Source of the DNA: an uncultured Gammaproteobacteria bacterium
Lineage (GTDB): Bacteria > Patescibacteriota > Patescibacteriia > Magasanikbacterales > UBA922
Assembly (NCBI GenBank): GCA_964522435.1
Contig: CAZFUL010000006.1
Location: 9,573 to 73,572, forward strand
DNA length: 64,000 bases
Reading direction: 5' to 3'
Part shown: positions 1-64,000 of the stretch, piece after piece
How positions within the stretch are numbered: position 1 is the stretch's first letter
Layout of the letters: the number at the start of each line of letters is the position of its first letter
Notes under the pieces: generated by a model
What the model was told of the DNA's origin: nothing
Seen by the model: only the letters and a program-made list of their open reading frames with translations
Database searches by the model: none
Made by a program: the position numbers and the translations under genes

Positions 1-607
1 GTAATTCTTTTAAATTGGGGGTGTTATCAATATCAATACCACCAAAATAATGCTCAGAACTTTGCGCAAAGGCATGGGTAAATTGAATCCCCCGTTTGCG
101 AGTTTCTTCATATACTTTGCTAAAATCTTGCACATTTTCTGGCAAAATCGTAAAGGCTAAGCGTAAATTTTTCATGCCTAAGCGTTGCAAGCGTTCTATT
201 GTTTCCATATCTTTTTCCCAAGCATGCGGAATTTTGCGAATTTGTTCGTGCATGTCGCCATAGCCATCAACAGACACCGCAACCCCAATATCTGGCTTGA
301 TTTGCAGAATTTTTTTCATTTGGCGTTCAATCAAGGCAGGCGTAAAGCCATTCGTAGAAATAACCATGCGTGCTTTAGGACAGCGTTTGTTCACCACCTG
401 AATAATATCTGGAATGTCGGTGCGCAAAAATGGCTCACCACCAGAGATATTAATATCCCGTAAGCTTTGCGGAATTTTTTCATATTCTTTCACGGGCAAT
501 TCAGGAAAATTTTTAATTTTCCAAATATCACACATGATACATTTTGAATTACAATTGTAGGTAATTCCTAACACGCAGTCGATAGGAAGTTGCAGGTTTT
601 GTGACAT
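1..607 (-). CDS. Radical SAM domain protein, N-terminal ~200 aa (gene runs past window start)
   Basis: Minus-strand translation from ATG at 605-607 gives MSQNLQLPIDCVLGITYNCNSKCIMCDIW... with a CX3CX2C cluster (CNSKCIMC) and a GGEPFL motif typical of radical SAM enzymes. In-frame stop upstream at 629-631. Not in the ORF track because it is truncated by the window edge. Confidence 0.75.
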   Translation of the reverse strand, partial: MSQNLQLPIDCVLGITYNCNSKCIMCDIWKIKNFPELPVKEYEKIPQSLRDINISGGEPFLRTDIPDIIQVVNKRCPKARMVISTNGFTPALIERQMKKILQIKPDIGVAVSVDGYGDMHEQIRKIPHAWEKDMETIERLQRLGMKNLRLAFTILPENVQDFSKVYEETRKRGIQFTHAFAQSSEHYFGGIDIDNTPNLKEL

Positions 608-655
608 ACCACCGGTAGATACGGATGCTCAAGTAACTATAGGCATATTGTATCA

Positions 656-958
656 ATGTTAGCACAAAATCGCAACGCTCCAATTACTATTTACAAAAAA
701 ATTACCGTTGGTTATAGTTACTCTATTATTCATAACCAATATCTTCCTATGGAGGGAAATATCACCAGCATGCTGGCGTCTATTATGGATCATGTAACCC
801 AGATAGACGTTACCATGCATGATCGCTTTGATGCGATTGAGGAGCGCATTGCGCAAATACAAAGAGGTCTTACTATCGTTGACGCAGCTGTTGAAGAACT
901 GCAACAAACAACAGACGCCGCCTATGATGTGCTGCAACAAAAACACCGTGCATCATAA
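656..958 (+). CDS. Hypothetical small protein (more likely start at Met ~750, MEGNITSM...)
   Basis: 100-aa ORF divergent from the radical SAM gene. No recognisable domain. Predicted helical/coiled-coil C-terminus. Confidence 0.3.
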   Translation: MLAQNRNAPITIYKKITVGYSYSIIHNQYLPMEGNITSMLASIMDHVTQIDVTMHDRFDAIEERIAQIQRGLTIVDAAVEELQQTTDAAYDVLQQKHRAS

Positions 959-1016
959 ACAGGATACGAAAAAACATGGGTTGAACCCCATGTTTTTTTA
1001 TACTCCTCAGCTCAGG

Positions 1017-1505
1017 TTATTCTCCACGTGATACTCTCATAGAGAGCATTGCCATTTCTTGTTCTTGTGTTTTGTATAGTCCAATAAACCCATCGACATG
1101 ATGCATCATATCATCTCGCACTTGCTCTATTTTTTCATCAAGCCAAAGAATATCGTCTTTGGTTGCCATTGCAACTCGTATACTCGCACTGTCTTTTTTC
1201 GATTCTTTGCGTAAATCGGCAATACCTTGCTTTGTTTCCTTTCGTAGTTCCGCAATATCTTGCTTTGTTTCTTTTCGTAATTCCGCAATATCCTGTTTTG
1301 TTTCTTTTCGTAATTCCGCAATATCCTGTTTTGTTTCTTTTCGTAATTCCGCAATATCTTGTTTTAATTCTTGTCGTAGACTGGTAAGATCATCTTTAGT
1401 TGCCATTTCAGCACGAATAGCGGCAATATCGTCTTTCGTTGCAGCATTATCTTTAATAAACATAACGATCTCAAAAAGATCTTGTATTGTTGCTTCTCCT
1501 TGCAT
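1017..1505 (-). CDS. Hypothetical coiled-coil protein with 5 tandem 11-aa repeats (ELRKETKQDIA)
   Basis: 162-aa ORF. The internal repeats are encoded by near-perfect 33-bp tandem DNA repeats. Confidence 0.5.
   Translation of the reverse strand: MQGEATIQDLFEIVMFIKDNAATKDDIAAIRAEMATKDDLTSLRQELKQDIAELRKETKQDIAELRKETKQDIAELRKETKQDIAELRKETKQGIADLRKESKKDSASIRVAMATKDDILWLDEKIEQVRDDMMHHVDGFIGLYKTQEQEMAMLSMRVSRGE
1219..1383. repeat. Tandem repeat, 33-bp unit x ~5 (gcaatatcYtgYtttgtttcYtttcgtaRttcc), in-frame within CDS 1017-1505
   Basis: Direct reading of consecutive units at 1219, 1252, 1285, 1318, 1351. Copies 3 and 4 are identical. Confidence 0.85.
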
Positions 1506-1586
1506 ATATGATTATAGAATATATAGACTAATCATATCTTCCTCTCTACAAAAGGTCAACAAAAAAATGAAAAAAAACAAAAATGG

Positions 1587-2669
1587 TTATACGGCCTTTT
1601 TCTTAAGGCAGGATTGATACACCTGAGCATAGGCACCAATCATTTTTTCTAAGCCAAAATGTGTCTTTGCATACATTCTGGCAGCAGCTCCAAGCGTGCT
1701 ACGAAGTGAGGGATCTTCTAGCGTTGTTTGGATCATGTTGTGCAAGGCATCAACATCCTCTGCCGGAACCAAAAGACCCGTTTGTTGCTGTTGAATAAGT
1801 TCTGGAATACCACCCACGGCAGACCCAATAACCACACGACCCGCAGCAAAGGCTTCCATAATCACGACCCCCAAGCCTTCCCAACGAGATGGAACAACGA
1901 CCACATCGTGGTTGGATAACAACCCAGCAACATCAGCCGTTGGCACAAGAACAGTCACCTGCTGTTGCAATTGATAGCGTGCGACAAGTGTCTCCAAAAG
2001 TTGTTTATCTTCCCCTTCTCCCACAATACTCAATTGCCAATTTTTTTCTTGCACCCGAGCAAAGGCCTGCAATCCGATATCAAACCCTTTTTGTTTGGTG
2101 ATACGCCCCAGCATAAGATAGCGAAGCTCTTTCTTTTTTGTAAGAGCAGGCACAGACAAAAACTGCGATAGATCAATTCCCGGACGAATCACCTGCATGT
2201 CTGTAATGCCATAATGTTTCATTGAGTAGCTGCGTATAGCGTCAGAAACAGCAACATGGGTACTTGTATGGTGTGTGGTTTGTTTTTTTACCCAATTGCG
2301 AATAGCGCCATCCGCATAATTGGTGTTATGTTCTGTGGTAACAATGGGTAGCCCTACTTGTCGAGCAGCAACACGACCCCATATATCTGGGGCAAATAAA
2401 TGGGTGTGAACAATATCCGGGTTTAGTTCTGTAAGTTTTTTTCTCAAATCAGCAAATAACCCCAAACTCAATTTTCCTTTTTTTTCTACCACATGCACAG
2501 ACACATCGGTGGTGATTTGTTCTGCTAAACGAATATCATCTCGCAGCGTAACAATACTAAAGCGATAGCTGTGTTTATCAGCATGATTGACCAAATCAAC
2601 AACAAACCGCTGTGCTCCGCCAAAGGACAAATCGGTAATGATGTGGACAATGTGAATTTGTTTTTTCAT
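1587..2669 (-). CDS. Glycosyltransferase family 4 (GT-B fold)
   Basis: 360 aa. Has the C-terminal GT4 signature region ...VVVVPSRWEGLGVVIMEAFAAGRVVIGSAVGGIPELI... (EX7E-type motif). N-terminal part is HIVTDLSFGGAQRFV. Confidence 0.85.
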   Translation of the reverse strand: MKKQIHIVHIITDLSFGGAQRFVVDLVNHADKHSYRFSIVTLRDDIRLAEQITTDVSVHVVEKKGKLSLGLFADLRKKLTELNPDIVHTHLFAPDIWGRVAARQVGLPIVTTEHNTNYADGAIRNWVKKQTTHHTSTHVAVSDAIRSYSMKHYGITDMQVIRPGIDLSQFLSVPALTKKKELRYLMLGRITKQKGFDIGLQAFARVQEKNWQLSIVGEGEDKQLLETLVARYQLQQQVTVLVPTADVAGLLSNHDVVVVPSRWEGLGVVIMEAFAAGRVVIGSAVGGIPELIQQQQTGLLVPAEDVDALHNMIQTTLEDPSLRSTLGAAARMYAKTHFGLEKMIGAYAQVYQSCLKKKAV

Positions 2670-2678
2670 GAGCCAACA

Positions 2679-4118
2679 TTAATTATCTTTTTTTGTTACC
2701 ACTGCAAGCGCCACCCCAAGTGGGAGCCACATAACACTACTAAAATACGAGGTATTAAAGAGTTGAAACCCAATCGCCGCAACGGCCATTAAGAACATGG
2801 TTTGATATAACAGTCGTTGTTCGCCATGCTCTGCTGCCCGATATTTTTTATACAAAAATACCAAAATATATCCTAAACAGGCAGTAAACAATACCAAGCC
2901 CAACACGCCATATTCCAACAACACTTTTTGGATATAGCCATGGGCATCAAGCGGATCACCAAAATCCATGGTAAAGGCACGGGTTTGTTCTAACACAGGA
3001 ATATACATACCTGGTCCGTAGCCAATAAACGGAGAACGCGTTACCATATAGCTCACAATGTCTGTGGTAAGTAAGCGTGATGCGGTAGAACTTTGTGCGG
3101 TATGTGATACCAAAAAAAATCCCATATAGCCCACTAACAAAAGCGCGATACTCACCAATATTGGTTTGTAGGCTTGCCAGTATGCGCTGGTTTTTTTTCT
3201 ATACTCGGGCGAGTGATACAGCACAAAGCCAGCCAAGGTAGCAACAACAATCCATGCTGCCCGAGATAAGGTAAGTAAACTCGCAATAAAAATAATCCCT
3301 GTCCCCCATTGATATAGGCGTTGTTTCCAGGCTGCCTCATGGAGCTGTTTTTGCAATACTACATATAACGAAATAGGCAGCACGGTTACCAGCACTTCTG
3401 CCAACACATTATGGTTAAATCCAAAGGGAGTAATGCCCCAAAAGGTATAGGGTTGCACGCGAAACACATCACCACTTTGTGCAACCACTAATGATGATAG
3501 TCCAAACAAGGCAGCAAAGAGGCCAACCCAAAACCAAATACGAAAGAGTTGTTGCATGGCCTCTTCTTTTCGTAAGACAACTAAAGGCAACAACACATAC
3601 GCAGCAAACACAAAGGCGGGTTTGCGGATAAGGGCATACAGACTTTCAAATACACGATAATCAAAGGCATGGACACTCGCTACAACACCTACCAGCAAAA
3701 ATGCGCCATACAACAAACAAAGATGAAGCACGAGTTTTTTTCGTTGCGCGGGTATGCTCGTTATGTGGGTCATAAGGGCACAGAGCGTTGTCACTACTAA
3801 AAATGCCGCAATAAAATCCACCACCGGGGCATCAACCGCATTGAGATACGGAATACGCCGCGACCATTCATATTGAGAAAAATAAATCCCAATAGTAGAA
3901 AAAAAAGAACATGCCGCCAAAAGAAGTATCCCCCCTTGGGCATAAACCAACGCGGCGATAAAGGCAACAAGCGCAAATAAGAACGCAGCAAATAAAGAAA
4001 AGTTCCCTAACAGAATCGTAATAACCGATACCCCGAAAAACAGGATCAACCAAAATATACGCCTTGCGGGTGTTGGTTCTTTCATGCCATGGAGTAAATT
4101 GGTTCTTGGGTCGGCCAT
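2679..4118 (-). CDS. O-antigen ligase / polysaccharide polymerase-like polytopic membrane protein
   Basis: 479 aa with >10 predicted TM helices and a central loop (LSRAAWIVVATLAGFVLY...) resembling the Wzy_C/O-antigen ligase domain. Adjacent to a GT4 gene. Confidence 0.5.
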   Translation of the reverse strand: MADPRTNLLHGMKEPTPARRIFWLILFFGVSVITILLGNFSLFAAFLFALVAFIAALVYAQGGILLLAACSFFSTIGIYFSQYEWSRRIPYLNAVDAPVVDFIAAFLVVTTLCALMTHITSIPAQRKKLVLHLCLLYGAFLLVGVVASVHAFDYRVFESLYALIRKPAFVFAAYVLLPLVVLRKEEAMQQLFRIWFWVGLFAALFGLSSLVVAQSGDVFRVQPYTFWGITPFGFNHNVLAEVLVTVLPISLYVVLQKQLHEAAWKQRLYQWGTGIIFIASLLTLSRAAWIVVATLAGFVLYHSPEYRKKTSAYWQAYKPILVSIALLLVGYMGFFLVSHTAQSSTASRLLTTDIVSYMVTRSPFIGYGPGMYIPVLEQTRAFTMDFGDPLDAHGYIQKVLLEYGVLGLVLFTACLGYILVFLYKKYRAAEHGEQRLLYQTMFLMAVAAIGFQLFNTSYFSSVMWLPLGVALAVVTKKDN

Positions 4119-4223
4119 GTGAGGGAAATAAAGCAGATTAAGTATAACAGACCCTCCTCTACTCTGACAATAAAAGAAGCGCAGTGACCACCGTGAGTTA
4201 CCTGTTTGTTATTCTAAATTCAG

Positions 4224-4284
4224 AAAAAGATTTTTGGCCGTGGTTTATAAGCCCCAAATTGGCGGAATGTCTTTTTTTATTTTT
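4224..4284 (+). repeat. Structured ~55-nt repeat element, copy 1 (A-run, stems, internal hairpin GTGG-tttataa-GCCCC, T-run)
   Basis: aaaaagatttttggccgtggtttataagccccaaattggcggaatgtcttttttt. Paralogous to copies at 4336 and 4861, with compensatory base changes. Confidence 0.5.
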
Positions 4285-4335
4285 CCACAACCATATACCT
4301 TGACATTGAATGTGCTGTCTGATACTCTAAAAATA

Positions 4336-4393
4336 GAAAAGGCTTTCGGCCGGGGTTTATAAGCCCCAAATTGGCGGAATGCCCTTTTTTGTT
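4336..4393 (+). repeat. Structured ~55-nt repeat element, copy 2
   Basis: gaaaaggctttcggccggggtttataagccccaaattggcggaatgccctttttt. A promoter-like TTGACA(4300-4305)-17 bp-TACTCT lies between copies 1 and 2. Confidence 0.5.
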
Positions 4394-4840
4394 TTATGTC
4401 TCAATCGGAAATATAGACACTAACCATTTTTCCCCTGATCTTTTTTCTTCCTTAAGTTGAACAAAAAACAGTTGTCCATCCTTTGTTTTTCCAGCAAATC
4501 GATGAAGAATTTCAGATGTTCTATCTACGTTATCCTTAGATTCCGGGTCAACGGTGCTATTTTCAATTAACTCAATAGCACAAGGGAAATACTTTACTCG
4601 TCTTATTTTGTCTCGAAAGTTACATTTTTCATGTAAATGATTCCAAAATAGTGGCAGAAAGATTTTTTCCTTATTAAAATATGCCGATCGGACATACGAT
4701 CTTCTTTTTGACTTCTTTCGTATAGTATCGTAAAGGCTATATGCCTTTTTGTATACTTCCTTATATTGCGTTCCTGCTAACGGCAGTGCCTTTGTTTGAT
4801 ATATATTCTTCATATTGCATCTATTGATATCCGGATACAT
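4394..4840 (-). CDS. Hypothetical basic protein (148 aa), flanked by the structured repeats
   Basis: ORF only. No recognisable family. Lys/Arg-rich. Confidence 0.35.
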   Translation of the reverse strand: MYPDINRCNMKNIYQTKALPLAGTQYKEVYKKAYSLYDTIRKKSKRRSYVRSAYFNKEKIFLPLFWNHLHEKCNFRDKIRRVKYFPCAIELIENSTVDPESKDNVDRTSEILHRFAGKTKDGQLFFVQLKEEKRSGEKWLVSIFPIET

Positions 4841-4860
4841 TCATGTTACGTTATTTATAT

Positions 4861-4916
4861 AAAAAGACTTCCGGCCGTGGTTATTGCCACAAATTGGTCG
4901 AAAGCTCTTTTTTATT
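4861..4916 (+). repeat. Structured ~55-nt repeat element, copy 3 (internal hairpin GTGG-ttattg-CCAC)
   Basis: aaaaagacttccggccgtggttattgccacaaattggtcgaaagctctttttt. Covariation relative to copies 1 and 2 keeps the pairing. Confidence 0.5.
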
Positions 4917-4993
4917 TTAATCATAAGGAATGTTTGACTATAGTATCATTGCACGGCATAGCATAACAGGAAAAAACTAAAAAAATACGAAAA

Positions 4994-5026
4994 CAAAAAA
5001 CCCACCGTTCTGGTGAGTTTTTTATT
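4994..5026. terminator. Weak bidirectional intrinsic terminator-like hairpin (CACC-gttct-GGTG flanked by A-run and T-run)
   Basis: aaaaaacccaccgttctggtgagtttttt. Confidence 0.3.
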
Positions 5027-5254
5027 TTCATCTGTTTTCCTTTCTGTTGAAAGAAACACACATGGAATTGGCCCGGGGTGTATGCGTAAAGCAACCCCGG
5101 GGATCTTTTACTTCCCCAGCTCAGTTGGCTAGCGAGCGCAGGTTGTGCGCAGGTCAGGCTCTATGAGCTGGAGAACTGTTAGGTGGGAAAGAGCAAAGGT
5201 AGGTGCCCAGACAGAGTGCCGGGGCAGAGTTGGTGGGGGTCCCTGGTCAGCGGG

Positions 5255-7738
5255 TTAGCGCTGCCAGGGGCCGCAGCCGAGGGCGGCGCGAGGAACAAAG
5301 ATGTTCCCCGGCGCCGCACCGCCGCACGCGTGCTGGTGCTGCACGTACTGGCGCGGAATCCGCGCCCACGCCGCCCCGTTGATGCTGGTCTCGACGACCA
5401 GCGTCTCCAGGGAGGGCGCGCCTGCATCGCAGGAGTAGTACGGCATGGCCGCGTTGAGGTTCCGGGCCACGCGGGCCCAGATCTCGAGGCCGCTGGCGCG
5501 GGTGCACGCCTCAACCCCGTTCATCTCGACGATGAACTCACTCGAGTTGGCCTCGGGGCCAATCTCGATGATGTCATCGCCGTCGGCGGTCGTGAGACCG
5601 CCGTGGATGAGGTGGGGCTGGCAATCAGCACCGCAGGTCATGCGGACGCGGATGGCGGCCGGAGGAGGCGGGGGCGGGGCGGCGACACAGATGCCGCCCA
5701 CGCAGTTCTGGCCCGCGGCGCAGGCGAAGTCCGCGGGGCAGAGGGCCACGCGGCAGTCGCCGTCGTCACAGACCTCGCCCACGCCGCAGTCGGCGTTCTC
5801 GGCGCACTCGGCGGGCGGGGGCGGGGGGGGCTGGACGCACCGGTTGTTGGTGCAGCTCCAGCCCTGGGGGCAGTCCACGACCAGCCGGCAGAAGCCGGGG
5901 ATGGGGTCGCAGGTCCCGTTGTTGCACTCTTCGCCGACATCACAGTCGGCATCCTCCTCGCACTCGAGGGGCAGGGTGCAACGACCGAGCTGGCAGACCT
6001 GGCCACGGGGGCACAGGTTGTTGCCTTCGTCGACATTGCCGTCGCCGTTGTCGTCGCGGGCGTTGCAGAGCTCCGCGGGGGGCTCGCTGCAGTCGAGATC
6101 ATCATCGTCGGTGAGGGTGTCACCGTCGCTGTCGAACCCGTCCGCGCAGAACCACTCCGCGGGGTTGCACTGCCCGTCGCCATCGCGATCCAGGCAGGTC
6201 GTGCAGACCCGGTCATCGCCGGGTGCCTCGCTGCCCGGTACCTGGCACACATGGATGTGGCTGGCCGGGAGGCGGGGGGAAACACAGGCGGAGTAGTTGT
6301 GGGCGGGGAGCCCATCCGCCTGCTGCCGGAAGTCACGGCAGACCCAGTTGGGGTTGAGGCAGGTGCGGTCGGCCAGGCAGGGTGCCCGGCAGGCCGCGTC
6401 GTTCTCGTCCTCGTTGGCGCTTTCGCCGCAGAGAACGTTGTCATCGATGGAGCCGTTGCAGTCGTTGTCGATGCCGTCGAAGGCCTCGGTCACCGGGTTG
6501 CCCGGCTGGCCGCTGCACTCGACAGCGCCCTGGTTGTTGCAGACGAAAGCTCCGGGGCGCTGACAAGCGCCCACGCCGACGGTGCAGGCACCGCCGACGT
6601 TGAAACCTTCGTCCGTGCGGCCATCGCAGTCGTTGTCGTCCCCGTCACACCGCTCGTTCTGCGGCGCGATGGGGTCGTCGTTGGGAATGCACAACGCGTT
6701 CATCCCCCCGTTGGGGGGACAGACCACGATGCCGGGCTGGGCGCATTCGCCCTGCCCGAAGGTGCAGTCTTCCCCGACATTGAAGTCTTCGTCGCTCTGA
6801 CCATCACAGTCGTCGTCGATGTTGTTGCAGGTCTCCTCGCCAGGGGCGAGGGGCTGGCCCACACAAAGGGCCGCGCCGGAGAGGTTGGCGGGGTTGCACA
6901 CCCGCTCACCCTGAACCATGCAGGCACCGAGACCCACGTCGCAGGCCTCATCGAGGTTGAAGTCTTCGTCGCTCTGGCCATCACAGTCGTCGTCGATGCC
7001 GTTGCAGAGTTCGTTGGCCACAGGCTGGCCCGCCACGGCGTCGCAGACGACGCCGTTGAGCTGCGCATTGCAGACCAGTTCACCCGCCGTGAGGCAGGCG
7101 CCCTGGCCGGCGTTGCAGGCCTCCCCAAGGGTGGGGAAGGTCTCGTCGGTCTGGCCATCGCAGTCGTTGTCGCGCCCGTCGCAGAGCTCCGCCTGGGGAG
7201 GCGGGCCCGCGGGGGCGTTGCAGACAACGGCGCCCTGGGCGTTACACGCCCGGACGCCCTGCGCGGCGCAGTCACCGTCGCCGAGGTTGCAAACGCCCCC
7301 GATGGTGTTGTTACCTTCGGGGCCGAAGTCCTCGTCGACGGTGCCGTCGCAGTCGTTGTCGACGCTGTCACAGGTCTCGGCCACAGGCGCTCCGGGCTGG
7401 AGCGGCAGGCCATCCGCACCCTCGCACTCGAGGGCGAGGAGGTCGGCCGTGGGGCCCATCACGCCCATCCGGTGACAGGCGCCGACGCCCGTCTCACAGG
7501 GCTGGCCGGCGTTCTCGAAACCCTCATCAACACGACCGTCACAGTCGTTGTCGCGGCCGTCCCGGAGCTCGGGGAGCCCCAGGCCGGAGTTGTTGTCTCC
7601 GTCGTTGCAGTCGATGCGGGCGGGGTCGGAGCTCTCGCCGAGCTCCTTCTTCCGCCCGAGGTTGAAGTCATCACCGCAGCCCGTGAGGGCCGCGAGAGGA
7701 AGGCTCACAAAGAGCCAGAACAGGATGCGCACGTTCAT
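5255..7738 (-). CDS. Secreted lipoprotein with 7 MopE-like putative metal-binding repeats (C-x-DG-x-DNDCDG-x-DE) plus C-terminal Cys-rich/poly-Pro modules
   Basis: 827 aa. Lipoprotein signal MNVRILFWLFVSLPLAALTGC. Repeats include GRDNDCDGRVDEGF, DSVDNDCDGTVDEDF, GRDNDCDGQTDETF, IDDDCDGQSDEDF (x2), DDNDCDGRTDEGF and IDNDCNGSIDDN. PPPPPP linkers. Confidence 0.7.
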   Translation of the reverse strand: MNVRILFWLFVSLPLAALTGCGDDFNLGRKKELGESSDPARIDCNDGDNNSGLGLPELRDGRDNDCDGRVDEGFENAGQPCETGVGACHRMGVMGPTADLLALECEGADGLPLQPGAPVAETCDSVDNDCDGTVDEDFGPEGNNTIGGVCNLGDGDCAAQGVRACNAQGAVVCNAPAGPPPQAELCDGRDNDCDGQTDETFPTLGEACNAGQGACLTAGELVCNAQLNGVVCDAVAGQPVANELCNGIDDDCDGQSDEDFNLDEACDVGLGACMVQGERVCNPANLSGAALCVGQPLAPGEETCNNIDDDCDGQSDEDFNVGEDCTFGQGECAQPGIVVCPPNGGMNALCIPNDDPIAPQNERCDGDDNDCDGRTDEGFNVGGACTVGVGACQRPGAFVCNNQGAVECSGQPGNPVTEAFDGIDNDCNGSIDDNVLCGESANEDENDAACRAPCLADRTCLNPNWVCRDFRQQADGLPAHNYSACVSPRLPASHIHVCQVPGSEAPGDDRVCTTCLDRDGDGQCNPAEWFCADGFDSDGDTLTDDDDLDCSEPPAELCNARDDNGDGNVDEGNNLCPRGQVCQLGRCTLPLECEEDADCDVGEECNNGTCDPIPGFCRLVVDCPQGWSCTNNRCVQPPPPPPAECAENADCGVGEVCDDGDCRVALCPADFACAAGQNCVGGICVAAPPPPPPAAIRVRMTCGADCQPHLIHGGLTTADGDDIIEIGPEANSSEFIVEMNGVEACTRASGLEIWARVARNLNAAMPYYSCDAGAPSLETLVVETSINGAAWARIPRQYVQHQHACGGAAPGNIFVPRAALGCGPWQR

Positions 7739-8320
7739 GGTGCGATCTCCTTATAGTCAGCAGTGGGTGCTCTCGCCTTCCCCACTCACATCAAACGATG
7801 ATCACCATCTAGGTCACGCCGATATGCTTATGCCTCATTGGTATTGAGGTAAGCAATCATTGTTTCCCCGAGCAACTTTACCGTTACCCGCGCGTTCTCC
7901 TCCCCTAACGATGGGGCAAAGAACTGATGGCATTCACAATCTTTCAGTAAGTAGAGTTGGTTCAAGCGGTTGTACGCACAGATGCCCGAGCTGGGCAAAC
8001 CATACCCGAGCACCGTGCCGGGTTACTGTACGCAGGAAAGTGCTCTTTGTTTTTGTAGAGCAGCTTCATGCGTACAGCAACGCCGGAGGCGTATCTATAT
8101 TATTACTTTTATTCCTCAATTGTAAGGATCAAATTGCTAAACAGTCAGCGCATCATTAAACACTATGTTTGATCATTTGTCAATGGTACGCAGTTCTGTT
8201 CCCCACTGGCGCGAGGTACAGAGTCGATTTGATTCGGCCTCGGTATACGAGGCACCAGTGGGAGGGGGGTTCGGGGATTTGCTTGAGGGGAGAGGCGGGT
8301 GGGGCACCCGGGACAGCCGA

Positions 8321-9226
8321 TCAATCGGCGAGTTCCCAGATGCCCGAGATGAGGGCGCCGCCAACAAGGCCGATAAGCGCAGAAGGAGCGCAGTCGTAGA
8401 GGTCGCTGGGACCTTCATCTTGCTCTCCGCACAAAGCGGCCATTCCGACAGCACCAGCTGCCATCGGCACCGCCCATTTGACGGCGGTGTAGGCATTGGA
8501 GTGGCTGCCGGCGGGCGGCGGGTCGATGAAGAGCATCCGTCCCCCGTCGAGGGGGATGGAGCACTCCCGCCCCTCTTCCACGCAGAGCGTGGCGAGGGCG
8601 TTGGGCTCCAACACTGCCTTCATGCAGGTCTCCAGGGACTTGGCCAAGATGGAGAGCGTATCTGCTCCCACCCCGGCCGAGTGGGCCACGGTGATCGCAC
8701 GGGCTTTGGCCTCGCACGCGGAGGTGACCAGACCTTGCTGGATCAGCCGGTCCAACTTGGCGTTGGCGGCGTCCAGCTTGGCTTGGGTTTCTTCGTCGTG
8801 CAGGGTCAGGGCGTCGGAAACGCCCTCGATGGCGCCCATGAGCTCCGTGTGCCGATCCTCTGCCTGCTTGCTGAGCAAGTCGAGCCGGTCGAGGACCGGA
8901 CGGAGGTTGACGCCACGTTCGCGAGAGGCGATGCGCTTCGCAGCGCGCTCGCAGGCCGCGACGAAACCGCGGGGGTCACAGCGCTCTTCGAAACAGCGCG
9001 CTGCTTCCTCCAGCTTCTCCTCACAGGTGCTCGCGTCGGCGCGGGAGGCGCCGTTCTTGAACTCCTTCGAAGCCGCCAGCATGTCGGCGGCAACGAGACG
9101 AGCGGTGGCCAGCGCACTGGCGGCCGCGTATCGGGGGTTGTTGGTCGCATCCCCGGTCGCCGAAGCGCCCGAGGGGAGAAACCCTGCCAGGAAGGCGAGG
9201 GCAAAAAAGAAACTGGAAAACTTCAT
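8321..9226 (-). CDS. Hypothetical secreted protein (signal peptide MKFSSFFFALAFLAGFLPSGASA), Ala-rich helical
   Basis: 301 aa. Good RBS (GGAGGAGAAAAAATC-ATG). A hairpin CCCCTGC-ctcttca-GCAGGGG lies between this and the upstream gene. Confidence 0.45.
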   Translation of the reverse strand: MKFSSFFFALAFLAGFLPSGASATGDATNNPRYAAASALATARLVAADMLAASKEFKNGASRADASTCEEKLEEAARCFEERCDPRGFVAACERAAKRIASRERGVNLRPVLDRLDLLSKQAEDRHTELMGAIEGVSDALTLHDEETQAKLDAANAKLDRLIQQGLVTSACEAKARAITVAHSAGVGADTLSILAKSLETCMKAVLEPNALATLCVEEGRECSIPLDGGRMLFIDPPPAGSHSNAYTAVKWAVPMAAGAVGMAALCGEQDEGPSDLYDCAPSALIGLVGGALISGIWELAD

Positions 9227-9272
9227 GATTTTTTCTCCTCCCCTGCCTCTTCAGCAGGGGGGCTCCATTGTT

Positions 9273-9875
9273 TCAGTTGTTGACCATGAGCCCGCAGCTT
9301 TCGCTGCAGATGGGTTCGGCCTTGGCGCGGTCGAAGCCGAGCTTGACCTGGTCGCTGACGCATTCTTTGATGCAGTCCGCGACCTCATCGCTGCCGGCCT
9401 TCGCCGGGGCGGCGGGCGCCGCGGGGGCGGGGGGGCTGCTGTCACGGCCGAAGCCGAGCAGCAGCGCCACCAAGAGCAAGCAGAGGACGATGGCGGCGAC
9501 GAGCGCCACCATCATTCCCTTGCCGTTGTTGCGGTTCTGCTGCCCGCGGATGAGGCCGGACAGATCCGTCGTTGCATCTTCCACGTGGCTCCGCACCGCG
9601 GAGGCCACGCGGCTCACAGCGCCGGGGGTCAGATCGACCTGCACCGGCGCCGCCACGGGCGCGGGGATGACCGCGGCCGCGGGAGTGGGGCTGGGCTTCG
9701 CCGGGGGCAGGGGCGGGAGCACCTTGGGAGGCGCGGCCGGCGTGGGAGCCGGCTTCACAGGCGCATGAGGGTTGTTGGGAGCGACCCCACCCGGAGGGGC
9801 GGGGGGCGGATTCGTGGTTCCTCCGGGAGGAGGAACCTGGTTGGGAGGCAGACTCCCAGTTCCGGTAACAGACAT
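9273..9875 (-). CDS. Pro-rich single-pass membrane protein with C-terminal Cys-containing ectodomain
   Basis: 200 aa. RBS AGGAGG 7 nt upstream of ATG. N-terminal PPxxP-rich low complexity, TM helix MMVALVAAIVLCLLLVALLLGF, C-terminus with 4 Cys. Confidence 0.45.
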   Translation of the reverse strand: MSVTGTGSLPPNQVPPPGGTTNPPPAPPGGVAPNNPHAPVKPAPTPAAPPKVLPPLPPAKPSPTPAAAVIPAPVAAPVQVDLTPGAVSRVASAVRSHVEDATTDLSGLIRGQQNRNNGKGMMVALVAAIVLCLLLVALLLGFGRDSSPPAPAAPAAPAKAGSDEVADCIKECVSDQVKLGFDRAKAEPICSESCGLMVNN

Positions 9876-10109
9876 TTTGACCTCCTAGGTCATGCGCCCG
9901 GGACACGGACGCGGTGTGAATGCGCTGTGCCCCGGGCCATGGGGTTGCGCGGTTGTGCTCTCTAGAAATGAAATTGGCCAAGCTAAGGGCAACACTACCC
10001 TTATGTTAGCCAATTCCATTCCATATATATATTCTCAAGCAAATTGTAATGAACCGTTTGTTCGCCATAGCCTTTATAGGGCAGTGGCGGTAGCAAGGCT
10101 ATTACCTTA

Positions 10110-10155
10110 CTATTGCCTGAGAAGAGACTCCTTCTCAAGCAACAATAGGCAATAG
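10110..10155. repeat. Nested inverted repeat at right junction of GC island (CTATTGCCT ... AGGCAATAG with inner GAGAAG/CTTCTC)
   Basis: ctattgcctgagaagagactccttctcaagcaacaataggcaatag. Confidence 0.5.
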
Positions 10156-10214
10156 AGGGATTTTTAGATAACGAGAGAGTATAGCATAAAAAAGAGCTTT
10201 TGTCAATATAACGA

Positions 10215-10245
10215 CAAAAAAAGTGGCAACTGAGCCACTTTTTTA
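10215..10245. terminator. Bidirectional rho-independent terminator (AAAAAAAGTGGC-aactga-GCCACTTTTTT)
   Basis: Perfect 5-bp GC-containing stem flanked by an A7 run and a T6 run. Lies 3' of the giant minus-strand gene. Confidence 0.8.
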
Positions 10246-10268
10246 GATAATACTCCCCTTTTATACTA

Positions 10269-13200
10269 TTACGCCGCATTCCTTACCACAGTCGTATCAG
10301 TCCCCTGTTTTGGTACCATCACTGGGTCAACCAGCTCTTGTTTTATTAATAAATCTAGCGGATAGAGCTCATACTCATTCCCAGCGTCCACCTGAAAGAC
10401 TGCTTGACGCACCCCATTAACTCGAGACCAAATAATCTCACCGGTTGTTGGTGTTCCCAAAAGGTCCATTTGTAATTTGCCCCCAGCCATTTGTGCTACT
10501 AATCTATCTGGGAGATCAAAGGCAATACTCTTCTTCGCTACCGCATCCCAAGAACGCAACGTAACCGCATCCCCTTTTCGTTCTAATACTATTGGAGTCT
10601 GTGCACTTGCTTGCGGAGCAAACTCAACAACGTTATTTTGATTTTGAGGAGCAGCTTCAGTTGGGGGTACGGCTGGTTTAGTCTCAACAGGAGCAACAGG
10701 TTGCTCTGTCTGTTGTTCTCCTATTACTGGTGGAACAGTTGCTTGAACAGGTTCGGGTAATTCCACAGGAGAGGCATATTGATCGTTTGTTACATCTGCT
10801 ACTCGATAATATTCATAACTCTTCGTCCCATTTGCTGCTTGTCCAGCATCCACACGGAAAAATGGTACTGTTTCTTTAACTGTTGGATCATAGCGAAATT
10901 GCACATCAACCGCAGTTGGTGTTTCAGCAATGGGCACAATTAATTTATTATCTTGCAGTTTTGATTCCCACGCAGCGGGTAACGTTATTGGTTGGGCTTG
11001 CCGTTGCGTTTCATTCCATACAGAAATTTGCTGCTTGCCTGATTCTACTGCGGGCAATACCACAATCGGTTTATCGGCTGTTGGGAGGAGTGATACATCA
11101 CTGCGATCAACCATCATGGGTTTACTCATAATCTCTGCCACCTTATCTTTCCATGCTCGGATCAAATCCTTCTTTTCTTCTGGATCAGTTATATCGGCGG
11201 TTGGATATTTCTTTACATAGTCTTTTGCAAATTCATCAAATGCTTTTTGACCATCTGCTCCCCGTTCTTGAAACAATGCGCGGGTTCTCATCTCGCGTAA
11301 TAGCGCTTTATCGGTGGTAATTTGTGTCACTTTGTTTTCAAATAGTTGTTTCTCTCGTAGTTGTTGTTCTTGTTTAAGATCAACAGCATCTGTTTTGGGT
11401 ATATTTCCGCCTCGCAACGCTTCCATATCCGTTTTCAACACCTTTCCATCATCAGTACGAATATACACCACTTGCTTGCCTTGTTCCGGGCGAATCCAAT
11501 ATTCTGCACGTTTGCCATTACTATTGGTCATGCCGCTGCGGTTGGTGGAATCTAATTTGTCTGGCAAGGTTGCGGCTACCACTTTTTGTGCATCTGCTTT
11601 TGATACCAGCGCATCCATTCCTTTATTTTTCTCGCCTTGCAATTCTGCCAAGGTTGTTTTCATCACCGTACCGGTATTGGTTTTAATATACACGGCAGCA
11701 TCTGGTTGTTTGCCAGTGACCCAATATTCATAGGCACCTTGTTTGCCTACGGCAATGCCCGTTCTGTTGCCACGAGTAAATTGTTCTGGCAACGCAGGTT
11801 TGGTAATGCGTCCTTCATCATCCAATTCTGCCTTAAGAATTTCTGATTTTGGTGCAAATCGCTGTTGTTCGTTAACTATTTCAAGCCGTTGTCTAGGCAT
11901 ATCAGTCAACGATGCTTCACGATTTAAATCAGATAACAATGCTTTTGCTTTTGCCCCTTCAAACTGATACACGCTTGCCTTTCCTTGTGCATCAACATGT
12001 TTCACAAATAAAAAGCTCTTCCCATCGATCGTTTTTATATACACTTCATTGGCTCTCTCTGTTGAACCAAATAACGCACTTCGTTCTAAGGCAAAGCCAT
12101 TAATACGTACTGCTTTGGGAGGGAGGCTGTCAATCTTAACAATACCATGTTTTTCTCCCAACGCGCCTAAACTATGTTTAGCTGTTTCTGCTGGAAGTAC
12201 TTTTTCTGGAAAAGATTTGGCACCATGCTCTTTAATAAACTCTTTGTCTGCGGTAATACCAATCGTCCCATCATCTTTGATAAATGGTTTAAATTCAATT
12301 TGTTTTCCATTTACTTCAAACAATGGTGTTTTGGTATAGGTGCGGCTGTTCATGTCCCACCCAGCATCTTTTGCTAATTCAACACGCCAACGATGCAATA
12401 CTTGATTATCATTCAAGGTAGTATATTCTGGATGCGCTATTCGTTCTTTTTCTATAATCAACGCTTTCATGGTAGCATCTTGTTGTAATGTATTTGCCAC
12501 ATGCAACACATTTTTACCACGCGCATCTTCACCCGCCAACGTAAATTTGTTTAAGTTTTTTTGCAGGTCACCTACCCCGACAGGTCGTTCGGCTGTTTCC
12601 ATACGCGATTGTACTGGTCTTACGACTTCACGATCTTGTGCTCCTGCATAACGCCCATCAGCACTGTCTTGCACGTGTTCTGGTTGTTCCGCAGTAACAT
12701 CTTCCAGTTTCATTCCTGTCATCTTGTTTATTTCATGATCCAAATGATGCGGACCATCCATCGTGGGTAAGGCATATCGTACACCGTCCACGCCAAGCCC
12801 CAACGCCGCAGTAAAAATACCAGCAGGCAATCCTGCTTTAAGTGCTTCGAGAATCCGCGTTTGTTGAGATTGTGTTGGTGAGCCTTTTTCTAAAGTGGTC
12901 AATTTTGCATTGAGTGCTTTTAATGTTGCTTCGTTTATCTTGCCATTAGCGAGTGCACGCTCCAACTTAAGAATGGCATCCTGTTTCGCTTGTTCAGCAA
13001 ATTCTCCTTTTTTATAATAACTTTCTACACTACGACGCAATGTTCCGCTGGTTAAGCGTGCTGCGGTTTTGGCAAGGATATGTCCACTACTCATGGCAAG
13101 TGTTCCCCCAACCAGTGCACCACCAACAAAAGTAAAGATATCGCCAACAAATCGTTTATTGCCTTTCGCATTCAAAAATAAATCACCGCTAAATAAATTC

Positions 13201-16200
13201 GCAATACCACGTGCAGCAACACGAGATAGTTCTATCTTGTTTGATTTTGCATTCGTATCGTAGGCTTGTGGATATAATTCTGCATTGCGTCTGCCAACAT
13301 TCGCGACTAATTTTTCCAAGCGATATTCTGTTTGTCGCTCAATATTATTTTTTCCTTTTTCATTTGCCATGAGCGTATTCAAACTTGCCTCATGCACGGT
13401 TTTACTCGTAAATTGTAGATTCGTTTTACTGTTAAATCCTTCGAGCATCGTCTGCATAGCAGCAGCAAAACGTTCCTGACCAAACGTTCCTTCTGTTTGT
13501 GCAAATACGGCTCGTTGTCGTGCGTCTGCCTCTTGTACTACGTCAGCCCGTGCGCTTTGTTTTTTATCTAGTTGTCCTCGCTTTAATACGCGACGAACTA
13601 ACGAGGTTGTTCCAAATGCCAAACCACCCACAAGAGCCGCTGGTGCGGCAACCGTTGTGGCTAAACCAGCAACTGACAATCCTGCTCCGGCTGATCCGAG
13701 CAATACCCCGAGGTGTTTTTTGGTTCCGCGTACTAATCTATCCGCAAAACCAAAATTTGCTTGATCCATGAGTTCTTGTTGTTGATCGTAACTTCCCAAC
13801 GCACTATCACGAGCAATTTGTCTACTCAAGGCATCGTTGGCCATTGTTTGCATGACCTCTTGCATCATAAAGCAAAGCTGACTCTGCCATGTTTGCAAAA
13901 ATTGATCAAACGATGTGAAACCAGCTTTTTTAACACGCAATTCTAACAAGGCTTTCTTTGCCCCATCAATACCATCAAAAATATTTTTAAAGGCTGCTTC
14001 TACTTGGCGAGGATCTGGATTCTCTATCAACGACCGATATAGATCATTAAGCATGGTTGCACTAAACAGCTCTTTTAATTCCTCCATGCCACTCTTTTTT
14101 CGTTCAATAGTATAGATCTTTTGATCAACATTCTGGCGCCAAACAGATTCAAGAATACGTTGCTCTTGATTACTTTCTAGATGCTGTAACACAATTTCTT
14201 TTTGTCCGTTCTGTTCTTGTATAGCAACAACGACAAACGACGCGGTCGTACCATCTTGGCTTTTAAAAGTTACCACCTCACCCACTTTTGCGGGCTTGCC
14301 TTCGACCATAAATATCTCTGCGTTTCTTTTTTGTTCTTTTGCCGCGTCAACCGCAGCGTCCACCATGCCATGTAATTCGAGGGTTGCGCCATCGGCAACT
14401 TGCTTGCCCATAAAGGCTTGTAGTGTTGCTTCATCCCAAACAACCTCTGTCCCTTTATTGGATTTAAGGAGTAACTCTCCGTTTTCAGATAGTCCTTGTA
14501 CGGTTAATAGCAATACTTTTTTATCTTTACTTGTCCACTTAAGGGTAGCCCCAATCTCAAACGTTCGCCCAATAAATTCAATTGGCGTGGTTTTTTCTGG
14601 AGTTAACACAAAGTCTTGCCAGGTACTTGCGTCAAAGGTAAGCAATGCACCACCCATATCCAGTGCTTTTACTCGTAGCTGTGTACCATCGTCGTTTATA
14701 CCCACAATTTCATAGCGTTTTTTTGTATTCCCTGCTTTTTGTGCGTGATAAATATCTCCCACAAACAAGCGACGACCAGCAAAGGCAATGCCTTTAGGTG
14801 CTTCTTTCTTTGCCGTTGGTGTTTCTTTTTCTCCAACGAGCTCACCACTATCAAAGGCTGCTTTCCACGTATCTCTAGTAAAACGTTCTTCTATATCTGT
14901 TCCAAGCCGTTGCACCACAATTTCAGATCCTGTAGCTGTAGGAATAACACCCAAAACTTCTACCAAATACCCCGGATCTGGACTAACCATTCGTTTCCAT
15001 TTACTCTTTTTTGTCGGAGCACGTTCAAATGTTCCTAAAGCAATAGGATCATCCACTGGACGCACTTTTTCTTTTGCGGCTTGGGGTTCACCCATCAATT
15101 CAATTAATTTGGGTGTTGCCAAAACAGCCGCATCCCATTCTGCTTTGGTAAAATATACTTTTTCTGTTTTTCCTGATTGTTTTACGGCAATTTTGCCACT
15201 GTCTGGGTCAATTCCTAAAATTTCAATCGTATGTGGATTGGTTGGATCAATGAGGTTTTTCCATTTGCTGCCTTTTTTAGGTTGCTCTGCAAACGCAGCA
15301 AGCGCAACTTCATCATCGACAATGCGGGGTTCTGTGACAGGTTTTTTCTCATCTTTTACATAGATATCTCCATCGGCTATTGCTTTATCCCAATCCAATA
15401 GCGTCATTTCTTCCATTACACGTGTTCCAACTTTTTGAAACACAATACTCCCGTTTTCAGGATTAATACCCAATATTTCTATGGTATGTGCAGTACCATC
15501 TGATTTAATTCTTCCCCACTTACTATCTTTTGTTGGTTCTCCATCAAAATCTTCTAACGCGGTTTCATCATTTACAAAACGAATCTTTTCAGGTGCTGGC
15601 GCTTTATCTTTGTTGTCTTTTACAGAAATTGTTCCACTTGCCACTCCTGCATCCCAATCAGCAAGATCCATATATTCTTCATCTTGTTGTTTACCCAATC
15701 GATGAAACACTAATTGATTCGTATCTGGACGAATGCCTTTTATCACAATCGTATATCCTTGTTGTCCTGTTTTTTTGATTGTCCACTGTGCATCTTTTTT
15801 TGGTTCGCCAGCAAATTCTGCGAGTGTTGCTTCATCATTAATAACAATAACTCGTTCTTCTTTTGGAGGAGGAGTCTCTTTTTCGCCTTTGCGAGAAATT
15901 GTTTTTTCCACTACCACGCCATGATTCCAATCAGCTAAATCAATATACTCTTCATCTTCCGGTTTGCCAAAGCGATGCACAACAAGCTGCTCTGTATCAG
16001 GTCGAATTCCTTTTATAACAATCGTATAGGCTCGTTGACCATTTCGACGCACAGTCCACTGAGAATCTTTTCTTGGTTCTTCAGCAAACTCTTTCAGTGC
16101 GGCTTCGTCGTTAACCACTAAAATTTTCTCTTCTTTTGGAGGCGCTTGTTCTTTTTTGATTTCAATAAGACTACGATCGGCAAGTGCATCATGCCATTCT

Positions 16201-17375
16201 TGTTCAGTAAAAAATTCTTGATCACTCGTGTCTTGTCTTTGCAGTGCTAAACGTCCATAAGAAGTTACCCCTTTTACAATAAGTGTATGTGGTACCTTTT
16301 GACCAGTTTTTTTTCTTGTCCAACGACTATCAATATGAGGTGAACCGTCAAACGCTTCAAGCGATGCACGATCTTTGGTAATCGTCTCTGGTTGTGGTGG
16401 TTCTTTATCACTAATCAATTCTGCTAAAATATCCTCATTCCAATCTTGTTGTGTATAGAACACCTTATCACGACTTTGTTTTTTTATAGCAACAAGCCGT
16501 CCATCTTGAACACCTTTAATAACAAAAGGAAATTGTTTTTTACCATCATGAAACCAAAACGTGCTTCCTGCACGCGGATCCTGCATAAAACCCGCAAATG
16601 CTTCCTCTTCTGTTTGTAAGCCACGAGATTCTGGCGCTGCGGTTGTATCTGGTATATCTTCTATTCTGGCATGAAAATTATGTAACTCTTGTAGTGTGTA
16701 GGGTTGCGTATCCCCCTCGACAAATACACGTCCATCTTTTATTTTTTCCACAATAACAATTCCCCTAAACAAATTACCATCAGCCCCTTCTTGATCAAGC
16801 TCAATATGCATACCTGCACGGAGCTGTTTCTTTTGAAAATAAATGCTATTTTTTCGTATTTCCCAATCAGTCCCTGAAGCTTGAGATTCTGGCGAAGCAA
16901 CGGCACTAAGATTCGTTGTTGGTGGAGGAACAGACTCGTTATCTAACCCTTTACTTGCAAGAAAATCAGTTACCTGAATAAGCGGCACGTTTCTCGTTGC
17001 CGCTTGAAAACTTCGAGATAAGGCCGGAATGTCTACCTTTTTTCCCGGAGGTAATTCATCTAACACAACTAATTCAGCAACAATTTTTGCTTTTTCATTA
17101 CGAAGTCTCACTAATTGTTCGACAAATGGTCGTAATGCTGTTTGTGTGCTTTTTTGCATCAATGTTTTAATCGCTGCATCAATAGCCCTTAACCGTTGAT
17201 CAACTTGTTGTGCAATTTTTTTATTTTCGGCTTTCATTTCTTCAATCACCTGCCTCACCTCTTCTCGATATTCACCGACAGTTTGCAACGCAGCCTCTTT
17301 ATCAGCATGCAGTTCATGCAATGTTTCTACTTTCTTTTGTAAGTCTTCTAATTGTTGTTTATGTTGTCCAGGCAT
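10269..17375 (-). CDS. Giant (2368 aa) repeat protein without signal peptide: N-terminal coiled coil, ~10 copies of a ~90-100-aa module, Gly-rich hydrophobic segments
   Basis: Continuous ORF. Repeated modules such as ...YTIVIKGIRPDTEQLVVHRFGKPEDEEYIDLADWNHGV... recur with variation. Glycine-zipper-like TM segments (GLSVAGLATTVAAPAALVGGLAFG; FTFVGGALVGGTLAMSSG). Confidence 0.6.
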   Translation of the reverse strand: MPGQHKQQLEDLQKKVETLHELHADKEAALQTVGEYREEVRQVIEEMKAENKKIAQQVDQRLRAIDAAIKTLMQKSTQTALRPFVEQLVRLRNEKAKIVAELVVLDELPPGKKVDIPALSRSFQAATRNVPLIQVTDFLASKGLDNESVPPPTTNLSAVASPESQASGTDWEIRKNSIYFQKKQLRAGMHIELDQEGADGNLFRGIVIVEKIKDGRVFVEGDTQPYTLQELHNFHARIEDIPDTTAAPESRGLQTEEEAFAGFMQDPRAGSTFWFHDGKKQFPFVIKGVQDGRLVAIKKQSRDKVFYTQQDWNEDILAELISDKEPPQPETITKDRASLEAFDGSPHIDSRWTRKKTGQKVPHTLIVKGVTSYGRLALQRQDTSDQEFFTEQEWHDALADRSLIEIKKEQAPPKEEKILVVNDEAALKEFAEEPRKDSQWTVRRNGQRAYTIVIKGIRPDTEQLVVHRFGKPEDEEYIDLADWNHGVVVEKTISRKGEKETPPPKEERVIVINDEATLAEFAGEPKKDAQWTIKKTGQQGYTIVIKGIRPDTNQLVFHRLGKQQDEEYMDLADWDAGVASGTISVKDNKDKAPAPEKIRFVNDETALEDFDGEPTKDSKWGRIKSDGTAHTIEILGINPENGSIVFQKVGTRVMEEMTLLDWDKAIADGDIYVKDEKKPVTEPRIVDDEVALAAFAEQPKKGSKWKNLIDPTNPHTIEILGIDPDSGKIAVKQSGKTEKVYFTKAEWDAAVLATPKLIELMGEPQAAKEKVRPVDDPIALGTFERAPTKKSKWKRMVSPDPGYLVEVLGVIPTATGSEIVVQRLGTDIEERFTRDTWKAAFDSGELVGEKETPTAKKEAPKGIAFAGRRLFVGDIYHAQKAGNTKKRYEIVGINDDGTQLRVKALDMGGALLTFDASTWQDFVLTPEKTTPIEFIGRTFEIGATLKWTSKDKKVLLLTVQGLSENGELLLKSNKGTEVVWDEATLQAFMGKQVADGATLELHGMVDAAVDAAKEQKRNAEIFMVEGKPAKVGEVVTFKSQDGTTASFVVVAIQEQNGQKEIVLQHLESNQEQRILESVWRQNVDQKIYTIERKKSGMEELKELFSATMLNDLYRSLIENPDPRQVEAAFKNIFDGIDGAKKALLELRVKKAGFTSFDQFLQTWQSQLCFMMQEVMQTMANDALSRQIARDSALGSYDQQQELMDQANFGFADRLVRGTKKHLGVLLGSAGAGLSVAGLATTVAAPAALVGGLAFGTTSLVRRVLKRGQLDKKQSARADVVQEADARQRAVFAQTEGTFGQERFAAAMQTMLEGFNSKTNLQFTSKTVHEASLNTLMANEKGKNNIERQTEYRLEKLVANVGRRNAELYPQAYDTNAKSNKIELSRVAARGIANLFSGDLFLNAKGNKRFVGDIFTFVGGALVGGTLAMSSGHILAKTAARLTSGTLRRSVESYYKKGEFAEQAKQDAILKLERALANGKINEATLKALNAKLTTLEKGSPTQSQQTRILEALKAGLPAGIFTAALGLGVDGVRYALPTMDGPHHLDHEINKMTGMKLEDVTAEQPEHVQDSADGRYAGAQDREVVRPVQSRMETAERPVGVGDLQKNLNKFTLAGEDARGKNVLHVANTLQQDATMKALIIEKERIAHPEYTTLNDNQVLHRWRVELAKDAGWDMNSRTYTKTPLFEVNGKQIEFKPFIKDDGTIGITADKEFIKEHGAKSFPEKVLPAETAKHSLGALGEKHGIVKIDSLPPKAVRINGFALERSALFGSTERANEVYIKTIDGKSFLFVKHVDAQGKASVYQFEGAKAKALLSDLNREASLTDMPRQRLEIVNEQQRFAPKSEILKAELDDEGRITKPALPEQFTRGNRTGIAVGKQGAYEYWVTGKQPDAAVYIKTNTGTVMKTTLAELQGEKNKGMDALVSKADAQKVVAATLPDKLDSTNRSGMTNSNGKRAEYWIRPEQGKQVVYIRTDDGKVLKTDMEALRGGNIPKTDAVDLKQEQQLREKQLFENKVTQITTDKALLREMRTRALFQERGADGQKAFDEFAKDYVKKYPTADITDPEEKKDLIRAWKDKVAEIMSKPMMVDRSDVSLLPTADKPIVVLPAVESGKQQISVWNETQRQAQPITLPAAWESKLQDNKLIVPIAETPTAVDVQFRYDPTVKETVPFFRVDAGQAANGTKSYEYYRVADVTNDQYASPVELPEPVQATVPPVIGEQQTEQPVAPVETKPAVPPTEAAPQNQNNVVEFAPQASAQTPIVLERKGDAVTLRSWDAVAKKSIAFDLPDRLVAQMAGGKLQMDLLGTPTTGEIIWSRVNGVRQAVFQVDAGNEYELYPLDLLIKQELVDPVMVPKQGTDTTVVRNAA

Positions 17376-17378
17376 ACG

Positions 17379-17591
17379 TTAATCATCTAATTTGAGAATA
17401 GTATCTAAGGTGTGATGAATGTCTTTTTTTTCTTCTTCTCGAATACTTCTTTCAACCTCGAGTTCTAACTGTTCTGCCTCACGCAAAATCGCAGCCATTT
17501 TTTCTTGGCGTTCTTTATACAGAGTCGTCACGTCATCAACATCATGGTGATCTCTGTTGGGTGTTAGGGATGCGACAGGCATTTGATTCAT
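17379..17591 (-). CDS. Hypothetical small acidic coiled-coil protein (70 aa)
   Basis: ORF immediately upstream of, and co-oriented with, the giant gene (3-nt spacer). Confidence 0.3.
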   Translation of the reverse strand: MNQMPVASLTPNRDHHDVDDVTTLYKERQEKMAAILREAEQLELEVERSIREEEKKDIHHTLDTILKLDD

Positions 17592-17599
17592 AACAACAA

Positions 17600-17911
17600 T
17601 TACTGCATCGCCGCTTGAACGTCAGCGGCAAACTCTTGCAGGATACGTTCTACTTGCTCTTCATAATTTGGGACAGCGCTTTTCCAAAATGTTTGCCAAT
17701 CTTCTGCGGAACCATGCATGTCGCTGAGTAATCGAGAAAATTCTGCAAGTTGTTCTTGATCTAATTGGGGCATAAGCTCTAAGCCCATGCGTTGTTCCAA
17801 TTGCGCAGACAATTGCGGCACATAGGTTTGCTTTTGTGCGTCCGTTACATCAGATAAACCAACGAGGCTAAGCACTCGTTCAATATATTGTGATAAAAAA
17901 TCTTGTTGCAT
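17600..17911 (-). CDS. Hypothetical small acidic protein (103 aa)
   Basis: ORF co-oriented with 17379-17591 and the giant gene. Probably the first gene of that operon. Confidence 0.35.
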   Translation of the reverse strand: MQQDFLSQYIERVLSLVGLSDVTDAQKQTYVPQLSAQLEQRMGLELMPQLDQEQLAEFSRLLSDMHGSAEDWQTFWKSAVPNYEEQVERILQEFAADVQAAMQ

Positions 17912-17940
17912 AAAAAATGGTTAAAAAATGCTGTGTCAAA

Positions 17941-18558
17941 CTAAACGAGTCCTCTCTTTTTTCTTAATACCAACACGCCCATACCAACAACCCCCACAAA
18001 AAAGCCAAGCAGGGTGTTAACAATAATATTTGGGCGAACAGGAAACTGCGTCACCACAGGATAATTGACCACTTTCATGGTAACGTCTGTTCCCACATAT
18101 TCTTTTCCTTGTTGTACCAACGCATCTACCGCAGCACTCGCAAAGGCTTGTGCTTGTTGTTGATTTTTATGATACGCACTTACATTTAATACGCCAGTAC
18201 CAAAAACAACAGAAGAGGAAATCGTTTTTTCCCAACGTTTGCGTTTAATGCGTTCTTCTATATTTTGAAAACGGGTGGTGTCTAATTGGTATCCTGGCTG
18301 ACTAATGACTTTTTGATAAAAATCATTCGTCTTCATAATTTGTGTTAAATTTTCTCCAATTCGTTCAGATGATTTTACTACCGTATAAGGATCAACGCCG
18401 TAGCGAGATTGTGAGCTAATAAATACTTGTGCGTCTGCTCTATATTCCAACGGAAGTAAGAGCGTCGCAAAAAAACACATCGCAGCAACAAGAATGCCAC
18501 TTAATACAATAACTTTGGATCGACGTCTAAGAATGGTTGCTGGTTGCTGATGAAACAT
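17941..18558 (-). CDS. Wzz/YveK-like polysaccharide chain-length determinant (co-polymerase) N-terminal-domain protein
   Basis: 205 aa. N-terminal TM helix, periplasmic domain, C-terminal TM helix ending RKKRGLV. Topology and motifs resemble the Wzz family. Confidence 0.4.
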   Translation of the reverse strand: MFHQQPATILRRRSKVIVLSGILVAAMCFFATLLLPLEYRADAQVFISSQSRYGVDPYTVVKSSERIGENLTQIMKTNDFYQKVISQPGYQLDTTRFQNIEERIKRKRWEKTISSSVVFGTGVLNVSAYHKNQQQAQAFASAAVDALVQQGKEYVGTDVTMKVVNYPVVTQFPVRPNIIVNTLLGFFVGVVGMGVLVLRKKRGLV

Positions 18559-18592
18559 ACATCAAATAAAGAAAAAATTAAGTAAAAAATAA

Positions 18593-19702
18593 TTATGGAT
18601 AGATCGTTACTTCTTTCGTTAACAACAAGGAAAGTTGTTCACCGTTGCGAATCACCGTTACCGGTACGTCACTCGGTAATAAACTCAAGACTTGCCCCAC
18701 ATCAATAGTGTCAATAAATTCATCTTGAATTTTTATAATCACATCGCCTTGTTCAATAACAGTCGTTGTTCTATTCAGCACTTGGGCAACATAAAATCCA
18801 TCGTGCTCGCCGCTTGCACGGTCAACCATAAACCCACGCAATGGCAAGTCCATATACGTTGGCACTCCTTTTGCAAATAAAGATACGAGCTGCCCTTGAA
18901 TATGCCATGCACCAACAAGGGTGGTATCGCGACCAATAAATCCAACAAAGGCACCTGAGGGAGTTACCACCACATCACCAATAGCTGCGTCGCCCAACAC
19001 CCGATATTCATTGGTTACGCTCCACATTCTATATTGTGTGTCCGATGGAATACGTGTGGTGACTTCTCCGCGAGCAAGGGGCGTAATATCTTTTCTTCCA
19101 ACATTTGCAAAAATCGTGTCTTCGCCAAGTTCTTTCCAATTGGGAAAAGTAATGTCTCCTCTAAAATCATCGCCAATTAATTTTACATACCATAATCCTG
19201 GCACCGTGACATCTTGTATCGCTGTTTCCGCGCTATAGCGTTTTCCTTCAAAATCCACAAATTCCCATTGCGTAAACGAAAGCGGCGTATCTGTTACCCG
19301 ATACACGGTTGCCCATCCCCCTGCACTGAGTATGACTGCTTGGCCAAGATAGGCATTTTCTCTATACCAGTTCTCTACCTGTTTTGTTTTGTCATACACG
19401 CGAAGTAAGCGCTGTTGTGTTTGTTGCAATACCAATGGATCGAGTGGTGCATCACTGTTCACCCCGCTATGGACGCCAACATTATAAATAGTGGTATGGG
19501 GTACCACTTGTTGTGGAATAACCCAACTGGTAATCACAATTGATCCCACACCACCAACAAAAAAAGAAACAACAACAATAAAGATAAACCAATATAAACG
19601 GACCCATTGTTGTTTTTGGATATCCGTTACGAGCCGAGATGGAAGATGTGGCGCATCTTTCTTTTTTTTCAGGTCTGTTTTATTCATAGAAGTCATAGTC
19701 AA
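18593..19702 (-). CDS. Membrane-anchored protein with C-terminal PDZ-like domain (possible degenerate S1C/HtrA-like protease)
   Basis: 369 aa. N-terminal TM. C-terminal ...VGQVLSLLPSDVPVTVIRNGEQLSLLLTKEV resembles a PDZ domain. No clear GNSGG catalytic motif. Confidence 0.35.
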   Translation of the reverse strand: MTMTSMNKTDLKKKKDAPHLPSRLVTDIQKQQWVRLYWFIFIVVVSFFVGGVGSIVITSWVIPQQVVPHTTIYNVGVHSGVNSDAPLDPLVLQQTQQRLLRVYDKTKQVENWYRENAYLGQAVILSAGGWATVYRVTDTPLSFTQWEFVDFEGKRYSAETAIQDVTVPGLWYVKLIGDDFRGDITFPNWKELGEDTIFANVGRKDITPLARGEVTTRIPSDTQYRMWSVTNEYRVLGDAAIGDVVVTPSGAFVGFIGRDTTLVGAWHIQGQLVSLFAKGVPTYMDLPLRGFMVDRASGEHDGFYVAQVLNRTTTVIEQGDVIIKIQDEFIDTIDVGQVLSLLPSDVPVTVIRNGEQLSLLLTKEVTIYP

Positions 19703-19728
19703 AGTATAGCATTATTTTTACATCCCAC

Positions 19729-20514
19729 CTATACCCAGCGAACAAAAAAGATAAAAAACATAATCACTAACAAGGCATTGATAACTAAAAATGGCACTTG
19801 TTGTTTCCATTCTATGCCTCTTTTAGAAAAATGAAAGCGCGCAAAAAGCTGCAACAAATACCAACACCAGGTAACTAATAACCCTAAGGCACCATAGACA
19901 AAGGGCAGTAATCCCACTACCCAAATAATTTCTACCGAGGTAATGCCCACAATCATCACCCATAAAATAAGTGGTTTAATCGCACTTTGAAAATATAATC
20001 GCCAAATATGTACTGCTGCATAACTCAATAATAAAGCGCCCCCAAGAATAGTAATCAACGATATGAGCGTTCCCTGAAAAAATGCATGGAATGCAAATAA
20101 GGTAGTCATACCAGCATATACCGTAAAGACCCAACTCATCATAACAACACGACGAAAGGGTTTTATACTTTCCCATAACCCATCATCTTTGATATTCCAA
20201 CCAAAGAGCATGGCATACAATATGACGCTCGCAACCATGACCACGCGACGAATAATGGGCAACTCCACTACAAAAAATAATCCAACGAGACTCAATCCCA
20301 AACAAATAATAAGAGAAAATAATTGATATTGTTGTACGTATCGTGTTTTACTAAAAAAAGAAAGCCCAATAAGGGCTAACAGCCACAGACAAATAAGAGG
20401 AATAACCGTGGCCATACGCGGATATTGTTGTAATAAGAAGAAACACAACAGCGTTATGGCACCAGCAAATACGGCAATAGTGTATCTCCAGGTCGTTCGA
20501 GTAAGTACTTCCAT
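19729..20514 (-). CDS. Hypothetical polytopic membrane protein (261 aa)
   Basis: ORF with ~7 predicted TM helices. No recognisable family. Confidence 0.4.
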   Translation of the reverse strand: MEVLTRTTWRYTIAVFAGAITLLCFFLLQQYPRMATVIPLICLWLLALIGLSFFSKTRYVQQYQLFSLIICLGLSLVGLFFVVELPIIRRVVMVASVILYAMLFGWNIKDDGLWESIKPFRRVVMMSWVFTVYAGMTTLFAFHAFFQGTLISLITILGGALLLSYAAVHIWRLYFQSAIKPLILWVMIVGITSVEIIWVVGLLPFVYGALGLLVTWCWYLLQLFARFHFSKRGIEWKQQVPFLVINALLVIMFFIFFVRWV

Positions 20515-20581
20515 ATTGAGAAAAACTGGAAAATATAGTAAAAATAGTATACAATAATTTTCTCTTTATGACAAGAGAAGA

Positions 20582-21040
20582 ATGAATTATTTTATGCCTA
20601 TTTTAGCGAAAAATAAAAAAGCCTATTTTGATTACGAAATCCTCCAAACCCTTGAGGCTGGTTTGGTATTAACGGGAGCAGAAGTAAAATCGCTGCGCCG
20701 TGGTCATATTAACTTTCAGGGAGCATTTATCAGTATACAGCTAAAACATGCCTATTTGAAACAAGCGCATATTGGCCACTATCCCTATGCCGCACAAGTC
20801 CCGGGAGAAAACCCAGAACGAGAAAGAAAACTCTTATTGCATGCAAAAGAAATCGCTTATTTACGCTCAAAATTAGAAGAAAGAGGCTTGACAGTTATCC
20901 CCCTTTCTTTATATACTAAAGGCCCTCGAATTAAACTAGAAATCGCAATTGCCAAAGGAAAGAAAACCTACGACAAACGAGAAAGTATTAAAAAGCGAGA
21001 ACGACAACGAGAAGATGCTCGCATTGCGAAAGAAAGATAG
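20582..21040 (+). CDS. smpB: SsrA-binding protein SmpB
   Basis: 152 aa. ...KKAYFDYEILQTLEAGLVLTGAEVKSLRRGHINFQGAFI... matches the SmpB family. tmRNA follows directly. Confidence 0.9.
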   Translation: MNYFMPILAKNKKAYFDYEILQTLEAGLVLTGAEVKSLRRGHINFQGAFISIQLKHAYLKQAHIGHYPYAAQVPGENPERERKLLLHAKEIAYLRSKLEERGLTVIPLSLYTKGPRIKLEIAIAKGKKTYDKRESIKKRERQREDARIAKER

Positions 21041-21045
21041 ATCAT

Positions 21046-21457
21046 GGGGATGACAGGGATCGATAGACGGATCCGCTGATATTTATGTGCATACCGAGGT
21101 CGCCTGTCCTCGTTAAAAGGCAAGGCAACACACAAGTGCAAACCTTGTAAACCGAGTTAGCAACGTATTTGCCCGTGTTTCACGCGCATTTACTCCAGCG
21201 CTCGCAACCGCTGTCGCGTAATAGCTTGATAGCCATCGCGCCCACGATACTCAATAGTGGAACCGTGGTGTCAACCCAATTGAGTGTAGATAGCGGATAT
21301 CTTGCATGGGTATCCCCCATCGAAATAAACCCCATGCAGGCTCTTGTGGATGTTGCTGGTTATATACCAACAATGAGCCTCAAAAAAAATCAGCTATGTA
21401 TGTAGGACATGATATAAGCCCGGACTAGACCCGAGTTCAATTCTCGGCATCTCCACA
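21046..21457 (+). ncRNA. ssrA: tmRNA (ssrA)
   Basis: 5' end GGGGATGACAGGGATCGATAGACGG matches the tmRNA acceptor/D-region consensus. 3' end has a T-arm CGAGTTCAATTCTCG and acceptor CATCTCC pairing with GGGGATG. Internal tag reading frame ends ...ALATAVA followed by tandem stops TAA-TAG (21219-21224). Sits directly after smpB. Confidence 0.85.
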
Positions 21458-21565
21458 AAAACAATGAGCAATGAACAATAAACAATGAACAAAACTTTCC
21501 CGTTCTGCAGTTTATTGAAGATAGCAAAATTGTTAATTGTTTATTGCTAATTGTTAATTGTTACT

Positions 21566-22117
21566 ATGCGCATCTCCCGAAAAAAACGCCCGGAAAAACT
21601 CCTGATACCGGAATATAAAATGAACCAAAAAATAACCGCACCAGAAGTGCGTTTGTTAGGTTTAGAAGGAAACAACTTAGATGTCATGCCAACAGAACAA
21701 GCGATTCAAATGGCAAAAGACGATGGATTTGATTTAGTAGAAATTAATCCTAAAGCCAATCCTCCTGTTGCGCAAATCATGGATTTTAAGCAATTTAAAT
21801 ACCAAAAAGAAAAACAAGCACGAAAACAAAAGCAACAAATCCATGTAAGTGATATAAAAGGTATTCGCCTTTCTGTGCGTATTGGAAAAGGAGACATGGA
21901 AACCAAACGAAAACAAGCGGAAAAATTTTTAGAACGAGGAGATAAAGTAAAATTAGAGATTATTCTGCGTGGACCAGAACGCTTTAAAACGCCCTTAGCT
22001 TTTGATGTTATAAAAGAGTTCAATACCTTAATTCAGGCACAAATGCCGGTAAAATGGGAGCAAGAAGCCGTTCGCCAAGGCAATAAAATCACAGCAATCA
22101 TGGTAAAGGCCTCATAA
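21566..22117 (+). CDS. infC: Translation initiation factor IF-3
   Basis: ...INQKITAPEVRLLGLEGNNLDVMPTEQAIQMAKDDGFDLVEINPKANPPVAQIMDFKQFKYQ... matches IF-3. Start is ambiguous: TTG at 21551, ATG at 21566, or non-canonical as in other infC genes. Confidence 0.85.
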   Translation: MRISRKKRPEKLLIPEYKMNQKITAPEVRLLGLEGNNLDVMPTEQAIQMAKDDGFDLVEINPKANPPVAQIMDFKQFKYQKEKQARKQKQQIHVSDIKGIRLSVRIGKGDMETKRKQAEKFLERGDKVKLEIILRGPERFKTPLAFDVIKEFNTLIQAQMPVKWEQEAVRQGNKITAIMVKAS

Positions 22118-22198
22118 GCAGCTATCCCCACAGGACGGCTCTTGACGATTTTGTTTATTTCCTCTATACTACTGACACTTTCAATTGTTGACAATTAT

Positions 22199-22420
22199 AT
22201 GCCAAAGATGAAAACTCACAATGCTATTGATAAACGCTTTAAAGTAAAGAAGAAAAGAAAGCAACCAAATGGCACCAACGTCGCAAAAGTTATCAAATGT
22301 ACTGATGGCCGCGGACATTTTAATGCCCGAGAAAACGGCAAAACTAAACGAAATAAACGGTCTGATAAGACTATGTCACCAAGCATGCACAAAACCATTT
22401 TGCGTGCGATTATTGCGTAA
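22199..22420 (+). CDS. rpmI: 50S ribosomal protein L35
   Basis: Starts MPKMKTHNAIDKRFKVKKKRK... with the L35 N-terminal signature. Lies in the infC-rpmI-rplT operon. The ORF-track start at 22142 is probably too far upstream. Confidence 0.8.
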   Translation: MPKMKTHNAIDKRFKVKKKRKQPNGTNVAKVIKCTDGRGHFNARENGKTKRNKRSDKTMSPSMHKTILRAIIA

Positions 22421-22435
22421 TTACCTACCTGATAT

Positions 22436-22780
22436 ATGCCAAGAGTAAAACGAGGGTTAGGCCACATCAAAAAACGACGAAACCTGTTAAAACGGGTAAA
22501 GGGATTTGGCGATGGTCGTAAAAACCTGATTAAACGAGCAAAGACCGCAGATACTCGCGCAGGCGCACATGCCTACCGAGATCGACGTGTAAAAAAACGA
22601 ACATTCCGCCGTCTCTGGCAAGTTCGCATTAATGCAGCAGTCCGAGATGTTGAAATGAGTTATAGTGTATTCGTTGGTGCACTCAAAAAGAAACAAGTGG
22701 GATTGAACCGCAAAGTACTTTCAGAGATTGCAGCCGAAAAACCAGCCGTATTCAAAAAAATTGTTGACTTCGTAAAATAA
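22436..22780 (+). CDS. rplT: 50S ribosomal protein L20
   Basis: MPRVKRGLGHIKKRRNLLKRVKGFGDGRKNLIKRAKTADTRAGAHAYRDRRVKKRTFRRLWQVRINAA... matches L20. Confidence 0.9.
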   Translation: MPRVKRGLGHIKKRRNLLKRVKGFGDGRKNLIKRAKTADTRAGAHAYRDRRVKKRTFRRLWQVRINAAVRDVEMSYSVFVGALKKKQVGLNRKVLSEIAAEKPAVFKKIVDFVK

Positions 22781-22785
22781 CGATA

Positions 22786-22818
22786 AAACCCTGCACCAGA
22801 ACGTTGCAGGGTTTTTAT
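22786..22818 (+). terminator. Rho-independent terminator after rplT (CCCTGCA-ccagaacgt-TGCAGGG-TTTTT)
   Basis: 7-bp stem plus T-run, directly 3' of the rplT stop. Confidence 0.8.
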
Positions 22819-22866
22819 ATTCCAAAAAAAATACCCTACTTGTCCACTGACAAGTACCCTTGCTAC

Positions 22867-22895
22867 TTGACACAATGCAAATCCGGTGCTAGACT
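22867..22895 (+). promoter_or_regulatory. Sigma-70-like promoter (TTGACA-17 bp-TAGACT), preceded by palindrome TACTTGTCcacTGACAAGTA (22837-22856)
   Basis: Consensus -35 with 17-nt spacer. The upstream perfect 8-bp inverted repeat could be an operator. Confidence 0.4.
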
Positions 22896-22904
22896 GTGTT
22901 ATTA

Positions 22905-23106
22905 AAAATTTTAAGAGGTCGATAGCGTGTTCGACGTTTGAGCAACAGATGCCCCCTCCTTCATCTGTTCTGCTCACGTCGAACACCCTGTCTGCCTCAT
23001 AAAAAAGACGCTTGCTGTAGCTCGATAGAATGTTCGATGTTTGAGCGGAGGTGCCCCCTCCTTCACCTCTATGCTCACATCGAACATTGTGTCGAGCTTT
23101 TTTTTT
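22905..23106 (+). ncRNA. Candidate sRNA: two tandem ~60-nt long hairpins (22927-22986, 23029-23088), each with loop CCCCCUCC, ending in a T9 run
   Basis: The two copies are ~75% identical and differ by compensatory changes on both stem arms (cgac/gtcg to cgat/atcg; cagatg/catctg to ggaggtg/cacctc). Promoter upstream. T-run terminator after hairpin 2. Confidence 0.4.
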
Positions 23107-23123
23107 CCACATATAAAAAACTA

Positions 23124-23152
23124 TTGACAGGGAAAGATTCCTATAGTATGCT
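23124..23152 (+). promoter_or_regulatory. Sigma-70-like promoter (TTGACA-17 bp-TATGCT) upstream of small ORF
   Basis: ttgacagggaaagattcctatagtatgct. Confidence 0.35.
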
Positions 23153-23220
23153 ATCTGCACATTTTACTCTCATCATTTCTTATTCATCTCCACTGTTTAG
23201 GATTGATTATTAGACGATCT

Positions 23221-23370
23221 ATGGGATACCGCAAAAAAAACAATCAACGAGCAGCACAACAACGTATTGTTTCTCGTAAAAAAAGAAATATCAAAGCAAT
23301 TAAACGCATGAATAAAGCACAGACACCAGGCCAAGCATTACACGAAAAAATGCATGGACGAACCGCGTAA
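23221..23370 (+). CDS. Hypothetical very basic 49-aa protein (MGYRKKNNQRAAQQRIVSRKKRNIKAIKRMNKAQTPGQALHEKMHGRTA)
   Basis: Short ORF, below the ORF-track cutoff, with its own promoter. Composition resembles small ribosomal/nucleic-acid-binding proteins but has no match to a specific family. Confidence 0.25.
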   Translation: MGYRKKNNQRAAQQRIVSRKKRNIKAIKRMNKAQTPGQALHEKMHGRTA

Positions 23371-23454
23371 TAGTTGACCGTTAACAAGTAACAATTAACG
23401 CTTTCAGCGTCTTCCTCGTTAATTGTTATACCTTAACTGTTACCAGTTATGCGT

Positions 23455-23530
23455 GGACCGGTAGTTCAATGGTTAGAGCACCGCCCTGTCACGGCGGAAG
23501 TTGCGGGTTCGAGCCCCGTCCGGTCCGCCA
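23455..23530 (+). tRNA. tRNA-Asp (anticodon GTC), CCA encoded
   Basis: Acceptor GGACCGG/CCGGTCC. D-arm GTTC-AATGGTTA-GAGC. Anticodon stem-loop CCGCC-CTGTCAC-GGCGG. T-arm GCGGG-TTCGAGC-CCCGT. Discriminator G plus CCA. Confidence 0.9.
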
Positions 23531-25168
23531 ATCATCTAAAACTGGGGTAACAACCCTAGTTTTTGTTTTCATTAAGCCAATTTCTTTGGTTATAGTGACT
23601 TTTTTCTTCCGATTGTACTCAATTAGGTAGAGATGTGGAGATTTGGCTGTATAGAGTACAGTTTGATCTTTGAGTACAGGGTTATAGTAAAAAAATTGGA
23701 ACATATCTCTTTTCTCTTCTGGGGTTGTTCCATAAAATCGGTCTTTGATGTTTTTTACAAAATCGAGATACGAAACGCAGGCTTCATACCAAACTTCTTC
23801 ATTTTTTTCTGTTACTCCCATTTCATCTTGTATAAGCTGCCTTTGTTTCGTTAACATTTCCTTCTGATACTTAAAATCTTCAATACTCAATAAATCCCCT
23901 TCTTTATTCTCTGGAGATATTTTCAGACTTACGAGGTTCTGGAACTTTGTCTCAATATTTTTTAATTCAGCAGTCTGTTTCTTCCGTTTTGCATTGTACA
24001 TCTCAACTTCTCCCGCATTTGTTTTATTTATCTCCTCAATAGCAAGCTCATAAAACTCTTCATCTATTTGTATATCTTCTAATAGGGCTTCGAGCTGTTT
24101 GTCTATCTCTGTTTCGGGTGTATATGCAATACCCTTACACTTCATGCACCTATAATAGACATGACCTTTTGCAGTAAGGGCTGATATATTTTTGCCACAC
24201 TCACCGCAAGCCATACTATTTGTATACCTGTAATAGTTCTTTGCGGAATGTGGCTTAGATCGCAATCCTAAGGCCTCTTGAGTGCGGTGAAAAAGCTCCT
24301 TTGTGATGAGTGCTTCATGACGAGTTTCTTCCGGTAACTCATCCGGCTCTATAATACTTTCCTTCCATGGAATAGCTCCATAGTAGAATGGATTTGTTAA
24401 TATTCTATGAATTGTCTGCTTACTTAACATCTTCTTGCTTCTGGTTGCGATAAGTCCCCATGACTCACTTTCTCTCCTTAGATGTGCAAGTGTGTACTTC
24501 CCAGTGGCTGATAAAATAAACAACTTTTTAACCAATGGAGCAATAATCGGATCTTGCTCGACCCGCTTCAAACGATGCCTACTCTCTTCCAGCACCGATT
24601 GCTTCTCTATCGTAAAACGCTTCCCTGATATCTTCCCATCCTTGTCTATATTCAAATAGCCTAATGGTGCATTTGACGGGTACTCCCCCTTCCTCAGCTT
24701 GGCCTTTATATCTCTCTGTACGAAATTACTTGTATCATCCGATGATTTTTTTGACATGGCCAGCTGAAGAGCCATAATAAAACCATCGTCACTATTTTTG
24801 TCGTATATTTTTTCTGGTGTACGAACGACATGTATCTCCCCCGTGTGAAGTTTGTGAAGCAACACTCCTGTATCAAGTGCATTCCGAGAAAGCCGAGATA
24901 AATGGCAACATAGGATCGCATCGGCTTTTCCCTCCTCCAAAATTTGGAGCATTCTCTTAAACTCTGGCCGACCAGGCGAATATGCAGATGCTGACTCCTC
25001 AAAATCAGCAATAATATTCAGATTGTGTCTCTTACATAATTTTTTCAAAACATCATCCTGAGAACGCAAACTCAATACCTGCCTATCATTTTCCTCAGAA
25101 GACTTTCTTTTATAGATAACATAACGAAGTTTATTTGGATCTAATTGTTTCTCTTCGTCAAAAAACAT
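23489..25168 (-). CDS. Large serine recombinase (integrase); 3' end overlaps tRNA-Asp
   Basis: 559 aa. N-terminal resolvase-type catalytic domain (YKRKSSEENDRQ... with nucleophile Ser). Central recombinase domain. Zn-ribbon (CGECGKN...YYRCMKCKG) and coiled-coil region as in large serine recombinases. Last ~14 codons are encoded by the complement of the tRNA 3' half. Confidence 0.85.
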   Translation of the reverse strand: MFFDEEKQLDPNKLRYVIYKRKSSEENDRQVLSLRSQDDVLKKLCKRHNLNIIADFEESASAYSPGRPEFKRMLQILEEGKADAILCCHLSRLSRNALDTGVLLHKLHTGEIHVVRTPEKIYDKNSDDGFIMALQLAMSKKSSDDTSNFVQRDIKAKLRKGEYPSNAPLGYLNIDKDGKISGKRFTIEKQSVLEESRHRLKRVEQDPIIAPLVKKLFILSATGKYTLAHLRRESESWGLIATRSKKMLSKQTIHRILTNPFYYGAIPWKESIIEPDELPEETRHEALITKELFHRTQEALGLRSKPHSAKNYYRYTNSMACGECGKNISALTAKGHVYYRCMKCKGIAYTPETEIDKQLEALLEDIQIDEEFYELAIEEINKTNAGEVEMYNAKRKKQTAELKNIETKFQNLVSLKISPENKEGDLLSIEDFKYQKEMLTKQRQLIQDEMGVTEKNEEVWYEACVSYLDFVKNIKDRFYGTTPEEKRDMFQFFYYNPVLKDQTVLYTAKSPHLYLIEYNRKKKVTITKEIGLMKTKTRVVTPVLDDWRTGRGSNPQLPP

Positions 25169-25349
25169 ATAATAGTATTATGAAATCTATAATCAGACAA
25201 TACCGAAAAAAATGGATTAAGTCTACTTTTTTACAGTCCCAATTTTTATAAATCTGATCAGATGACCAAATAATTCAAGAGCCTCTTGCTTCGTCAGCAG
25301 GATATTATACTTTCTTTGATACAATTCAATGTATTTTTTTAGACCTTCC

Positions 25350-25955
25350 TCAGTAATCATATCCAAAACCCAAGGATGTAATCATTTCAACAAGCTCATT
25401 ACTTAATCTCAATGTTTTTTGAAAACCTTTAGTAGGCCTTCCACGGTAGTATCTTTTTTTCATCTGTTTATTAAGAGTATCCAATTTCTGCTTCTTCCAG
25501 AACATCTTTTGTATTAAATATGTCAGACTCTTTGAGTTACATGTTCTAGTCTCATACGTTAGTCTATGACACTCATGGCATCCAAATTTACCGTCTAGGA
25601 AATAAAGACTTGCTATTCTCCTATCACATTCGCAAACAAACCATCTTCTAAACCCACCAAAATAGCATGGCGTTGAAGTGAGGTTTATATAACGGTATTG
25701 TAATACCCACTCTCCACTTTTCTTGTAAGAACAATATATTTTAAGCCCTTCGTTCCCGAGTTGATCTACTCGAAACTTAGGAATGAATAAGACTCTCTTA
25801 AATGGAAAGCCCCTATCCATCCGGTAAGTAACTTCAATTTCTCCTTCTTTATTCTTTTCAAAAACAAGCCTACTTATTGGTAAACAATCTATCTGACCTG
25901 TTGTTTTCTTTGGGTTTGGATGGTAGTAGGTCATACACTTTAAAGCCGAAATCAT
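25350..25955 (-). CDS. Hypothetical protein with Cys4 zinc-ribbon-like motif (CECDRR-x13-CHECH)
   Basis: 201-aa ORF (possible start MTYYHPNP at ~25934). No recognisable family. Confidence 0.35.
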   Translation of the reverse strand: MISALKCMTYYHPNPKKTTGQIDCLPISRLVFEKNKEGEIEVTYRMDRGFPFKRVLFIPKFRVDQLGNEGLKIYCSYKKSGEWVLQYRYINLTSTPCYFGGFRRWFVCECDRRIASLYFLDGKFGCHECHRLTYETRTCNSKSLTYLIQKMFWKKQKLDTLNKQMKKRYYRGRPTKGFQKTLRLSNELVEMITSLGFGYDY

Positions 25956-26058
25956 TAGAGATAGAGTGCTTTTTTCACAGTTTATTTACGTTTTTCTTTA
26001 CAGTAACAAAATAAAAAAAGACCGTCGTTACGGTCTCACTATTTCTTGTTACTTCTCA

Positions 26059-26907
26059 TTACTTCTCTCGGTTTTCCCCCTTTCGTTTCCTTCTTACGAC
26101 TTTCATGACTTCTCTGATATCAACATCTTGCAATTCCTTTGGAATATCTTTCTTACGTACAGGATTTAAAAATCGCATAGCATCTTTCGATGTATCTGGG
26201 AAGAATATATATTTTAGTTCGTTGATAAAAGCCAATTCCCTTACCACAAATATAAGGCTCTTTTTTAGTGGTTCGCCATTTATCCTAATATCCTCCCTAT
26301 GTATTATTATATTCGGATTTGCATAAATGTAGTCGAAGGCTTTATGGTTCACTCCTTCAAAATTAGGTTTAGACAAAAACATACTGTTTACCTTTATATT
26401 TCTTCCATCATACTCAACTCTAAAGACTACATCCTCTTCATTTTCAGGTATACCCTCTATAACAGGTATCGTTGCAAGATGCCCTTTTATTGCTTCTTTA
26501 TCCCTTATTAAAAAATCCAAACTTGTTTCATTTGCCAATTCGAGTGCGGGGACATCTGGATATCTTCTTCCCAATTCCACACCATCTACAAATCCTTCCA
26601 AAACATCCTCCACGCCCTCTTCTTTTATAGAAAAGGTATCAATATGCCCAACTAACCATTTTCGCTTCAATAACTGCCTCACAATGTCCACAAACGTAGC
26701 TTCACGTATGTATAGGCTCATCCCCCTATACTCAAAACTATTAGATAAGCTATACCTTTCTTCTTCCAATCGTTCCTCTACTTCTCTAACACTCATTCCG
26801 GACAAATCGTCACTATCGTACCCTGATATTTCTACGAGCTTTGATAATAGGAAAAAAGATGCTTGTTGTTGGTTTTCTATGTATGGCATATACATATATT
26901 TTACCAA
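26059..26907 (-). CDS. Hypothetical protein (282 aa)
   Basis: ORF only. Acidic. No recognisable family. Confidence 0.35.
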   Translation of the reverse strand: MVKYMYMPYIENQQQASFFLLSKLVEISGYDSDDLSGMSVREVEERLEEERYSLSNSFEYRGMSLYIREATFVDIVRQLLKRKWLVGHIDTFSIKEEGVEDVLEGFVDGVELGRRYPDVPALELANETSLDFLIRDKEAIKGHLATIPVIEGIPENEEDVVFRVEYDGRNIKVNSMFLSKPNFEGVNHKAFDYIYANPNIIIHREDIRINGEPLKKSLIFVVRELAFINELKYIFFPDTSKDAMRFLNPVRKKDIPKELQDVDIREVMKVVRRKRKGENREK

Positions 26908-27017
26908 AAAATCTCTTATTTTTCCAGATCATTTTTTTAACTTGTTTTTTACAAAAAAATAGGGTAATATATATGCGACTGCCTACAAACTAACGCAAAA
27001 AGTTCTATTATTTAAGG

Positions 27018-27092
27018 CCTTGGACTGTCTCAGTCTTTTCCGTTTGCGGATAAAGACGGGGCAGTCAACCTCCACAAACGGAAGGCCTTAGG
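27018..27092 (+). other. Multi-stem structured element upstream of ORF 27098 (outer stem GGCCTT/AAGGCC, inner CCGTTTGCGG/CCACAAACGG, hairpin GACTG-tct-CAGTC)
   Basis: aaggccttggactgtctcagtcttttccgtttgcggataaagacggggcagtcaacctccacaaacggaaggcctta. Confidence 0.3.
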
Positions 27093-27097
27093 GCTTT

Positions 27098-27547
27098 TTG
27101 CGAATAGTGGGCAGTCTGGTTGGCTGTCCTTTTTTGTTATTTAATTTTTTTAATATGCATTCAAAAATTCAAGAGGCAATATCTGCAGGATTATCAGAGG
27201 AGGATGCTAAGTACATCCTTTCAAAAAACCCCGAAGTTAAAAAAATAGCGTTGGACATCCTAGAAAATCAACAAGGCGGTACACTCTATTTAAAACACAA
27301 TGGATCACATCCTCAATCTCTATTTGGGCGTGAAAACTATCAATTAGTTGGAGACGAAAAACTTCTACAAATTATGGCCAACTGCTATGACAGTAGGCTC
27401 GATACCCTATCTGGGAAAATTGGATGGAAATCAATATATGCTAATCCCGGTATAAAAAAAATACTATTGAAAATACTAAACCCTTGGTTTGGAAGATACC
27501 CCTCTAATTTTACTCGGCAGGCAATGTTAAAAAAACTTTTAATGTAA
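27098..27547 (+). CDS. Hypothetical protein (likely start MHSKIQEAIS at ~27155)
   Basis: ORF only. Confidence 0.35.
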   Translation: MRIVGSLVGCPFLLFNFFNMHSKIQEAISAGLSEEDAKYILSKNPEVKKIALDILENQQGGTLYLKHNGSHPQSLFGRENYQLVGDEKLLQIMANCYDSRLDTLSGKIGWKSIYANPGIKKILLKILNPWFGRYPSNFTRQAMLKKLLM

Positions 27548-27553
27548 AAAAAT

Positions 27554-27751
27554 ATGGAAACAAAGAAAGAGAAAATAAACTCTGAACATAAGAAAATAGC
27601 TTGGCATCAAAATTTCAAGTGGTGGCACATCACTTTGATTTCTTTATTTTCTGCCGGGTTGTACTTGGTAACTAAAATTGTTATTTTTGATTATATCTTT
27701 TTAGTTGGATTTGTTTACTCTATTGTACTTGCTTTCAAAAAGAAAACTTAA
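27554..27751 (+). CDS. Hypothetical small membrane protein (65 aa, 2 TM)
   Basis: ORF, 6 nt after the preceding gene. Two hydrophobic helices. Confidence 0.3.
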   Translation: METKKEKINSEHKKIAWHQNFKWWHITLISLFSAGLYLVTKIVIFDYIFLVGFVYSIVLAFKKKT

Positions 27752-27881
27752 AGTTGGATCAAGCAAGGCTAATTTAGTTTCCACAATTTAGTACACCCAA
27801 AAAAGAGTTAATGATTGTCCTTCGTCCTAATTTTTGATATACTATATGTAAGTTCTTCACCCTCCCTAATCCTATATCTTT

Positions 27882-28478
27882 ATGACTAAAGATAAAACAA
27901 TTCGTTTTGCTTTCAAAAAAATTCTACAGGATCAATATGGTGATGACCCTAATACAAAAATAATTGAGGAATTAGGTGTTGCACATGGTGCTGCACGTAT
28001 AGATATAGCATCGGTTAATGGAATAATACATGGCTACGAACTCAAAAGTGATGCAGACACACTAAACCGCCTTCCGGAACAGATGGAAATTTACAACATG
28101 ATTTTTGACAAAATCACACTGATTGTAGGAAAAACCCATGTACATGAAGCAATAAAAAAAATCCCTGATTGGTGGGGAATTACACTAGCTAAAATTTCCA
28201 GTTCTGGTGATATTGTTTTCCTCTCAATTAGAGAGGCTGAGTTTAATAAAAAACAAGATTATTTTACCATAGCAAAATTACTCTGGAGACAAGAGGCTTT
28301 GTATATTCTAGAAGAACTAAAGGCAGCAAAAGGCATTAGGTCAAAATCTAGAGACACAATATATAATCGACTCGTCGAAACACTAGACCCTGACGTACTC
28401 AAAAAAACTGTAAACGAACAGTTGCGTATTAGGTTAAATTGGCGATCTGATACAGCACAAACTCTATGTGGTGGTTAA
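27882..28478 (+). CDS. sce7726-family-like protein with PD-(D/E)xK-type motif (…ARIDIASVNG…HGYELKSDADTL…)
   Basis: 198 aa. Recalled resemblance to the sce7726 family that pairs with the sce7725/Beta family. D-x9-E-L-K arrangement suggests a restriction-endonuclease-like fold (inference). Confidence 0.5.
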   Translation: MTKDKTIRFAFKKILQDQYGDDPNTKIIEELGVAHGAARIDIASVNGIIHGYELKSDADTLNRLPEQMEIYNMIFDKITLIVGKTHVHEAIKKIPDWWGITLAKISSSGDIVFLSIREAEFNKKQDYFTIAKLLWRQEALYILEELKAAKGIRSKSRDTIYNRLVETLDPDVLKKTVNEQLRIRLNWRSDTAQTLCGG

Positions 28479-29532
28479 TTCCTACTTGTATCCAAGTGGT
28501 TGAGTTACCAGTTCCTTTTGGGTCTTTGCCCAATTTTTTTTTCTCAATATATTCGGAAAGGTAATTAGCTTTCTCTAATATAATTTCATCACCGTAGCTA
28601 TGCTGTTCACCCCAAAAAAAATCATTATCAACAAGAGACTTTGCATGACCCAAAAATTGTGCAGGGTTCCCCTTGGTGCCTCTTAAAATAAGCCAATCAT
28701 CGTTAAGTGTATATTTTATACTTGAGGAAGCACCAAAATTTTCTGCGTATCTATTATAAATCGGATGACGAATAGAATAATCTGAAAATGTTGGCACTCT
28801 TTCTAACCCCAAATCATTCACCTCTTTCCAATTTAACCAATCCATACGAGCAACCAAATTTGTTTCACCCACTTTACATTCGGACAAATCTTGTGGGAAT
28901 GCTCCACTGCAAAATATGTAGCCTCTCCACTCAGTTAGCTTCTTGATGCTCTGACTTTTCTTCAAGTACTCAATATCTGTTTCGGCAGTCTCTTTCATGT
29001 CAACGAGTAAATCCATATTATCTCGTTTCAACTTAAATGTTTGAACGATAGACTCAATATTCCGATTACACTGATCAATATCTTTGAGGTCTTGCTTCAC
29101 GATACGTAAACAAATACCATCAAAATAATCAAGGTTTCTTTCACAAACTGCACTTTTAAAGTCATCAGGATCACTTAGATTAAAAACAGGTACAAACCTC
29201 AACCCAAGCTTAGAAGCAAGGTTACTAATTTTATCTACACTTTCTATTTTAATCTCATTTTCTATCAAACTAAAATCAATCAAAATTTGACCGTCCCCCC
29301 AGGTATCTTTAACTTGTTGTGGTATTTCATCAATTTTTTTTCTAAACTCCATAATCTGCCATTGTGTGATTTCCTCTAAATTTTCTCGAACTAATGGTTT
29401 CCCTCCTTTATATTTTGGCATCACCAATTCAATCAAAGGTCTAATCATTGTTTTATTTTTTACGAACTTGAGTGCATTGCGTTCCGCAGATTTCCACTTA
29501 AGAACGGGAACATAATTATTAGTATCTGACAT
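28429..29532 (-). CDS. sce7725 / Beta-protein-family-like protein (start MSDTNNYVPVLKWKSAERNALKF…PLIELV)
   Basis: N-terminal YVP[IV]LKWK-x-[AG]E-x-x-AL ... PLIE signature recalled for the Beta-protein/sce7725 family. ATG at 29530-29532 lies 4 nt after the HigA stop. The ORF track extends to 29586. 3' end overlaps the convergent 27882-28478 gene by 50 nt. Confidence 0.5.
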   Translation of the reverse strand: MSDTNNYVPVLKWKSAERNALKFVKNKTMIRPLIELVMPKYKGGKPLVRENLEEITQWQIMEFRKKIDEIPQQVKDTWGDGQILIDFSLIENEIKIESVDKISNLASKLGLRFVPVFNLSDPDDFKSAVCERNLDYFDGICLRIVKQDLKDIDQCNRNIESIVQTFKLKRDNMDLLVDMKETAETDIEYLKKSQSIKKLTEWRGYIFCSGAFPQDLSECKVGETNLVARMDWLNWKEVNDLGLERVPTFSDYSIRHPIYNRYAENFGASSSIKYTLNDDWLILRGTKGNPAQFLGHAKSLVDNDFFWGEQHSYGDEIILEKANYLSEYIEKKKLGKDPKGTGNSTTWIQVGINHHIEFVLYQIANLT

Positions 29533-29536
29533 AATA

Positions 29537-30769
29537 TTAATTTTGACGGGCGGCATCGAAAAAATGACGCACCTTTGCATCCCCAATTATTTTATTTAAA
29601 TACACGTAATTACCTCTTTCATGCCTTATTTTTCCAGCAATAATTGCCACATGAATGCCCAGTTCTTTTGCTAAGCTATTAGCAGCTAGTGGTGAAGGAA
29701 CCAATTTCGCAGCACTTACATCCCATTTATCACTAGGAACTAATGCTTCTCCAGCCAAGTTGTCAGCCTCCTTTTCTTTTTCATCGATTTCCATACCTTT
29801 TATTCCGTCTAGCTCATCGAAAAATAACTCAGAACTGTTGCCGTAGTGCAATGCTATATGAGCTAATTCATGCATTAATGTAAACCAAAAGTTATCAAGC
29901 CGATCATGTCTAAGTGTTAACCCTATAACTGGTTTATCTTCAATAGTAAACATGGCCGCTCCATCTAAACGAGTTTTAGGAAAGTGAGGTTCAGTAACAA
30001 GTACTATCCCATGATTTTTAAGAAATTCTTGAGCTAACAAGGGGCTTTTATCTTGTATGCTTAACTTCACTAGACGCCTCATGAAATCAAGGTCTATTAT
30101 ACCTTTTTTGTATTTAATAGGTGTTTCTATTTCATAAGCTTTTTTTAGTACACAGCCAGCCCAGGCTGAAAGAGCTTGTCGATCTGTTGTTGGTGAGGAT
30201 CTGTAATTTGTTTGTCTAAGTAATCCCTGGAATTGAAGAGGAGAACCCCCTAGTGAGAAAAAAGTTTTTAATACTGTAGAACCATTCTCTCCATCAAACA
30301 TTTGATCTCCAAAATAGCCACGTTTACTCATTTCCTTCAACAAATGTTTACTCCAATTGGCGAACATGGGAACCCCTTCTTTGTCAGGTTTTCTTAAAAG
30401 TGCCTTTGCGGGTATCCCCAAACCATCTTCAAGAGATCTCATCATTTCAACCGTCAATTGACGTTTACCGGAAAGTATTTCAGACACTCGACTTCGACTT
30501 CCTATAAAAGGAACAAGATCAGTTGGTTTTAAGCCTAGTTGATCCATTCTAAATAGAATGGCGTCAATAGCACCTACTACAGACTCTGGAAACTGCTGAG
30601 ACTCATATTCTTTGACAAGAGTAACTAGAAGAGATAGTTTTTCGCCCTCTTCTGTGTCAGGATCAGGATCACTAATCATGAGCTGCTCAATAAATTTGAG
30701 AGCCTCATCATAGTCAGATTGATTTTTTATGAGTTTTATTTTATTAGACATACAACAATTAGTTACCAT
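29537..30769 (-). CDS. higA: HigA-family antitoxin (XRE HTH) fused to ImmA/IrrE-type Zn-metallopeptidase domain (HEXXH: MHELAH)
   Basis: N-terminal ~120 aa closely resembles HigA (…FIGSRSRVSEILSGKRQLTVEMMRSLEDGLGIPAKALL). C-terminal ~290 aa carries the HELAH Zn-peptidase motif typical of COG2856/ImmA. ATG overlaps the higB stop (ATGGTAA). Confidence 0.7.
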   Translation of the reverse strand: MVTNCCMSNKIKLIKNQSDYDEALKFIEQLMISDPDPDTEEGEKLSLLVTLVKEYESQQFPESVVGAIDAILFRMDQLGLKPTDLVPFIGSRSRVSEILSGKRQLTVEMMRSLEDGLGIPAKALLRKPDKEGVPMFANWSKHLLKEMSKRGYFGDQMFDGENGSTVLKTFFSLGGSPLQFQGLLRQTNYRSSPTTDRQALSAWAGCVLKKAYEIETPIKYKKGIIDLDFMRRLVKLSIQDKSPLLAQEFLKNHGIVLVTEPHFPKTRLDGAAMFTIEDKPVIGLTLRHDRLDNFWFTLMHELAHIALHYGNSSELFFDELDGIKGMEIDEKEKEADNLAGEALVPSDKWDVSAAKLVPSPLAANSLAKELGIHVAIIAGKIRHERGNYVYLNKIIGDAKVRHFFDAARQN

Positions 30770-31041
30770 TTCATATACTCATCATGTGTACCCACATTTT
30801 TTACGAGAACAATGTAATTTTTGTAATTTATTCGTACTCTCAAGCGGTACTTATTTCCTCTAATATTAAATACAACTTCGTCCTCAGGTAGAATACTTGC
30901 TTTGGGATACCTATTTTTGACAGCCGAGGGTGTATCCCAATGAGCATCATTTGCCTCACATTCCCATGCCTCCATGTGTTTTTTCGCATCAGCATGTTTC
31001 TGCTTGAAATTTTCTAATATCTGTTGTCCAATCAGTTTCAT
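30763..31041 (-). CDS. higB: HigB-family type II toxin (RelE/ParE superfamily mRNA interferase)
   Basis: 92 aa. …FNIRGNKYRLRVRINYKNYIVLVKNVGTHDEY… aligns with the E. coli HigB pattern (FNVGGNELRVV…VMTHKEYD). Toxin-first gene order as in higBA. Confidence 0.75.
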   Translation of the reverse strand: MKLIGQQILENFKQKHADAKKHMEAWECEANDAHWDTPSAVKNRYPKASILPEDEVVFNIRGNKYRLRVRINYKNYIVLVKNVGTHDEYMKW

Positions 31042-31213
31042 ACGAAAAGCCGTCTGCTATTTATGGTATATACAATGTTCCCATATTGGGATATAATAAC
31101 ATACCATCAATATTACTTCAAGGGAGCTTTGTGGATAAAATTTATACTGCACCATCCAGTACAAACCGACTCTTTTGAAAATACGTTATAATCTTGTCCA
31201 CTACGTCCCGCAG

Positions 31214-31246
31214 GAAAAAATCCCTCATCAGAGGGGTTTTTTATTT
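31214..31246. terminator. Bidirectional intrinsic terminator (AAAAAATCCCTC-atca-GAGGGGTTTTTT)
   Basis: 5-6-bp GC stem with flanking A-run and T-run. Confidence 0.7.
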
Positions 31247-31298
31247 TATCTATTTTGCTATATACATGCTATACTAAATAGAGTATATACTCTCTCCT

Positions 31299-31697
31299 AT
31301 GAAAAAATTTTTACAGATATTTTTTATCACCTTAGGTAGTATCTTTTTTGTTCTTATTCTTGCCGGTATCTATCTCTATATTGCAGATCCATTTCATATA
31401 AAACCACTGTTTATCAATAACAGCGATACCATACTGCCTATAGAGGAACCCACATCTACTACCCAAGAAACTCCCTCTCCTAAAACGACCTCTGCTGATA
31501 AACACCCACTATTATCAGAAGCTCAAGAAAAAACAGTAGAAAAAGTTGGCATTGATCCAGCACAACTTCCGACGCAACTGACTCCTGAAATGGAAGCCTG
31601 CTTTAACAGCGCATTAGGTGAAGCGCGAGTGAATGAAATTAAAGCAGGGGCAACACCAACCGTTGTGGATTATATGACGGCTCGTGGCTGTTTATAA
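31299..31697 (+). CDS. Hypothetical exported/membrane-anchored protein (132 aa)
   Basis: N-terminal hydrophobic helix (ITLGSIFFVLILAGIYLYI), Ser/Thr/Pro-rich linker, C-terminal Cys pair. Strong terminator follows at 31715-31757 (GAGCCCTAAACT-atatta-AGTTTAGGGCTC-TTTT). Confidence 0.45.
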   Translation: MKKFLQIFFITLGSIFFVLILAGIYLYIADPFHIKPLFINNSDTILPIEEPTSTTQETPSPKTTSADKHPLLSEAQEKTVEKVGIDPAQLPTQLTPEMEACFNSALGEARVNEIKAGATPTVVDYMTARGCL

Positions 31698-31817
31698 AAC
31701 AAAAACTATATCTATAAAAAAAGAGCCCTAAACTATATTAAGTTTAGGGCTCTTTTGAGTCCCCGATCTTGTGTGCCCGTTCACAAGATCAGGGAAAAAT
31801 GCACAGTGATGTAGTAT

Positions 31818-32252
31818 CTACCCGCGTGGTGATCGACGCGGCGGGAGTTCACTGAATGCTTCTTCGATCGTTACGCCACCTCCCCGATCCTGGGCAAGTT
31901 GCCATGCCCTCATGTAGCAATTGCGGCAGACGTGATGCGTGCCGATGGTTCGGCGAACATTGTCTGAAGCATTTGCCTCCAAAAAAGTCGAGCACCCAGG
32001 CGCTGCGCAGGTTGTAGCGATGCGAGGAAGCGCTCGCCGTGGCGGAGCAAGATCTGCTTGAAAGACCTCTGCCAGTGTCTTGCCGCTGTTTCTGGCCAGC
32101 TCCCAAATACGCTGGTAACAGCCTCGGCAGAGCTGTTCCCCGTTGATCGATCGCTGCGTGCCTTGAGTAGCTTTGGCAGAGGGTTTGCCACAGCCAGGCG
32201 CAGCACAGATTTCATCCGTCATCGATTTCTCCCTATATCCCATCCTTGGCAA
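31818..32252 (-). CDS. Hypothetical protein with duplicated Cys4 zinc-finger-like domain (2x CAAPGC…CRxCYxRxWxLA…G-T-x-x-E-x-F…LPPRR)
   Basis: 144 aa. The internal ~65-aa duplication is obvious in translation. GC (~60%) is well above the host's. Confidence 0.45.
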   Translation of the reverse strand: MPRMGYREKSMTDEICAAPGCGKPSAKATQGTQRSINGEQLCRGCYQRIWELARNSGKTLAEVFQADLAPPRRALPRIATTCAAPGCSTFLEANASDNVRRTIGTHHVCRNCYMRAWQLAQDRGGGVTIEEAFSELPPRRSPRG

Positions 32253-32375
32253 TATTACCGAAAATACTCATCAAACCAAGATGGTTAACAAGTACAATTT
32301 AATTAATCAAACAATCACTTTAATGTCAAGATACCAATATAAAGTACATATAACTGAATTAAAAAATTTTTAATA

Positions 32376-32408
32376 ATAAAAAACCCCGATTAAAATCGGA
32401 GTTTTTTA
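32376..32408. terminator. Intrinsic terminator (AAAAACCCCGAT-taaa-ATCGGAGTTTTTT)
   Basis: Hairpin plus T-run in an AT-rich spacer. Confidence 0.6.
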
Positions 32409-32603
32409 TTCCTCAATCAGCTCATAGCGATATAAGATGATATTCAGCTTCGGGGGTTTGCATAATATAGTCAATTTCATTTCTCATTTACCCCGTTGGC
32501 CGCTTGTACACATGGTTTTTAATATTTTATAACATGTATAGCGAACCAAGACACATTTGCAACGAACTAAGCGAGAACGATAGCGCTTTTTGGGCGCGAT
32601 GTT

Positions 32604-33032
32604 CTACTGCTTTTTCATTGCGATTTCACGACACTTTGTACACTGACGTTCATGCGGCAACTGCATGAACTCTTGGATGGTGAGAAAGTTGAGGTAAATA
32701 TCCCCACCCCAACCGTCATTTTTGATGTGAGGATCTCCACACTCGTAGGCGTGGAAGATGCTCACACGAGCTCCAAACGTGTAGTCGTCGTGGAAGATCC
32801 ACGCACAGGTCTCGCAGCGATCCGCGTCCGAAAGACGGGCAAAGACGTCACCATTCACCCAGCGCTCGGTTACCCGATCGCAGTCCTCCTGGACGGATGC
32901 GGCACCAGGCAATGTGAAAATCAAGTGATGCTTCATCACTCGTTCCTCCTTGCAGTCATCCTTGGCATGATTGCCGACTGCCTTCGTATAACAGACTCTC
33001 TTATACAAGGGCAGGTAACAATATGACTCCAC
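32604..33032 (-). CDS. Hypothetical Cys/His-rich protein (likely start MKHHLIF at ~32937)
   Basis: ORF in the GC-elevated patch. No recognisable family. Confidence 0.35.
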   Translation of the reverse strand: MESYCYLPLYKRVCYTKAVGNHAKDDCKEERVMKHHLIFTLPGAASVQEDCDRVTERWVNGDVFARLSDADRCETCAWIFHDDYTFGARVSIFHAYECGDPHIKNDGWGGDIYLNFLTIQEFMQLPHERQCTKCREIAMKKQ

Positions 33033-33164
33033 ACCATAACAAAATAGATGTAATTTGTCAAGGATGGCTATTTCTTATTAAGAAAATACACGGTCACCCT
33101 TGCTACTTGAAGATTTCCTCAATCCATGCTATATCTAACAAACACCCAAAAGGAGAGGTGTATC

Positions 33165-33908
33165 ATGATGAAGTATTTGCTTTTCGTCTTCACGCTCATG
33201 ACTACTGGCTGTGCGCAAGATCCGCACCCAAGCCCTGAGCAAGAGCCGGTCGATGTCGGGGTCGGGGTCGGTGTCGAGCAGGATGCCAACAACGACCAAA
33301 CCGATGCCACTCCCTGCCCCATCACCATGTCAGACGCTGGTGAGGACATCACCCTCAGCTGGCGGTTCAATGGGCTGTCGCAGGTCTTTTACTTTGGTGG
33401 CGATGCCAGCGAAGAACCTGTCCCCTTCTCGTTCGAGGAGCATGAGACGACTCTCGCCGCCGAGCATCTGCAACCCTATGCGTTCCTTCTTGCGATCGCC
33501 TGCTTGTCAGGAGATGATTTCAATGAGATTCCCAACCGGCTGATCCCCTACGAACGTCCAAAAGTAGGAGACTGCATCTCCGCTTCATTTTCCGTGGAAG
33601 AACTGGAAGGAGCTCAGCAGGGAGCAGAAAACTGCCATGCCTACATTCTTCTTCTGTGTGACCCCTACCAGATTGAGGATGAAGGATCGCAAGAAAAAGG
33701 TGGTGGGAACTGTTTCAACGCAAATGAATTGTATCCCATTCCACAAGCCCCACCGTTCACGGGTGTACGGGTGACCGGCCAAATGTTTCTGCGTGCACCA
33801 GCTGTGCCAGAAACTGAGCTGAGCCATATCTGCCCAACATGGTTCGAGACCGAACGGGCCTCGTACTGTCGCCCGGGCTTCTACGGCTCGATCCTCAACC
33901 CCAACTAA
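33165..33908 (+). CDS. Hypothetical lipoprotein (signal MMKYLLFVFTLMTTGC) with VGVGVGV low-complexity linker
   Basis: Lipobox LMTTGC. ORF-track start at 33126 is probably upstream of the true Met at 33165. Confidence 0.5.
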   Translation: MMKYLLFVFTLMTTGCAQDPHPSPEQEPVDVGVGVGVEQDANNDQTDATPCPITMSDAGEDITLSWRFNGLSQVFYFGGDASEEPVPFSFEEHETTLAAEHLQPYAFLLAIACLSGDDFNEIPNRLIPYERPKVGDCISASFSVEELEGAQQGAENCHAYILLLCDPYQIEDEGSQEKGGGNCFNANELYPIPQAPPFTGVRVTGQMFLRAPAVPETELSHICPTWFETERASYCRPGFYGSILNPN

Positions 33909-34070
33909 ACCAACACGGTGCAGTCATGCACCCGTTGGAGGAATAACACAAGCCACTCCAACGTCACAACTTGTTGAAGTCATTCAACAGGTTATGACGA
34001 GTGGCTTGTTTTATGTTACGTATATAATTTAGCATATGCTATACTGAGCGTACTTTTTAATATCTATATT

Positions 34071-34931
34071 ATGGAACCAAATAAACGAACCCTTTCTATT
34101 ACTCCAATACTTATACTAAGTATTCTTGTAGGTACTCTTGCTATTGGTGGGATAGTATATCTTTTACGCACAGATAGCACACATGATGCCTCAACATCAA
34201 TCAATAATTCTCAGATCTTTTCTCTTCAAGAAACAATTGAAATTCAACGAAAAAAAATAGGATTGTTAGAACAACAATCGAAAAAAGAAACGGAAGCAAT
34301 GGTCCCCGAATCACGCGTTCAAGAAATTGTTGAATCATACCAAGACTATATTCTTACGCGTGATGAGACTATCCCAGCATTATCGCCTGATGATAGCGCT
34401 TCTTTCTCAGATGACATACTTGGATTAGCTTTTAATTACCCAAAAACATTGGGAGAACTACGTATTGGCATTGAACCAAAACAAGTTGTTGAAGAAGGAC
34501 AAGAGGAATATGAACGTGCTCTTTTTGTGCTAGTAAATAATTCAACCGAAGGGGTGCATTTTCTTAGTGCAACAAACGGCAAAAAACAGGAAGGACGCGG
34601 TCTCTTCTATGGAGATCAAGCGCGTCACTTACTCACAGTAACCAATTTGCAAGAGGTATGTGACTCGTTCGAATCAGAAGAATCATGGTGGGGAGCAAAA
34701 GTAATTGATTGTACGGTGATGACCAACCGCTATGGTCTTTCCTATGTAAAATACATAACTCCTGCTCCAGAATTTGGCTCTCCTAATCCCCTCGCAGTAC
34801 TCTATATATTTAAAAATCCACAAAGTGAATTTGGCTATGTCGCCCTTTCTTCTAGCCGAATAAAAACATCACTTCATGAGGGAGAAATTATTTTAGATCA
34901 AATCATGCAAAGTATGCAATTTACACAATAA
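34071..34931 (+). CDS. Hypothetical N-terminally membrane-anchored protein (286 aa)
   Basis: N-terminal TM (LSITPILILSILVGTLAIGGIVYLL), coiled-coil stretch, globular C-terminal domain. Confidence 0.45.
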   Translation: MEPNKRTLSITPILILSILVGTLAIGGIVYLLRTDSTHDASTSINNSQIFSLQETIEIQRKKIGLLEQQSKKETEAMVPESRVQEIVESYQDYILTRDETIPALSPDDSASFSDDILGLAFNYPKTLGELRIGIEPKQVVEEGQEEYERALFVLVNNSTEGVHFLSATNGKKQEGRGLFYGDQARHLLTVTNLQEVCDSFESEESWWGAKVIDCTVMTNRYGLSYVKYITPAPEFGSPNPLAVLYIFKNPQSEFGYVALSSSRIKTSLHEGEIILDQIMQSMQFTQ

Positions 34932-34936
34932 TTTTT

Positions 34937-35809
34937 ATGAATAAATTGATAGTAACAATAAAAAGCAACCCGTACTTCCCTCTGATTATTTTTATTACGA
35001 TATTACTCGTATCTGCAGGAGCATGCATTACAGCATTTTATTGGTATACCGCACCCCCACCTGTGTCTCATCGTTTTGATAATCTGCCCGTATACACCCC
35101 CACAGAACCACCCATAGTATGCGCAAAAGAAGACAAGGTTATTTTACAAAATACAGATAACCCAAACCAAAAAATTGTGAAGCAACAATGCAACCTCCGC
35201 TCAGTTCATGAACAAATTACATACTTTTGGGTTGACGAAGAAGAAAGAATCGCTCTCGATCTTTCTATTGGCCATATATTAGAACTTTCAATATCTGACG
35301 GAACGATTACCAAGATACAAGATAATGAATTTTTAGTGAGTTATGGTTTTGGGGAAGGTTTTTCTTGTAATGCAGGTGGCATTGAAATATATTATATTGT
35401 TAATTTTACTACTAAAGATATTGAAGAAGAACGATTGTCTATTGCAGGGGCAGTTACGTCCGCAGATCCAAATGCTGAAGCACCTAATTGTGGATGTCTC
35501 GATGAAAGTAGCTATGTAACATTTGGGAAAGAAGACAGCAATACTGAACCACATCGTTTAGAATTCTACTTGCGTTGTAGTACAGATGGAATGAGTAGAA
35601 ATTTAGAAGTACTCACTCGCCCAACAAGTACCGTATCTATTACTGAAAGTAATGTACCACTTGATACGAAACTCAAGGACTACATATATTTATATGATAC
35701 AAGCCAGATTGCAGAAAGTATTAAAACAAACATGTTCACTTTTTCTATTGCCAGTACCAGCTACACATACGATATCAGCAATGGAACAGTTACTGTAACG
35801 GATCTATAG
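34937..35809 (+). CDS. Hypothetical N-terminally membrane-anchored protein (290 aa)
   Basis: Adjacent to 34071-34931 with a 5-nt spacer. N-terminal TM. Terminator AACAGC-cttactcaaaa-GCTGTTTTTTTT at 35831-35866. Confidence 0.45.
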   Translation: MNKLIVTIKSNPYFPLIIFITILLVSAGACITAFYWYTAPPPVSHRFDNLPVYTPTEPPIVCAKEDKVILQNTDNPNQKIVKQQCNLRSVHEQITYFWVDEEERIALDLSIGHILELSISDGTITKIQDNEFLVSYGFGEGFSCNAGGIEIYYIVNFTTKDIEEERLSIAGAVTSADPNAEAPNCGCLDESSYVTFGKEDSNTEPHRLEFYLRCSTDGMSRNLEVLTRPTSTVSITESNVPLDTKLKDYIYLYDTSQIAESIKTNMFTFSIASTSYTYDISNGTVTVTDL

Positions 35810-35907
35810 ACTCACCTAAACAAAAAACAGCCTTACTCAAAAGCTGTTTTTTTTCTTCCCCGAAGCATACTATTGCATCAGGGATCACCTCCTTCTTGGA
35901 AAAGATG

Positions 35908-36456
35908 TCATCGCCGCCGAAACAGCAAATACATCATAATGGTATCTGGAAGAGCAAAGCCAAGTGCTGGCGCCACATGGCCAATCGTGTATGCTGGAAT
36001 CGCAATGATGGTGCACACACAGGAGAGCCAATACAGCGTCCAGGCAACCCGGCTTTCTCGCTCGGGATGCTTCCACGCCGCAATGAGCGTGGGAATTGCG
36101 CCAATAATCATGACGATCGCATTCAACAGAATGCTTACTTCAGGATCATTAGTTCGCACCCAAGCAACAATACCCAGAATTGACACGCCCACACAAATGA
36201 TTTCGGTAAACGACCAGGTGGCCGTCCCATACCGAAATGAGAGTAGGGCGACAATAACGGATCCAATCGTCGCCCCCACAATTTGGCCATTAAGCGTATT
36301 GCTCGCACTCATCGCAATGAGGACAAGCAAATTGACGCTTGACCAAATCATCCACGTGGCCTTGTTTGGCCGGACCTTATTTTTGAGTACTCCCCAAATA
36401 TAGGGGACAAACCCAATAAAAAAAAGTACACCGGCTACCAGTTGAATTTTTTCCAC
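35908..36456 (-). CDS. Hypothetical 6-TM membrane protein (182 aa)
   Basis: ORF with regularly spaced hydrophobic helices. GC (~48%) elevated relative to neighbours. Confidence 0.4.
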   Translation of the reverse strand: MEKIQLVAGVLFFIGFVPYIWGVLKNKVRPNKATWMIWSSVNLLVLIAMSASNTLNGQIVGATIGSVIVALLSFRYGTATWSFTEIICVGVSILGIVAWVRTNDPEVSILLNAIVMIIGAIPTLIAAWKHPERESRVAWTLYWLSCVCTIIAIPAYTIGHVAPALGFALPDTIMMYLLFRRR

Positions 36457-36505
36457 AATACCCTCCTTGAAGGATGTCTCGTCACACCTGTGATATCATA
36501 CCCAT

Positions 36506-37705
36506 CTATTTTTGTAAAGAGGGTATAAGACGATATATCTGATCATCACCAGGGGTCACTTTTCCACGACCATCGGTATTACTTGTGGAGATATATACCG
36601 CGCCATCTGGTCCTTGTACCACATCGCGCACACGACCAATCTCTATAGGGAGTTTTTCTACGAATTCTACGGTATCAAAAGAATCTGTGGTAAATACAAC
36701 GCGATATACTCCTTCTCCTTTTAACGCACCAAAAAACAAATCTCCTTGCCAAGCAGGAAATACATCTCCAGAATAGACAAGTGCCGACGCAGGAGCCAAT
36801 GCCGGGGTAAATTGGATAACAGGGCTGATAAGACCTTCTTTTGCCTTGTCATGAGAGACAATCGGCCAACCATAATTTCCGCCTGGGATAATACGGTTTA
36901 TTTCATCTCCTCCCGCTGGTCCGTCAAATACAGACGGCCCATGCTCGGTACTCAACAGTATTCCCGACGTCATATCCCAGGCAATGCCTTGCGGATTTCT
37001 GTGTCCCAAACTATATATAGGCGATTGTGGAAAAGGATTATCCTGTGGAATAGTACCATCTGAATGAATCCGTAATATTTTTCCAGCAAGCGATTGGGTA
37101 TCTTGCGCAAGTGTTTTGTCTGTGGCGTCCCCAGTCGTAATATATAACAACCCATCAGGACCAAACGCCAACCGACAGCCCGCATGGTATTGTGCTGCAG
37201 GAATTTTATCAATAATGACTTGTTCATTCTCTGCGCTCATGCCCTTATCCTCCAACCGTACCACACGAGTGGCTAATGCTCCTTGTTGTTCATACGCATA
37301 ACAGGCATAAATAAATGTATTTTCACTATATGCAGGGTCAACGGCTAAGCCCATGAGTCCTTCTTCTGATTGGCTTGATACCCCATCAAACAGATATAAC
37401 GGTTTTTCTATAAGAACACCTTTTTCAATAATGCGAATGGCGCCAGAGCGTTCACTCACCAGCATACGATCTGTATCAGTAAAGATAATACTCCATGGAA
37501 CAGATAATCCGCTGGCAACGACTTCCATAGTGATAGCAGGTGATTGCCGTTCATTATCTTCAACAGTAACGGCTTCGGGCAAAAAAACAGTGCTATTATT
37601 TGTGGAAGAAATAAATGGAAGCGGAAGAGCAAGATAGCGAGCAATAAAAACTCCAACAATACCCATGAAGATACATAAAAAAATAATGATGAGATTTCTT
37701 TTCAT
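36506..37705 (-). CDS. PQQ-dependent soluble aldose sugar dehydrogenase (YliI/sGDH family beta-propeller), membrane-anchored
   Basis: 399 aa. …PWSIIFTDTDRMLVSERSGAIRIIEKG… and …GLMGLAVDPAYSENTFIYACYAY… match the sGDH/YliI family. N-terminal TM. Confidence 0.65.
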   Translation of the reverse strand: MKRNLIIIFLCIFMGIVGVFIARYLALPLPFISSTNNSTVFLPEAVTVEDNERQSPAITMEVVASGLSVPWSIIFTDTDRMLVSERSGAIRIIEKGVLIEKPLYLFDGVSSQSEEGLMGLAVDPAYSENTFIYACYAYEQQGALATRVVRLEDKGMSAENEQVIIDKIPAAQYHAGCRLAFGPDGLLYITTGDATDKTLAQDTQSLAGKILRIHSDGTIPQDNPFPQSPIYSLGHRNPQGIAWDMTSGILLSTEHGPSVFDGPAGGDEINRIIPGGNYGWPIVSHDKAKEGLISPVIQFTPALAPASALVYSGDVFPAWQGDLFFGALKGEGVYRVVFTTDSFDTVEFVEKLPIEIGRVRDVVQGPDGAVYISTSNTDGRGKVTPGDDQIYRLIPSLQK

Positions 37706-37722
37706 AGCAAAAAAATAACTCT

Positions 37723-40700
37723 TTAGAGCGTAGAGGCGTCACAGACAGCCCAACCATCCGGAACATCGCAAGGAGTTGCAAATGCTTGGCAACTTCCTCC
37801 TTGGGTTGATTGCGCATAGGTGATAATTTGCGCACATAAGCGTCCTTCTCGTTGATCCCAGTGCGTTACTGGACGATCGGTGATAAGAGTAGCATCGGTG
37901 GTAAATTGAAGACTTTCTACAATAGATAAAAACAAGTCTCCTTGTCCTTCTATAACAAATATGTCACCACTTGGTAATACTAGGCGAATAAGATATTGCA
38001 TAACACCCAAGTCATTGATTATCGCCATCTGCGTCCCGGTGATACCATCAATAACCACGGTCGATGTTGCTTGGCTCATGACAGGCGGCGCCACTAATTC
38101 TTTATATAAACTAATATATTGAGAAGGGGTTGTTTGTTGAGTTATCGACGGTTCTTGGATAGTAACTCCCCCATTCCATTGCGTCACTCGCCAACCAGTT
38201 GGATATTGTATAGAAAACGGCACCCCTTGCTGAATATCTAACGTTGATCGTTCATCTGACCGTTCTTCGACATAGCGCTTTTCAATGTTTTCTTCAATAC
38301 GTTCTCTCACTTGGGCAGGAGAAATATCATGTACTACCGTCGATACCGGTTGTGCAGCAGGACTACCACAACCCGCACCAAGCATCATAAGACCAGCCCC
38401 AACTAATCCCCAAAGTGCCACCAAAGAAAGCGCCCGCACATGAGTTTTGTTTCCTTTTTTCCCTACAGTTTTTTCTAACTGCGCAATGCGTTGTCTCGTG
38501 GCAATAATACTATCAGGATTCAACGACATACTATCGACTCCTAACGAAACGATATATTCCGCAAATTCTGGATAATCACTCGGTGCTTGTCCGCATACCC
38601 CAACGTGCTTGTGGTGCTTATGGGCAACATCAATAACTTGTTTTATCAATTTTTTCACCGCTTGGTTCGTTGCGTCGCCAATATGCATCAAGTCTCCTGC
38701 ATCTCTATCCAGCCCCAAGGTCAGCTGCGCCAAATCATTTGTGCCAATACTAAAGCCATCAAATAACGCGGCAAATTCTTCGGCAAGCATAACATTCGAA
38801 GGAATTTCACACATGACATACACCTGCAATCCATTCTCTCCTCGCTTGAGTCCGAATTCTGCCATAGTCTGTAATACTTTTTCGCCCTCTTCTGGCGTAC
38901 GACAAAAAGGTACCATCACAATAATGTTTTTTAATCCCCACTCTTCTCGCACTCGTTTAATTGCACGACATTCAAGCGCAAAGGCAGGTTTATATTCAGG
39001 AGAATAATAGCGACTCGCCCCACGCCATCCGAGCATGGGATTTTCTTCCTGTGGTTCAAATTCTTTTCCTCCTAACAGAGAGGCATATTCATTGCTTTTA
39101 AAATCACTCAATCGCACAATAACTGGCTTTCCTTTTGCAGAAGCAGCAATGCGCGCAATCCCTTCGGATAATTTATCAACAAAATAGTCTGTTTTTTTCT
39201 TGTAGCCTTTCGTAAGATTGTCTATTTGTTTTTTAACGTTTTTATTTTTTAACAAATGATAATTCGTTAATGCGAGCGGATGGATACGAATATACTGCGT
39301 AAAAATAAATTCCAATCGTGCTAACCCAATACCATCATGCGGTAAGCCTGATAAAGAAAAGGCATGCTGTGGGTCGCCAATATTCATCATGATTTGTGTT
39401 TTCGTCTTTGGAATATCGGTAATATTGGTGCGTTGCACCTCAAACGGAAGAACCCCTTGGTAAATAATTCCCTCTTCCCCTTTTGAACAATCAATAGTAA
39501 GACTGGCCTTATGTTTTAATAGACTTCTGGCGTCTTTTGCTCCTACAATACAAGGAACACCAATCTCTCTTGAAACAATAGCCGCATGACTGGTTTTTCC
39601 GCCTTGTTCAGTGATAATCGCAGAGGCCATACGCATAATTGGCTCCCAATCTGGATCGGTTAATCGGGTAACTAACACCTCTCCTTTTTTAAATAAGGCC
39701 ATGTCTGAAGGCTGTTCAATACAACGCACTTTTCCTGCACCAATACGCCGGCCTACCGCAATTCCCCGAAGAAGCTCTTTGCCTGTTTTTTTTAATACAT
39801 ATTGTTCAAGCACCGCACCGGATTGCTGAGAAATAACCGTTTCTGGTCGTGCCTGAACAATAAACAATTTGCCTGTTTTTTCTTGTTTTACCCATTCAAT
39901 ATCTTGGGGACGAGCATAATGTTTTTCTATTTGTATTCCCCAGGCAGTTAACTGAAGAATATCGCTATCACTCATACTTAGCCGTGCACGATCTGTTGCA
40001 GAAACAATTTTTTGTTTCGTACGTCCAGTTCCTGTACAAACAAGTTGTACTTCTTTACTTCCACAAGTTTTGCTAATAATGGCAGGCCCGACCTCTGCAG
40101 AAGGAGCTTTTACCACATACCATTGATCTGGAATCACTCGCCCTTTTACCACATATTCTCCAAGCCCATAACTGCCGTTAATGACGGCGACGTTATCAAA
40201 CCCTGATTCTGTATCAACAGTAAACAAAACCCCGCTTGCGCTCGCACGAATCATTTGTTGTACCGTAACCGATAAGGCAACATGCAAATGGCCAAAACCT
40301 TTTGCTTCTCGATAAGAAATTGCTCTATCAGTAAATAAGGAGGCCATACATCTTTTTACCGCAAGTAAGAGTGCGGCATCGCCTTCTATATTCAAAAAAC
40401 TTTCTTGTTGGCCAGCAAAACTTGCGGTTGGCAAATCTTCTGCCGTGGCAGAAGAGCGAACCGCGACCGCAGTACCACCCAAACGATGATATGCATCAAG
40501 AATATTTTTCTCCAAATCTTTTGGAAGTATTGCTGATAACATCAGCTGACGAATTTTTTTTCCGACGGCAGCAAGTTTTTTTACATTATGAACATCTATT
40601 TCTTGTAATAATTCTTTTATTTTTTTCCGAAGACCTTGTTGCTCCAAAATATACCAATACGCATCTGCTGTAATAGCAAATCCATTTGGAACCGCAATCC

Positions 40701-40842
40701 CCTGATCTTTTAATCGTGAATACATCTCTCCCAAAGAAGCATTTTTTCCTCCCACAAGAGGAACATCAGCAAAAGAAATATCTTTAAACCAAAGAATATC
40801 TTGCCGCTGTGTCTGTTGTTGTTTTTTTATTTTAGGAGACAT
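37723..40842 (-). CDS. ppsA: Phosphoenolpyruvate synthase (pyruvate, water dikinase) with an in-frame ~235-aa C-terminal lipoprotein-like extension
   Basis: First ~805 aa align end-to-end with E. coli PpsA (…LVGGKNASLGEM…, …VRLSDFKSNEYASLLGG…, …MCEIPSN…, …VCGQAPSDYPEF…SLNPD…). The ORF then continues without a stop into MRALSLVALWGLVGAGLMMLGAGC… (if read from the in-frame GTG at ~38430). Confidence 0.85.
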   Translation of the reverse strand: MSPKIKKQQQTQRQDILWFKDISFADVPLVGGKNASLGEMYSRLKDQGIAVPNGFAITADAYWYILEQQGLRKKIKELLQEIDVHNVKKLAAVGKKIRQLMLSAILPKDLEKNILDAYHRLGGTAVAVRSSATAEDLPTASFAGQQESFLNIEGDAALLLAVKRCMASLFTDRAISYREAKGFGHLHVALSVTVQQMIRASASGVLFTVDTESGFDNVAVINGSYGLGEYVVKGRVIPDQWYVVKAPSAEVGPAIISKTCGSKEVQLVCTGTGRTKQKIVSATDRARLSMSDSDILQLTAWGIQIEKHYARPQDIEWVKQEKTGKLFIVQARPETVISQQSGAVLEQYVLKKTGKELLRGIAVGRRIGAGKVRCIEQPSDMALFKKGEVLVTRLTDPDWEPIMRMASAIITEQGGKTSHAAIVSREIGVPCIVGAKDARSLLKHKASLTIDCSKGEEGIIYQGVLPFEVQRTNITDIPKTKTQIMMNIGDPQHAFSLSGLPHDGIGLARLEFIFTQYIRIHPLALTNYHLLKNKNVKKQIDNLTKGYKKKTDYFVDKLSEGIARIAASAKGKPVIVRLSDFKSNEYASLLGGKEFEPQEENPMLGWRGASRYYSPEYKPAFALECRAIKRVREEWGLKNIIVMVPFCRTPEEGEKVLQTMAEFGLKRGENGLQVYVMCEIPSNVMLAEEFAALFDGFSIGTNDLAQLTLGLDRDAGDLMHIGDATNQAVKKLIKQVIDVAHKHHKHVGVCGQAPSDYPEFAEYIVSLGVDSMSLNPDSIIATRQRIAQLEKTVGKKGNKTHVRALSLVALWGLVGAGLMMLGAGCGSPAAQPVSTVVHDISPAQVRERIEENIEKRYVEERSDERSTLDIQQGVPFSIQYPTGWRVTQWNGGVTIQEPSITQQTTPSQYISLYKELVAPPVMSQATSTVVIDGITGTQMAIINDLGVMQYLIRLVLPSGDIFVIEGQGDLFLSIVESLQFTTDATLITDRPVTHWDQREGRLCAQIITYAQSTQGGSCQAFATPCDVPDGWAVCDASTL

Positions 40843-40911
40843 ATGAAAAACGTAGCCTCATACGATATACGGGGCTACAATAGATAGTATAGCATACACC
40901 AACCCTCTGTG

Positions 40912-42354
40912 CTAACTCACTTGCCGTACTTCCAAAAAGTTTAGTTGCCCTGCTTGCCCAACCGGTTCTCCCGCAACCACAATAACACGCTCCCCTACGT
41001 CAATGATACGACGTTCTTTTAAGGTCACTAACGATCGTTCTACTAATTCTTCAATAGAATGACAGGCCGGCAGCATAAATGGGTATACCCCCCAAGAAAG
41101 GCTCAATTGTCGTTCGGTTCGCTCATTATTTGTCGCAACAGTAATAGGCAATTCTGGACGATAGCGACTAATACGCTTTGCTGTCTCACCTGATAGTGAT
41201 GCAGCCAAAATCACGCGTGCACCAACATCCTCTGCCAGGATACGAGACAGGCCACTTAAAACATCATCAACACTATCTTTACCAGAATTCATTATTGGAA
41301 GAGCAAGATCATCATATACAGAGTTTTCTGTTTCAATAATAATATTGCTCATTGTTTGCACTGATTCTACCGGATATGCCCCAGTCGCGGTTTCATTTGA
41401 TAACATTACCGCATCGGTGTGATCCATAACCGCATGCGCTACATCAGATACTTCTGCACGGGTAGGACGAGGATTCTTTTGCATGGAATCAAGCATTTGT
41501 GTTGCAACAATAACAGGACGAGCTTTTTCTCGTGCCTTATCAATCAATTTTTTTTGAATCACTGGAACTTGCTCAGCAGGAATTTCTATTCCCAAGTCGC
41601 CTCTGGCAATCATAATACCATCAACAACGTCTAATATAGCGTCAATTCTTTCTATTGCCTCTGCGCGTTCTATTTTTGCAATAATTTTTACGGATTGTTC
41701 AACCGTATTTCCTATCTTTTTCTCTTCTTCTTTAATGATAAAGCGCAAATCTAAAATATCTTCCGGAGAAGTAACAAAAGAAAGTGCCATAAAATCAACC
41801 CCTTGGGCAACACCAAAGGCGGCATCTTGTTTGTCTTTTTCTGTTAATGAACGAATATGTAATTTTGAATCTGGAACGTTTAATCCTTTATGGGAAAACA
41901 AGTCACCTCCAACCACCACCTCGGTAGTAATAATCGTTCCGTCAATCGAGATAATGCGCGTTTCTATTGTCCCATCACTAATAAGGATACGATCGTTTAT
42001 TTGTAAAAATTGATGCAACTCATGATAATCAATAGGAATACGTTCATCATGATATTCACTCAATGCGGTATCAAAAACAACCTGCTGCCCTTTTGTAATA
42101 GCAATTCCTGTTTCAGGTAAAATACCTAAACGAATTTTAGGACCTTGCAAATCTTGCAGTATGGCAATCGGTTGCTGTTTTTCTTTGGAAACGGCACGCA
42201 CCGTATTCATTAATAATAAATGATCCTCGTGGCTGCCATGAGAAAAGTTTAATCGAGCAACATTCATCCCAGCATCAACCATCTTCGCAATCTGTTCTTT
42301 ATCATGAGATGCTGGTCCCAAGGTACAGACAATTTTTGTTCTTTTATTCATCAT
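40912..42354 (-). CDS. pyk: Pyruvate kinase
   Basis: MMNKRTKIVCTLGPASHDKEQIAKMVDAGMNVARLNFSHGSHEDH… matches the pyruvate kinase N-terminus. Full length, 480 aa. Confidence 0.9.
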   Translation of the reverse strand: MMNKRTKIVCTLGPASHDKEQIAKMVDAGMNVARLNFSHGSHEDHLLLMNTVRAVSKEKQQPIAILQDLQGPKIRLGILPETGIAITKGQQVVFDTALSEYHDERIPIDYHELHQFLQINDRILISDGTIETRIISIDGTIITTEVVVGGDLFSHKGLNVPDSKLHIRSLTEKDKQDAAFGVAQGVDFMALSFVTSPEDILDLRFIIKEEEKKIGNTVEQSVKIIAKIERAEAIERIDAILDVVDGIMIARGDLGIEIPAEQVPVIQKKLIDKAREKARPVIVATQMLDSMQKNPRPTRAEVSDVAHAVMDHTDAVMLSNETATGAYPVESVQTMSNIIIETENSVYDDLALPIMNSGKDSVDDVLSGLSRILAEDVGARVILAASLSGETAKRISRYRPELPITVATNNERTERQLSLSWGVYPFMLPACHSIEELVERSLVTLKERRIIDVGERVIVVAGEPVGQAGQLNFLEVRQVS

Positions 42355-42377
42355 ACATCATGAGTGATAGTGCCTAG

Positions 42378-42656
42378 TTATTTGTTGAACAGTTCCTGAA
42401 ATCGTTCAATCGTACTTCCTTGTGTAATAACTTCTTTGGCAATAGGTGGCAAATAAATAATACCCAATACAACAGGAATGAGGACAATAAGTAATCGAAC
42501 AATACCCCCGACAGAGAGCATAAACATCTGTTTTTTTACATGCTGTTGCTCTTTAAGAATAGTCTGACACACCTCAGTCAACTCACGAATCTGTTCTGAC
42601 AGCTCTTGAGATCTGTCTGTAACTTCTTGCTTGTCTGTGTGGTTTAGTGAGCTCAT
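42378..42656 (-). CDS. Hypothetical small membrane protein (start likely MSSLNHTDKQ)
   Basis: ORF between pyk and nrdR. The ORF-track version overlaps nrdR, so a shorter start is preferred. Confidence 0.3.
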   Translation of the reverse strand: MSSLNHTDKQEVTDRSQELSEQIRELTEVCQTILKEQQHVKKQMFMLSVGGIVRLLIVLIPVVLGIIYLPPIAKEVITQGSTIERFQELFNK

Positions 42657-42663
42657 AGGGGCA

Positions 42664-43128
42664 TTATGATGAACGACGTTTTTTTTCAAGAGAACGTATT
42701 TCTGAGGTAAAGGTATCCACGTCTTCAAACGCACGATAGATAGAGGCAAAACGGATATACGCAACTTTATCAAATCGTTTTAATTGTTTCATAACAATCT
42801 CTCCAATATGTTGAGTGGTTACTTCTCGTGCTCGTGTTTTTTGAATGTCACGTTCAATACCATGAATCAAACGATCAAATTTTTCTTGTGTATACGGGCG
42901 TTTTGCCAATGAGCGGATAATCCCTTGTTTTATTTTTTCACGTGAATAGGACTCTCGCCGCCCATCATTTTTTACAATAACCACATCCAGTAATTCGGTT
43001 TCTTCTATTGTAGAAAATCGATATTTACAGGCAATACACTCCCGACGACGACGAACAGATAGGCCATCTGGAGGCACACGAGAATCAACGACTTTTGTTT
43101 CTTCTGAACGACAAACAGGACAAAACAT
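42664..43128 (-). CDS. nrdR: Transcriptional repressor NrdR
   Basis: MFCPVCRSEETKVVDSRVPPDGLSVRRRRECIACKYRFSTIEETE… has the Zn-ribbon plus ATP-cone typical of NrdR. Confidence 0.9.
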   Translation of the reverse strand: MFCPVCRSEETKVVDSRVPPDGLSVRRRRECIACKYRFSTIEETELLDVVIVKNDGRRESYSREKIKQGIIRSLAKRPYTQEKFDRLIHGIERDIQKTRAREVTTQHIGEIVMKQLKRFDKVAYIRFASIYRAFEDVDTFTSEIRSLEKKRRSS

Positions 43129-43167
43129 ACAGCAGAGTTAGTCAATCTTTTTAAGATCATGAAACAA

Positions 43168-44466
43168 CTACATGCCCATTTTTTTACGAATAAAGGCAGG
43201 TATTTCTAAATCTTCCTCATCATCATTGGCGGTTTTTGCCGCATCAATATCTTGCTTTGACAGCGACTGTTGAGAAAATGATTTTTGTCTATCAGCAGAA
43301 CTAAATGATGGTTGCGCTTGTGGCACAGAACGACTCGTAAATCCACGGAACATGTCCTCTGTAGACTCTGCACGAGTATCGTCTTCTTCAACAACAGGCA
43401 GTGATTTCTTTTTAAATGAATTGTTATAAAAAGATCGTGTTTTGCTCATGAGTGGTCGTTCTTCTTCAAGAGATCCGGCTGAGCTAAGAAAATCTTTTTG
43501 CATTTCATGTTCATCATGATCAAAACCAGTAGCAATAACGGTAACGCGTAATTCATCGGTTAAATTCTCATCGATTACGGTACCAAAAATAACCCGAACA
43601 TTTTCATCAGCAGAACTGGTGATCACCTTCGCAGCTTCAGATACTTCTTGCATACCCAAATTCTTTCCTCCTGTAATGGTAAACAAAATACCTCTTGCGC
43701 CATCAATAGCTAATTCAAGAAGTGGACTTGATATTGCTGCTTTTGCAGCTTCGGCAGCTCTGTTATCACCAGAGGCAACACCAATACCCATTAATGCCGT
43801 ACCGGTATCTTTCATAATCGTTTTTACGTCAGCAAAATCCACATTAATTAACCCAGGGACGGTAATTAATTCAGAAATTCCTTGCACCCCTTGTCGTAAC
43901 ACATCATCCAAAATTTTAAAGGCATCTAAAATAGACGTATTTTTATCAATAATTTGTAATACGCGATCGTTTGGAATGGTAATAATGGTATCAACGTATT
44001 TTGCGAGTTCTTTGTGTGCTTGTTCCGCAATACTGTTTCTTTGAGGACCTTCAAAAGAAAAAGGTTTTGTTACGACCCCAACAGTAAGTGCCCCGACTTC
44101 TTTTGCTATTTGCGCAATCACGGGACCAGCCCCTGAACCAGTACCCCCGCCTAATCCACAGGTAACAAACACCATGTCAGAACCTTTGAGAACATCACGG
44201 ATTTCATTTTGAGATTCTTCTGCACTTCGTTTACCAACTTCAGGATCCATTCCGGCACCAAGACCCCGAGTAACCGTTTTTCCAATATGTAATTTATGTG
44301 GCGCGCTATTATGGTGTAAGGCTTGCACATCAGTATTCATAACAACAAACTCAACACCACGAATACCGCTTTTTACCATTCGATTTACAGCAGAACAGCC
44401 GGAGCCCCCAACACCCACGACTTTAATTTTAGCAAATGTTTCAACATCTGGTTTCACTTGAGGCAT
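43168..44466 (-). CDS. ftsZ: Cell division protein FtsZ
   Basis: …[19 protein letters not shown]… [18 protein letters not shown]… match the tubulin/FtsZ signatures. Start taken at MPQVKPD. ORF track extends to 44508. Confidence 0.95.
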
Positions 44467-44602
44467 ATACAGGTTCAGTTCAAGGATGAAAAATAGTTTT
44501 ATGAACACAATTAGTGTTCATTTTTCGCTACATAGAGCGATATATACAGCTATTGTATTATACTCCTATCAACAACGTCAAGAAAAAAAATAGTTCCCTC
44601 TC

Positions 44603-45868
44603 TTAGGGGACTAAAAATTTAAATATTTTGCGTACTTGATCAGCGGCTTTTCCTCCACCAGGAAGACGAAAACGACTGGTGGTCTTTTTTTCTTTTCCCA
44701 TATGCAATGCCCCCCAACGCACTAAGCCAATCGCACTGGTAAATGATAAATCATTAATTTTATCTGTTGCGCTTTGCATACCAAAAGGAAAGCCGTAGCC
44801 GGCATTCATTTGTAAGACATGTTTTGCCACATCAATTAAATCATGAAGCTTTGCACCTCCTCCACAAAACACAGCACCTGCAGGTAACAAGCCCCGTCGT
44901 TGAATGCCTAAAAGTTCTTGGTTTACTTTTTCTAATAACTCCCCTACCCGTGCAGCAATAATTTCAATAATAAATTTTTTAGGAATATATTGGGAGGGTT
45001 GTCCAAATTCAGCCAAATCAATAACATCTTTTTTAGTAAACCCTTTTACCAGACAGCCGCCATATAACAATTTAATTTTTTCCGCAACATCAATTGACGT
45101 TTGTAAACCAAGCGCTAAATCATTGGTAATATGATTTGAGCCAATAGGAATGACCGCAGTATGAATAAGTTGTCCTTCTTCAAATACCGCTATCGTCGTG
45201 GTTGATCCTCCAATATCAATAAGCACGACGCCTAATTCTTTTTGTCTATCAGTTAATACCGCATCAGCGGTTGCAACAACAGACAGCACCAAATCATCGA
45301 TATCAATCCCGGTACGATAAATGGTTTTACTAATATTTTTTATATGCGGCGTAGCACCATAAATCATTTGCGCATCTACTTCTACCCGCACCCCCGTCAT
45401 ACCAACAGGATCTTTAATCCCTGTTTGTCCATCGACAGTAAATGAACGTGGAAGCACATGAATAATTTCATAATTTAATGGAGAGGCCACTCCTTGCGCT
45501 GATTCAATAACCCGTTCCACATCCTCATAAGAAATTTCTCCATCTGTTTTTGCTACCGCAACAACTCCCCTGTTTTCTTGTTTAATAATCTGGGTGCCAG
45601 AAATTCCGACCCAAGCACTTTCAATAGGAACCCCGATTAATCGATCAATCTCTTCTAATACATGGGATACAGAAGAGACAGCCTCTTCAATGGAAACAAT
45701 GGTTCCTTTATGAATACCGTAGGCCCCTACTTCTGCCGTAGCAATGAGTTGTATGTCTCCGCCTCCCCCACGTTCGTCAGAGGTATATTGCGCTACCGCA
45801 ATACGAACAGCCGTCGATCCAATATCGAGGCCAGTAATAAGTTCAGGTTGTTGTCGGGATCGTGCCAT
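44603..45868 (-). CDS. ftsA: Cell division protein FtsA
   Basis: MARSRQQPELITGLDIGSTAVRIAVAQ… actin-like ATPase, 421 aa, upstream of ftsZ. Confidence 0.9.
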   Translation of the reverse strand: MARSRQQPELITGLDIGSTAVRIAVAQYTSDERGGGGDIQLIATAEVGAYGIHKGTIVSIEEAVSSVSHVLEEIDRLIGVPIESAWVGISGTQIIKQENRGVVAVAKTDGEISYEDVERVIESAQGVASPLNYEIIHVLPRSFTVDGQTGIKDPVGMTGVRVEVDAQMIYGATPHIKNISKTIYRTGIDIDDLVLSVVATADAVLTDRQKELGVVLIDIGGSTTTIAVFEEGQLIHTAVIPIGSNHITNDLALGLQTSIDVAEKIKLLYGGCLVKGFTKKDVIDLAEFGQPSQYIPKKFIIEIIAARVGELLEKVNQELLGIQRRGLLPAGAVFCGGGAKLHDLIDVAKHVLQMNAGYGFPFGMQSATDKINDLSFTSAIGLVRWGALHMGKEKKTTSRFRLPGGGKAADQVRKIFKFLVP

Positions 45869-45900
45869 AGAAAATACGTCAAGAGAAGGTCATTGTACCA

Positions 45901-46272
45901 TTATTTGGCAATAAGCTCAAACACTGTCGGAATAAGAATCATACCAGCAATCAATAGTGATAACGCGCCCGCAATCAATACCATACCTGCAAGCATGTCT
46001 TTAATAATACCGGCTTGATAACTCAACCGGGGTTTGAGCATGTCAATAAATTTTTCCATGGCACTATTAATAATTTCTAATACGAGTACAAATAAGGCCA
46101 AACACAGTAATACAATCATCTCAGAAGGTTTCAGCGGTAAAAACCAAACCACAACAATAAGAACGAGCGTAGCAATAACTTGAAGACGAAAATTTTGTTC
46201 ATGAACAAAAATATAGCGCAGTCCTCTACTCGCATGAGAAACACTGGTAAAAAATTTTTTTATGTACGACAT
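45901..46272 (-). CDS. dgkA: Diacylglycerol/undecaprenol kinase (DgkA family)
   Basis: 123 aa, 3 TM. …RLQVIATLVLIVVVWFL…EIINSAMEKFID… matches the prokaryotic DAGK family. Confidence 0.75.
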   Translation of the reverse strand: MSYIKKFFTSVSHASRGLRYIFVHEQNFRLQVIATLVLIVVVWFLPLKPSEMIVLLCLALFVLVLEIINSAMEKFIDMLKPRLSYQAGIIKDMLAGMVLIAGALSLLIAGMILIPTVFELIAK

Positions 46273-46712
46273 AGGGCACTTACTAATGTTTCTTGCAAAG
46301 GAAACATTTCTGCTGCTTGTTTTTTGGTTATATGATCATAGCCAAATACATGCAATATGCCATGCACGAGCATACGCATAAACTCTTCTTTATATGAGAT
46401 ATGGAACTCTTTTGCTTGTCGTTCTATTTGTTTTACACTAATAAAAATGTCTCCTCCTTCCATCATTACCGGAGAAACAAAGCCATCAACACCCTCATAC
46501 TCAACTAACGGAAACGATAATACATCAGTCGTCGAATCTTTTCCGCGATGTAGCCGATTTAAGGTTCGCATACGATCATCTCCAATAAGATGAATGCTGA
46601 GTTGTACCTCTTTTTTTCCTATGCGTGAGCATACTTTTTTTGCCGCAACAAGAATAGTCGATTCAGGGATCGCCGTTTTTTTTACTCGTTGATATACAAC
46701 GCATTCTATCAT
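46260..46712 (-). CDS. ybeY: Endoribonuclease YbeY (rRNA maturation factor)
   Basis: 150 aa. HGILHVFGYDH metal-binding motif. Confidence 0.85.
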   Translation of the reverse strand: MIECVVYQRVKKTAIPESTILVAAKKVCSRIGKKEVQLSIHLIGDDRMRTLNRLHRGKDSTTDVLSFPLVEYEGVDGFVSPVMMEGGDIFISVKQIERQAKEFHISYKEEFMRMLVHGILHVFGYDHITKKQAAEMFPLQETLVSALCRT

Positions 46713-46718
46713 AGAACA

Positions 46719-47960
46719 TTATTCAGAAAGCTCCCCATCCCCTTGTTGAAGCCCAGAGGGTGAAGAAGATGTACTCGTATCAGTATTCTGTATAGGCGTA
46801 CTGCTCGGGAGTATTACTTGCTCTGGCAATATGCCTACCGCACGGTTGGGACGAAAACTTTGAATGAGCATATTCATGATGTTTGGATAAAAAATTTGCT
46901 CACTTACTCCTGGTGTATACACGATAACATACAGATAATTGTCACTTTGCACATACGCGACCAACCCATCACGACGAACAAAATAATCAATACCAAAACG
47001 ACTTTGTTTTTGTTGCAAATCACTAAATTGTTGTTGACTCGCATTGGTAGAAAACCACCGAACAAAATCTGTTTCCGGAGGCAAAACAATTGTATGTACG
47101 GCAATATAATCGCCCGTAATAGCACTCACCAATACCTGAGTTGATTGGGGATCAACGGAAGACACATCCCAACCCAAGGGGTAATACAGACGATATTGAA
47201 ATGCTGGATTGATATACTCACGCACCAAGCCAGAATCAATTAACCGCAGCGGTGCAAAGCCACCGGGGTTATACAAATTTGATAATTCTTGTCCATCATA
47301 ATACCCATCATCGTCAGAATCCCATGCCCCACTGTCTGTGCCAAATACTTCTTCTTCTTGATCAGTGAGATCATCACTATCAATATCAACACTCACAGAA
47401 AATGTTGTTCGAGGAAATACGATACGATTACTGGGCAAAAGCACGGGTGTTACCGTTGAGGAACTCGTGCTCCTTGGCGCATCCTGCTCTAGTGGGACGA
47501 TAATTGATGGCTGTTGTTGTGTCGAAGAAGCAACTATTGGGGGTGGAACCTGAGCCGACTGATTATTTACACGCGTTGATTGCAAAGCATCGGATATATA
47601 ATACCAACTCACGGCAGCCAATACGATAATACTCAAAAGTGCAATAATAAGCACAAGATGTGATTTTTTCTTTTCTTTTGAAGCCGGTGGGATACTGCTT
47701 TCCTGTTCCCTAATGGGCACCGCAGCACCAAGAGGCGCTATTTTTTTAGGGGGCTCAGACATAAGAGGATGTTGCACCGCTGCTGCTGCGGTTGGCTCAT
47801 AAATATTGGGATCCTTTCCACCATAAAAAATATCCGGAATTGTTTGAATATCTAACGTTCCAATTTTTTCATTCGGAACCTCTCCTTGCCTGGATTTCTT
47901 TTGAAATAATCCCATAACAAAAGGTCTTTCTACTGAGTAACGGTTGTTTGTTGACCGCAA
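46719..47960 (-). CDS. Single-pass membrane protein with extracellular Asp-rich (thrombospondin-type-3-like) motif DSDDDGYYDGQELSNLYNPGG; paralog 1 of 3
   Basis: 413 aa. Cytoplasmic N-terminus, TM LVLIIALLSIIVLAAVSWYYI, extracytoplasmic domain. Shares a C-terminal motif with 47930-49108 and 49127-49627. Confidence 0.45.
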   Translation of the reverse strand: MRSTNNRYSVERPFVMGLFQKKSRQGEVPNEKIGTLDIQTIPDIFYGGKDPNIYEPTAAAAVQHPLMSEPPKKIAPLGAAVPIREQESSIPPASKEKKKSHLVLIIALLSIIVLAAVSWYYISDALQSTRVNNQSAQVPPPIVASSTQQQPSIIVPLEQDAPRSTSSSTVTPVLLPSNRIVFPRTTFSVSVDIDSDDLTDQEEEVFGTDSGAWDSDDDGYYDGQELSNLYNPGGFAPLRLIDSGLVREYINPAFQYRLYYPLGWDVSSVDPQSTQVLVSAITGDYIAVHTIVLPPETDFVRWFSTNASQQQFSDLQQKQSRFGIDYFVRRDGLVAYVQSDNYLYVIVYTPGVSEQIFYPNIMNMLIQSFRPNRAVGILPEQVILPSSTPIQNTDTSTSSSPSGLQQGDGELSE

Positions 47961-49108
47961 CGTGCCACCCGTTTTTGAATTTCAGAGATAAACAATGGAA
48001 ACAACGGGTCATCGGCTCGGATGGTAAGACTCACGGGCTTACCTTGTGCTGCTAATACTTGCATCGATTCAGTAAAAATGTTGTCAATATCATCTTGAGT
48101 ACAACTTCCTACAGAGAGATCTGCAAGAACGGTTAATGGAAACACAACGGCTGTGGAAGTCGTCGAAGGAGATAGGGTTGATGATGCTGTGGCCTGTGGT
48201 ACTTCAAAGATTCGGCCAATACCACTTGGGCTATAGCCTGACTTTACTTCAGTACCATCGGTATACGAATCACCATCAGTATCAGGATTTAGGGGATTTG
48301 TTTTCCAAATAATCACTTCATCCCCGTCAGAAAGTTCATCATCATCAGAATCCCAATCATTTGGATTTAGTCCCAAACTACGTTCTTGATCATCGTCTAA
48401 GCCATCGCTATCCGTATCTTGAAGTGCACCAAATAATAGACGATCGTCTACATTTGGTACCGAAGGAGGAATAGGATTACTTACGGTATTTGTTCCTGTT
48501 TGAGAAGAAGGGATTTCATCAAACGGAGTTTGTACGACTTGTTCTTGCGTATTTGCAAATACGGCTGTGTATACCCACCAAGCACCGCCCGCTAAAATCA
48601 ACAATACAACAGAAAAAATAATCACCGCCATAATTCCCCTACTAAGACTTGGCTCTTTAATCATGTATTGTTCTCCTTGTGGCAAGGGTGGAGGTGTTTC
48701 AATTTCTGGAGGCTGACCAAAAATACCAGCTCCATTACCCCGTGAGGCACTTGGCATATCTGGGGCAAACGATTTTTCTGATGAAGACATGGGCGGTATA
48801 GCTGCTGGTACATCGGCAAGCATCGGTTCTTCATCCTGCATAGCTTGCGGCATCGTAACTATATCATCATCACCATCAATATCAGGAAAAGCAGGACGTG
48901 CAGGTTTTAAAATACCAGCATCTAATGCAGAAGGCGCCGCTATAGGGGATGCAGGTATATCTTGGGGCACAAAAGAGGAGATATCTGCCACAGGAAGCAC
49001 AGGTTCATCAACTTGTTGAAAGATATCATCTGGCTCACCAATAGGTAAATTAGGGGGAATTGCCCCGGTCTTTGCTGTGGGTGATTGTGATAATTGATCG
49101 TCAAACAT
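47930..49108 (-). CDS. Single-pass membrane protein with Pro-rich cytoplasmic N-terminus and extracellular TSP3-like repeats (DTDSDGLDDDQE…DWDSDDDELSDGDEVIIWKTNPLNPDTDGDSYTDGTEV); paralog 2
   Basis: 392 aa. TM IMAVIIFSVVLLILAGGAWWVYTAVF. Confidence 0.45.
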   Translation of the reverse strand: MFDDQLSQSPTAKTGAIPPNLPIGEPDDIFQQVDEPVLPVADISSFVPQDIPASPIAAPSALDAGILKPARPAFPDIDGDDDIVTMPQAMQDEEPMLADVPAAIPPMSSSEKSFAPDMPSASRGNGAGIFGQPPEIETPPPLPQGEQYMIKEPSLSRGIMAVIIFSVVLLILAGGAWWVYTAVFANTQEQVVQTPFDEIPSSQTGTNTVSNPIPPSVPNVDDRLLFGALQDTDSDGLDDDQERSLGLNPNDWDSDDDELSDGDEVIIWKTNPLNPDTDGDSYTDGTEVKSGYSPSGIGRIFEVPQATASSTLSPSTTSTAVVFPLTVLADLSVGSCTQDDIDNIFTESMQVLAAQGKPVSLTIRADDPLFPLFISEIQKRVARCGQQTTVTQ

Positions 49109-49126
49109 AGTGTCTTTACTAATAAA

Positions 49127-49627
49127 TTAAAGGCTTCCTTCTCCTAAAGGATTATACCCATTAAATACTTCTACCCCATCAAAAAATCCATCGCCATCTG
49201 AATCGGGATTTGTTGGGTTTGTTTTCCACACACTCCGTTCATTCAGATCACTTAATCCATCACCATCACTATCAAAATCTCTATCTGTTGTTCCAATTGT
49301 TTCTTCTTCTATATCAGAAATACCATCCATATCGGTATCATGCGTCGTATCTTCGATAATAGGCAAATCAAGTTCATTTGGTATTTTTTCTTCCGTACCT
49401 ACTGCATTGCTATTGCTTTGTATACCAGCCGCCGCTCTTGAGTTAAGATAGTTTCGCAAAAACAAAAACCCTATCACCAACAGGATAATTGCTATGATCA
49501 CGCCCACAACAACCATTCGATGATGTGCTATACCCGGCTCCTTTACAGAAACCGTCGTCACGGTAGGGGCTGGTGGTGGAGTTACATTTGTTGACAATGG
49601 GTCTTCCATAGATGAGTAGTATAGCAC
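49127..49627 (-). CDS. Small single-pass membrane protein with TSP3-like repeats (DTDMDGISDIEE…DSDGDGLSDLNERSVWKTNPTNPDSDGDGFFDGVEV); paralog 3
   Basis: 166 aa. TM MVVVGVIIAIILLVIGFLFL. Confidence 0.45.
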   Translation of the reverse strand: MLYYSSMEDPLSTNVTPPPAPTVTTVSVKEPGIAHHRMVVVGVIIAIILLVIGFLFLRNYLNSRAAAGIQSNSNAVGTEEKIPNELDLPIIEDTTHDTDMDGISDIEEETIGTTDRDFDSDGDGLSDLNERSVWKTNPTNPDSDGDGFFDGVEVFNGYNPLGEGSL

Positions 49628-49639
49628 ATACGCTATCTA

Positions 49640-52600
49640 TTATCGATCTCGATTACACGCTTGTCCTGGAACATTACACAGCACGTCCGCATAGTCTGTC
49701 TCAATTGATCCATGACTTGAGGCAATACCTTGTGTGTCGGTTACCACAGCAGCACCATTTACCTCTGGGGTATAAATACGATATTGACCATTAATAAATA
49801 CAATATTAAATGGATGCCAGTAGCGAGCGATCCCTTCATTATTACTTCCAGAAGCATTTTTTAATTCAAATACATAGTCCGGGGTATATAACGAATACGC
49901 TGGTATTTGATTTGCTTGGTACTCATATATTTCAACACGCACATTTCTGTTCGCAAATTCAGAAATAGAGATATTATTTGCATTAGCAATGGCGCCAACA
50001 AAAAACGCAATTGGCCGATTTGCAAAATTTTGCCCTCGCGTTGCGGCTAAGTTTACCGTCATACTTTGCACAACGGTTCTTTGTAGACTAAATACATTGT
50101 GTATTGCCGTTGATCCATCAAATAATGAACAATTATCCGGCATCCAGTACCCTGCCAACGATTCATTATTTGCTCGTTGACGAATACGGTTACACAACCC
50201 GTTCTGGGCTAATACATCCGTATAGGTTAATCGCCCACCATGGCTTCTAATAAACACATCTCCTGAGCGTTGATTAAAGAGATTTCCGGTAAAGGCAATC
50301 ACCTCATCCTGCGCACCGCCTACATCATAGCGTACCACAATACGCAAATGATTTTGTGGTACTGCAGGTGATACAACCAGTTCATTGTTAATTGCCACAC
50401 CTTCTCCCTGTACAGGATAAGGAAACAAACTAAAACGTCCCGCATCAGACAAATTATCTGTTAAGACCGCGCCTACATCAACCCCATTTGGGGCAAGATC
50501 ATCATAATTAGTATTTGGATCAACAACACGCGCAATTTTATCAATATTAAAGGCAACATGATAGGCATCGGTACATAAGGTATTTGCTTCTAAGCGCCGA
50601 GGGTTTATTTGAGCGGGATTATTTGCTGCAGGGTTTCCATTCAAAATAAGATCTGTCAACATTTGGTGAGATTCATTATAGTTATTTCCTACAGAGAACA
50701 CAGAAAACCGAGATACATTTGCCAAGCTCGTTCGGCGTAATAAATACTGCGTTTGAGCAAAATTTCCCCAAGGTGTTAGAGCAAGCTGTGGATTTTCAAT
50801 CACATTCAAAATAGCCAAATTTGGTGTCGCTCCAGGCGCAGGACGCAACCCACAGGTAACACAACTACTCACTAATGAACGACAATCATTGTTACAAGAA
50901 ATATCTCCACGCTGGGTATATACATTTGGCGTATCAAAACATTGTTTTACCTCGTGATCTAAGGTCGCAGGACGACCCAACAATAATGCTAATTGATTCG
51001 CAAATAAGGCTTGCGGCGCAGCAATACGATTAGAGGTTCCCAAAGATTCCTGAAGTGGTGAGGTAATAACTCGTTCATTTCCACCTTCAGTTATCACATC
51101 GCAAGCTTCATACACAGGAATTTGTACTTCTGCCCCATCAATAAAGCGCAATGTACGATTTTCTCCCACAAGATCAATAACCCCATTGCCACAATAGGCC
51201 ACAGAATCTGCGGTTAATACTTCTCGACAGTCAACAGAACAATAATTACAGGTTCCTTCATACCCGGCAGTACAAGCAATACCATTTTGATCGCCATTGT
51301 CACACAGCTCTGCCACATTATTTCTATTTGGGGATTGCACAATACCATCGCCACAACGTCCGGCTAATTCTGGATTTACTTGTGGCGCAGCACCCTGACA
51401 TAAGGCATTACAACCATCACCGTTACGCGTATTCCCATCATCACACTGTTCTCCAAATTGTCCTTGGGTCACGCCATCACCACAAAAACCACCATGATTT
51501 TGACAACTGAGTGAACAAGAATTTGACTGACGAAGCGCATATTCTTGACATGCCGTAATATCTAAGATAGCCGTGCGGAATTGCTCTGGTTCATCAACGC
51601 GTAATACGGTATCGGTTCCTCCTAATTCAGCCCATTGTACAAACACATCTTGTTGGCCCTGTACTGCTAATACATAGGTGTATACTCCGTCACTCAATAA
51701 TTGAGTAATTTCCTCGTTTGGTGATTGGGCTTCAGCAACAGGACCATCAACCACAACAACAAAGCTTTTGGGTCGAGCTGCTTCTACCGGATCGTTAGGG
51801 CTAAAGACACCACGATTGCGCAGCGCATCAATACCAGAACCAAGGGGGGCGGTCCAAAGCGCATTGGGATTTCCTGCAGCAAGCAATGCCGCGCGAACCT
51901 GTTGCGGTGTATAGAATCCCACAGGCAAAATCTCAGGATATTGATTCTCAGCAACAACGCCTCTAAATAATGCAATACCAATTTTTGCTTTTCCTTCTAA
52001 CTCTTGCGCGATATTGGTCATACCATCAATAGTAACTGCCCAATTTGTTGGGACATTCAGACCACGCACGGTTTGCATTGATCCAGAATGTTCTATCAAA
52101 AAGTAGACTACTGGCTCACCAACGGCATTATTATCTAAAATAAATTGACAGACCCCTCCCACTTCATCACAAAATTCAAAGGTAGTTTCTCCTCCATCAA
52201 AACGACCATTATTATTCGCATCAGCAAAATCAAGGACACCATTACCACAAGAACCGGCAGCAGAAACGCTTCTACAGCCAAGATTGAGAGCGGGGTTTCC
52301 AGGATGTTGTCCGGGCGCATCACATTGTCCATACCGGCCATTTAACGCTCCATCGTCACAGAGTTCATCTGGGTCGACAATACCATTTCCACAACTTCCT
52401 ACCTGTTCACAGGCACCAACTTCCCACTGACACGCATCGGTACAACGACTCAGCGCACGTTGATTAGGCACAGCCTGACGATTTCCATTTGCATCAATTT
52501 GTACACAGGCAACATCTTGAACACTTCCAGGAGGATCACAGGACTCCCCAATATTTACCACGCCATCACCACAACGTCCTGCAAAAGGACTGTGGACATC

Positions 52601-55600
52601 ACCTGGCTGACACCAGGCATCAGATGAATAATGCTCCGTATCAATAAATTGCGCAACAATCGCGTCATTTTCAGTAAAATATTCAAGCGGCGCATGCAGG
52701 GTATAATTATCTGAATTTGATGAGTAATACTCGGTAATTTGACTTGCTTGCGGACAAATAAAACGAGATTGAACAGCATCCCAACAAGTAGATTCGTCTT
52801 GAATCAAACAGCTATTTCCTTCTCCAGGACATTGCGCATTATCAACACAACTCGCAAATACTCCCTGTGCATTTGCAATTTGACAGCGTCCACAAGCAGA
52901 CCATTCATTAACAGGATCAGACGCAATGCCGCCAATAAGACCGGATAATCTTCCCCATGATGGCCAACGAGAATTGGTATATCCAGGAATAAATGTTCCT
53001 CCTTGAAGATTTGGATAACTTCCTTCGCGCTGTTCATAGGCAGATAACTGTTCTTGCACATCACGAATTTCTGCAAGCCGTTGCCAATCATGAACAAATT
53101 TTGTTTTTGCTTGAGAACAAATACCATTTGTTCCATCGAGTGCCGCCCCAACAAAATCTCGACAGTCAAAATCATCTCGACAAGAAATGCTTGCTGCGGC
53201 AATAGCACTGATACGAGGATCATCATCGCGAGGGATACGTCTATCTTGAACAGGAACATTGGCATCTACTCCCTCAGACAAACAATAGCCAATATCACTC
53301 ACATTGGTATTAAAGAGCAGGGATTCGATAATTTGGTCAAAAACTACTTGAGTACTTGGTTGAGCACCAACATTCAAACTAAAGACGTAGATATTGTTAT
53401 ATACCTCTCTATTGCGTTTAAAATCAGTTACTACATTTAAGGCATTTACATAGATACTCTTTCCATCACTTACCGCATCATAGCCGTCAATTGTTAATTC
53501 TTGAAGACGATCCGCGCCAAAAGCAAAGGTGGTATTAAACCAATCACGTGCAGATAAACGCTGTGGATTTTCAAAAATCTGCAATCCTAATACATCGTCA
53601 TTTTGATCATTGAAAAACAGAAGGCGTTGTAATGTTCCGGTAACAAAACTTTCCGGACCACCAGGAATATCTTCTGGATTCACGACCGCACCAACATCAA
53701 AATAAGGAAGATCATCTTCAGTAAAACCACTCAGGCCAGCATCCGCACAATAACTGAATGAAAAATTAAATCGGTCATCTGTATAGGGATATTTGTCCGC
53801 TTCTGGCCAAGGACGTTCACAAAAACTTGCGGTTAATTCTGTACTTCCACTAAAAATACGTCCTTTATGATTATCAGCACCATTTGTTTGATCTTCAATT
53901 ACAACGGCTTGACCACTCGCAATAATCCGTCCCTCGACTTGTCGAGAACCAATTGTTACTTGTTGGGTATTTGTTGGGGTATTTTCTACCGGAACAGCAA
54001 AAATAGGATCTTCTTGTGGTGCCCAACGCCATTCCCAATCATAAATATTACGAATTGGCTGAATTTCTTGATTTCCTTGAGAGCTTTCTGAGCGCGCAAT
54101 AAAGGTTGAAGTAGTAAGTGGTGCAGTAAATATGTATGAAGCAGGATCCACAGTGACATTGCGTAAACGACACACATCTGCACCCGTTCTAAAGCTAATA
54201 AAATCATCATCATCAAAACGTCCCCCTTGTTGTTGTTCTCCTCGAATACTCACCCCTATATCATTTTTAATACCAGCCACGCCTCCGCGTAAGACTACCG
54301 CATACACGGCATTTGGCTCTAATGCTGCGCCAATGGATAAAGAAATCGTGCTTGTTACATGGGTATCATTTTCTGCCCATTCATACGCGACCGCAGGCGT
54401 TACCGCTATTTCTCCACTACACCAGGTGGACATACCGTCATACAGCGCAGCAGCCTGAACACTATTTCTTCCAAACAGACGCGCAAATAGAGATTTTATT
54501 TTTGCAAAAAATCGTTCAAAGAATGGCAAGTCTTCATCGACGATCCCTGCTTGTGCCGCAAGCACCGCACCCACTCGTGCAGTCACGTCCGTGCCCACAC
54601 AATCATGATTTGCATCTGCAAACCCTTGTGCTAGCACAATATTATTTTGTAACGTTTCTTCATCAAGACTTCGTTCATTTCTAAAAGAAATATCAATACG
54701 CGTGTTACGACAGATACCCACATCTCCATCAATTGGGTATGATGCCGCTCTTGCTGGACGTTTTGCACAGCAAGAATTGTTGGCTACCCCCACACTGTTA
54801 TCATCAACACCACAGGTATTCACGGTCGTAGACAATAATGTATCTGGCTCTTTTCGAATTTCAACATCATCAATCAAAAAGCTTACATTATCTAGATTAC
54901 CTAATGCAGGATCATTGCGACTCACAAATACAGAAAATCGATAATTTGCTTGTTCTTCTAAAAAGAAGGATTGATCAAAGGTATGCCATTGATTATCGGC
55001 TTGATCTAAGCGAATAACAATATCATCTTGATCATTTTGATCATGAGAACCCAGTTGTGCATATACCGTCCCTGTGGCAAAACGATACGCAAAACGAACA
55101 CGATACACCCCACGTCCTTCTATGGCAAGTCCTTTTTGAAACACACCTGTCCCGCCATCTTCTTTATGCACCGTTACTTCTAAACTCCGTGCACCCGCAA
55201 ACACGCCTGCGTCATCAACTAATTTTTCTAATTGAAATGGTGCGGCGCCTTCACTTACCCAGGCATCAAGCGCTGCTGATTCCATGTCTGCATCTTGAAT
55301 CACATTTAATTCTGCCAATTGAGAAGAAAATGGTTGTTCGATATGTCCACACATCAAACGATAGTCTGCAGCGCCACTCACCACCGGATTGATATTCGTA
55401 AAGACACCATCACGATCTCGTAATCGTTCTGCCACGGCTGAGATGGTTGTCTCTTGTTCGTTTGTGTCAGGATTTACCACACCTTCACCAATAGCCGTCA
55501 CTACTTGAAACGGATTTTGTCCTAAGGGATTTGCTTGTCTTGGTAATTCACAACCAGCATACTCACCTATACCTATTACCCCATCACTACATAATGATGG

Positions 55601-58600
55601 CGTATCATACTGAACAGAAGAACCAATAATATGACAATCTTGACGACAATCCACATCGCCTTGGGCACAACGAATACCTCCCTCATCTTTATGAGGCACT
55701 TGATTAAGTGCACAAATATTTTGTAAAAGACAAGAAGCGCTACAATGTGACGCAACACGATCGAGAGGAACAGGTATGTTAATAACCCCTTGTCCATTAG
55801 GACCGGCCACACGAATAGAATCGCCAATAATTTCACATTCTTCTCCTTTATCAAGCAACCCATCGCCACAAACGCTATTGGCAAACAAACAGGCATTTCC
55901 AACAACCTCTTGTGGTATGCGTGCACGTTCTGGCCCACTACACCAGCGTTCGGCAATAGGAGTTCCTTCGTTGAAACAACGATCAGAACAGCCGATACCG
56001 CCATCACAATCTTCTCCTCGAGTTAATGCACCATCGCCACAAAGTACGGGCAAATCAACGCCAGTATTTGTACAACTCGCAGAACAACCTTGCCAGAGGG
56101 CTTTATCTCCTCCTTGATCACATTCTTCTCCTAATAATGGTTCTACTTGTCCATTGCCACAGGTTGCGGCAGCAGAACCTGGTCGTAAACAGGCTATGGT
56201 ACAGGTTTGTCCCAAGACTTCACCACCCACAGCAATATCACAATCTTCACCAGCTTCTACTCTCCCGTTACCACATAAGCCTGGCACTTCTTGAGCATAA
56301 TCATTTTTTGTAATGGTACTTCCTCGATAAATACAGGCAGCCGTACAATAGGGCGCAATGTCACCTTGACTACTAAACGCAGAAACGGTCGCAACAGCAT
56401 CATCACGAACATCCCAACGCCAACCATAGCCCCAAGGATTTAAGCGTTGTCCAAATGAACTACATTGATCTGGCGCAGAAATAGGCATAGCACCGTATCT
56501 GGTTTTTTGACCAAGCAATTGTGCACTAAATGGATCTGGTTGTACCTCGACGCGCGCAATCTGACAAAAAGGATCTTCTGGTTTTATTCTAAATTTCCAT
56601 TGATATGGGGCAACAGATTCACCTGCAAATACCGCATTACCATCAACTCTCCCAATAGACAAAATATCTGCAGGAATAGAGGCCAAATACCAGGTACCCG
56701 TAGACATTTTTTCTGGATTTCCTATATATGTCTGATAAATATAGCGATCACTCACCCCATCAACTAATTGAATATCTGTATCCGTAAAGGCAAGACAGTC
56801 TGCATTCACACACTCACGAACAAGTAAGCGATGTTTTCCATCTCTGTCTTTATAACTGTCTTCCATCATCGGACGATTAAAGCGCACGCCAACACTTATA
56901 TTACTACAAGAAAATTGACAATCCGGTACTGGCCAGGCTTGAATGACACGAGGCTCTCCTAAATTAACCTGCAAGGTACTTGTTCCACGAATGCCATTTC
57001 CATTAATATCTATATCAGCGGTAATAAAGGTTGGTTGTCCTTGACTATCTTGTAATGCGGTAACGGTTGCTTTATGTAAGCGAACATTATCGCGCAGTGT
57101 TGTTGCAATCGCTCGCGCAGAACTATCCCATCTCCATTCTTCTTTTGAAACATCTAATACTAAGCAAGCTTGATCAGCTCGTCCAAGCACGGTGTAATAT
57201 AACGGATGAGCGACTTGTTGTAAGTTAAATGGATCAAAAGGAAAGCGAGGATCTTGTAATTTACCAAGATAATGTGCGGTAAATAATGGTGGATCAATAT
57301 CTGCGCCAATTAATTGACACAGTCCATCACCATTCACACCTCCGGCACTATCCCCTGTTTGAAAATCAAAATAATAGGCACTGCCTTCTGGTAAATTTGC
57401 TAAGTTATTGTGTACCCGCAGACTTGAGGTAGTAAAAATGGGGTTACCCGCAATGTCCTTTGCTCCTGTATTATGTTGCGCACGAATATCGTCAGAAAGT
57501 ACCACACGATACCAGGTATTTTGAGAAAATTGACCATTTGGTTGAATATGGTTCAATTGAACTCGATTCACTAAATTTGGTTCAAACACAAATTGATCTG
57601 TGACTTCAGTGTCATAGTCTCCACACACAGGCGTATTTCCATTACCACAGGTAAACACCTTCACGGTGTCGCTATTTAATGTTCTTGGATTCATATCCAA
57701 GGTAAACCGAGCGGTAATAACCGCATTCAAACAGACACCGTCTTGACCACCATCATTGCGCACACTCCAAGGAGACGGAGAGGGAAGCTCAGCAGCGCGA
57801 CATTCTAACACTTCAACCACGTCAGGGATTTGAGGAATAATACCCGTGGTAAAGCGCCACACATAGCCAGACGTTCGCTCTTCTCCTTCACACAATTGTC
57901 CGTTTTGTTGCCACACCCCAGCATCAGGGCCTTCAATACAACAACGATATCCCTGTTCAATAAGAGGGTGGGGATCATCACTTATCCGAGCATGTTCCGC
58001 TTGATCAAGTTGACAATCACTTATCGTATAACGAACACCATTACTAAAAAGCCCTTGTGCATTCTGCACTTTAATGGGTCCGGTCCGCATAGAATCCAAA
58101 CGATTATTAGCATCATTTGGAGTCAAATCATCTTCAGGGATACGTGTACTTATTTTATCATCAGAAACATCTTCCAATACATTATTTCCGTTCACGCGAT
58201 GTTTTGCAGAAGAAAGCCAGGTATCAAGATTATTTGCAAGAGCTCCGCGGGTCCAATAAAACACGGTAGGATTATTTGAAAAATTTCTTCCAGAAATTAA
58301 TAGTGGCTCATCGTCTGGTCCGAGGGGTGCGGTTCCTCTATTTGGTTGAATACCACAAATACTTGGCAGTGGCGCTCCCGCGTTCACGCGTAGTCGTTCT
58401 TCTCCATTACTTTGACGCCCATCTTGTGTCCGAACAAGTACTGCATATTCAGCAGGCGCAATATCATCTGGAATACCCACAACAATTTGTGCCTCTTCCC
58501 AAGAGTCCCCACAGACCTGCGCATCAAGAACACGACAAGCATTTGGATTGTTTGCACAATTTCTCACGGTATTGGTATCTGCTGCAATATAGACGCTTCC

Positions 58601-60757
58601 TACCCCGTCACCAAAGCGCTGTCCAGTAAGCGTTACCAAACTCCCCGGAGTTACGGCTACGGGATCTATCTCAATAATATCAGGCGTTTGATCTCCTCCA
58701 GCGGGTTGTACATGCAACGCAACAGGATTACTACTTACCTCTCCCACACGAGCGCTTACCAAAATTTGTTCCGGATTCATGTTTGGAATCGTTGAAAAAA
58801 TACGCTCGTTTTGCCATGCAGAAACATTTCCTGCAATACGGCCAAATAATAATTCTGCCCTATTATTTCCTAAATTTTTTCCATGAACAATAATATCTGT
58901 TCCAGGTCTTCCTCCGGCTAACAAATTATTTTGTCTATCAGTAATCTGACAAAGTCCAGGGCGTTGTGTCTCATTTTTTACAAAAAATCCATCAAAGGGA
59001 CCAGGTCTGCCTCCGCGAGCATCTGTTGTACTATCTTCATAGACCGGCTCACCCAAACGTAAATTCACTGCCCGTACCACACGAATACTACTACTGCTAT
59101 TTATTGGTAAATCAACCCCAGGAACAGCCACAATAATAGCGGTGTCGGTCCAGGTATCCGCAGCCGCATCACATTGTGGTGGTTGTGCGTTCACCGAACG
59201 AAGATTTCCAGCATTATCAATATAGTCAAAAAACACTTGTCCTTGGGCTTCACCAAAAAAGTTTCCTACAATCGTAATAAAGTTACCTTCGGCCCCATCA
59301 AACGCAGGTAATACCGTATCAATAATAGGCGCAGCAACACATTGATTGTTCACACAACGTTGTGACGCACACTCCCAATTTTGTTCACAACGTCCCATGC
59401 CTAAACAGGCACCGCCAATATCGATATCTATTTCTCCCTCATCTAATACGCCATTTTGACAATTTTCTCCAACAACAATCACACTCGATGTGGCAATCGT
59501 GCTATTTCCATCAAGGTCCGCTGCGCTAAGCGCCAAGGTATATTTTGTCGGTACGGGAGTTCTTCTTCCTACTTGAAATCCATAAGAAAAAGTATACGCA
59601 CCATGTGACCCATCTTTTACCAAAGGCCCATCAACATAGGTTACCGTATCGGCTTCATTGCGAAGATTTTCTATTTCAAGATGCACATAACCAATACCAC
59701 CGCGTCCATTTTGACGATCTCTCACTTGTGAGATTATGTCAGTTTCCTGACCACGACGCAGAATAATACCATCATCCCCTACTTGGAATTTATTTAGTTG
59801 ATTCACCGTTATTGGATCAATACTTGGTGCTTGTTGGTCGAGGGCATCATGCTCAATACGAAATGCGGCATCAAGAGGAAATTTTCCACAAGGAGTATCT
59901 ACTCGTACTTGTTTATTCCCTGATTGGCTACGCAAATTTTCATTAACGGTAATCCTATAACTTCCTTCTTTTAGACAAGAAGATTCCTGATTATTTCTAT
60001 CACCAAACGCACAGACCCCATCATTTTCAGAAAAACGCAATTCAACGACGTTATTTCCTTCAATAAAGCTTGCCTCTTCTGGTTGTATTGATTGATCATT
60101 GATAAAGAGCGTTACCGCATCGTCAGCATCAATCGCATTTCCTACGGCTTCACTGAGGACAACACGAACCACGATATCTTTATGTCCGGTAGTATTATCA
60201 TTTTCAACAGACGTATTGGGACTAATACTTTTTACGACAAAAATATTTCGCTCTGCCAAACATTGATCAACATCATTTCCTCCTCCTGCAGGTTGACACG
60301 CTACCCCTTGACAGTTGTTATCTTCATCATCTTGTTGTTCAACATTAACGCCACCATTATTAATAGCTGCTTCAAGCTTATTTAATAAAAATCTTGTAAT
60401 ACCCCAAGACGAAAGCACAATTACCAAGCCAATCACGGCATTAATAATCATTTTTTTTGCTTGGCCAATTTTTTCATCATTCCCTCCTGCTGTCATCCAG
60501 GTAAACCCAGCGTACAAAATAAACAGCAATACAATAATAGAAACAATCCCTAAAAAGGTATTAATAATACGAGCAATAGTGATACGAATATCTGTATTTC
60601 CTAAAGAACTTTCTTGTTCAAATTCAGCAATACCAAAATCTCCTTGTTGTTGAGCCAACACATCTGGACCAAGAAAAAACATCCCAACACTAAAAATACT
60701 TATAAGCAAAAATATGGCAAGGTGACGAAATAGCTGAAGATGACGAAAGTACTTCAT
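49640..60757 (-). CDS. Giant (3705 aa) secreted/surface protein: signal peptide, pilin-like N-terminal two-helix module, ~10 Cys-rich CG[DN]G-x-[LVI]-x-x-GE-x-CD-x-G repeats (Myxococcus-type cysteine-rich repeat / DUF4215-like), possible vWA
   Basis: Uninterrupted ORF. N-terminal MKYFRHLQLFRHLAIFLLISIFSVGMFFLG…, then IARIINTFLGIVSIIVLLFILYAGFTWMTAGGNDEKIGQAKKMIINAVIGLVIVLSSWGITRF. Repeats include LCGNGRVEAGEDCD, TCGNGQVEPLLGEECDQG, VCGDGLLDKGEECE, RCGDGVVNIGESCDPPG, FCGDGVTQGQFGEQCDDGN and RCGDGIVQSPN…CDNGDQNG. Confidence 0.7.
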   Translation of the reverse strand: MKYFRHLQLFRHLAIFLLISIFSVGMFFLGPDVLAQQQGDFGIAEFEQESSLGNTDIRITIARIINTFLGIVSIIVLLFILYAGFTWMTAGGNDEKIGQAKKMIINAVIGLVIVLSSWGITRFLLNKLEAAINNGGVNVEQQDDEDNNCQGVACQPAGGGNDVDQCLAERNIFVVKSISPNTSVENDNTTGHKDIVVRVVLSEAVGNAIDADDAVTLFINDQSIQPEEASFIEGNNVVELRFSENDGVCAFGDRNNQESSCLKEGSYRITVNENLRSQSGNKQVRVDTPCGKFPLDAAFRIEHDALDQQAPSIDPITVNQLNKFQVGDDGIILRRGQETDIISQVRDRQNGRGGIGYVHLEIENLRNEADTVTYVDGPLVKDGSHGAYTFSYGFQVGRRTPVPTKYTLALSAADLDGNSTIATSSVIVVGENCQNGVLDEGEIDIDIGGACLGMGRCEQNWECASQRCVNNQCVAAPIIDTVLPAFDGAEGNFITIVGNFFGEAQGQVFFDYIDNAGNLRSVNAQPPQCDAAADTWTDTAIIVAVPGVDLPINSSSSIRVVRAVNLRLGEPVYEDSTTDARGGRPGPFDGFFVKNETQRPGLCQITDRQNNLLAGGRPGTDIIVHGKNLGNNRAELLFGRIAGNVSAWQNERIFSTIPNMNPEQILVSARVGEVSSNPVALHVQPAGGDQTPDIIEIDPVAVTPGSLVTLTGQRFGDGVGSVYIAADTNTVRNCANNPNACRVLDAQVCGDSWEEAQIVVGIPDDIAPAEYAVLVRTQDGRQSNGEERLRVNAGAPLPSICGIQPNRGTAPLGPDDEPLLISGRNFSNNPTVFYWTRGALANNLDTWLSSAKHRVNGNNVLEDVSDDKISTRIPEDDLTPNDANNRLDSMRTGPIKVQNAQGLFSNGVRYTISDCQLDQAEHARISDDPHPLIEQGYRCCIEGPDAGVWQQNGQLCEGEERTSGYVWRFTTGIIPQIPDVVEVLECRAAELPSPSPWSVRNDGGQDGVCLNAVITARFTLDMNPRTLNSDTVKVFTCGNGNTPVCGDYDTEVTDQFVFEPNLVNRVQLNHIQPNGQFSQNTWYRVVLSDDIRAQHNTGAKDIAGNPIFTTSSLRVHNNLANLPEGSAYYFDFQTGDSAGGVNGDGLCQLIGADIDPPLFTAHYLGKLQDPRFPFDPFNLQQVAHPLYYTVLGRADQACLVLDVSKEEWRWDSSARAIATTLRDNVRLHKATVTALQDSQGQPTFITADIDINGNGIRGTSTLQVNLGEPRVIQAWPVPDCQFSCSNISVGVRFNRPMMEDSYKDRDGKHRLLVRECVNADCLAFTDTDIQLVDGVSDRYIYQTYIGNPEKMSTGTWYLASIPADILSIGRVDGNAVFAGESVAPYQWKFRIKPEDPFCQIARVEVQPDPFSAQLLGQKTRYGAMPISAPDQCSSFGQRLNPWGYGWRWDVRDDAVATVSAFSSQGDIAPYCTAACIYRGSTITKNDYAQEVPGLCGNGRVEAGEDCDIAVGGEVLGQTCTIACLRPGSAAATCGNGQVEPLLGEECDQGGDKALWQGCSASCTNTGVDLPVLCGDGALTRGEDCDGGIGCSDRCFNEGTPIAERWCSGPERARIPQEVVGNACLFANSVCGDGLLDKGEECEIIGDSIRVAGPNGQGVINIPVPLDRVASHCSASCLLQNICALNQVPHKDEGGIRCAQGDVDCRQDCHIIGSSVQYDTPSLCSDGVIGIGEYAGCELPRQANPLGQNPFQVVTAIGEGVVNPDTNEQETTISAVAERLRDRDGVFTNINPVVSGAADYRLMCGHIEQPFSSQLAELNVIQDADMESAALDAWVSEGAAPFQLEKLVDDAGVFAGARSLEVTVHKEDGGTGVFQKGLAIEGRGVYRVRFAYRFATGTVYAQLGSHDQNDQDDIVIRLDQADNQWHTFDQSFFLEEQANYRFSVFVSRNDPALGNLDNVSFLIDDVEIRKEPDTLLSTTVNTCGVDDNSVGVANNSCCAKRPARAASYPIDGDVGICRNTRIDISFRNERSLDEETLQNNIVLAQGFADANHDCVGTDVTARVGAVLAAQAGIVDEDLPFFERFFAKIKSLFARLFGRNSVQAAALYDGMSTWCSGEIAVTPAVAYEWAENDTHVTSTISLSIGAALEPNAVYAVVLRGGVAGIKNDIGVSIRGEQQQGGRFDDDDFISFRTGADVCRLRNVTVDPASYIFTAPLTTSTFIARSESSQGNQEIQPIRNIYDWEWRWAPQEDPIFAVPVENTPTNTQQVTIGSRQVEGRIIASGQAVVIEDQTNGADNHKGRIFSGSTELTASFCERPWPEADKYPYTDDRFNFSFSYCADAGLSGFTEDDLPYFDVGAVVNPEDIPGGPESFVTGTLQRLLFFNDQNDDVLGLQIFENPQRLSARDWFNTTFAFGADRLQELTIDGYDAVSDGKSIYVNALNVVTDFKRNREVYNNIYVFSLNVGAQPSTQVVFDQIIESLLFNTNVSDIGYCLSEGVDANVPVQDRRIPRDDDPRISAIAAASISCRDDFDCRDFVGAALDGTNGICSQAKTKFVHDWQRLAEIRDVQEQLSAYEQREGSYPNLQGGTFIPGYTNSRWPSWGRLSGLIGGIASDPVNEWSACGRCQIANAQGVFASCVDNAQCPGEGNSCLIQDESTCWDAVQSRFICPQASQITEYYSSNSDNYTLHAPLEYFTENDAIVAQFIDTEHYSSDAWCQPGDVHSPFAGRCGDGVVNIGESCDPPGSVQDVACVQIDANGNRQAVPNQRALSRCTDACQWEVGACEQVGSCGNGIVDPDELCDDGALNGRYGQCDAPGQHPGNPALNLGCRSVSAAGSCGNGVLDFADANNNGRFDGGETTFEFCDEVGGVCQFILDNNAVGEPVVYFLIEHSGSMQTVRGLNVPTNWAVTIDGMTNIAQELEGKAKIGIALFRGVVAENQYPEILPVGFYTPQQVRAALLAAGNPNALWTAPLGSGIDALRNRGVFSPNDPVEAARPKSFVVVVDGPVAEAQSPNEEITQLLSDGVYTYVLAVQGQQDVFVQWAELGGTDTVLRVDEPEQFRTAILDITACQEYALRQSNSCSLSCQNHGGFCGDGVTQGQFGEQCDDGNTRNGDGCNALCQGAAPQVNPELAGRCGDGIVQSPNRNNVAELCDNGDQNGIACTAGYEGTCNYCSVDCREVLTADSVAYCGNGVIDLVGENRTLRFIDGAEVQIPVYEACDVITEGGNERVITSPLQESLGTSNRIAAPQALFANQLALLLGRPATLDHEVKQCFDTPNVYTQRGDISCNNDCRSLVSSCVTCGLRPAPGATPNLAILNVIENPQLALTPWGNFAQTQYLLRRTSLANVSRFSVFSVGNNYNESHQMLTDLILNGNPAANNPAQINPRRLEANTLCTDAYHVAFNIDKIARVVDPNTNYDDLAPNGVDVGAVLTDNLSDAGRFSLFPYPVQGEGVAINNELVVSPAVPQNHLRIVVRYDVGGAQDEVIAFTGNLFNQRSGDVFIRSHGGRLTYTDVLAQNGLCNRIRQRANNESLAGYWMPDNCSLFDGSTAIHNVFSLQRTVVQSMTVNLAATRGQNFANRPIAFFVGAIANANNISISEFANRNVRVEIYEYQANQIPAYSLYTPDYVFELKNASGSNNEGIARYWHPFNIVFINGQYRIYTPEVNGAAVVTDTQGIASSHGSIETDYADVLCNVPGQACNRDR

Positions 60758-60759
60758 AG

Positions 60760-62898
60760 TTATCGAGGACTAATAGCAGGATCAGATAAAAAGTTAATAC
60801 AGGTCTCCGTATCTGGTTGAGTCAAAGAGTCATCATTTGCCGCTACACGCCGCGCACATCCCGTATCTTGTTTTGGTTCAGATGCTCTTACAGGGACACA
60901 ATTATTTCCATCACCAATGGCATTTCCTCTGTCATCATAGAGCACCTCACAAATCGGTACTTGATCTCCTTGTCCTATTTCTTTATATACAGGACCACGC
61001 CCCGGATATAAACAATTTTGAGTCACACTTTTTACTGAGCCAGGAATAGAGGGAAAATAATAAAATGCTTCTCCTAATGGCCCAAACTCTCGATGATCAA
61101 CCGTCGCGATGGTTTTTCCATTTTGATCCGCACCTCGAGGTCGTTTCCACAATTCAGGAATATTTAATTGGTCTCGCAATTCTTGTGGGTGTTCTGTAAT
61201 ATCAATATCATATAAGGTGTCGTTCCACATTTCTTTACTAAAACGAATATGCACCGGAGTAAACGCTTCTACCCGTTCTTGATCTAACAAGGGCATCACT
61301 GATTCAATATGTGGCGGTACACGATCAATCGTATTTGCAACGACAAATGACCACCAATAATTATCAGGCGCTTTTTCTCCATCATCAATCGCTTTTGGAT
61401 TATTTACGGCAGGACGTGCTTGTGCTTGTCCATCCGCATTACCATCCATTCGATTCGATGACATATCTGCCACACCCGTAAAAGGAATCGAGATAAACGA
61501 TCGCGCGTTATCTGGTTCTTCGCTTAAGGCAGTTAATACGAGTGTATCCACTGTGTTTTGACAAGCAACATCTTGCGGATCATTACATAATAACGGCAAA
61601 CAATACATTGTGTCCCCACAACTATTTTGTCCACAAGGAACTTGAGAAACAAATTCTACTGTTTGATAGCCATTACTTATTTTCCACTCTCCTTCAATTG
61701 GCGCATTGCTCCCAAATACGATGGTATTAAATAACGTGTTTGGTCCAACCAGTCCTTGCACCGTTGTTGGATCAATTGGTTCATTAAAGGTAATTTTTAC
61801 AATACTATTTCGTGGAACCACCTGACCATTACGCGGATAAACACTTTGCACAACAGGCGGGTCAGTATCAAATTCGGTATTGGTTTCAAATACCCATTCA
61901 TAACGACCATCGCGATCGCCCGCAAAAGCGGGTGTTCCTGTTTGTAACAACACATTATTTGTTAACTGTACGGTATAGTTTACAGAGGTTGCATCATTAC
62001 CCAAGGCTTCTTTTGGTTGAAACACAAACGTCGTTGCCTGGGCATTATTATCGTAGGTGGTAAACGCAAAGGCTTCAACAAGTCGTTCTTCATCCCCAGT
62101 AGGGAATATTTTCACCGAACTTGTTGCGAGTTCATCACACACAGACACACCATTTATCTGGTGACAATCACCATAATAGGGCGCTCGGTTTAACACACCA
62201 TCACCATCAGGATCACATACTTGATTATCAGTTGTTGGCTGTAACGCATCATTCCAACAACTCTTATTGGTATTTTGTATCGTACTCGATGGCAATATTG
62301 GTGCGGCAAACGTAACGACAATACGCGTATTTCTTTTTACCTCTGTTTGATTACGGAAGGGATAATGATCTTTTACTATACGCCCTAATGAACCACTCGC
62401 GACAAAAGATTCAGAAGGAATACGTCCTTGCCCATTTTCGCCATTTGCCCCAAGACCGGTTGATTCAAGCAATTTTTGTAATACAAATCGCGTAATCCCC
62501 CAAGAGGATAACACAATGATAAGACCAATAACCGCATTGATTAATGTTTTTTTTGCTTTTTCTATTTGATCTTCTTTTCCTGCTGCCGTCATCCATAGTG
62601 CTCCGGCATAGATCATGTAGATAACAATGATAACCGCGAGGATGGCTAATATCGCGTTAATAATACGCGCAATAATAATGCTCGGACTCAAACTTGATAA
62701 CCCTAAATTTGTTCCGGCTTGCGTAACGCCTAACGGATCAACATTTTGCGCAAATACCGTACTCCCAAGTAAAAAAGAACAGACAATTAAAAACATGGCA
62801 AGAGTGGTCTTTTGCCATTTTTTTCTGTGGATAAATTGGAGAACCCGAGAAAGCATGGAAACCCAGGTTTGAGATGTGAATAAAAAATGGAATTGCAA
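60760..62898 (-). CDS. 712-aa secreted protein sharing the same pilin-like N-terminal module as the giant protein (likely start Met at ~62856)
   Basis: …IARIINAILAILAVIIVIYMIYAGALWMTAAGKEDQIEKAKKTLINAVIGLIIVLSSWGITRF… is near-identical in pattern to the giant protein's N-terminus. Stop lies 2 nt before the giant gene start. Confidence 0.6.
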   Translation of the reverse strand: MQFHFLFTSQTWVSMLSRVLQFIHRKKWQKTTLAMFLIVCSFLLGSTVFAQNVDPLGVTQAGTNLGLSSLSPSIIIARIINAILAILAVIIVIYMIYAGALWMTAAGKEDQIEKAKKTLINAVIGLIIVLSSWGITRFVLQKLLESTGLGANGENGQGRIPSESFVASGSLGRIVKDHYPFRNQTEVKRNTRIVVTFAAPILPSSTIQNTNKSCWNDALQPTTDNQVCDPDGDGVLNRAPYYGDCHQINGVSVCDELATSSVKIFPTGDEERLVEAFAFTTYDNNAQATTFVFQPKEALGNDATSVNYTVQLTNNVLLQTGTPAFAGDRDGRYEWVFETNTEFDTDPPVVQSVYPRNGQVVPRNSIVKITFNEPIDPTTVQGLVGPNTLFNTIVFGSNAPIEGEWKISNGYQTVEFVSQVPCGQNSCGDTMYCLPLLCNDPQDVACQNTVDTLVLTALSEEPDNARSFISIPFTGVADMSSNRMDGNADGQAQARPAVNNPKAIDDGEKAPDNYWWSFVVANTIDRVPPHIESVMPLLDQERVEAFTPVHIRFSKEMWNDTLYDIDITEHPQELRDQLNIPELWKRPRGADQNGKTIATVDHREFGPLGEAFYYFPSIPGSVKSVTQNCLYPGRGPVYKEIGQGDQVPICEVLYDDRGNAIGDGNNCVPVRASEPKQDTGCARRVAANDDSLTQPDTETCINFLSDPAISPR

Positions 62899-62904
62899 AT
62901 GCGA

Positions 62905-63342
62905 TTATGCAAGTGCTTCTTGAACAATCTCCCGAACACGGTTACCGTCTGCTTGCCCTCTGCAACGCTGCATAACTTGACCAATGAGTACCCCAATCGC
63001 ATGAGGTGCTGCACTGTCTGCCAATACCTCTTTTATTATAGCACGAATTTCATCATCTGACATCTGTGCTGGTAAATATTGTGATAACAAGGCAATTTCT
63101 TGTTGATTATTTTCTACCAAATCGGTTCGATTACCTTTTTCAAAATCTTTGATTGCTTCTTGCAATCGCTTCACTGTGGTTTTAATAACCGCTAAAACAT
63201 CAGCATCAGACAGCTCGTGTTGCAGATCAATTTCTTTATTTTTTATCTCTGAACACAAAACACGCAGCGTATTGAGCGCTGCGTGGTTTCGCTGTTTCAT
63301 TGCAACGTTTCGAGCGGTAAAAATATCTTCTCGAAGTGACAT
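62905..63342 (-). CDS. GatB/YqeY domain protein
   Basis: 145 aa. …ARNVAMKQRNHAALNTLRVLCSEIKNKEIDL… helical GatB/YqeY-type pattern. Confidence 0.75.
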   Translation of the reverse strand: MSLREDIFTARNVAMKQRNHAALNTLRVLCSEIKNKEIDLQHELSDADVLAVIKTTVKRLQEAIKDFEKGNRTDLVENNQQEIALLSQYLPAQMSDDEIRAIIKEVLADSAAPHAIGVLIGQVMQRCRGQADGNRVREIVQEALA

Positions 63343-63360
63343 AGAAACAAATAAAAATAA

Positions 63361-63618
63361 TTAGTATTTTTTATTTCGATCATTGGTATCTTCTATCGGT
63401 AATTTGCCGATCTTTTGAAGATATCGTGTTTTTGACATCAAATGAGCACGACTTACGGCTTGCTTCTTTTGCACGCCTTTACTCAGTTTTGGCTCATGAT
63501 ATTGAATTTTTTTTGCTTGAAGAATTTTTCCGGATTTCATCCATTGTTGCTTCACGCGGCGAAAAAAAGATTCAAATGATTCGTTTTTTTTGCGTTTTAC
63601 TTCTGACACAGTATTCAC
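63361..63618 (-). CDS. rpsU: 30S ribosomal protein S21 (bS21)
   Basis: …VKRKKNESFESFFRRVKQQWMKSGKILQAKKIQYHEPKLSK… follows the bS21 pattern V-x-KNES-x-E-x-x-RRFK…G-x-L-x-E. Confidence 0.6.
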   Translation of the reverse strand: MNTVSEVKRKKNESFESFFRRVKQQWMKSGKILQAKKIQYHEPKLSKGVQKKQAVSRAHLMSKTRYLQKIGKLPIEDTNDRNKKY

Positions 63619-63764
63619 CTCCCCCTTTGCAGGGTTGTATGTATTACCAGTGTTTCTTCTTTAGAAAAAACACAGCGGGAATAGACTTTTAGGCAGTCTA
63701 TTCTAAATATAGGAGGAGTATACGAGAAATATCGTATTTCGTCAAGATAGACAGAAAAACAGGC

Positions 63765-64000
63765 CTATATATGAGATTGTAACAACTTTTGAAGATGTTT
63801 TTCTAAGCGTTTTTGATCAATAATTTCTTGGACACCTGAGCTCATATCCCGAATAATAACTGTACCATCTTGCACTTCTTTTTGACCTAAAATAATACAG
63901 TGGGTCGCCCCTTGTTTGTTCGCCATTTCTAATTGTCCTTTTAACGAGCCTTTTGAGAGACTTGATCCTACCATAATACCCGCACGACGTAATTCTTCAA
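63765..64000 (-). CDS. Class II aminoacyl-tRNA synthetase C-terminal anticodon-binding domain (HisRS-like), N-terminal part beyond window end
   Basis: …SLKGQLEMANKQGATHCIILGQKEVQDGTVIIRDMSSGVQEII… matches the HisRS/ThrRS-type anticodon-binding domain. ORF open at the window end. Confidence 0.5.
   Translation of the reverse strand, partial: EELRRAGIMVGSSLSKGSLKGQLEMANKQGATHCIILGQKEVQDGTVIIRDMSSGVQEIIDQKRLEKHLQKLLQSHI

Follow-up and report, generated by a model that had tools for sequence, protein, structure and literature searches.

A small RNA gene triplicated around a convergent gene for a predicted RelE/BECR-like protein, and the candidate toxin-antitoxin-type module that the pair may form

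The RNA described here represents a well-supported structured family with a promoter, a terminator and covariation, linked to a family of unannotated proteins. In the genome that contributes the window (the whole 64-kb stretch of DNA that was analysed), the RNA gene is triplicated around one protein gene, and together the RNA and the protein most likely constitute a toxin-antitoxin-type module with an RNA antidote. As read from its sequence, each copy is a gene for a small RNA of ~55-60 nt, equipped with its own sigma-70 promoter, a long bulged hairpin and a U-tail.

Three RNA genes and their setting

The window has a G+C content of ~40% outside one block of 67% G+C at ~5060-10020, and the copies are flanked by this block and by the gene for a 479-aa membrane protein (2679-4118, - strand). 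The features predicted in this interval are the following.

4207-4215, + strand: extended -10 box of copy 1 (TGTTATTCT), at the position of the family TGnTAnnnT and without a recognisable -35
4220-4284, + strand: small RNA gene, copy 1 (w1); covariance model R1, 75.6 bits, E 3e-15
4300-4328, + strand: promoter of copy 2, with TTGACA at 4300-4305, a 17-nt spacer, TG at 4320-4321 and TACTCT at 4323-4328
4332-4396, + strand: small RNA gene, copy 2 (w2); covariance model, 80.9 bits, E 1.4e-16
4394-4813, - strand: gene for a 139-aa basic protein of a Patescibacteria family; the family alignments start at the Met at 4813, and the mechanical ORF extends to 4840
4824-4852, + strand: promoter of copy 3, with TTGATA at 4824-4829, a 17-nt spacer ending in TGT and TACGTT at 4847-4852
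4857-4919, + strand: small RNA gene, copy 3 (w3); covariance model, 66.6 bits, E 4.7e-13
4987-5031, no strand assigned: ordinary bidirectional intrinsic terminator outside the family, merely 18.7 bits by the covariance model, between copy 3 and the GC island

Repeat alignment, MAFFT and nhmmer agree on the three copies that a preliminary description of this region had recognised, and the GC island that it placed to their right does begin at ~5060. Copies 1 and 2 (4225-4283 and 4337-4395) are spaced 112 nt apart and share 88% identity over 59 nt; between the copies' 3′ halves identity is 82-88% (copy 3, 82% over its 3′ half), with a mean column identity of 83% in the MAFFT alignment of the three. 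The elements are indeed similar to one another and are ~65 nt long; the similarity continues ~20 nt 5′ of each hairpin and takes in the extended -10 box. An nhmmer profile built from the three copies returns them (E 1.5e-25, 5.9e-24 and 2e-22) and no others from the 64-kb window, the next matches there, the copies' own reverse strands aside, all having E > 1. A covariance model search, the check proposed for further copies, likewise gives three copies only in the 64-kb window, all within 700 bp, and finds the RNA in relatives. A degenerate core pattern matches twice in the window, against 0.00 matches expected.

The copies are not equivalent. The convergent ORF at 4394-4813 (-) has copy 2 as its cognate partner; this copy has the best promoter, the top model score and an overlap with the stop codon, its U-tail covering the ORF stop codon at 4394-4396 (a 3-nt overlap). 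Copy 1, the weakest of the three, arose as a tandem duplicate of copy 2 and is of the same subtype (loop UUUAUAAG, 3′ strand GGCGGAA), which is shared with loci L014, L027 and L035. Copy 3 is of a different subtype (loop UUAUUG, 3′ strand GGUCGAAAG), with a core almost identical to that of L022 and L033, and its direction of transcription is away from the ORF start. A six-frame hmmsearch to the right of copy 3 detected no remnant of a deleted second toxin gene.

The sequence TTGACA-17-TACTCT, previously noted between copies 1 and 2 as promoter-like, is preceded by TG and lies at a position conserved in the family, as does the promoter of copy 3. TTGAC stands at the homologous place in 63 of 76 copies; of 77 copies, 46 have an extended -10 of the form TGnTAnnnT that starts 11-14 nt 5′ of the model start. 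A near-consensus sigma-70 promoter thus precedes almost every family copy and a U-tail follows each hairpin, which bears out the earlier suggestion of a small-RNA family; from these signals the elements would be expected to be transcribed as small RNAs. A simple promoter and terminator scanner overlooks these signals, since the stems contain bulges and the -10 hexamers are weak if the TG extension is left out of account.

Across the family, the protein gene has just an extended -10, which ends 9-10 nt before the ATG and suggests that its mRNA is almost leaderless. The near-consensus promoter of the RNA, set against the -10-only promoter of the protein gene, fits an antidote made in excess. In the window, the -35 of copy 3 (TTGATA) is the reverse complement of TATCAA, the sole -10-like hexamer before the ORF ATG, so that the promoters of copy 3 and the ORF would overlap back to back.

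A conserved fold with an invariant bulge junction

The RNA consists of an outer stem formed by an A-run and a U-run, a middle stem (TTCGGCC/GGCGGAA), a 5-nt 3′ bulge (AAAUU) and an apical hairpin of 4-6 bp. The architecture drawn in the preliminary description is correct, and its A-run/T-run pairing, middle stem and central hairpin are all present. Its proposal that the central hairpin changes in a compensatory manner among the copies is right for copy 2 (GGGG/CCCC) and copy 3 (GTGG/CCAC), which differ by a real compensatory change, but not for copy 1, whose GTGG/CCCC apical helix carries a U.C mismatch, one broken pair, and is the least stable of the three. On the + strand, the copies fold with minimum free energies of -17.5, -26.7 and -19.4 kcal/mol (copies 1, 2 and 3), better than dinucleotide shuffles (z -2.4, -3.2 and -4.4). 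The - strand folds worse, at -10.2 (z -0.06), -21.2 and -17.3 kcal/mol. Covariance model scores are 66-84 bits forward and 18-30 bits in reverse, and G-U pairs make up 203 of 1525 paired cells (13%) in an alignment of 69 sequences. The functional strand is therefore the + strand, as judged from the G-U share, the forward and reverse scores and the folding energies. The model also weakly detects generic terminators, at 18-28 bits.

The fold is conserved and is backed by strong covariation in 51-69 homologues, which supports the earlier preference for a conserved RNA structure over chance. In a MAFFT alignment of 20 sequences (A2), the named structure is 91.8% paired and eight pairs are changed on both sides; no shuffle out of 500 does as well, and the same structure slid along the alignment is only 44-64% paired. 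The 69-sequence alignment (A5), which is fitted to the model, is 89.2% paired, with 14 pairs and 85 cells changed on both sides, 0-1 of 500 shuffles as good, depending on the measure, and 47-66% pairing when slid. An alignment of 51 sequences that is anchored on the ORF stop and unfitted to the model is 83% paired and has two-sided changes in 15 pairs and 84 cells (0 of 500 shuffles; slid, 40-65%). RNAalifold applied to the ORF-anchored MAFFT alignment recovers the middle helix only, because the variable apical hairpins are misaligned; the named-structure count on the same alignment supports all helices.

Conservation is concentrated at the bulge. The adjoining pairs are almost invariant (C-G in 67 of 67 RNAs and G-C in 67 of 67), 53 of 67 keep a G.G mismatch, the bulge begins with a conserved CA(A), and the strand facing it is continuous Watson-Crick helix. 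The apical part accepts large insertions (L103, L090) and its loop varies in length. Near-invariant sequence at the bulge is unneeded for pure antisense pairing and hints at protein recognition. Signal recognition particle RNA, tRNA-like and K-turn structures were considered and dropped, as the element lacks a GNRA tetraloop or symmetric-loop motif and has a variable apical loop with large insertions.

Distribution of the RNA

A degenerate core pattern that specifies 19 bases was run against bacterial and archaeal genomes, one for each species, and matches 35 loci. The whole element, with its promoter and U-tail, is carried by 17 of these, and 12 of the 17 are titled as members of the Patescibacteria group (Patescibacteria group, Magasanik-, Uhr-, Peregrini- and Peribacteria), the other five having generic titles or being titled Gammaproteobacteria. 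The remaining 18 loci, mostly in higher-GC genomes, have the core match alone, and by our own estimate their number is about that expected by chance. The same RNA is thus present in Patescibacteria genomes and in metagenomes. No relatives were found in IMG/VR, INPHARED phages or PLSDB (2.9 million viral contigs, plasmids and phages), and an origin from phage or plasmid is rejected on that basis.

Searched with Rfam 15 at the gathering threshold, the window yields tmRNA and tRNA only, and at E <= 10 the interval 4150-5100 gives sub-threshold noise over the copies (FasX 15.7/100, STnc320 15.2/50 and MIR2646 17.3/245 bits). A description of the RNA family was not found in the literature, of which coverage was incomplete.

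Most other genomes have a single RNA copy per locus. One locus (L024) contains two complete modules, its second full RNA copy belonging to the second module; two loci (L082, L028) have two tandem hairpin units behind one promoter; and four (L001, L022, L028, L033) are orphans that carry the RNA without the protein gene nearby. As a counterpoint to a strictly antisense role, the tandem units and the orphan RNAs have no target in cis. In one subgroup the whole module is bounded by inverted repeats.

Linkage of the RNA to a protein family

In 13 of the 17 genome loci with a complete element, an ORF of ~137 aa on the opposite strand ends 15-26 nt past the core pattern, that is, at the U-tail. An RNA-independent test used 69 metagenome loci collected by peptide patterns of the protein: the covariance model finds the RNA on the opposite strand beside the stop codon in 55 of them. 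Locus L036, reached by way of the protein, carries the RNA at 71 bits. Ten of the 14 loci outside the 55 have a diverged promoter, hairpin and U-tail at the same place, and the last four are cut by contig ends, two of them still retaining the 3′ part. The RNA gene is convergent with and downstream of the protein gene in all modules surveyed. Of 61 modules, 49 have an overlap of 1-10 nt between the 3′ end of the RNA and the end of the ORF, and in the others the two ends are no more than 12 nt apart. Linkage of the RNA to the protein family is essentially complete, and the tail-to-tail pair recurs in hundreds of these ultra-small bacteria.

The surroundings of the module are varied. It is chromosomal and sits amid housekeeping genes, the neighbors including RmuC, DUF1385/dUTPase, MetRS, HEPN and GNAT/EF-Ts in different loci and a cluster of glycosyltransferase and membrane-protein genes in the window. 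No gene for a partner protein is evident, the upstream gap being short and the next gene divergent in many loci, the window included.

The protein

What the preliminary description called a small ORF is present, but it is in fact a conserved gene for a protein of 139 aa; that description had passed over both the RNA as partner of the ORF it flanks and the RelE/BECR-like protein that the ORF encodes. The true start is probably the Met at 4813, which gives 139 aa and matches the public protein P0001. The family proteins are basic and ~137-138 aa long. In total, 350 members were detected, of which those with names are listed as "hypothetical protein" from metagenome-assembled genomes of the Patescibacteria group, and a profile search of 1.84 billion representatives found only 290 clusters at 50% identity. 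The best 120 of the 350 relatives are 58-78% identical to the window protein, which would be unusual conservation for the toxin of a toxin-antitoxin pair. In a few fusions the domain forms the C-terminal end of STAND/NACHT NTPases (two were noted, one with an HNH domain); the C-terminal end is the usual place of the effector domain in conflict systems.

The protein has no match in Pfam, NCBIfam, PADLOC or PHROGs, and none to RelE, ParE or PBECR of Pfam even at E <= 10; there is no Y1_Tnp/HUH profile match, and against PDB sequences its profile finds only L23, at E 0.66. An AlphaFold2 model based on a 40-sequence alignment (pLDDT 93.2, pTM 0.86) is composed of a helix, a beta-hairpin, three helices (54-62, 66-74 and 76-85) and a four-stranded sheet (91-94, 101-109, 115-123 and 129-136). 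Foldseek returned nothing significant for this model from the PDB; among viral models (BFVD), phage "large polyvalent protein" entries came first and a MuF-C entry lower, with E 1e-3, probability 1.0 and TMq 0.50-0.58 over 139-160 columns. The model bears a likeness to toxins of the RelE, BrnT and CdiA-CT kinds and to domains of phage polyvalent proteins.

From the model we assign the protein a RelE/BECR-like fold with moderate confidence, and it is probably a toxin-like, RNA-cleaving protein. H59 (conserved at >=90%) falls in the helix 54-62 and the invariant S133 in the last strand, these being positions along the chain only. The N-terminal half (KTKRRPYVRSAYF) is strongly basic and rich in aromatic residues, and R37, Y40, R42, Y45, K50 and W57 are invariant in it; the protein also contains an H-L-H motif.

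A proposed antisense mechanism

The explanation that we favor, at about even odds, is that the pair is a type I-like toxin-antitoxin system in which the antisense RNA controls a BECR-fold RNase toxin. The small RNA would be the dedicated partner of the convergent gene at 4394-4813 (-), the two genes meeting tail to tail, with the hairpin doubling as a bidirectional terminator. As regards geometry, the bidirectional terminator envisaged in the preliminary description is upheld, since the hairpin abuts or overlaps the convergent stop codon and is flanked by the A- and T-runs. The mRNA must traverse the hairpin complement to reach its sole nearby terminator, and with a shared terminator each toxin mRNA would end in the exact complement of the small RNA. 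The abundant antisense RNA could then pair with the mRNA 3′ end, possibly loop to loop at first, upon which the mRNA would be degraded or silenced and the toxin kept off. Copy 3, whose promoter overlaps the toxin promoter region, would provide an extra dosage of antidote, and competition with transcription of the toxin gene may be a further effect.

The analysis establishes the RNA family with its fold, promoters, strand and linkage to the protein, and a resemblance of the protein at the level of fold; that the RNA is transcribed, that the protein is toxic and that control is antisense is what we infer from these, and all functional statements made here remain predictions. The occurrence of the domain in STAND/NACHT fusions, the varied neighbors, the duplication of the module and the orphan RNAs form a signature of conflict systems. 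As in type I systems, the RNA is antisense to and overlaps the gene and, by sequence, has its own promoter; the hydrophobic peptide of <60 aa that is typical of type I is replaced by a basic protein of 139 aa with a well-folded alpha/beta model. No additional complementarity of the small RNA to the translation-initiation region was detected, the duplex being no better than with random regions of the same locus (mean z +0.8).

Alternative explanations

Tentatively, the tiny hairpin RNA with its invariant bulge junction, which would be highly expressed, might directly bind and restrain the BECR-fold RNase, and the pair would then be a new, Patescibacteria-specific class of RNA-protein toxin-antitoxin or defense system. 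A RelE-superfamily toxin would in that event have an RNA antidote in place of a protein one, combining type I geometry with type III-like action, and loss of the RNA, for example upon phage shut-off of host transcription, would free the nuclease.

A closely allied explanation, which seems to us rather doubtful, is a type III-like ribonucleoprotein in which the small RNA attaches directly to the BECR-like protein so as to neutralise or sequester it, or else is its preferred substrate or its decoy, the overlap of the genes merely ensuring co-inheritance; such recognition by the protein might come on top of antisense pairing or take its place. The near-invariance of the pairs around the bulge and the conserved G.G mismatch persist in loci whose proteins are down to 45-60% identity, and the conserved CA(A) at the start of the bulge is in keeping with this explanation, as is the very basic, aromatic N-terminal half of the protein. 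The tandem hairpins behind one promoter (L082, L028) recall the repeat arrays of type III antitoxins, and the orphan RNAs and the extra copies of the window can act in trans only. However, the same-strand upstream repeats of known type III systems do not occur here, the predicted fold does not match the ToxN-type toxin that processes the RNA in those systems, the apical RNA tolerates large insertions (L103, L090), and the complementarity to the mRNA 3′ end is present regardless of what the RNA binds.

It is unlikely that the pair is instead a non-toxic, lineage-specific one, for example a protein that processes or binds RNA and is tuned in its expression by an antisense RNA in cis, or a small housekeeping ribonucleoprotein of Patescibacteria. 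High protein conservation, the usual single copy per locus, the position of a chromosomal module among housekeeping genes and the absence from 2.9 million viral contigs, plasmids and phages would suit such a pair, but with only 290 clusters in 1.84 billion representatives it is far from universal, its neighborhoods vary, modules are duplicated and RNAs orphaned, the domain serves as the C-terminal effector of STAND NTPases, and the top structural matches of the protein are toxins.

It is very improbable that the elements lack a function as RNAs and are nothing but strong bidirectional intrinsic terminators, or insulators, duplicated around the ORF. A hairpin between an A-run and a T-run does stand at the ORF end, and the weak detection of generic terminators by the covariance model (18-28 bits) points the same way; yet a near-consensus promoter fires straight into each hairpin throughout the family, the sequence and the 3′ bulge are conserved far past the needs of termination, the G-U bias marks the strand opposite the ORF, and copies 1 and 3 terminate no gene.

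Scarcely credible is a derivation from mobile-element ends or relics (IS200/IS605-like subterminal hairpins around a small transposase, or a MITE), for which the direct hairpin copies flanking the window ORF, the H-L-H motif, the foreign-looking GC island adjoining and the inverted repeats around the module in one subgroup might be cited, but which is contradicted by the lack of a Y1_Tnp/HUH match, a RelE-like fold with a four-stranded C-terminal sheet, a hairpin that is one-sided in most other modules surveyed (a second full copy occurring only in L024) and the presence of just three copies in 64 kb, each with the anatomy of promoter and U-tail. An IS200/IS605 element is accordingly rejected for want of an HUH/Y1 match, for the RelE-like fold and for hairpins that are mostly one-sided elsewhere, and a REP or MITE sequence because there are three copies in 64 kb and the RNA is elsewhere tied to one gene family. 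The miniature repeat marking an insertion hot-spot, as suggested in the preliminary description, is likewise given up: the window has no further copies, and other loci mostly have one, tied to one protein gene.

Implications

Patescibacteria (CPR) account for a large share of bacterial diversity and, to our knowledge, their small RNAs and conflict systems are almost unknown. If the pair described here is a toxin-antitoxin module, it would join a RelE/BECR-type nuclease to an RNA antidote, a combination that we have not found described, and would offer, within ~700 bp, a small and testable example of control by RNA in bacteria that are difficult to grow. With the covariance model, hundreds of metagenomic loci could be annotated.

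Relationship to known systems

Neither the RNA, protein-domain and defense libraries searched nor the literature, of which coverage was incomplete, yielded the RNA family, the protein family or a RelE/BECR-like protein that has an RNA as its partner. The closest parallels in arrangement are type I systems. In the par locus of Enterococcus faecalis pAD1 (Fst/RNA II), the promoters are convergent, the terminator is bidirectional and shared, and complementary loops start RNA-RNA pairing (PMC7472228). The module resembles par in its convergent promoters and in a factor-independent terminator that the mRNA of the toxin has in common with a very short antitoxin RNA. The par toxin, however, is a membrane peptide of 33 aa, whereas the module protein has 139 aa and is predicted to be soluble, basic and RelE/BECR-like; the par RNAs share direct repeats that mask the start codon, whereas no second complementary site was found in the module; and there is no sequence relationship between the two.

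In Bacillus subtilis, the antitoxin RNAs of txpA/RatA, bsrG/SR4 and yonT/SR6 are convergent with the toxin gene and overlap its 3′ end. SR6 of the yonT/SR6 pair promotes degradation of the toxin mRNA (PMC5848175). Unlike the module, these systems have antitoxins of 100-220 nt, longer overlaps and toxins that are small hydrophobic peptides. A precedent for an antisense-RNA-controlled toxin that is soluble and targets RNA is SymE of Escherichia coli (~110 aa), regulated by SymR. There, SymR overlaps the 5′ end of symE and the SymE fold is AbrB-like, whereas the module RNA is at the 3′ end of its gene.

In type III systems, a tandem array of RNA repeats precedes the toxin gene on its own strand, with a terminator between the two, and the ToxN-type toxin processes the RNA, which binds and inhibits it. 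ToxIN and its relatives share with the module a small structured RNA paired with a protein that, in the module, is predicted to be endoribonuclease-like, and tandem RNA units recur in some module loci; the module differs in that its RNA gene is convergent, with no upstream same-strand array, and in that the predicted toxin fold is not ToxN-like.

On the protein side, the model resembles RelE/ParE and PBECR proteins in its predicted order of helices followed by a four-stranded antiparallel sheet, and its conserved residues, a His within a helix and a Ser on the final strand, may be a further likeness to BECR-fold RNases (PMC5512222). It differs from RelE, ParE and PBECR in an extra basic N-terminal part of ~50 residues and in having an RNA partner and no gene for a protein antitoxin; a survey of RelE/ParE systems describes toxins that are usually paired with a protein antitoxin and contains nothing on RNA partners for this superfamily (PMC11980606). 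The type of arrangement, in which a convergent antisense RNA shares its terminator with a toxin gene, is already known, and the module has the geometry of par-type and 3′-overlapping type I loci.

Promoters of the two convergent genes

Among the family loci, the promoters of the putative toxin gene (the convergent RelE/BECR-like gene), for example those of L062 and L077, carry extended -10 boxes of the form TGnTAAAAT that end 9-10 nt before the ATG, a placement which implies that the toxin mRNAs would be nearly leaderless. At 4814-4829 of the window, only a degraded form of this -10 box is present (TATCAA/ATCAAT), in the same place as the -35 box of sRNA copy 3.

The motif TCCAC(A) is found with both types of promoter. 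Of 63 sRNA promoters, 15 have it at a distance of 12-16 nt upstream of the -35 box (background 0.00085 per nt), often as the full TTATCCACA, which is the DnaA-box consensus; several toxin promoters have it within the spacer. A site of the motif in the window is given in the list below.

Features of the window near the module and beyond it
4281-4289, TCCAC(A)-motif site, TTTTCCACA
4141-4170, minus strand, good promoter of the gene for a 479-aa membrane protein, TTGTCA-18-TATACT with TG
4987-5031, separate, strong bidirectional terminator just before the GC-rich block, AAAAAACCCACC...GGTGAGTTTTTT
5255-7738, minus strand, 827-aa ORF in the GC-rich block, five MopE-type Cu-binding repeats
21046-21458, tmRNA gene, 108.6 bits
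23455-23530, tRNA-Asp(GTC)

Inverted repeats around a subgroup of modules

In one subgroup of loci (L046, L049, L062, L067, L074 and L077; also L017, L018, L024 and L027), inverted copies of GCCGATATGCG...TTTTGGCCTTTTCTTTT(A)TCCACA reside upstream of both the toxin and the sRNA promoters, so that inverted repeats flank a module of ~750 bp on both sides. On the toxin side, a terminator-like hairpin is inserted into the copy. These repeats may be sites for a regulator, remnants of former sRNA copies or the ends of an element.

Surroundings of the module

To the right of the module is a 5-kb block (5062-10019) of 67% G+C within a genome of ~40% G+C, whose borders form a perfect 11-bp inverted repeat (ATGGAATTGGC at 5062-5072 and GCCAATTCCAT at 10009-10019). 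Its 827-aa ORF contains internal repeats of ~180 bp. Either inserted foreign DNA or a chimeric assembly could account for the block. The tmRNA and tRNA-Asp(GTC) genes bear no relation to the sRNA-protein module. Two weak covariance-model matches, at 31711-31760 (27.9 bits) and 35816-35854 (25.1 bits), both on the minus strand, resemble ordinary terminators (A-run, hairpin, U-run) and not members of the family.

Patescibacteria-type modules are also present in two MAGs labelled "uncultured Gammaproteobacteria" (L014 and L018; 33-35% G+C), the contigs of which are possibly mis-binned or mislabelled.

Variant forms of the RNA and of the protein domain

At L082 (3394-3530, minus strand) and L028 (4215-4330, minus strand), one promoter is followed by two family hairpin units in tandem, and a U-tail comes after the second unit only; such a pair would make the family RNA a dimer. 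The 139-aa protein domain is also found in another setting, where it forms the C-terminus of STAND/NACHT NTPases (P0161, 685 aa; P0193, 736 aa; P0206, 299 aa); one of them has an HNH nuclease at its N-terminus. The fusion proteins have another sequence in place of the basic KTKRRP motif.

Follow-up and report, generated by a model that had tools for sequence, protein, structure and literature searches.

What does a genome of the Candidate Phyla Radiation (CPR) encode in the short interval between rplT and tRNA-Asp, where a consensus promoter is followed by two long and similar hairpins? The CPR is a huge and mostly uncultured branch of the bacteria, characterized by reduced genomes and unusual ribosomes. 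On its regulatory RNAs almost nothing was found in Rfam 15 or in the literature searched. The interval lies within a 64-kb stretch of DNA, analysed here as a whole and referred to as the window, whose RplT has its closest relatives in Patescibacteria (69-100% identity), many of them named Candidatus Magasanikbacteria. The initial annotation of this DNA had proposed a small RNA (sRNA) with its own promoter and with loops resembling the anti-Shine-Dalgarno (anti-SD) sequence, which might occlude ribosome-binding sites, and had named a REP-like element and a tRNA-operon leader as alternatives. The DNA examined for the present analysis consists of 64 kb from this genome together with segments of 1-10 kb from its relatives. 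Judged from sequence, the hairpins are tandem copies of a small non-coding RNA gene that is conserved across Candidatus Magasanikbacteria.

Organization of the locus

The gene order on the + strand is smpB, tmRNA, infC, rpmI, rplT, the hairpin unit, a small ORF and tRNA-Asp (Table 1). All the features that had been placed between rplT and tRNA-Asp are present at the positions given for them, with some corrections described below. The intrinsic terminator of infC-rpmI-rplT lies upstream of the hairpin unit and forms part of its context, while a spurious ORF of 166 aa on the - strand (22660-23160) crosses the hairpin region.

Table 1. Coordinates of the features at the smpB to tRNA-Asp locus, numbered within the window.
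Feature	Position	Strand	Description
smpB	20582-21040	+	gene order at the locus
tmRNA	21046-21458	+	gene order at the locus
rplT	22436-22780	+	ORF call
Intrinsic terminator of the rplT operon (infC-rpmI-rplT)	22785-22815	+	11-bp perfect inverted repeat AAAACCCTGCA/TGCAGGGTTTT, then a T-run
Perfect palindrome	22837-22856		TACTTGTC-cact-GACAAGTA, 8-bp perfect arms
Sigma-70-type promoter	22867-22895	+	-35 TTGACA (22867-22872), 17-nt spacer, -10 TAGACT (22890-22895)
Hairpin copy 1	~22918-22995	+	without a terminator of its own; loop CCCCCUCCUU at 22952-22961
Hairpin copy 2	23020-23098	+	loop CCCCCUCCUU at 23054-23063; also the terminator stem
T9 run	23098-23106	+	ends the predicted two-hairpin transcript of ~205 nt
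Second promoter, driving the small ORF	23103-23152	+	TTGACA (23124-23129), 17-nt spacer, TATGCT (23147-23152)
Small basic ORF	23221-23370	+	49 aa, MGYRKKNNQ...HGRTA; adjoins the RNA
tRNA-Asp(GTC)	23455-23530	+	conserved downstream neighbour; separate transcription unit in relatives

The consensus promoter and the perfect palindrome upstream of it were found as described. A TG lies just upstream of the -10 hexamer, and transcription would start near 22902. The two hairpins that follow are, as had been noted, diverged duplicates with identical loops, although each measures ~80 nt with 32-38 pairs rather than ~60 nt, and the loop comprises 10 nt and not 8. Since neither a promoter nor a U-tract separates them, they are expected to form one transcript, ending in the T9 run after the second hairpin, and the proposed promoter-to-terminator unit of ~200 nt stands with a predicted length of ~205 nt. 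The + strand folds at -97.5 kcal/mol as against -46.1 +/- 4.2 for shuffled sequences (z = -12.1), and the - strand at -89.5 kcal/mol (z = -8.9).

When the two copies are compared over 27 consensus pairs, 17 prove identical, six differ on both sides and four on one side only. The statement that nearly every substitution on one arm is compensated on the other is roughly right: pairing persists in both copies at five of the six doubly changed positions, the sixth being a C-C mismatch in hairpin 1 and A-U in hairpin 2; of the four one-sided changes, two leave a mismatch, once in hairpin 1 and once in hairpin 2. The whole window was searched, with filters off, with a covariance model derived from relatives, which matched hairpin 1 (22912-23008, 65.5 bits, E 6.8e-16) and hairpin 2 (23015-23109, 82.1 bits, E 1.1e-20), these E-values being rough because the calibration was shortened. 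The next-best match in the 64 kb, a generic terminator, reached 23.5 bits, and the - strand scored 30-50 bits below the + strand.

Conservation and covariation in relatives

More than 80 related genomes carry the unit after infC-rpmI-rplT, usually with a single hairpin. A scan of GTDB genomes for the pattern of promoter and loop returned at least 119 loci, among them ~80 true hairpins, and the true-hairpin loci listed belong almost all to metagenome-assembled genomes (MAGs) of Magasanikbacteria or Patescibacteria; rplT lies just upstream in ~75 of 83 element-bearing loci. Loci chosen by RplT similarity alone have a TTGACA-N17-TANNNT promoter at the same place. Four of these, taken as close RplT relatives (L001-L004), share the promoter, a single long hairpin whose loop is CCCCCUCCUU, and a U-tract, and differ in their stem sequences. 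With a further four (L124-L127) included, the element was recovered from eight of eight RplT-selected loci at 60-87 bits, always with the same loop and in one locus with C-G as the closing pair. Among 80 metagenome rplT loci collected with an RplT profile the element was present only in L128, L129, L131 and L141, and a frequency of 4/80 implies that it is restricted to a clade. Multicopy arrays were seen in five genomes, with two copies in the window, three in L035 and two each in L049, L129 and L131.

The stems were compared in an alignment (A1) of 79 distinct copies with a consensus of 27 pairs, a set that had been selected by the pattern and a hairpin filter. Conservation of the stem covariation in homologous loci had been named as a test of the proposal, and it is strongly borne out, with compensatory double changes in 25 of the 27 pairs. 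Paired cells make up 93.4% of this alignment, compared with 75.1 +/- 0.5% after shuffling and 36-47% with slid partners, and the covariation score is 0.68 versus 0.31. The 79 sequences contain 249 G-U pairs as against 36 A-C oppositions, an excess which identifies the + strand as the RNA. The promoter and the U-tract lie on this same strand, and a run of at least four T follows the hairpin in 74 of the 79 aligned homologues.

The loop has a 10-nt consensus, (C/U)CCCCUCCUU, with the core CCUCCUU. This core is unchanged in the 79 sequences, but as the search pattern itself required the loop its invariance is partly built into that set, and the unbiased sample amounts to about a dozen loci. The loop remains constant while the closing pair covaries between G-C, A-U and C-G, and across RplT identities from 46% to 89%. 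Two variants, UCCCCUCCUU in both L131 copies and one L129 copy and CCUCCUCCUU in the second L049 copy, keep CCUCCUU. Part of the stem is conserved as well: the mid-stem box 5'-GUGUUYGG/CCGAACAC-3', which reads GUGUUCGA/UCGAACAC in hairpin 1, is conserved in sequence although it is base-paired, and all 79 sequences have G-C at pair 20-76, with neighbouring pairs more than 85% constant. Such a conserved double-stranded box suggests recognition by a protein or nuclease.

Two similar copies side by side, with an ATG or GTG before CCCCCTCCT in both, could also be read as repeated or mobile DNA of the REP type, one of the alternatives named at the outset, or as a small coding gene running across the loop (MPPPS...). 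The 64-kb window, however, holds only the two tandem copies, and relatives keep the element at a single syntenic site; the many copies per genome that mark a dispersed repeat were seen neither in the window nor in the loci of relatives, and two pattern matches on viral contigs failed the covariance model. As to coding, the would-be start codon coincides with the closing base pair and is GCA, GTA or GCC in relatives, no conserved ORF crosses the loop there, and the G-U covariation reveals selection at the level of the RNA. The MPPPS reading was rejected for its non-conserved start codon, and we regard a repeat or coding origin of the hairpins as vanishingly improbable.

The features found here are those expected in general of an sRNA gene, namely a short non-coding unit enclosed by its own promoter and an intrinsic terminator, and a conserved single-stranded seed carried on a covarying scaffold, as in trans-acting base-pairing sRNAs, is also found. 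That the element is a real, independently transcribed and structured RNA gene appears to us highly probable.

A putative DnaA box at the promoter

Within the palindrome, which on the - strand also resembles a terminator hairpin, only a box similar to TTATCCACA is conserved among relatives. The palindrome as a whole was considered as a conserved operator and rejected, inverted repeats of at least 6 bp occurring in only 16 of 99 upstream regions, where most of them are rplT terminators. The 9-mer TTATCCACA is the consensus of the DnaA box. With at most one mismatch it precedes 43 of the 86 homologous sRNA promoters, compared with 11 of 212 other promoter-like sites, its background frequency being ~0.7%, and in 34 of 42 cases the TCCACA core of the box ends 8-10 nt before the -35 hexamer; the sRNA promoters thus appear to carry a DnaA-box-like 9-mer at a fixed position. 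The window has a two-mismatch variant, TTGTCCACT (22840-22848), inside the palindrome and 18 nt upstream of the promoter, and a further variant, TTTTCCACA (23103-23111), precedes the promoter of the small ORF. A replication origin at this site was rejected, there being a single box and a cumulative GC skew that is monotonic across the window without a switch at the locus.

A small basic protein encoded beside the RNA

The small ORF next to the RNA belongs to a clade-specific family of 35-53 aa proteins (MGxRK...KxKRDKKKLKR) with the consensus MGMRKK.N...K..R..AKIKRDKKKLKR. In 42 loci, every one of them element-bearing, a homologue follows the RNA, and none was found in the element-free loci; many element-bearing loci have no small ORF nearby. 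Profile searches with the protein against Pfam (three members, E<=10), NCBIfam and PDB gave no match, and its 132 homologues among 5.8 billion proteins are all unnamed or hypothetical. Most of the small ORFs in relatives have their own promoter. In L030, L074 and L042, however, the ORF follows the U-tract by 8-14 nt and has no promoter of its own, and there the hairpin would be its 5' UTR. The small basic protein is a possible partner of the RNA.

This arrangement bears on whether the element could act purely in cis, either as a 5' leader of the small ORF or as a very strong, perhaps bidirectional, terminator and insulator between the rplT operon and tRNA-Asp. Apart from the three loci just mentioned, some relatives have the promoter directly after the rplT stop codon, so that the hairpin also terminates the operon, and the A-rich 5' flanks pair with the U-tract as they do in bidirectional terminators. 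Termination, on the other hand, has no need of a dedicated consensus promoter or of an invariant loop of 10 nt, and in the window the rplT operon already ends in a terminator of its own. With most of the small ORFs and all of the adjacent tRNA-Asp genes served by their own promoters, and with many loci devoid of any small ORF, a purely cis-acting role seems quite improbable. The related suggestion of a tRNA-operon leader did not hold: the U-tract ends the unit, and in relatives, where tRNA-Asp lies 110-130 nt from the loop, a separate TTGAC-17-TATAAT promoter for the tRNA fills the gap.

Shine-Dalgarno use and candidate targets

CCUCCUU is the canonical anti-SD heptamer of the 16S rRNA 3' tail. 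The description of the loops as C-rich and anti-SD-like is upheld in that their invariant core equals this canonical heptamer, with the proviso that the 16S tail of Magasanikbacteria themselves may differ; all loci of the clade that were fetched and examined were without a 16S rRNA gene.

The further proposal, that the loops occlude GGAGG ribosome-binding sites, fared less well. Only 2 of 46 called genes in seven RplT-selected loci have GGAG, GAGG, AGGA or GGGG at -20..-4, the gene starts being those of an automatic caller, and infC, rpmI, rplT and smpB have none of these motifs. General SD occlusion is therefore not plausible. Over ~650 kb of DNA from related loci, 10% of GGAGG occurrences precede a start codon with a long ORF, compared with 7-10% for control 5-mers, the corresponding values in Firmicute control loci being 20% and 6%. 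This statistic discriminated poorly, and called gene starts were used in its place. Nor were 9-nt words complementary to the 16S tail over-represented in the related loci. Magasanikbacteria barely use Shine-Dalgarno sites.

Scans of the window by exact match, by one-mismatch match, by words of at least 7 nt and by RNAduplex gave no credible target site, and the complement of the loop with at most one mismatch was absent from the 64 kb outside the element's own antisense strand. The best other duplex in the window, at 8258, falls in a GC-rich island and is antisense to a likely gene, while tmRNA and tRNA-Asp form weak duplexes with the loop. A recurrent or conserved neighbouring target site was likewise absent from ~650 kb of related loci. 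Given the scarcity of SD sites in the clade, the targets of the loop, if they are RNAs, must be rare G-rich sites.

Possible modes of action

The strong sigma-70 promoter, often preceded by the TTATCCACA box, would yield a transcript of ~95-110 nt in most relatives and of ~205 nt here. Nearly the whole of the RNA is one long hairpin of 30-38 bp, which doubles as the intrinsic terminator and exposes the invariant 10-nt apical loop, in which CCUCCUU copies the canonical anti-SD tail of 16S rRNA. We propose that the loop acts in trans and that its likeliest partners are uncommon G-rich (GGAGG-type) segments in a few mRNAs, with which it would pair. The small basic protein encoded next to the RNA plausibly assists as an RNA-binding protein, on the model of CcaF1 and the CcsR RNAs, and tandem copies would raise the dose or valency of the loop. 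Pairing with G-rich sites is proposed because other sRNAs with C-rich loops, 6C, sX13 and cuckoo/CcsR, work in this way; 6C and sX13 pair with G-rich targets through such loops (PMC6486639; PMC3771888), and RoxS/RsaE also uses C-rich loops on G-rich sites in mRNAs (PMC10433868). A trans-acting role is plausible. In its specific form, an RNA whose apical loop pairs with rare G-rich sites, perhaps with help from the small basic protein, it is the reading that we tentatively prefer as a genuine possibility.

Two observations sit uneasily with base pairing. The classic class of target, the SD site, is scarce in these genomes, and a target was not found in the window. In addition, the invariance of the loop together with the conserved stem box exceeds what a pairing seed needs, and fits recognition by a protein at least equally well.

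Such recognition is at the centre of the main alternative, in which the RNA is a decoy or part of a ribonucleoprotein, its loop mimicking the 16S 3' tail and both the loop and the mid-stem box being bound by a protein. Candidates for this role include the small basic protein encoded next door and any factor that normally binds the 3' end of 16S rRNA; the RNA would titrate its binder, keep it in store or regulate it. In genomes where the hairpin forms the 5' UTR of the small ORF, the ORF might be autoregulated in this manner. In a clade that hardly uses SD sites, a copy of the anti-SD sequence would have few RNA partners. The stem box is conserved, with G-C at pair 20-76 throughout, identical loops are repeated in tandem arrays in the manner of protein sponges, and the small-ORF family occurs only in element-bearing loci, in three of which it lies without a promoter behind the hairpin. 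In line with this alternative, a published survey detected the anti-SD motif in only 48% of Parcubacteria 16S genes and reported bS21, which contacts the anti-SD helix, to be often absent there (PMC9297842). Yet the small protein has no detectable similarity to known RNA-binding or ribosomal proteins, many element-bearing loci keep the box without a small ORF nearby, and the co-localization of the two may reflect the shared ancestry of one syntenic block. We consider protein binding as the function of the RNA to be somewhat doubtful.

In a more speculative reading, an abundant housekeeping RNA, carrying an exact copy of the 16S anti-SD heptamer on a rigid stem, and the clade-specific small basic protein would together make up a particle that mimics the 16S 3' tail. 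We judge this to be unlikely. If true, such a particle might govern some tail-binding factor, or could capture the few mRNAs that do bear SD sites (for example foreign ones). Translation in these bacteria with reduced genomes would then be subject to a novel level of control peculiar to them, for which the promoter box might provide a connection to DnaA.

The element is a well-supported new RNA family for a CPR phylum, for which a promoter, a structure, a putative functional loop and a likely protein partner can be named. Its place is fixed within a neighbourhood of translation genes, smpB-tmRNA-infC-rpmI-rplT ... tRNA-Asp. Why an anti-SD heptamer should be displayed where SD sites are hardly used is a puzzle, and one that offers a concrete handle on the initiation and control of translation in SD-independent bacteria. 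The covariance model can also serve for annotating the RNA in MAGs; in the window the hairpin region is overlain by the spurious - strand ORF.

Comparison with known RNAs

At the gathering score, Rfam matched only tmRNA and tRNA over the whole window and nothing on the hairpins. With cmscan at E<=10 (22700-23460, L004 and L129) no family matched the hairpins, and 6C, RsaE/RoxS and the other curated families of C-rich-loop sRNAs were absent from the matches. By these comparisons it is a new RNA family, which shares the anatomy of the C-rich-loop sRNAs and matches none of the families against which it was compared.

A rho-independent terminator has in common with the element a G+C-containing stem followed by a U-tract, which in some relatives also ends the rplT operon, but the promoter, the ~35-bp stem, the invariant 10-nt loop and the conserved stem box seen here are all dispensable for termination. 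The 6C RNA of Actinobacteria (PMC6486639) is closer, in that C-rich apical loops are its conserved functional part, with two loops per RNA, conservation is deep and phylum-wide, and pairing with G-rich mRNA sites is independent of a chaperone. It differs in that its covariance model gives no match, its loops are C-runs without CCUCCUU, it has shorter stems and it occurs in hosts that make use of SD sites. In a similar way, RsaE/RoxS (Firmicutes) and sX13 (Xanthomonas) combine C-rich single-stranded motifs, directed to G-rich or SD regions of mRNAs, with their own promoter and terminator (PMC3771888; PMC10433868). They too give no covariance-model match, however, and have several short hairpins with CCCC or UCCC, whereas the classic SD target is scarce in Magasanikbacteria.

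The closest analogue is the alphaproteobacterial cuckoo/CcsR group (alpha-r14, Rfam RF02344) with CcaF1. In these RNAs two to four hairpins, each 24-50 nt long, stand side by side; their loops carry CCUCCUCCC and their stems vary. The RNAs are often located beside, or in the UTR of, the gene for CcaF1, a very small DUF1127 protein rich in arginine, which binds RNA and has an effect on the maturation of CcsR (PMC4615179; PMC8034643); in the CIN1 subgroup the RNA adjoins a DUF1127 small-protein gene (PMC8034643). The likeness extends to anti-SD-like loops (CCUCCUCCC there, CCCCCUCCUU and in one L049 copy CCUCCUCCUU here) on stems that are free to vary, to a variable number of tandem hairpin modules, and to a gene for a very small and highly basic protein beside the RNA, the RNA being located in its 5' or 3' UTR or having its own promoter. 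The differences are nevertheless considerable. RF02344 gave no match by cmscan (E<=10; 22700-23460, L004 and L129), and the small protein had no match to DUF1127 (three members, Pfam E<=10). Here the host belongs to a different phylum, one that is SD-poor, and there is usually one module, five genomes having two or three. The stems have 30-38 bp in hairpins of ~80 nt, as compared with hairpins of 24-50 nt, and the loop reads (C/U)CCCCUCCUU, with CCUCCUCCUU confined to the second copy in L049. The promoter, moreover, is a constitutive-looking sigma-70 promoter rather than one for a stress sigma factor, and the synteny with infC-rpmI-rplT and tRNA-Asp is fixed. By analogy, then, a module of anti-SD-loop RNA and tiny basic protein, known from Alphaproteobacteria, may have originated, or been retained, in a distant part of the bacterial tree.

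A promoter-associated 9-mer and a possible second small RNA

Across related loci L005-L131 a DnaA-box-like 9-mer, TTATCCACA or near variants, stands upstream of the promoters at a fixed spacing to the -35 element of the sRNA promoter, its TCCACA core ending 8-10 nt upstream of that element. Some promoters of the small ORF and of tRNA-Asp are likewise preceded by this box, and it may mark a set of strong promoters in Candidatus Magasanikbacteria that is DnaA-controlled or otherwise co-regulated. One box in the window precedes the promoter of a possible second small RNA, in which a 64-nt hairpin and U-tract follow the promoter (-26 kcal/mol, z = -3.2 on folding); a diverged copy of hairpin and U-tract lies immediately upstream.

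Features of the window
Feature	Position	Strand	Remark
Possible second small RNA	4222-4392	+	
Diverged hairpin copy	~4222-4282		
Box TTTTCCACA	4281-4289	+	precedes promoter of second candidate
Promoter of second candidate	TTGACA at 4300, then TACTCT	+	
GC-rich island	~5000-10000		
ORF in GC-rich island	5258-7738	-	five MopE-type metal-binding motifs
Giant ORF, 2368 aa	10269-17375	-	
166-aa ORF	22660-23160	-	crosses both sRNA hairpins
DnaA-box-like 9-mers	22840-22848; 23103-23111		
Small, highly basic protein ORF	23221-23370	+	adjoins sRNA
12-bp inverted repeat	23388-23430		GTAACAATTAACG ... CGTTAATTGTTA
559-aa ORF	23489-25168	-	N-terminus serine-recombinase-like, by eye
Apparent mobile element	23489 to ~31000		
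16S 3'-end match	35882-35894	+	GGATCACCTCCTT
ORF before mini-ORF	35908-36456	-	
Giant ORF, 3705 aa	49640-60757	-	

The sRNA locus and its surroundings

The very small basic protein adjoining the sRNA belongs to a clade-specific family of 35-53 aa with the pattern MGxRK...KRDKKKLKR, which has only 132 members among 5.8 billion proteins and for which no known relatives were found in Pfam, NCBIfam or the PDB. Its members often have a consensus promoter of their own, and no SD site was found for the family. The inverted repeat separating this ORF from tRNA-Asp lacks a U-tract; the small-ORF transcript may end there, or the repeat may belong to the tRNA precursor. On the opposite strand, the 166-aa ORF is almost certainly spurious, and if called as a gene it could mask the RNA.

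The 559-aa ORF, encoded on the strand opposite to tRNA-Asp, ends within the 3' portion of that gene. Next to the ORF the GC content is low (33-37% at 25-31 kb), and the region looks like a mobile element integrated at tRNA-Asp. The 5-kb GC-rich island (61-67% G+C, against ~40% in the genome) carries overlapping long ORFs on both strands; it may have a foreign origin or result from chimeric assembly. A comparable GC-rich insert directly follows the sRNA of one related locus (L003, ~4500-5100). Of the two giant ORFs, that of 2368 aa had no Pfam match.

Translation signals

SD motifs are scarce in the window and in loci L001-L003 and L124-L127, which were picked by RplT similarity only; in these seven loci they precede 2 of the 46 called starts. 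Because several start codons in the window and these loci sit only a few bases 3' of a TATAAT-like hexamer, leaderless mRNAs are suggested to be common in the clade. The window contains no 16S gene; it does hold an exact match to the canonical 16S 3'-end sequence, expected by chance ~0.002 times per window. Its minus strand reads as a perfect 13-nt SD, AAGGAGGTGATCC, followed after 4 nt by the 2-codon mini-ORF ATG CAA TAG, directly past the stop of the preceding minus-strand ORF.

What the first reader, a model, noticed from the sequence alone, without database searches (positions are those of the whole stretch)
23455..25168. Large serine recombinase gene overlapping the 3' half of tRNA-Asp marks an integrated element
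The integrase ORF reads through the complement of tRNA-Asp positions ~35-76. This is typical when an element integrates into the 3' end of a tRNA gene and regenerates it. Everything to the right for at least 10 kb is cargo-like: hypotheticals, TA and defence-like genes, a compositionally odd patch. A 45-codon ORF (25223-25360, minus strand) immediately upstream of the integrase could be a directionality factor.
Basis: partly seen in the sequence, partly recalled or inferred. Interest (0 to 1): 0.5.

Follow-up and report, generated by a model that had tools for sequence, protein, structure and literature searches.

The report
Serine-integrase defence islet at tRNA-Asp
A 7.7-kb mobile element carrying an anti-phage system has been inserted by a serine integrase at the very tip of a tRNA-Asp gene, and because the element's attachment site lies inside the integrase gene, insertion swaps the enzyme's last 21 amino acids for 11 read off the back of the tRNA.

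Summary
A 559-codon large serine recombinase ORF (23489-25168, minus) ends 42 nt inside tRNA-Asp(GTC) (23455-23530, plus). It marks attL of a 7,683-bp element (23529-31211) in a Magasanikbacteria-like Patescibacterium. A related genome has the empty site, with the same flanking genes 7,681 nt closer together.

The crossover is in CCGC at tRNA positions 71-74, not in the 3' half. No tRNA half is duplicated or regenerated. The element replaces only the 3' trailer and supplies a new terminator, written antisense inside int.

attP lies inside int. The natural last 21 codons sit at the far end (31207-31145, minus), next to the tRNA's original terminator. They match the C-termini of homologues on tRNA-free contigs and are under purifying selection.

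The pattern holds across the family. In 42 of 53 full-length genomic relatives the ORF runs into an antisense tRNA (Asp, Asn, Trp, Gln, His, Pro).

Cargo is a complete PD-Lambda-2 defence system. The 45-codon ORF is conserved just upstream of int in 35 loci; an RDF role is untested.

The closest precedent is Dehalococcoides DsiB at ssrA. This is a new variant of a known kind. Whether the tail swap regulates the integrase is inferred, not shown.

The parts
23455..23530 (+). tRNA-Asp(GTC), the attB target. Positions 1-73 are host DNA. The encoded CCA (23528-23530) is the complement of int's Trp codon.
   Evidence: ARAGORN; Rfam RF00005 66.7 bits; collinear with the empty-site tRNA in L144/L145
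23525..23528 (+). attL crossover core CCGC (tRNA positions 71-74). The 2-nt crossover lies somewhere inside it.
   Evidence: Only identity shared by attL and attR. The same GCGG(G) core occurs in six other tRNA-Asp elements. The break in collinearity with the empty site falls here.
23489..25168 (-). int in its integrated form (Int-L, 559 aa). Residues 1-548 are element-encoded. The last 11 aa (TGRGSNPQLPP) and the stop are antisense tRNA.
   Evidence: phrog_95 integrase, 4e-59; AF2 predicts residues 527-559 as coil with pLDDT below 50
23538..23573 (+). Replacement intrinsic terminator for the tRNA (hairpin plus T-run). It is encoded antisense within int codons K-T-K-T-R-V-V-T-P-V.
   Evidence: Terminator scan. 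Similar hairpins occur in 38/62 integrated relatives against 12/310 control windows.
25223..25360 (-). orf45, a conserved small protein 54 nt upstream of int. It is a candidate accessory factor or RDF.
   Evidence: tblastn finds it on the int strand just upstream of int in 35 loci, including tRNA-free forms L064-L066. No Pfam, PHROG, PADLOC or NCBIfam hit.
25350..25955 (-). orf201, second conserved gene of the integration module, function unknown
   Evidence: Homologues lie next to int in 13 loci, directly upstream in most; in L056 the match is about 2 kb away on the opposite strand. No family hit.
26059..28478 (.). Cargo of unknown function: orf282 (26059-26907, -), orf149 (27098-27547, +), orf65 (27554-27751, +) and a sce7726-family protein (27882-28478, +)
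   Evidence: NF033832 sce7726_fam, 3.4e-47; PADLOC 'cll', 1.2e-25
28429..31041 (-). PD-Lambda-2 anti-phage system. A is the HigB-like toxin (30763-31041), B is the HTH + M78 peptidase (29537-30769) and C is the Beta_protein (28429-29586).
   Evidence: PADLOC A 8.3e-38, B 1.5e-137, C 6.6e-38; Pfam HigB_toxin, Peptidase_M78/HTH_3, Beta_protein
31142..31207 (-). Detached natural 3' end of int: 21 codons (DVVDKIITYFQKSRFVLDGAV) plus TAA. It rejoins int only in the excised circle.
   Evidence: Regex and HMM hits (24.6 bits; best wrong-strand hit in all loci 13.2). It is co-linear with P0022's ...RRGVVDKIITFFKQ....
31208..31211 (+). attR crossover core CCGC
31215..31250 (+). Original intrinsic terminator of the tRNA-Asp gene, now displaced 7.7 kb from it
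   Evidence: Terminator scan. It is homologous to the terminator that directly follows tRNA-Asp in the empty site of L144/L145.
31299..31697 (+). Host gene orf132, the right flank outside the element
   Evidence: 76%-identical orthologue sits 88 nt after tRNA-Asp in Ca. Magasanikbacteria L144

Best explanation
The ORF is an intact large serine integrase. It sits at attL of a 7,683-bp integrative element (23529-31211) inserted at the extreme 3' end of the host's tRNA-Asp gene.

Shown:
- Recombination took place within CCGC (tRNA positions 71-74). The mature tRNA therefore stays host-encoded.
- The element replaces only the 3' trailer. It supplies a new terminator (23538-23573) written on the antisense strand of int.
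- attP lies inside int, 21 codons before its natural stop. Integration leaves those codons at the far end (31207-31145). The ORF then reads through antisense tRNA for 11 codons to a TGA formed by the complement of the anticodon loop.
- Excision would rebuild a 569-aa integrase carrying the family's conserved C-terminal motif.

Inferred:
- The detached tail is a functional part of the free-form enzyme.
- The element therefore makes two integrase isoforms according to its state. This most likely couples integrase activity, stability or directionality to integration status.
- The conserved orf45 is the likeliest accessory factor.

The element's payload is a PD-Lambda-2 anti-phage system.
For: Empty site. 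Ca. Magasanikbacteria contigs L144/L145 have smpB-infC-rpmI-rplT-orf48-tRNA-Asp-terminator-orf129. The rplT-to-orf distance is 838 nt there and 8,519 nt in the window, a difference of 7,681 nt. Collinearity breaks exactly at CCGCCA/CCGCA.

Native tail at attR. It was found by regex and HMM and is co-linear with homologues whose int carries that tail contiguously on tRNA-free contigs L064-L066.

Independent pairs. Separated tails lie upstream on the int strand in L009, L011, L012, L013, L017, L049, L056, L057, L069, L075, L076, L117 and others. Cores are 4-8 nt and the seven mapped tRNA-Asp elements (window included) are 5.7-10.7 kb; the tRNA-Asn element in L012 is about 11.2 kb.

Selection on the tail. 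pN/pS is 0.03/0.47, 0.09/0.66, 0.10/0.94 and 0.04/0.70. This extends 20 or more codons past the crossover, beyond a 25-bp att arm.

Family-wide tRNA overlap: 42/53 genomic loci and 92/120 proteins.

Terminators: (38/62 integrated loci against 12/310 controls).

Structure. AF2 predicts a helix at 532-558 with tail pLDDT 70-79 in the native-tail homologue P0022. The integrated isoform P0001 is coil with pLDDT below 50 over 527-559.

Composition. The element has GC 0.33-0.37 against about 0.40-0.42 in the flanks.

Cargo.
Against: No excised circle or attP junction of this particular element was seen. No contig with a native-tail int is demonstrably circular, since none has a terminal repeat. Native-tail forms could therefore be tandem arrays rather than free circles.

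The exact reconstructed attB was not found in JGI metagenomes. The empty site comes from a different species (L20 75%, orf132 76% identical) and reads CCGCCAG where the window's attR implies CCGCAG. The core could therefore be 4 or 6 nt.

Part of the tail's conservation is at the DNA level (block ATTATAAC), as expected for an Int-binding arm.

The stop position in the tRNA varies, with overlaps from 11 to 66 nt and a few ORFs reading right through the tRNA. The tRNA-coded tail itself is therefore clearly not selected.

Any regulatory effect of the swap is untested. The two AF2 runs used different alignments.
Confidence: 0.85

Rival explanations
1. The anatomy is the same, but the tail swap is a neutral by-product. 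attP happens to overlap int's 3' end, the last 21 aa are dispensable, and the 559-aa and 569-aa forms behave identically.
For: The tRNA-coded tails vary in length, with overlaps from 11 to 66 nt, and simply mirror the tRNA. All known LSR domains lie upstream of the junction. McMurdie 2011 (PMC3146451) considered this the 'trivial explanation' for DsiB. The conserved ATTATAAC block suggests a DNA-level constraint.
Against: The tail motif (V-[VL]-[DN]-x-[IV]-x-T-[YF]-F, often followed by Y-x-[YI]-[IV]-P) is conserved from 26% to 58% identity. pN/pS is far below 1 over 20 or more codons, well beyond an att arm. AF2 gives a moderately confident helix only for the native form.
Confidence: 0.35
2. 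One reading: classical tDNA integration into the 3' half of the tRNA, in the anticodon or T loop. The element would carry and regenerate positions ~35-76 and leave a displaced 3' fragment at the other end.
For: The ORF overlap spans tRNA positions 35-76. This geometry is the rule for tyrosine integrases (Islander, PMC4383910).
Against: No second copy of the 3' half exists, allowing up to 3 mismatches in 22-25 nt. attL and attR share only CCGC. The empty site is collinear with the window through tRNA position ~74.
Confidence: 0.03
3. The element is a fixed, decaying remnant. The LSR can no longer excise and the ORF extension is the first step of pseudogenisation.
For: A close relative (L001, 82% identical) has an LSR missing its first ~212 aa at the same tRNA. 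L049/L107 carry a disrupted int. No circular form was recovered.
Against: The window's int is full length with the catalytic Ser and all invariant residues. The detached tail is an intact ORF fragment ending in its own stop. Cores and terminators are intact. The related species lacks the element.
Confidence: 0.1

Closest known systems
Dehalococcoides ssrA-specific genomic islands with the CcrB-like serine integrase DsiB (McMurdie et al. 2011, PMC3146451)
   Same: A ~540-aa large serine recombinase sits at attL and reads out of the island into a t(m)RNA-type gene's 3' end. Its stop codon lies outside the island. Islands are small, carry variable cargo and form tandem arrays. The authors speculated that the enzyme may be complete only on the circular form.
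   Different: The Dehalococcoides target is tmRNA in the T-loop with a 20-bp direct repeat. Here the target is the tRNA 3' terminus with a 4-8-nt core. Those islands have a second small serine recombinase, DsiA, and none is present here. DsiB C-termini were reported as divergent, whereas here the detached tail is a conserved motif under purifying selection. The host phylum is Chloroflexota rather than Patescibacteria. Sequence relatedness to DsiB was not tested.
Phage-type large serine integrases (phiC31, Bxb1, A118, SPbeta SprA)
   Same: The domain order is the same: resolvase, recombinase domain, then zinc ribbon with a long coiled coil. Crossover cores are short, no long att homology is needed, and int lies next to attP. 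The nearest solved relative is SprA/YokA 9dxh, E 2e-8.
   Different: Those enzymes mostly target protein-coding genes, and attP lies outside the int ORF. Here the target is a tRNA gene, attP is inside int, and int's linker doubles as a terminator on the other strand. Mageeney 2020 (PMC7192596) found only 14/297 S-Int elements at t(m)RNA genes and called the usage previously unreported.
SSV1-type archaeal integrases (tyrosine family), whose attP lies inside int
   Same: Integration into a tRNA gene partitions the integrase gene. The intact gene exists only on the free circle (review PMC8371274 listed, and own knowledge).
   Different: That enzyme family and mechanism are unrelated to serine recombinases. 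SSV integration splits int into two large pieces and inactivates it. Here only the last 21 codons are exchanged.
Integration-dependent immunity of mycobacteriophages (Broussard et al. 2013; own knowledge; cf. PMC4929511)
   Same: attP lies inside a coding sequence, so integration changes a protein's C-terminus and hence its behaviour.
   Different: There the remodelled gene is the repressor, the integrase is a tyrosine enzyme, and the removed tail is an ssrA-like degradation tag. No such tag is evident in the tails here.
PD-Lambda-2 anti-phage system (Vassallo et al. 2022; PADLOC models)
   Same: All three genes are present in order and are strong matches.
   Different: The system was found in E. 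coli. Here it rides on a serine-integrase islet in a Patescibacterium, and its activity is untested.

Membership tests
Large serine recombinase (serine integrase) | N-terminal resolvase catalytic domain with the nucleophilic Ser and conserved Arg residues | tested here: met
   PF00239 at 17-162, 9e-21. Y19, R21, S23, R92 and R95 are invariant in 33 family members.
Large serine recombinase (serine integrase) | Recombinase domain (PF07508) after the catalytic domain | tested here: met
   PF07508 at 210-300, 5e-11, above its cut-off
Large serine recombinase (serine integrase) | Zinc-ribbon domain with four Cys and an inserted coiled coil | tested here: met
   PF13408 scores only 17.8 bits, below its 25.3 cut-off. 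However, C321/C324/C341/C344 are invariant, and AF2 shows a beta-ribbon at 327-341 followed by two ~45-residue helices at 370-417 and 429-472.
Large serine recombinase (serine integrase) | Catalyses attP x attB recombination with a 2-bp crossover | not testable with these tools
   Only inferred, from attL/attR/empty-site anatomy
Integrated mobile element (as opposed to resident gene order) | A related genome has the same flanks joined without the element | tested here: met
   L144/L145 have tRNA-Asp, terminator and orf129 adjacent. The size difference is 7,681 nt against an element of 7,683 nt.
Classical tDNA genomic island (Islander type) | Element regenerates the tRNA 3' part and leaves a displaced tRNA fragment (direct repeat of ~15 nt or more) at the far end | tested here: not met
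   No second copy of the 3' 22-25 nt, allowing up to 3 mismatches. The shared core is 4 nt.
Dehalococcoides ssrA-GI / DsiB type | LSR gene at attL whose ORF runs out of the island into the t(m)RNA gene | tested here: met
Dehalococcoides ssrA-GI / DsiB type | Target is ssrA, with a 20-bp direct repeat and a co-encoded small serine recombinase DsiA | tested here: not met
   The target is tRNA-Asp. The tmRNA gene 2 kb to the left (21046-21458) is untouched. The core is 4-8 nt. No second resolvase-domain protein is in the element.
Dehalococcoides ssrA-GI / DsiB type | Sequence membership in the DsiB/CcrB clade | not tested
   No DsiB sequence was available. The NCBIfam CcrB model scores 52.7 bits against a cut-off of 900.
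PD-Lambda-2 defence system | Three adjacent genes matching PD-Lambda-2_A, _B and _C | tested here: met
   E-values 8.3e-38, 1.5e-137 and 6.6e-38. The genes are contiguous on one strand.
PD-Lambda-2 defence system | Protects against phage | not testable with these tools
   -
Recombination directionality factor (for orf45) | Binds the integrase coiled coil and switches it to attL x attR | not testable with these tools
   Only conservation and position are shown: 35 loci, immediately upstream of int.

The most novel reading that the evidence does not exclude
The integration state of the element is written into the integrase protein itself. The circular form makes a 569-aa enzyme with a conserved C-terminal helix that is needed for, or licenses, attP x attB integration. 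The integrated form makes a 559-aa enzyme with a disordered tRNA-coded tail and different activity, stability or directionality. This would be a built-in switch working with or instead of an RDF. It would be shared by a large clade of tRNA-targeting serine integrases in Patescibacteria, whose int linker also doubles as the tRNA's terminator.
Probability: 0.3. Interest if true: 0.75.

Novelty: new variant of a known kind. Interest (0 to 1): 0.5.

Why it matters
Serine integrases are prized genome-engineering tools and are thought to avoid tRNA genes. This locus exposes a large, apparently undescribed clade that targets the conserved 3' end of tRNA-Asp, Asn, Trp, Gln, His or Pro genes. More than 1,000 proteins matched at E <= 1e-3, mostly from Patescibacteria.

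The clade comes with ready-made attP/attB pairs and small natural cargo islets of 6-11 kb. Such enzymes could give integration sites in organisms that have no genetic tools.

The attP-inside-int layout offers a directly testable case of state-dependent integrase isoforms. That idea was raised for Dehalococcoides DsiB in 2011 and I found no follow-up in the literature searched.

The locus also shows a defence system (PD-Lambda-2) being moved between ultra-small CPR genomes. It shows too how an element repairs the transcription unit it invades, by placing a terminator inside its own coding sequence.

Tried and rejected
- Searched the window for a displaced tRNA 3' half with 22-25-nt probes and up to 3 mismatches. 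Only the tRNA itself matched. Generic direct-repeat search gave nothing relevant.
- The exact-protein look-up of the LSR is not on record.
- The right-flank protein look-up returned only the same strain with the element present (L002).
- The closest LSR relative (L001) is an N-truncated remnant at a contig end and not informative for attR.
- The viral-contig scan found no relatives.
- The exact reconstructed attB 21-mer was not found in JGI metagenomes.
- L20-based relatives (L140-L143) have contigs that end just after rplT, or lack tRNA-Asp there. The empty site was finally found through orf132 homologues.
- The circularity test (terminal repeats) was negative on every whole contig tested.
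- A search for dyad symmetry in seven reconstructed attP sites gave no convincing inverted arms.
- The ssrA-like degradation tag idea was dropped because native tails end variously and none is LAA-like.
- No second native-tail fragment lies to the right of attR, so there is no evidence that 31.8-37.7 kb is an older tandem element.
Full report
**The observation**

ARAGORN finds a single tRNA in the window, tRNA-Asp(GTC) at 23455-23530 on the + strand. Rfam confirms it at 66.7 bits. The 559-codon ORF 23489-25168 lies on the - strand.

Its Pfam hits are Resolvase (17-162), Recombinase (210-300) and a sub-threshold Zn_ribbon_recom. The catalytic Ser23 and four zinc-ribbon Cys are invariant across 33 relatives. 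PHROGs calls it an integrase at 4e-59. It is therefore a large serine recombinase (LSR), not a small resolvase.

Its last 14 codons (W R T G R G S N P Q L P P stop) are the reverse complement of tRNA positions 76 to 35.

**The surroundings**

To the left are housekeeping genes: smpB, a tmRNA gene (21046-21458), infC, rpmI and rplT. To the right, GC drops to 0.33-0.37 from about 0.40-0.42.

The genes there are hypotheticals plus a complete PD-Lambda-2 anti-phage system:
- A, the HigB-like toxin, at 30763-31041
- B, the HTH + M78 peptidase, at 29537-30769, E 1.5e-137
- C, the Beta_protein, at 28429-29586

The host is a Patescibacterium close to Candidatus Magasanikbacteria, judged from L20 and orf132 homologues.

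**The key lead**

No copy of the tRNA 3' half exists elsewhere in the window. The classical picture of regenerating the 3' half therefore fails.

The LSR's homologues gave the clue. They are more than 1,000 proteins, mostly from Patescibacteria, at 26-52% identity.
- Of the best 120, 79 end in the same 'xR..RDSNPxPxx' peptide, which is the antisense translation of a tRNA T-arm and acceptor stem. Frame and length are the same.
- Another 13 stop one or two codons past the same junction.
- A minority carry a different, conserved tail after the same W/G-R junction, for example P0022 ...RR|GVVDKIITFFKQNPAFYICKFN.

**Finding attR**

I searched the window for that native tail. It appears once, on the int strand...CTG CGG | GAC GTA GTG GAC AAG ATT ATA ACG TAT TTT ..., encoding (L R) DVVDKIITYFQKSRFVLDGAV-stop at 31207-31142. 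The tail HMM scores it at 24.6 bits. The best wrong-strand hit in all loci scores 13.2 bits.

attL and attR share only GCGG on the int strand, which is CCGC on the + strand. This corresponds to tRNA positions 71-74, at 23525-23528 and 31208-31211. The element is 7,683 bp.

Immediately outside attR lies an intrinsic terminator at 31215-31242. Joining the host halves gives tRNA-Asp followed by its own terminator. Joining the element halves gives a 569-aa integrase that is co-linear with P0022.

**The empty site**

Homologues of the right-flank host gene orf132 led to Ca. Magasanikbacteria contigs L144 (GCA_018061685.1) and L145. Their gene order is smpB-infC-rpmI-rplT-orf48-tRNA-Asp-terminator-orf129.

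The gap from rplT to the orf is 838 nt there and 8,519 nt in the window, a difference of 7,681 nt. In the alignment, the empty site follows window attL up to ...GGTCCGCCA. It follows window attR from ...CAGGAAAAAATCCC... onward.

It confirms an insertion and fixes the boundary at the tRNA's 3' terminus. The relative reads CCGCCAG where the window's attR implies CCGCAG. The identity core is therefore 4-6 nt and the exact crossover dinucleotide is undetermined.

**Generality**

Among 61 loci from GTDB representative genomes, 53 carry a full-length int. In 42 of these the ORF runs into a tRNA gene on the opposite strand:

| tRNA target | loci |
|---|---|
| Asp-GTC | 20 |
| Asn-GTT | 9 |
| Trp | 7 |
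| Gln | 4 |
| His | 1 |
| Pro | 1 |

JGI metagenome loci show the same pattern.

Detached native tails lie upstream on the int strand in L009, L011, L012, L013, L017, L049, L056, L057, L069, L075, L076, L117 and others. Cores are 4-8 nt, and attB reconstructs as tRNA plus terminator. The seven mapped tRNA-Asp elements, the window's included, measure 5.7-10.7 kb.

Contigs L064-L066 carry int with the native tail contiguous. They have element-type genes on both sides and no tRNA. These are attP-type forms, although none is demonstrably circular.

**Is the tail a real piece of protein?**

Between related elements the tail shows pN/pS of 0.03/0.47, 0.15/0.76, 0.09/0.66, 0.10/0.94 and 0.04/0.70. 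This holds even where the tail is physically separated from int. It extends 20 or more codons from the crossover, beyond the ~25 bp expected for an att arm.

A DNA-level block (ATTATAAC, 16-23 nt from the core) is also conserved. It is probably part of the Int-binding site.

AlphaFold2 of the native-tail homologue P0022 gives mean pLDDT 87.6. It shows a low-confidence linker at 518-531, then a helix at 532-558 spanning the junction and the tail, with tail pLDDT 70-79. The window's integrated isoform is predicted as coil with pLDDT below 50 from 527 to the end. The two runs used different alignments, so this is supportive only.

**A second dual-use feature**

Eight nucleotides after the tRNA, on the tRNA strand and inside the int ORF, lies a terminator-like hairpin plus T-run at 23538-23573. 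The int codons K-T-K-T-R-V-V-T-P-V are its antisense.

The same arrangement occurs in 38 of 62 non-redundant integrated relatives, and in nearly all tRNA-Asp ones. Only 12 of 310 control windows inside int show it. The element thus replaces the terminator it displaces. This should also shield int from antisense read-through coming from the tRNA promoter (inference).

**The integration module**

orf45 (25223-25360) is conserved on the int strand immediately upstream of int in 35 loci, including the attP-type contigs. orf201 is conserved in 13 loci. None of the cargo genes recurs in any other locus fetched.

orf45 matches no known family. Its position and conservation fit an accessory factor such as an RDF, but nothing here tests that.

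**Mechanism: what is shown and what is inferred**

Shown:
- an LSR element inserted at the 3' terminus of tRNA-Asp
- attP inside int
- integration exchanges the last 21 aa for 11 tRNA-antisense residues
- the stop comes from the complement of anticodon-loop nucleotides 35-37
- trailer and terminator are replaced

Inferred:
- The native tail is functional in the free form.
- The two isoforms differ in activity, stability or directionality.

I put 0.85 on the anatomy. For the regulatory role of the swap I give about 0.3 to the strong switch model (see the section on the most novel reading) and 0.35 to the neutral by-product rival, leaving roughly a third for a weaker or unresolved effect.

**Comparison with the known**

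The closest precedent is the Dehalococcoides ssrA islands. [quoted passage not shown] The authors wondered whether it is complete only on the circle (PMC3146451). Differences here:
- the target is a tRNA, not tmRNA
- the core is 4-8 nt, not a 20-bp repeat
- there is no DsiA partner
- the tail is conserved and under selection
- a terminator is embedded in int
- the hosts are CPR bacteria

Mageeney et al. 2020 found S-Int use of t(m)RNA genes rare (14/297) and 'not reported previously' (PMC7192596). SSV1-type archaeal tyrosine integrases and mycobacteriophage integration-dependent immunity are functional analogies only. I found no paper on LSRs in Patescibacteria.

**Verdict**

This is a real integrated element, correctly flagged but with the wrong integration geometry and extent. 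It is a new variant of a known kind. Interest is moderate (0.5) because of the clade-wide attP-in-int design and the tRNA targeting by serine integrases.

Noticed in passing
window 21046-21458 (+): Rfam finds a full-length tmRNA gene (108.6 bits) right after smpB. ARAGORN did not report it in the window, although it does find the tmRNA in relative L143.
   Followed up: partly
window 5001-10000: A sharp compositional island with GC 0.61-0.67 against ~0.40 elsewhere. Long ORFs lie on both strands. The only family hit is an 827-aa minus-strand ORF (5255-7738) with four MopE-type Cu-binding repeats.
   Followed up: partly
window 31800-37700: A second variable patch lies beyond the host gene orf132. 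The relative L144 has ~1.3 kb between orf129 and the PEP-utilizer gene, and the window has ~6 kb. It contains hypothetical ORFs, a GSDH gene, and GC 0.47-0.51 at 32-34 kb. No att-like tail or integrase was found, so it is not part of the LSR element.
   Followed up: partly
L056 2452-3540; L117 1363-2080: Trp-targeting relatives carry two native-tail fragments 0.6-1 kb apart upstream of int. This suggests tandem or remnant elements at one tRNA, as in Dehalococcoides ssrA arrays.
   Followed up: no
L001 10001-11057: The closest relative (82% identical) is an LSR lacking its first ~212 aa (the catalytic domain). It sits at the same tRNA-Asp with different cargo (Fic, AAA_11/AAA_12 helicase with DUF559). 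It looks like a decayed element.
   Followed up: partly
window 31185-31192 (ATTATAAC on the minus strand) and equivalents in L009, L012, L049, L064, L069, L075: An 8-nt DNA block 16-23 nt from the crossover is conserved, including a rare ATA Ile codon. It is probably an integrase-binding motif. A similar ACTATAACC lies ~66 nt upstream inside int (T-I-T codons).
   Followed up: no
window 27882-28478 (+): A cargo gene matches the NCBIfam sce7726 family (3.4e-47), PADLOC model 'cll' (1.2e-25) and PHROG 984. Its function is unknown and it may be a further defence-associated gene.
   Followed up: no
window 10269-17375 (-) and 49640-60757 (-): Giant ORFs of 2,368 and 3,705 aa, typical of CPR genomes. 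Not examined.
   Followed up: no
L144 5530-5862: The relative with the empty site has a GIY-YIG ORF between smpB/tmRNA and infC that the window lacks. It may be a homing-endonuclease-type insertion.
   Followed up: no

Follow-up and report, generated by a model that had tools for sequence, protein, structure and literature searches.

Do the four genes of this locus, three tightly packed on the minus strand and one converging on them, form a single system, and if so, of what kind? The locus lies in a 64,000-nucleotide stretch of DNA (hereafter, the window), and a sequence-only reading had taken it for an abortive-infection (Abi) or defence system not described as such. The four ORFs that this reading had delimited (198, 367, 410, and 92 aa) were all present, and comparison of their sequences with known families identifies the locus as a PD-λ-2 anti-phage system, in a four-gene version with an added P4 cII-like nuclease gene (Table 1). 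All four ORFs match known families strongly and the arrangement recurs elsewhere, which places the find far beyond chance. The locus is a refinement of already-described systems, for which we infer a mechanism below, and not a new kind of biology.

PD-λ-2 is an Abi system validated in E. coli, where it defends against λvir; the operon was selected for, and shown to confer, phage defence, with the HTH-peptidase (B) being toxic, the HigB-like protein (A) neutralising B, and C required (Vassallo et al. 2022, Nat Microbiol). Gop-β-cII of satellite phage P4 protects against λ and P1 (Ghisotti 1990; Rousset et al. 2022). Its cell killing is triggered by phage orf184, and it is thought to be a toxin-antitoxin/Abi system. 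As the operon is the validated PD-λ-2, and Beta and cII make up two of the three components of the validated Gop-β-cII, the view of the sequence-only reading that the system had not been described is wrong for the operon.

Table 1 Features of the locus and its surroundings in the window.
Feature	Position	Strand	Basis or remark
tRNA-Asp	23455-23530	+	ARAGORN, Rfam
Large serine recombinase	23489-25168	-	Pfam Resolvase, Recombinase, Zn_ribbon_recom; 3' end overlaps tRNA-Asp
Promoter-like site 5' of cII	27815-27843	+	Consensus scan 9/12, TG extension; putative function
Fourth gene, P4 cII-like / sce7726-family PD-(D/E)xK protein, 198 aa	27882-28478	+	Convergent with Beta
3'-3' overlap of Beta and cII, 50 nt	28429-28478	both	Sequence
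PD-λ-2C, P4 Beta-family protein, 367 aa	28429-29532	-	Predicted divergent TIM barrel
Terminator-like hairpin and T-run	28518-28533	+	40 nt past cII stop, within Beta coding region; putative
PD-λ-2B, HigA-type XRE HTH + ImmA/IrrE Zn-metallopeptidase fusion, 410 aa	29537-30769	-	PADLOC, Pfam, HigA homology
PD-λ-2A, HigB-like (RelE-fold), 92 aa, operon gene 1	30763-31041	-	Pfam, PADLOC, residue conservation
Inverted repeat bracketing higB promoter-like site	31058-31069 / 31101-31112		12 nt, 92% complementary
Promoter-like site 5' of higB	31093-31121	-	Consensus scan 9/12, TG extension; putative function
Bidirectional terminator-like hairpin	31215-31242		Parts operon from right-hand neighbour

The junctions of the three co-directional genes depend in part on the start codons chosen. 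The stop codon of the peptidase gene (TAA, 29539–29537) is followed by a 4-nt spacer (TATT), as previously read, and by the Beta ATG at 29532; this start is backed by the homologue consensus, against the NCBI record behind P0241, in which Beta has 375 aa, implying a start 24 nt further upstream. At the A/B junction, there is either a 7-nt overlap or an 11-nt gap. The string ATGGTAA, in which the higB stop and the start of the peptidase gene had been proposed to overlap, is indeed found at 30769–30763, and a start there is possible, but it is not the best-supported one; because the homologues start level with Met7 of the peptidase protein (PADLOC profile alignment; alignment A1), ATG at 30751, 11 nt past the higB stop, is the likelier start.

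Family searches with the products of the first two genes confirmed both identities that had been assigned to them. The HigB-like protein matched Pfam HigB_toxin (7.9e-23) and, over its full length (residues 1–92), PADLOC PD-Lambda-2_A (8.3e-38), and at least 80% of 84 homologues share its residues R66, H86, and Y89. The XRE HTH and the ImmA/IrrE-type peptidase are combined in one protein, which matched PADLOC PD-Lambda-2_B at 1.5e-137 (spanning residues 9–406 of 410), Pfam Peptidase_M78 at 8e-08, and Pfam HTH_3 at 3.5e-4 (21 bits, slightly under the Pfam cut-off of 23 bits), and whose residues 7–116 matched E. coli HigA (PDB 5ifg/5ycl; 5e-14). The HELAH motif occupies residues 300–304 of the 410-aa protein; H300, E301, and H304 do not vary in alignment A1, and at least 95% of 89 homologues retain them. 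The HTH-peptidase also matched PHROG transcription-regulator families and, weakly, PADLOC capP and RmrA.

The pair resembles E. coli HigB/HigA (PDB 5ifg) in its toxin-first order, its HigB_toxin family member, and its HigA-like N-terminal HTH, whereas the "antitoxin" is here a 410-aa Zn-peptidase fusion and not a small HTH protein. Furthermore, the roles are reversed in the E. coli PD-λ-2 homologue, contrary to the proposal that HigB is the effector toxin. ImmA/ImmR, IrrE/DdrO, and CapP/CapH share the peptidase family and the XRE HTH, a likeness that extends to mechanism by analogy only, whereas HTH and peptidase form one chain here and are paired with a RelE-fold protein. By this analogy, a signal-activated protease acting on a repressor is a plausible logic for the locus.

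The third protein was confirmed as a Beta-family member by its match to Pfam Beta_protein (2.3e-54). It matched PADLOC PD-Lambda-2_C at 5.6e-38 but the PADLOC "beta" model at just 3.1e-07 and partially, and is therefore nearer the PD-λ-2C type. A single-sequence Beta search of genome contigs gave no match, and the approach was then repeated with alignments. D178, D251, and H355 are conserved in Beta; alignment A3 shows further conserved polar positions (K12/K14, D86, R143, K180), which the predicted barrel places at the ends of its strands. Beta, a predicted TIM-barrel protein, is probably an enzyme; its fold matches were generic TIM barrels with no informative relative among them, and no sequence relative was found among solved structures. 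The equation of Beta with sce7725 was not supported, as neither Beta nor P4 Beta matched any NCBIfam sce7725 model even at E≤10. One P. putida sce7726 partner is a remote Beta homologue (hhalign 95%), and no NCBIfam model names that partner.

The convergent gene, on the other hand, was correctly recognised as sce7726-like: its 198-aa product matched NCBIfam sce7726_fam (NF033832) at 3.4e-47 (160.7 bits; cut-off 70) and PADLOC "cll" at 1.2e-25. P4 cII also falls in sce7726_fam (2.5e-44), the RefSeq annotation agrees, and on these matches the sce7726 family is the phage P4 cII family. Structure prediction gave the anticipated restriction-endonuclease fold, a PD-(D/E)xK fold with an αβββαβ restriction-endonuclease-like core, although the motif first read as D-x9-ELK is in fact D41-x11-E53-L-K55 preceded by E30. 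Of 85 family members, P4 cII included, at least 95% have E30, D41, and E53-x-K55, and cII is probably a nuclease. Solved or characterised cII relatives were not found by sequence, and the literature yielded no paper on four-gene PD-λ-2 or on any role of sce7726.

The 50-nt overlap of Beta and cII, which had also been read correctly, codes for both C-termini, with Beta ending in INHHIEFVLYQIANLT and cII in RLNWRSDTAQTLCGG, each followed by its stop; because the genes are convergent, the 3' ends of the two transcripts would be complementary. In all 26 genome loci and all 76 metagenome loci, the length of the overlap is 2 mod 3, and in 70 of the latter it measures exactly 50 nt. Consensus matches further point to candidate signals outside and within the coding regions (Table 1), including an inverted repeat upstream of higB that could be an operator for the HTH. 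P4 has an annotated cII terminator at the place equivalent to that of the terminator-like hairpin past cII.

GC content is 33–37% over 25–31 kb, compared with ~41% for the window, and the tRNA-Asp and the recombinase are possibly the left end of a low-GC island carrying the system. The stronger claim of a tRNA-integrated element was not borne out: what we found is adjacency to tRNA-Asp, a serine recombinase, and the GC dip, and a search of the window found neither a further copy of the tRNA-Asp 3' end nor a long direct repeat (attR).

Analysis of related loci revealed that the adjacency of the four genes, far from being peculiar to this contig, is widely conserved. We surveyed the best 80 matches per search, and the census is therefore biased to relatives of this window. 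The same arrangement was found in 25 species-level genome loci and 70 metagenome loci. Where the flanking sequence sufficed, every close relative of the peptidase gene (23/23) lay in a four-gene locus, and cII was convergent and overlapping in 25 of the 27 Beta-linked loci with sufficient flanks in the best 80 genome matches to B. Among metagenomic Beta loci, 70/80 had B upstream and cII downstream; the remaining 10 were cut by contig ends and thus provide no counter-example (70/70 decidable). The HigB-like gene always preceded the peptidase gene in the relatives surveyed. Pairwise identities were correlated between B and cII, B and Beta, and Beta and cII (Spearman 0.87, 0.74, and 0.67, respectively; Mantel p≤5e-4), a co-variation that could partly reflect shared host history.

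Both halves of the locus were also found alone. HigB-B pairs stood by themselves in 52 of 80 B loci and occur also on plasmids. In viral cII loci, a convergent Beta was present in 40/52, and a HigB-B module upstream of Beta in none; stand-alone pairs were found on E. coli, Rhodococcus, and Bacillus plasmids. An all-vs-all phmmer comparison of the ORFs upstream of stand-alone Beta-cII pairs linked only L125 and L129 and otherwise gave no shared upstream partner. L125 and L129 appear to be near-duplicates; most ORFs upstream of these pairs look spurious, and a few have TM segments. In E. coli and Pectobacterium loci, the cII position holds SIR2/PDC-S25 or hypothetical proteins. In an NJ tree of B proteins, E. 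coli PD-λ-2, which lacks cII, falls within a group of four-gene relatives, and this position suggests that the three-gene E. coli form is derived through loss of cII. cII is a conserved partner in environmental bacteria and is absent from the E. coli model system.

With PD-λ-2, the locus shares the co-directional order of HigB-like, XRE-HTH + ImmA/IrrE peptidase, and P4 Beta-like genes and matches to 3/3 PADLOC models, and B shares 42% identity with the E. coli C protein (the locus of which matched the PADLOC B and C models at 1e-186 and 4e-164, respectively). Identity to E. coli is low, however, for HigB (23%) and Beta (28%), and the conserved convergent overlapping cII/sce7726 gene of this clade is missing from enterobacterial loci; since E. 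coli PD-λ-2 defends without cII, the gene is dispensable in at least one lineage. With Gop-β-cII, the locus shares the convergent Beta/cII pair, in the same orientation as in P4 and with both cII proteins in the sce7726 family, whereas a HigB + HTH-peptidase pair stands upstream here instead of Gop; phmmer with P4 Gop gave no match in the window, and among the fetched loci it matched P4 alone. Identity to the P4 counterparts is 23% for Beta, along part of its sequence, and 29% for cII, and P4 β and cII do not overlap, being separated by a 27-nt gap that holds the terminator.

We consider it probable, at roughly 60%, that the four genes form an abortive-infection defence cassette composed of two modules, each of which is also found alone. 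The first module would be a toxin-antitoxin-like pair of a HigB-like protein and a HigA-HTH/ImmA-IrrE peptidase fusion, and the second a P4-type convergent pair of Beta and cII; the first module together with Beta makes up PD-λ-2, with cII as a fixed fourth component here, as in most environmental relatives. In the uninfected cell, the HigB-like protein and the HTH-peptidase may be held in a mutually neutralising complex, with the HTH autoregulating the operon. A phage cue would then alter the complex or the state of the peptidase, by analogy with ImmA/IrrE/CapP-type peptidases, and Beta would turn this event into defence, in keeping with the requirement shown for E. coli PD-λ-2C. The putative cII nuclease might act on DNA at the execution step, so that the infected cell stops growing or dies, and the phase-locked 50-nt overlap may tie cII expression to operon expression.

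Some of these observations could also be accommodated by other explanations. The locus might be mainly a HigBA-type addiction or stabilisation module of the island, with Beta and cII as accessories and no phage defence in this host, as the abundance of lone HigB-B pairs, plasmid-borne ones included, and the low-GC island adjoining a serine recombinase and a tRNA would allow. We regard this as unlikely, given that the homologous E. coli operon confers phage defence for which Beta is required, that the four genes stay together in many phyla and contexts, and that Beta-cII pairs are frequent in prophages, as is usual for genes that exclude competing phages. A recombinase 4.4 kb away would suit an ImmR/ImmA-like role of the HTH-peptidase in induction or excision of the element (cf. 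ICEBs1 and phage φ105), the other genes being cargo; ImmA/IrrE peptidase and XRE HTH domains are typical of such switches, and the PHROG regulator matches agree. However, relatives reside in very different chromosomal and plasmid contexts, and most annotated neighbourhoods examined have no adjacent recombinase, although the two E. coli loci do have recombinase and integrase genes nearby. In addition, the peptidase gene always has the HigB-like gene before it and, in this clade, Beta/cII after it, and the E. coli protein is toxic and part of a defence system, all of which makes such a switch very improbable.

Least probable in our estimation is an ordinary three-gene PD-λ-2 beside which an unrelated cII-like gene, for instance one from another defence system or a mobile element, happens to lie in convergent orientation. 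This explanation would fit the validated E. coli system, with its three genes and its defence in the absence of cII, and the other genes that take the cII position in the E. coli and Pectobacterium loci. Against it, cII is present in 25/27 genome loci and 70/70 decidable metagenome loci, always overlaps the Beta 3' end in one frame relation, co-varies with B (r=0.87), and belongs to the same convergent Beta/cII pair in P4 Gop-β-cII.

The four-gene cassette may in turn be one case of a more general pattern, which we propose only tentatively and hold to be doubtful. Beta-cII, with its ancient frame-locked overlap, would be the core of a modular defence superfamily comprising Gop-β-cII, PD-λ-2, and many stand-alone prophage pairs, in which the cII nuclease is the real effector, Beta is a fast-evolving TIM-barrel enzyme or sensor, and interchangeable upstream modules (Gop, HigB + HTH-peptidase, and others) gate the core. 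If this is true, the three-gene E. coli PD-λ-2 would be derived, and its published definition and any mechanism drawn from it would be incomplete. Our analysis indicates that Beta and cII are a conserved two-gene core common to the validated PD-λ-2 and Gop-β-cII systems and that PD-λ-2 commonly occurs in nature with four genes instead of three; the detection rules of PADLOC and DefenseFinder could be widened.

The locus is a widespread four-gene PD-λ-2/cII cassette, and its four open reading frames lie exactly where the sequence-only reading had placed them. The HigB-like protein (A) matched Pfam HigB_toxin (7.9e-23), the HTH-peptidase (B) matched Peptidase_M78 and, below threshold, HTH_3, Beta (C) matched Beta_protein (2.3e-54), and the product of the convergent gene matched NCBIfam sce7726_fam (3.4e-47); the N-terminus of B is homologous to E. 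coli HigA, whose structure is known. PADLOC matches of A to PD-Lambda-2_A (8.3e-38), of B to PD-Lambda-2_B (1.5e-137, nearly full length) and of Beta to PD-Lambda-2_C (5.6e-38) settle, at the level of sequence, the identity of the operon as PD-λ-2; canonical E. coli loci scored 1e-186 for B and 4e-164 for C. The fourth gene matched 'cll', the cII component of P4 gop-β-cII (1.2e-25). Both annotation and score place P4 cII in the sce7726 family, and the current Pfam name of the cII family is Phage_P4_cII. Identity of Beta with sce7725 could not be demonstrated, since the NCBIfam sce7725 models gave no match. Beta was confidently predicted to form a divergent TIM barrel (pLDDT 89.4), for which fold comparison gave no informative solved relative. 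On a P. putida plasmid (L228), an sce7726 gene has as its convergent partner a 354-aa protein with no assigned name, which by hhalign is a remote homologue of Beta (95%, E 3.6e-8); the Beta family thus extends beyond what the Pfam and NCBIfam models recognise.

PD-λ-2 was recovered by functional selection in E. coli and acts by abortive infection through a HigB-like protein, an Xre-HTH plus peptidase and a third component "related to a P4 phage antitoxin" (Vassallo 2022). There, B was unexpectedly toxic and was neutralised by A, while C was dispensable for neutralisation and required for defence against λvir (Vassallo 2022), so that HigB is probably not the effector toxin that had been proposed. 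P4 gop-β-cII confers protection against λ and P1, and its killing of the cell is triggered by orf184, a coliphage accessory gene. The claim of a defence system not described as such was therefore wrong for the operon and, separately, for the Beta/cII pair, though the domain assignments and defence logic proposed earlier hold; our literature search found no paper on the four-gene combination or on a role for sce7726. Canonical E. coli PD-λ-2 loci comprise three genes without cII, in contrast to the four found here, and β and cII of P4 are separated by a 27-nt gap, whereas those of the window and its relatives overlap at their 3' ends. In the E. coli C chromosome (L093), a canonical three-gene locus lies within an integrase-bounded island and is followed by a convergent SIR2-family gene.

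The minus strand reads TAA-TATT-ATG between higA and Beta, as had been described, and the 50-nt Beta/cII overlap was likewise borne out. The ATGGTAA motif joining higB and higA is indeed present on the minus strand; however, homologues of B begin at the position of its Met7 (homologue alignment, PADLOC profile), so the overlap is optional and an 11-nt higB/B spacer is at least as likely. An NCBI-derived record (P0241) gives Beta as 375 aa, starting 24 nt upstream, whereas the homologue consensus favours the start at 29532.

Coordinates of features in the window and in related loci of other replicons
Feature	Position	Strand	Details
cII (sce7726-like)	27882-28478	+	198 aa; stop 28476-28478
Beta (C)	28429-29532	-	367 aa; stop 28429-28431
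HTH-peptidase (B, higA)	29537-30769	-	410 aa
HigB-like (A, higB)	30763-31041	-	92 aa
Candidate HTH operator	31058-31112		12-nt inverted repeat TATTTATGGTAT / ATACCATCAATA, 31 nt apart, bracketing a promoter-like site upstream of higB
Cys-rich ORFan	31818-32252	-	144 aa; internal duplication (CAAPGC ... CRxCYxRxWxLA)
tmRNA gene	21046-21458	+	Rfam 108.6 bits, not reported by ARAGORN; 2 kb left of tRNA-Asp/recombinase junction
High-GC block	5001-10000		61-67% GC vs contig ~40%; long ORFs on both strands
ORF in high-GC block	5255-7738	-	827 aa; four MopE-type Cu-binding motifs
Giant ORF	10269-17375	-	2368 aa
Giant ORF	49640-60757	-	3705 aa
L007, Sinorhizobium terangae plasmid	2914-6217		132-aa PDC-M63A-like protein in HigB's place, then B-Beta-cII
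L093, SIR2-family gene	6695-8212		PADLOC candidate PDC-S25, 1e-159
L228, Beta homologue	4043-5107		354 aa

The proposed adjacency was conserved across genomes. Among the 80 best species-level genome loci of a B-based census, scored with purpose-built HMMs, 25 carried HigB-B-Beta with convergent cII, 52 the HigB-B pair alone and three Beta without cII; one of these three ends at a contig end, and cII is truly absent in Piscinibacter and Pectobacterium. All loci in this set with enough flank and a B at least 51% identical to that of the window were four-gene loci. In metagenomes, 70/80 Beta loci were flanked by B upstream and by cII downstream; contig ends made the remaining 10 undecidable, and there were no counter-examples. 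A convergent Beta stood beside cII in 40 of the 52 viral-contig cII loci, none of which had a HigB-B module upstream of Beta, and stand-alone Beta/sce7726 pairs occurred on plasmids of E. coli, Rhodococcus and Bacillus. On Agrobacterium pQ15_94_1 (L092), HTH and ImmA are separate genes adjoining an unannotated Beta-like ORF and sce7726.

That cII is an unrelated neighbour is highly improbable. The overlap length was 2 mod 3 in 26/26 genome loci, in 76/76 metagenome loci (exactly 50 nt in 70) and in 29 of 37 overlapping viral pairs, a constancy that marks the overlap as a homologous, dual-coding segment; conserved residues at the C-terminus of each protein lie within it, I-N-H-H and Q-I-A-N-L for Beta, N-W-R for cII. 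Across 25 loci the four proteins showed strongly correlated pairwise identities (B-cII 0.87, Mantel p<=5e-4), and Beta evolved fastest (median identity 36% vs 50-54% for the other three). In a neighbour-joining tree of B built without bootstrap support, Beta-linked systems formed two clades, and the cII-less enterobacterial systems and Piscinibacter nested among four-gene relatives, a tentative sign that the lineage giving the E. coli model system has lost cII.

GC content around the cassette is 33-37%, compared with about 41%. Left of this low-GC stretch are tRNA-Asp and a large serine recombinase, the 3' end of the recombinase overlapping the tRNA. A search for an att duplicate within the window was negative, as expected for serine recombinases, and the flanking ORFs had no Pfam or PHROG matches. 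In this setting the locus might be an island addiction module, which is unlikely, or an ImmR/ImmA-type element switch, which is very unlikely. The Cys-rich ORFan, also without a Pfam or PHROG match, falls where GC rises to 46-51% (32-34 kb), and the high-GC block reflects either a chimeric assembly or DNA of foreign origin.

We favour two-module abortive infection (probability about 0.6), in which Beta-cII would execute and the HigB/peptidase pair would gate; its individual steps are much less certain than this overall description. The HigB-like protein and HTH-peptidase may form a self-regulated TA-like sensor/gate. Beta would be an enzyme; at least 95% of 77 family members retain D178, D251 and H355, and polar residues conserved in homologue alignment A3 map to the ends of strands in the predicted barrel. 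cII is taken as a putative active nuclease because E30, D41, E53 and K55 are retained by at least 95% of 85 family members; the motif, previously read as D-x9-ELK, is E30...D41-x11-E53-L-K55. The shared core connects two mechanistically opaque defence systems, PD-λ-2 and gop-β-cII, and the E. coli model of PD-λ-2 is without a component, cII, that is otherwise conserved.
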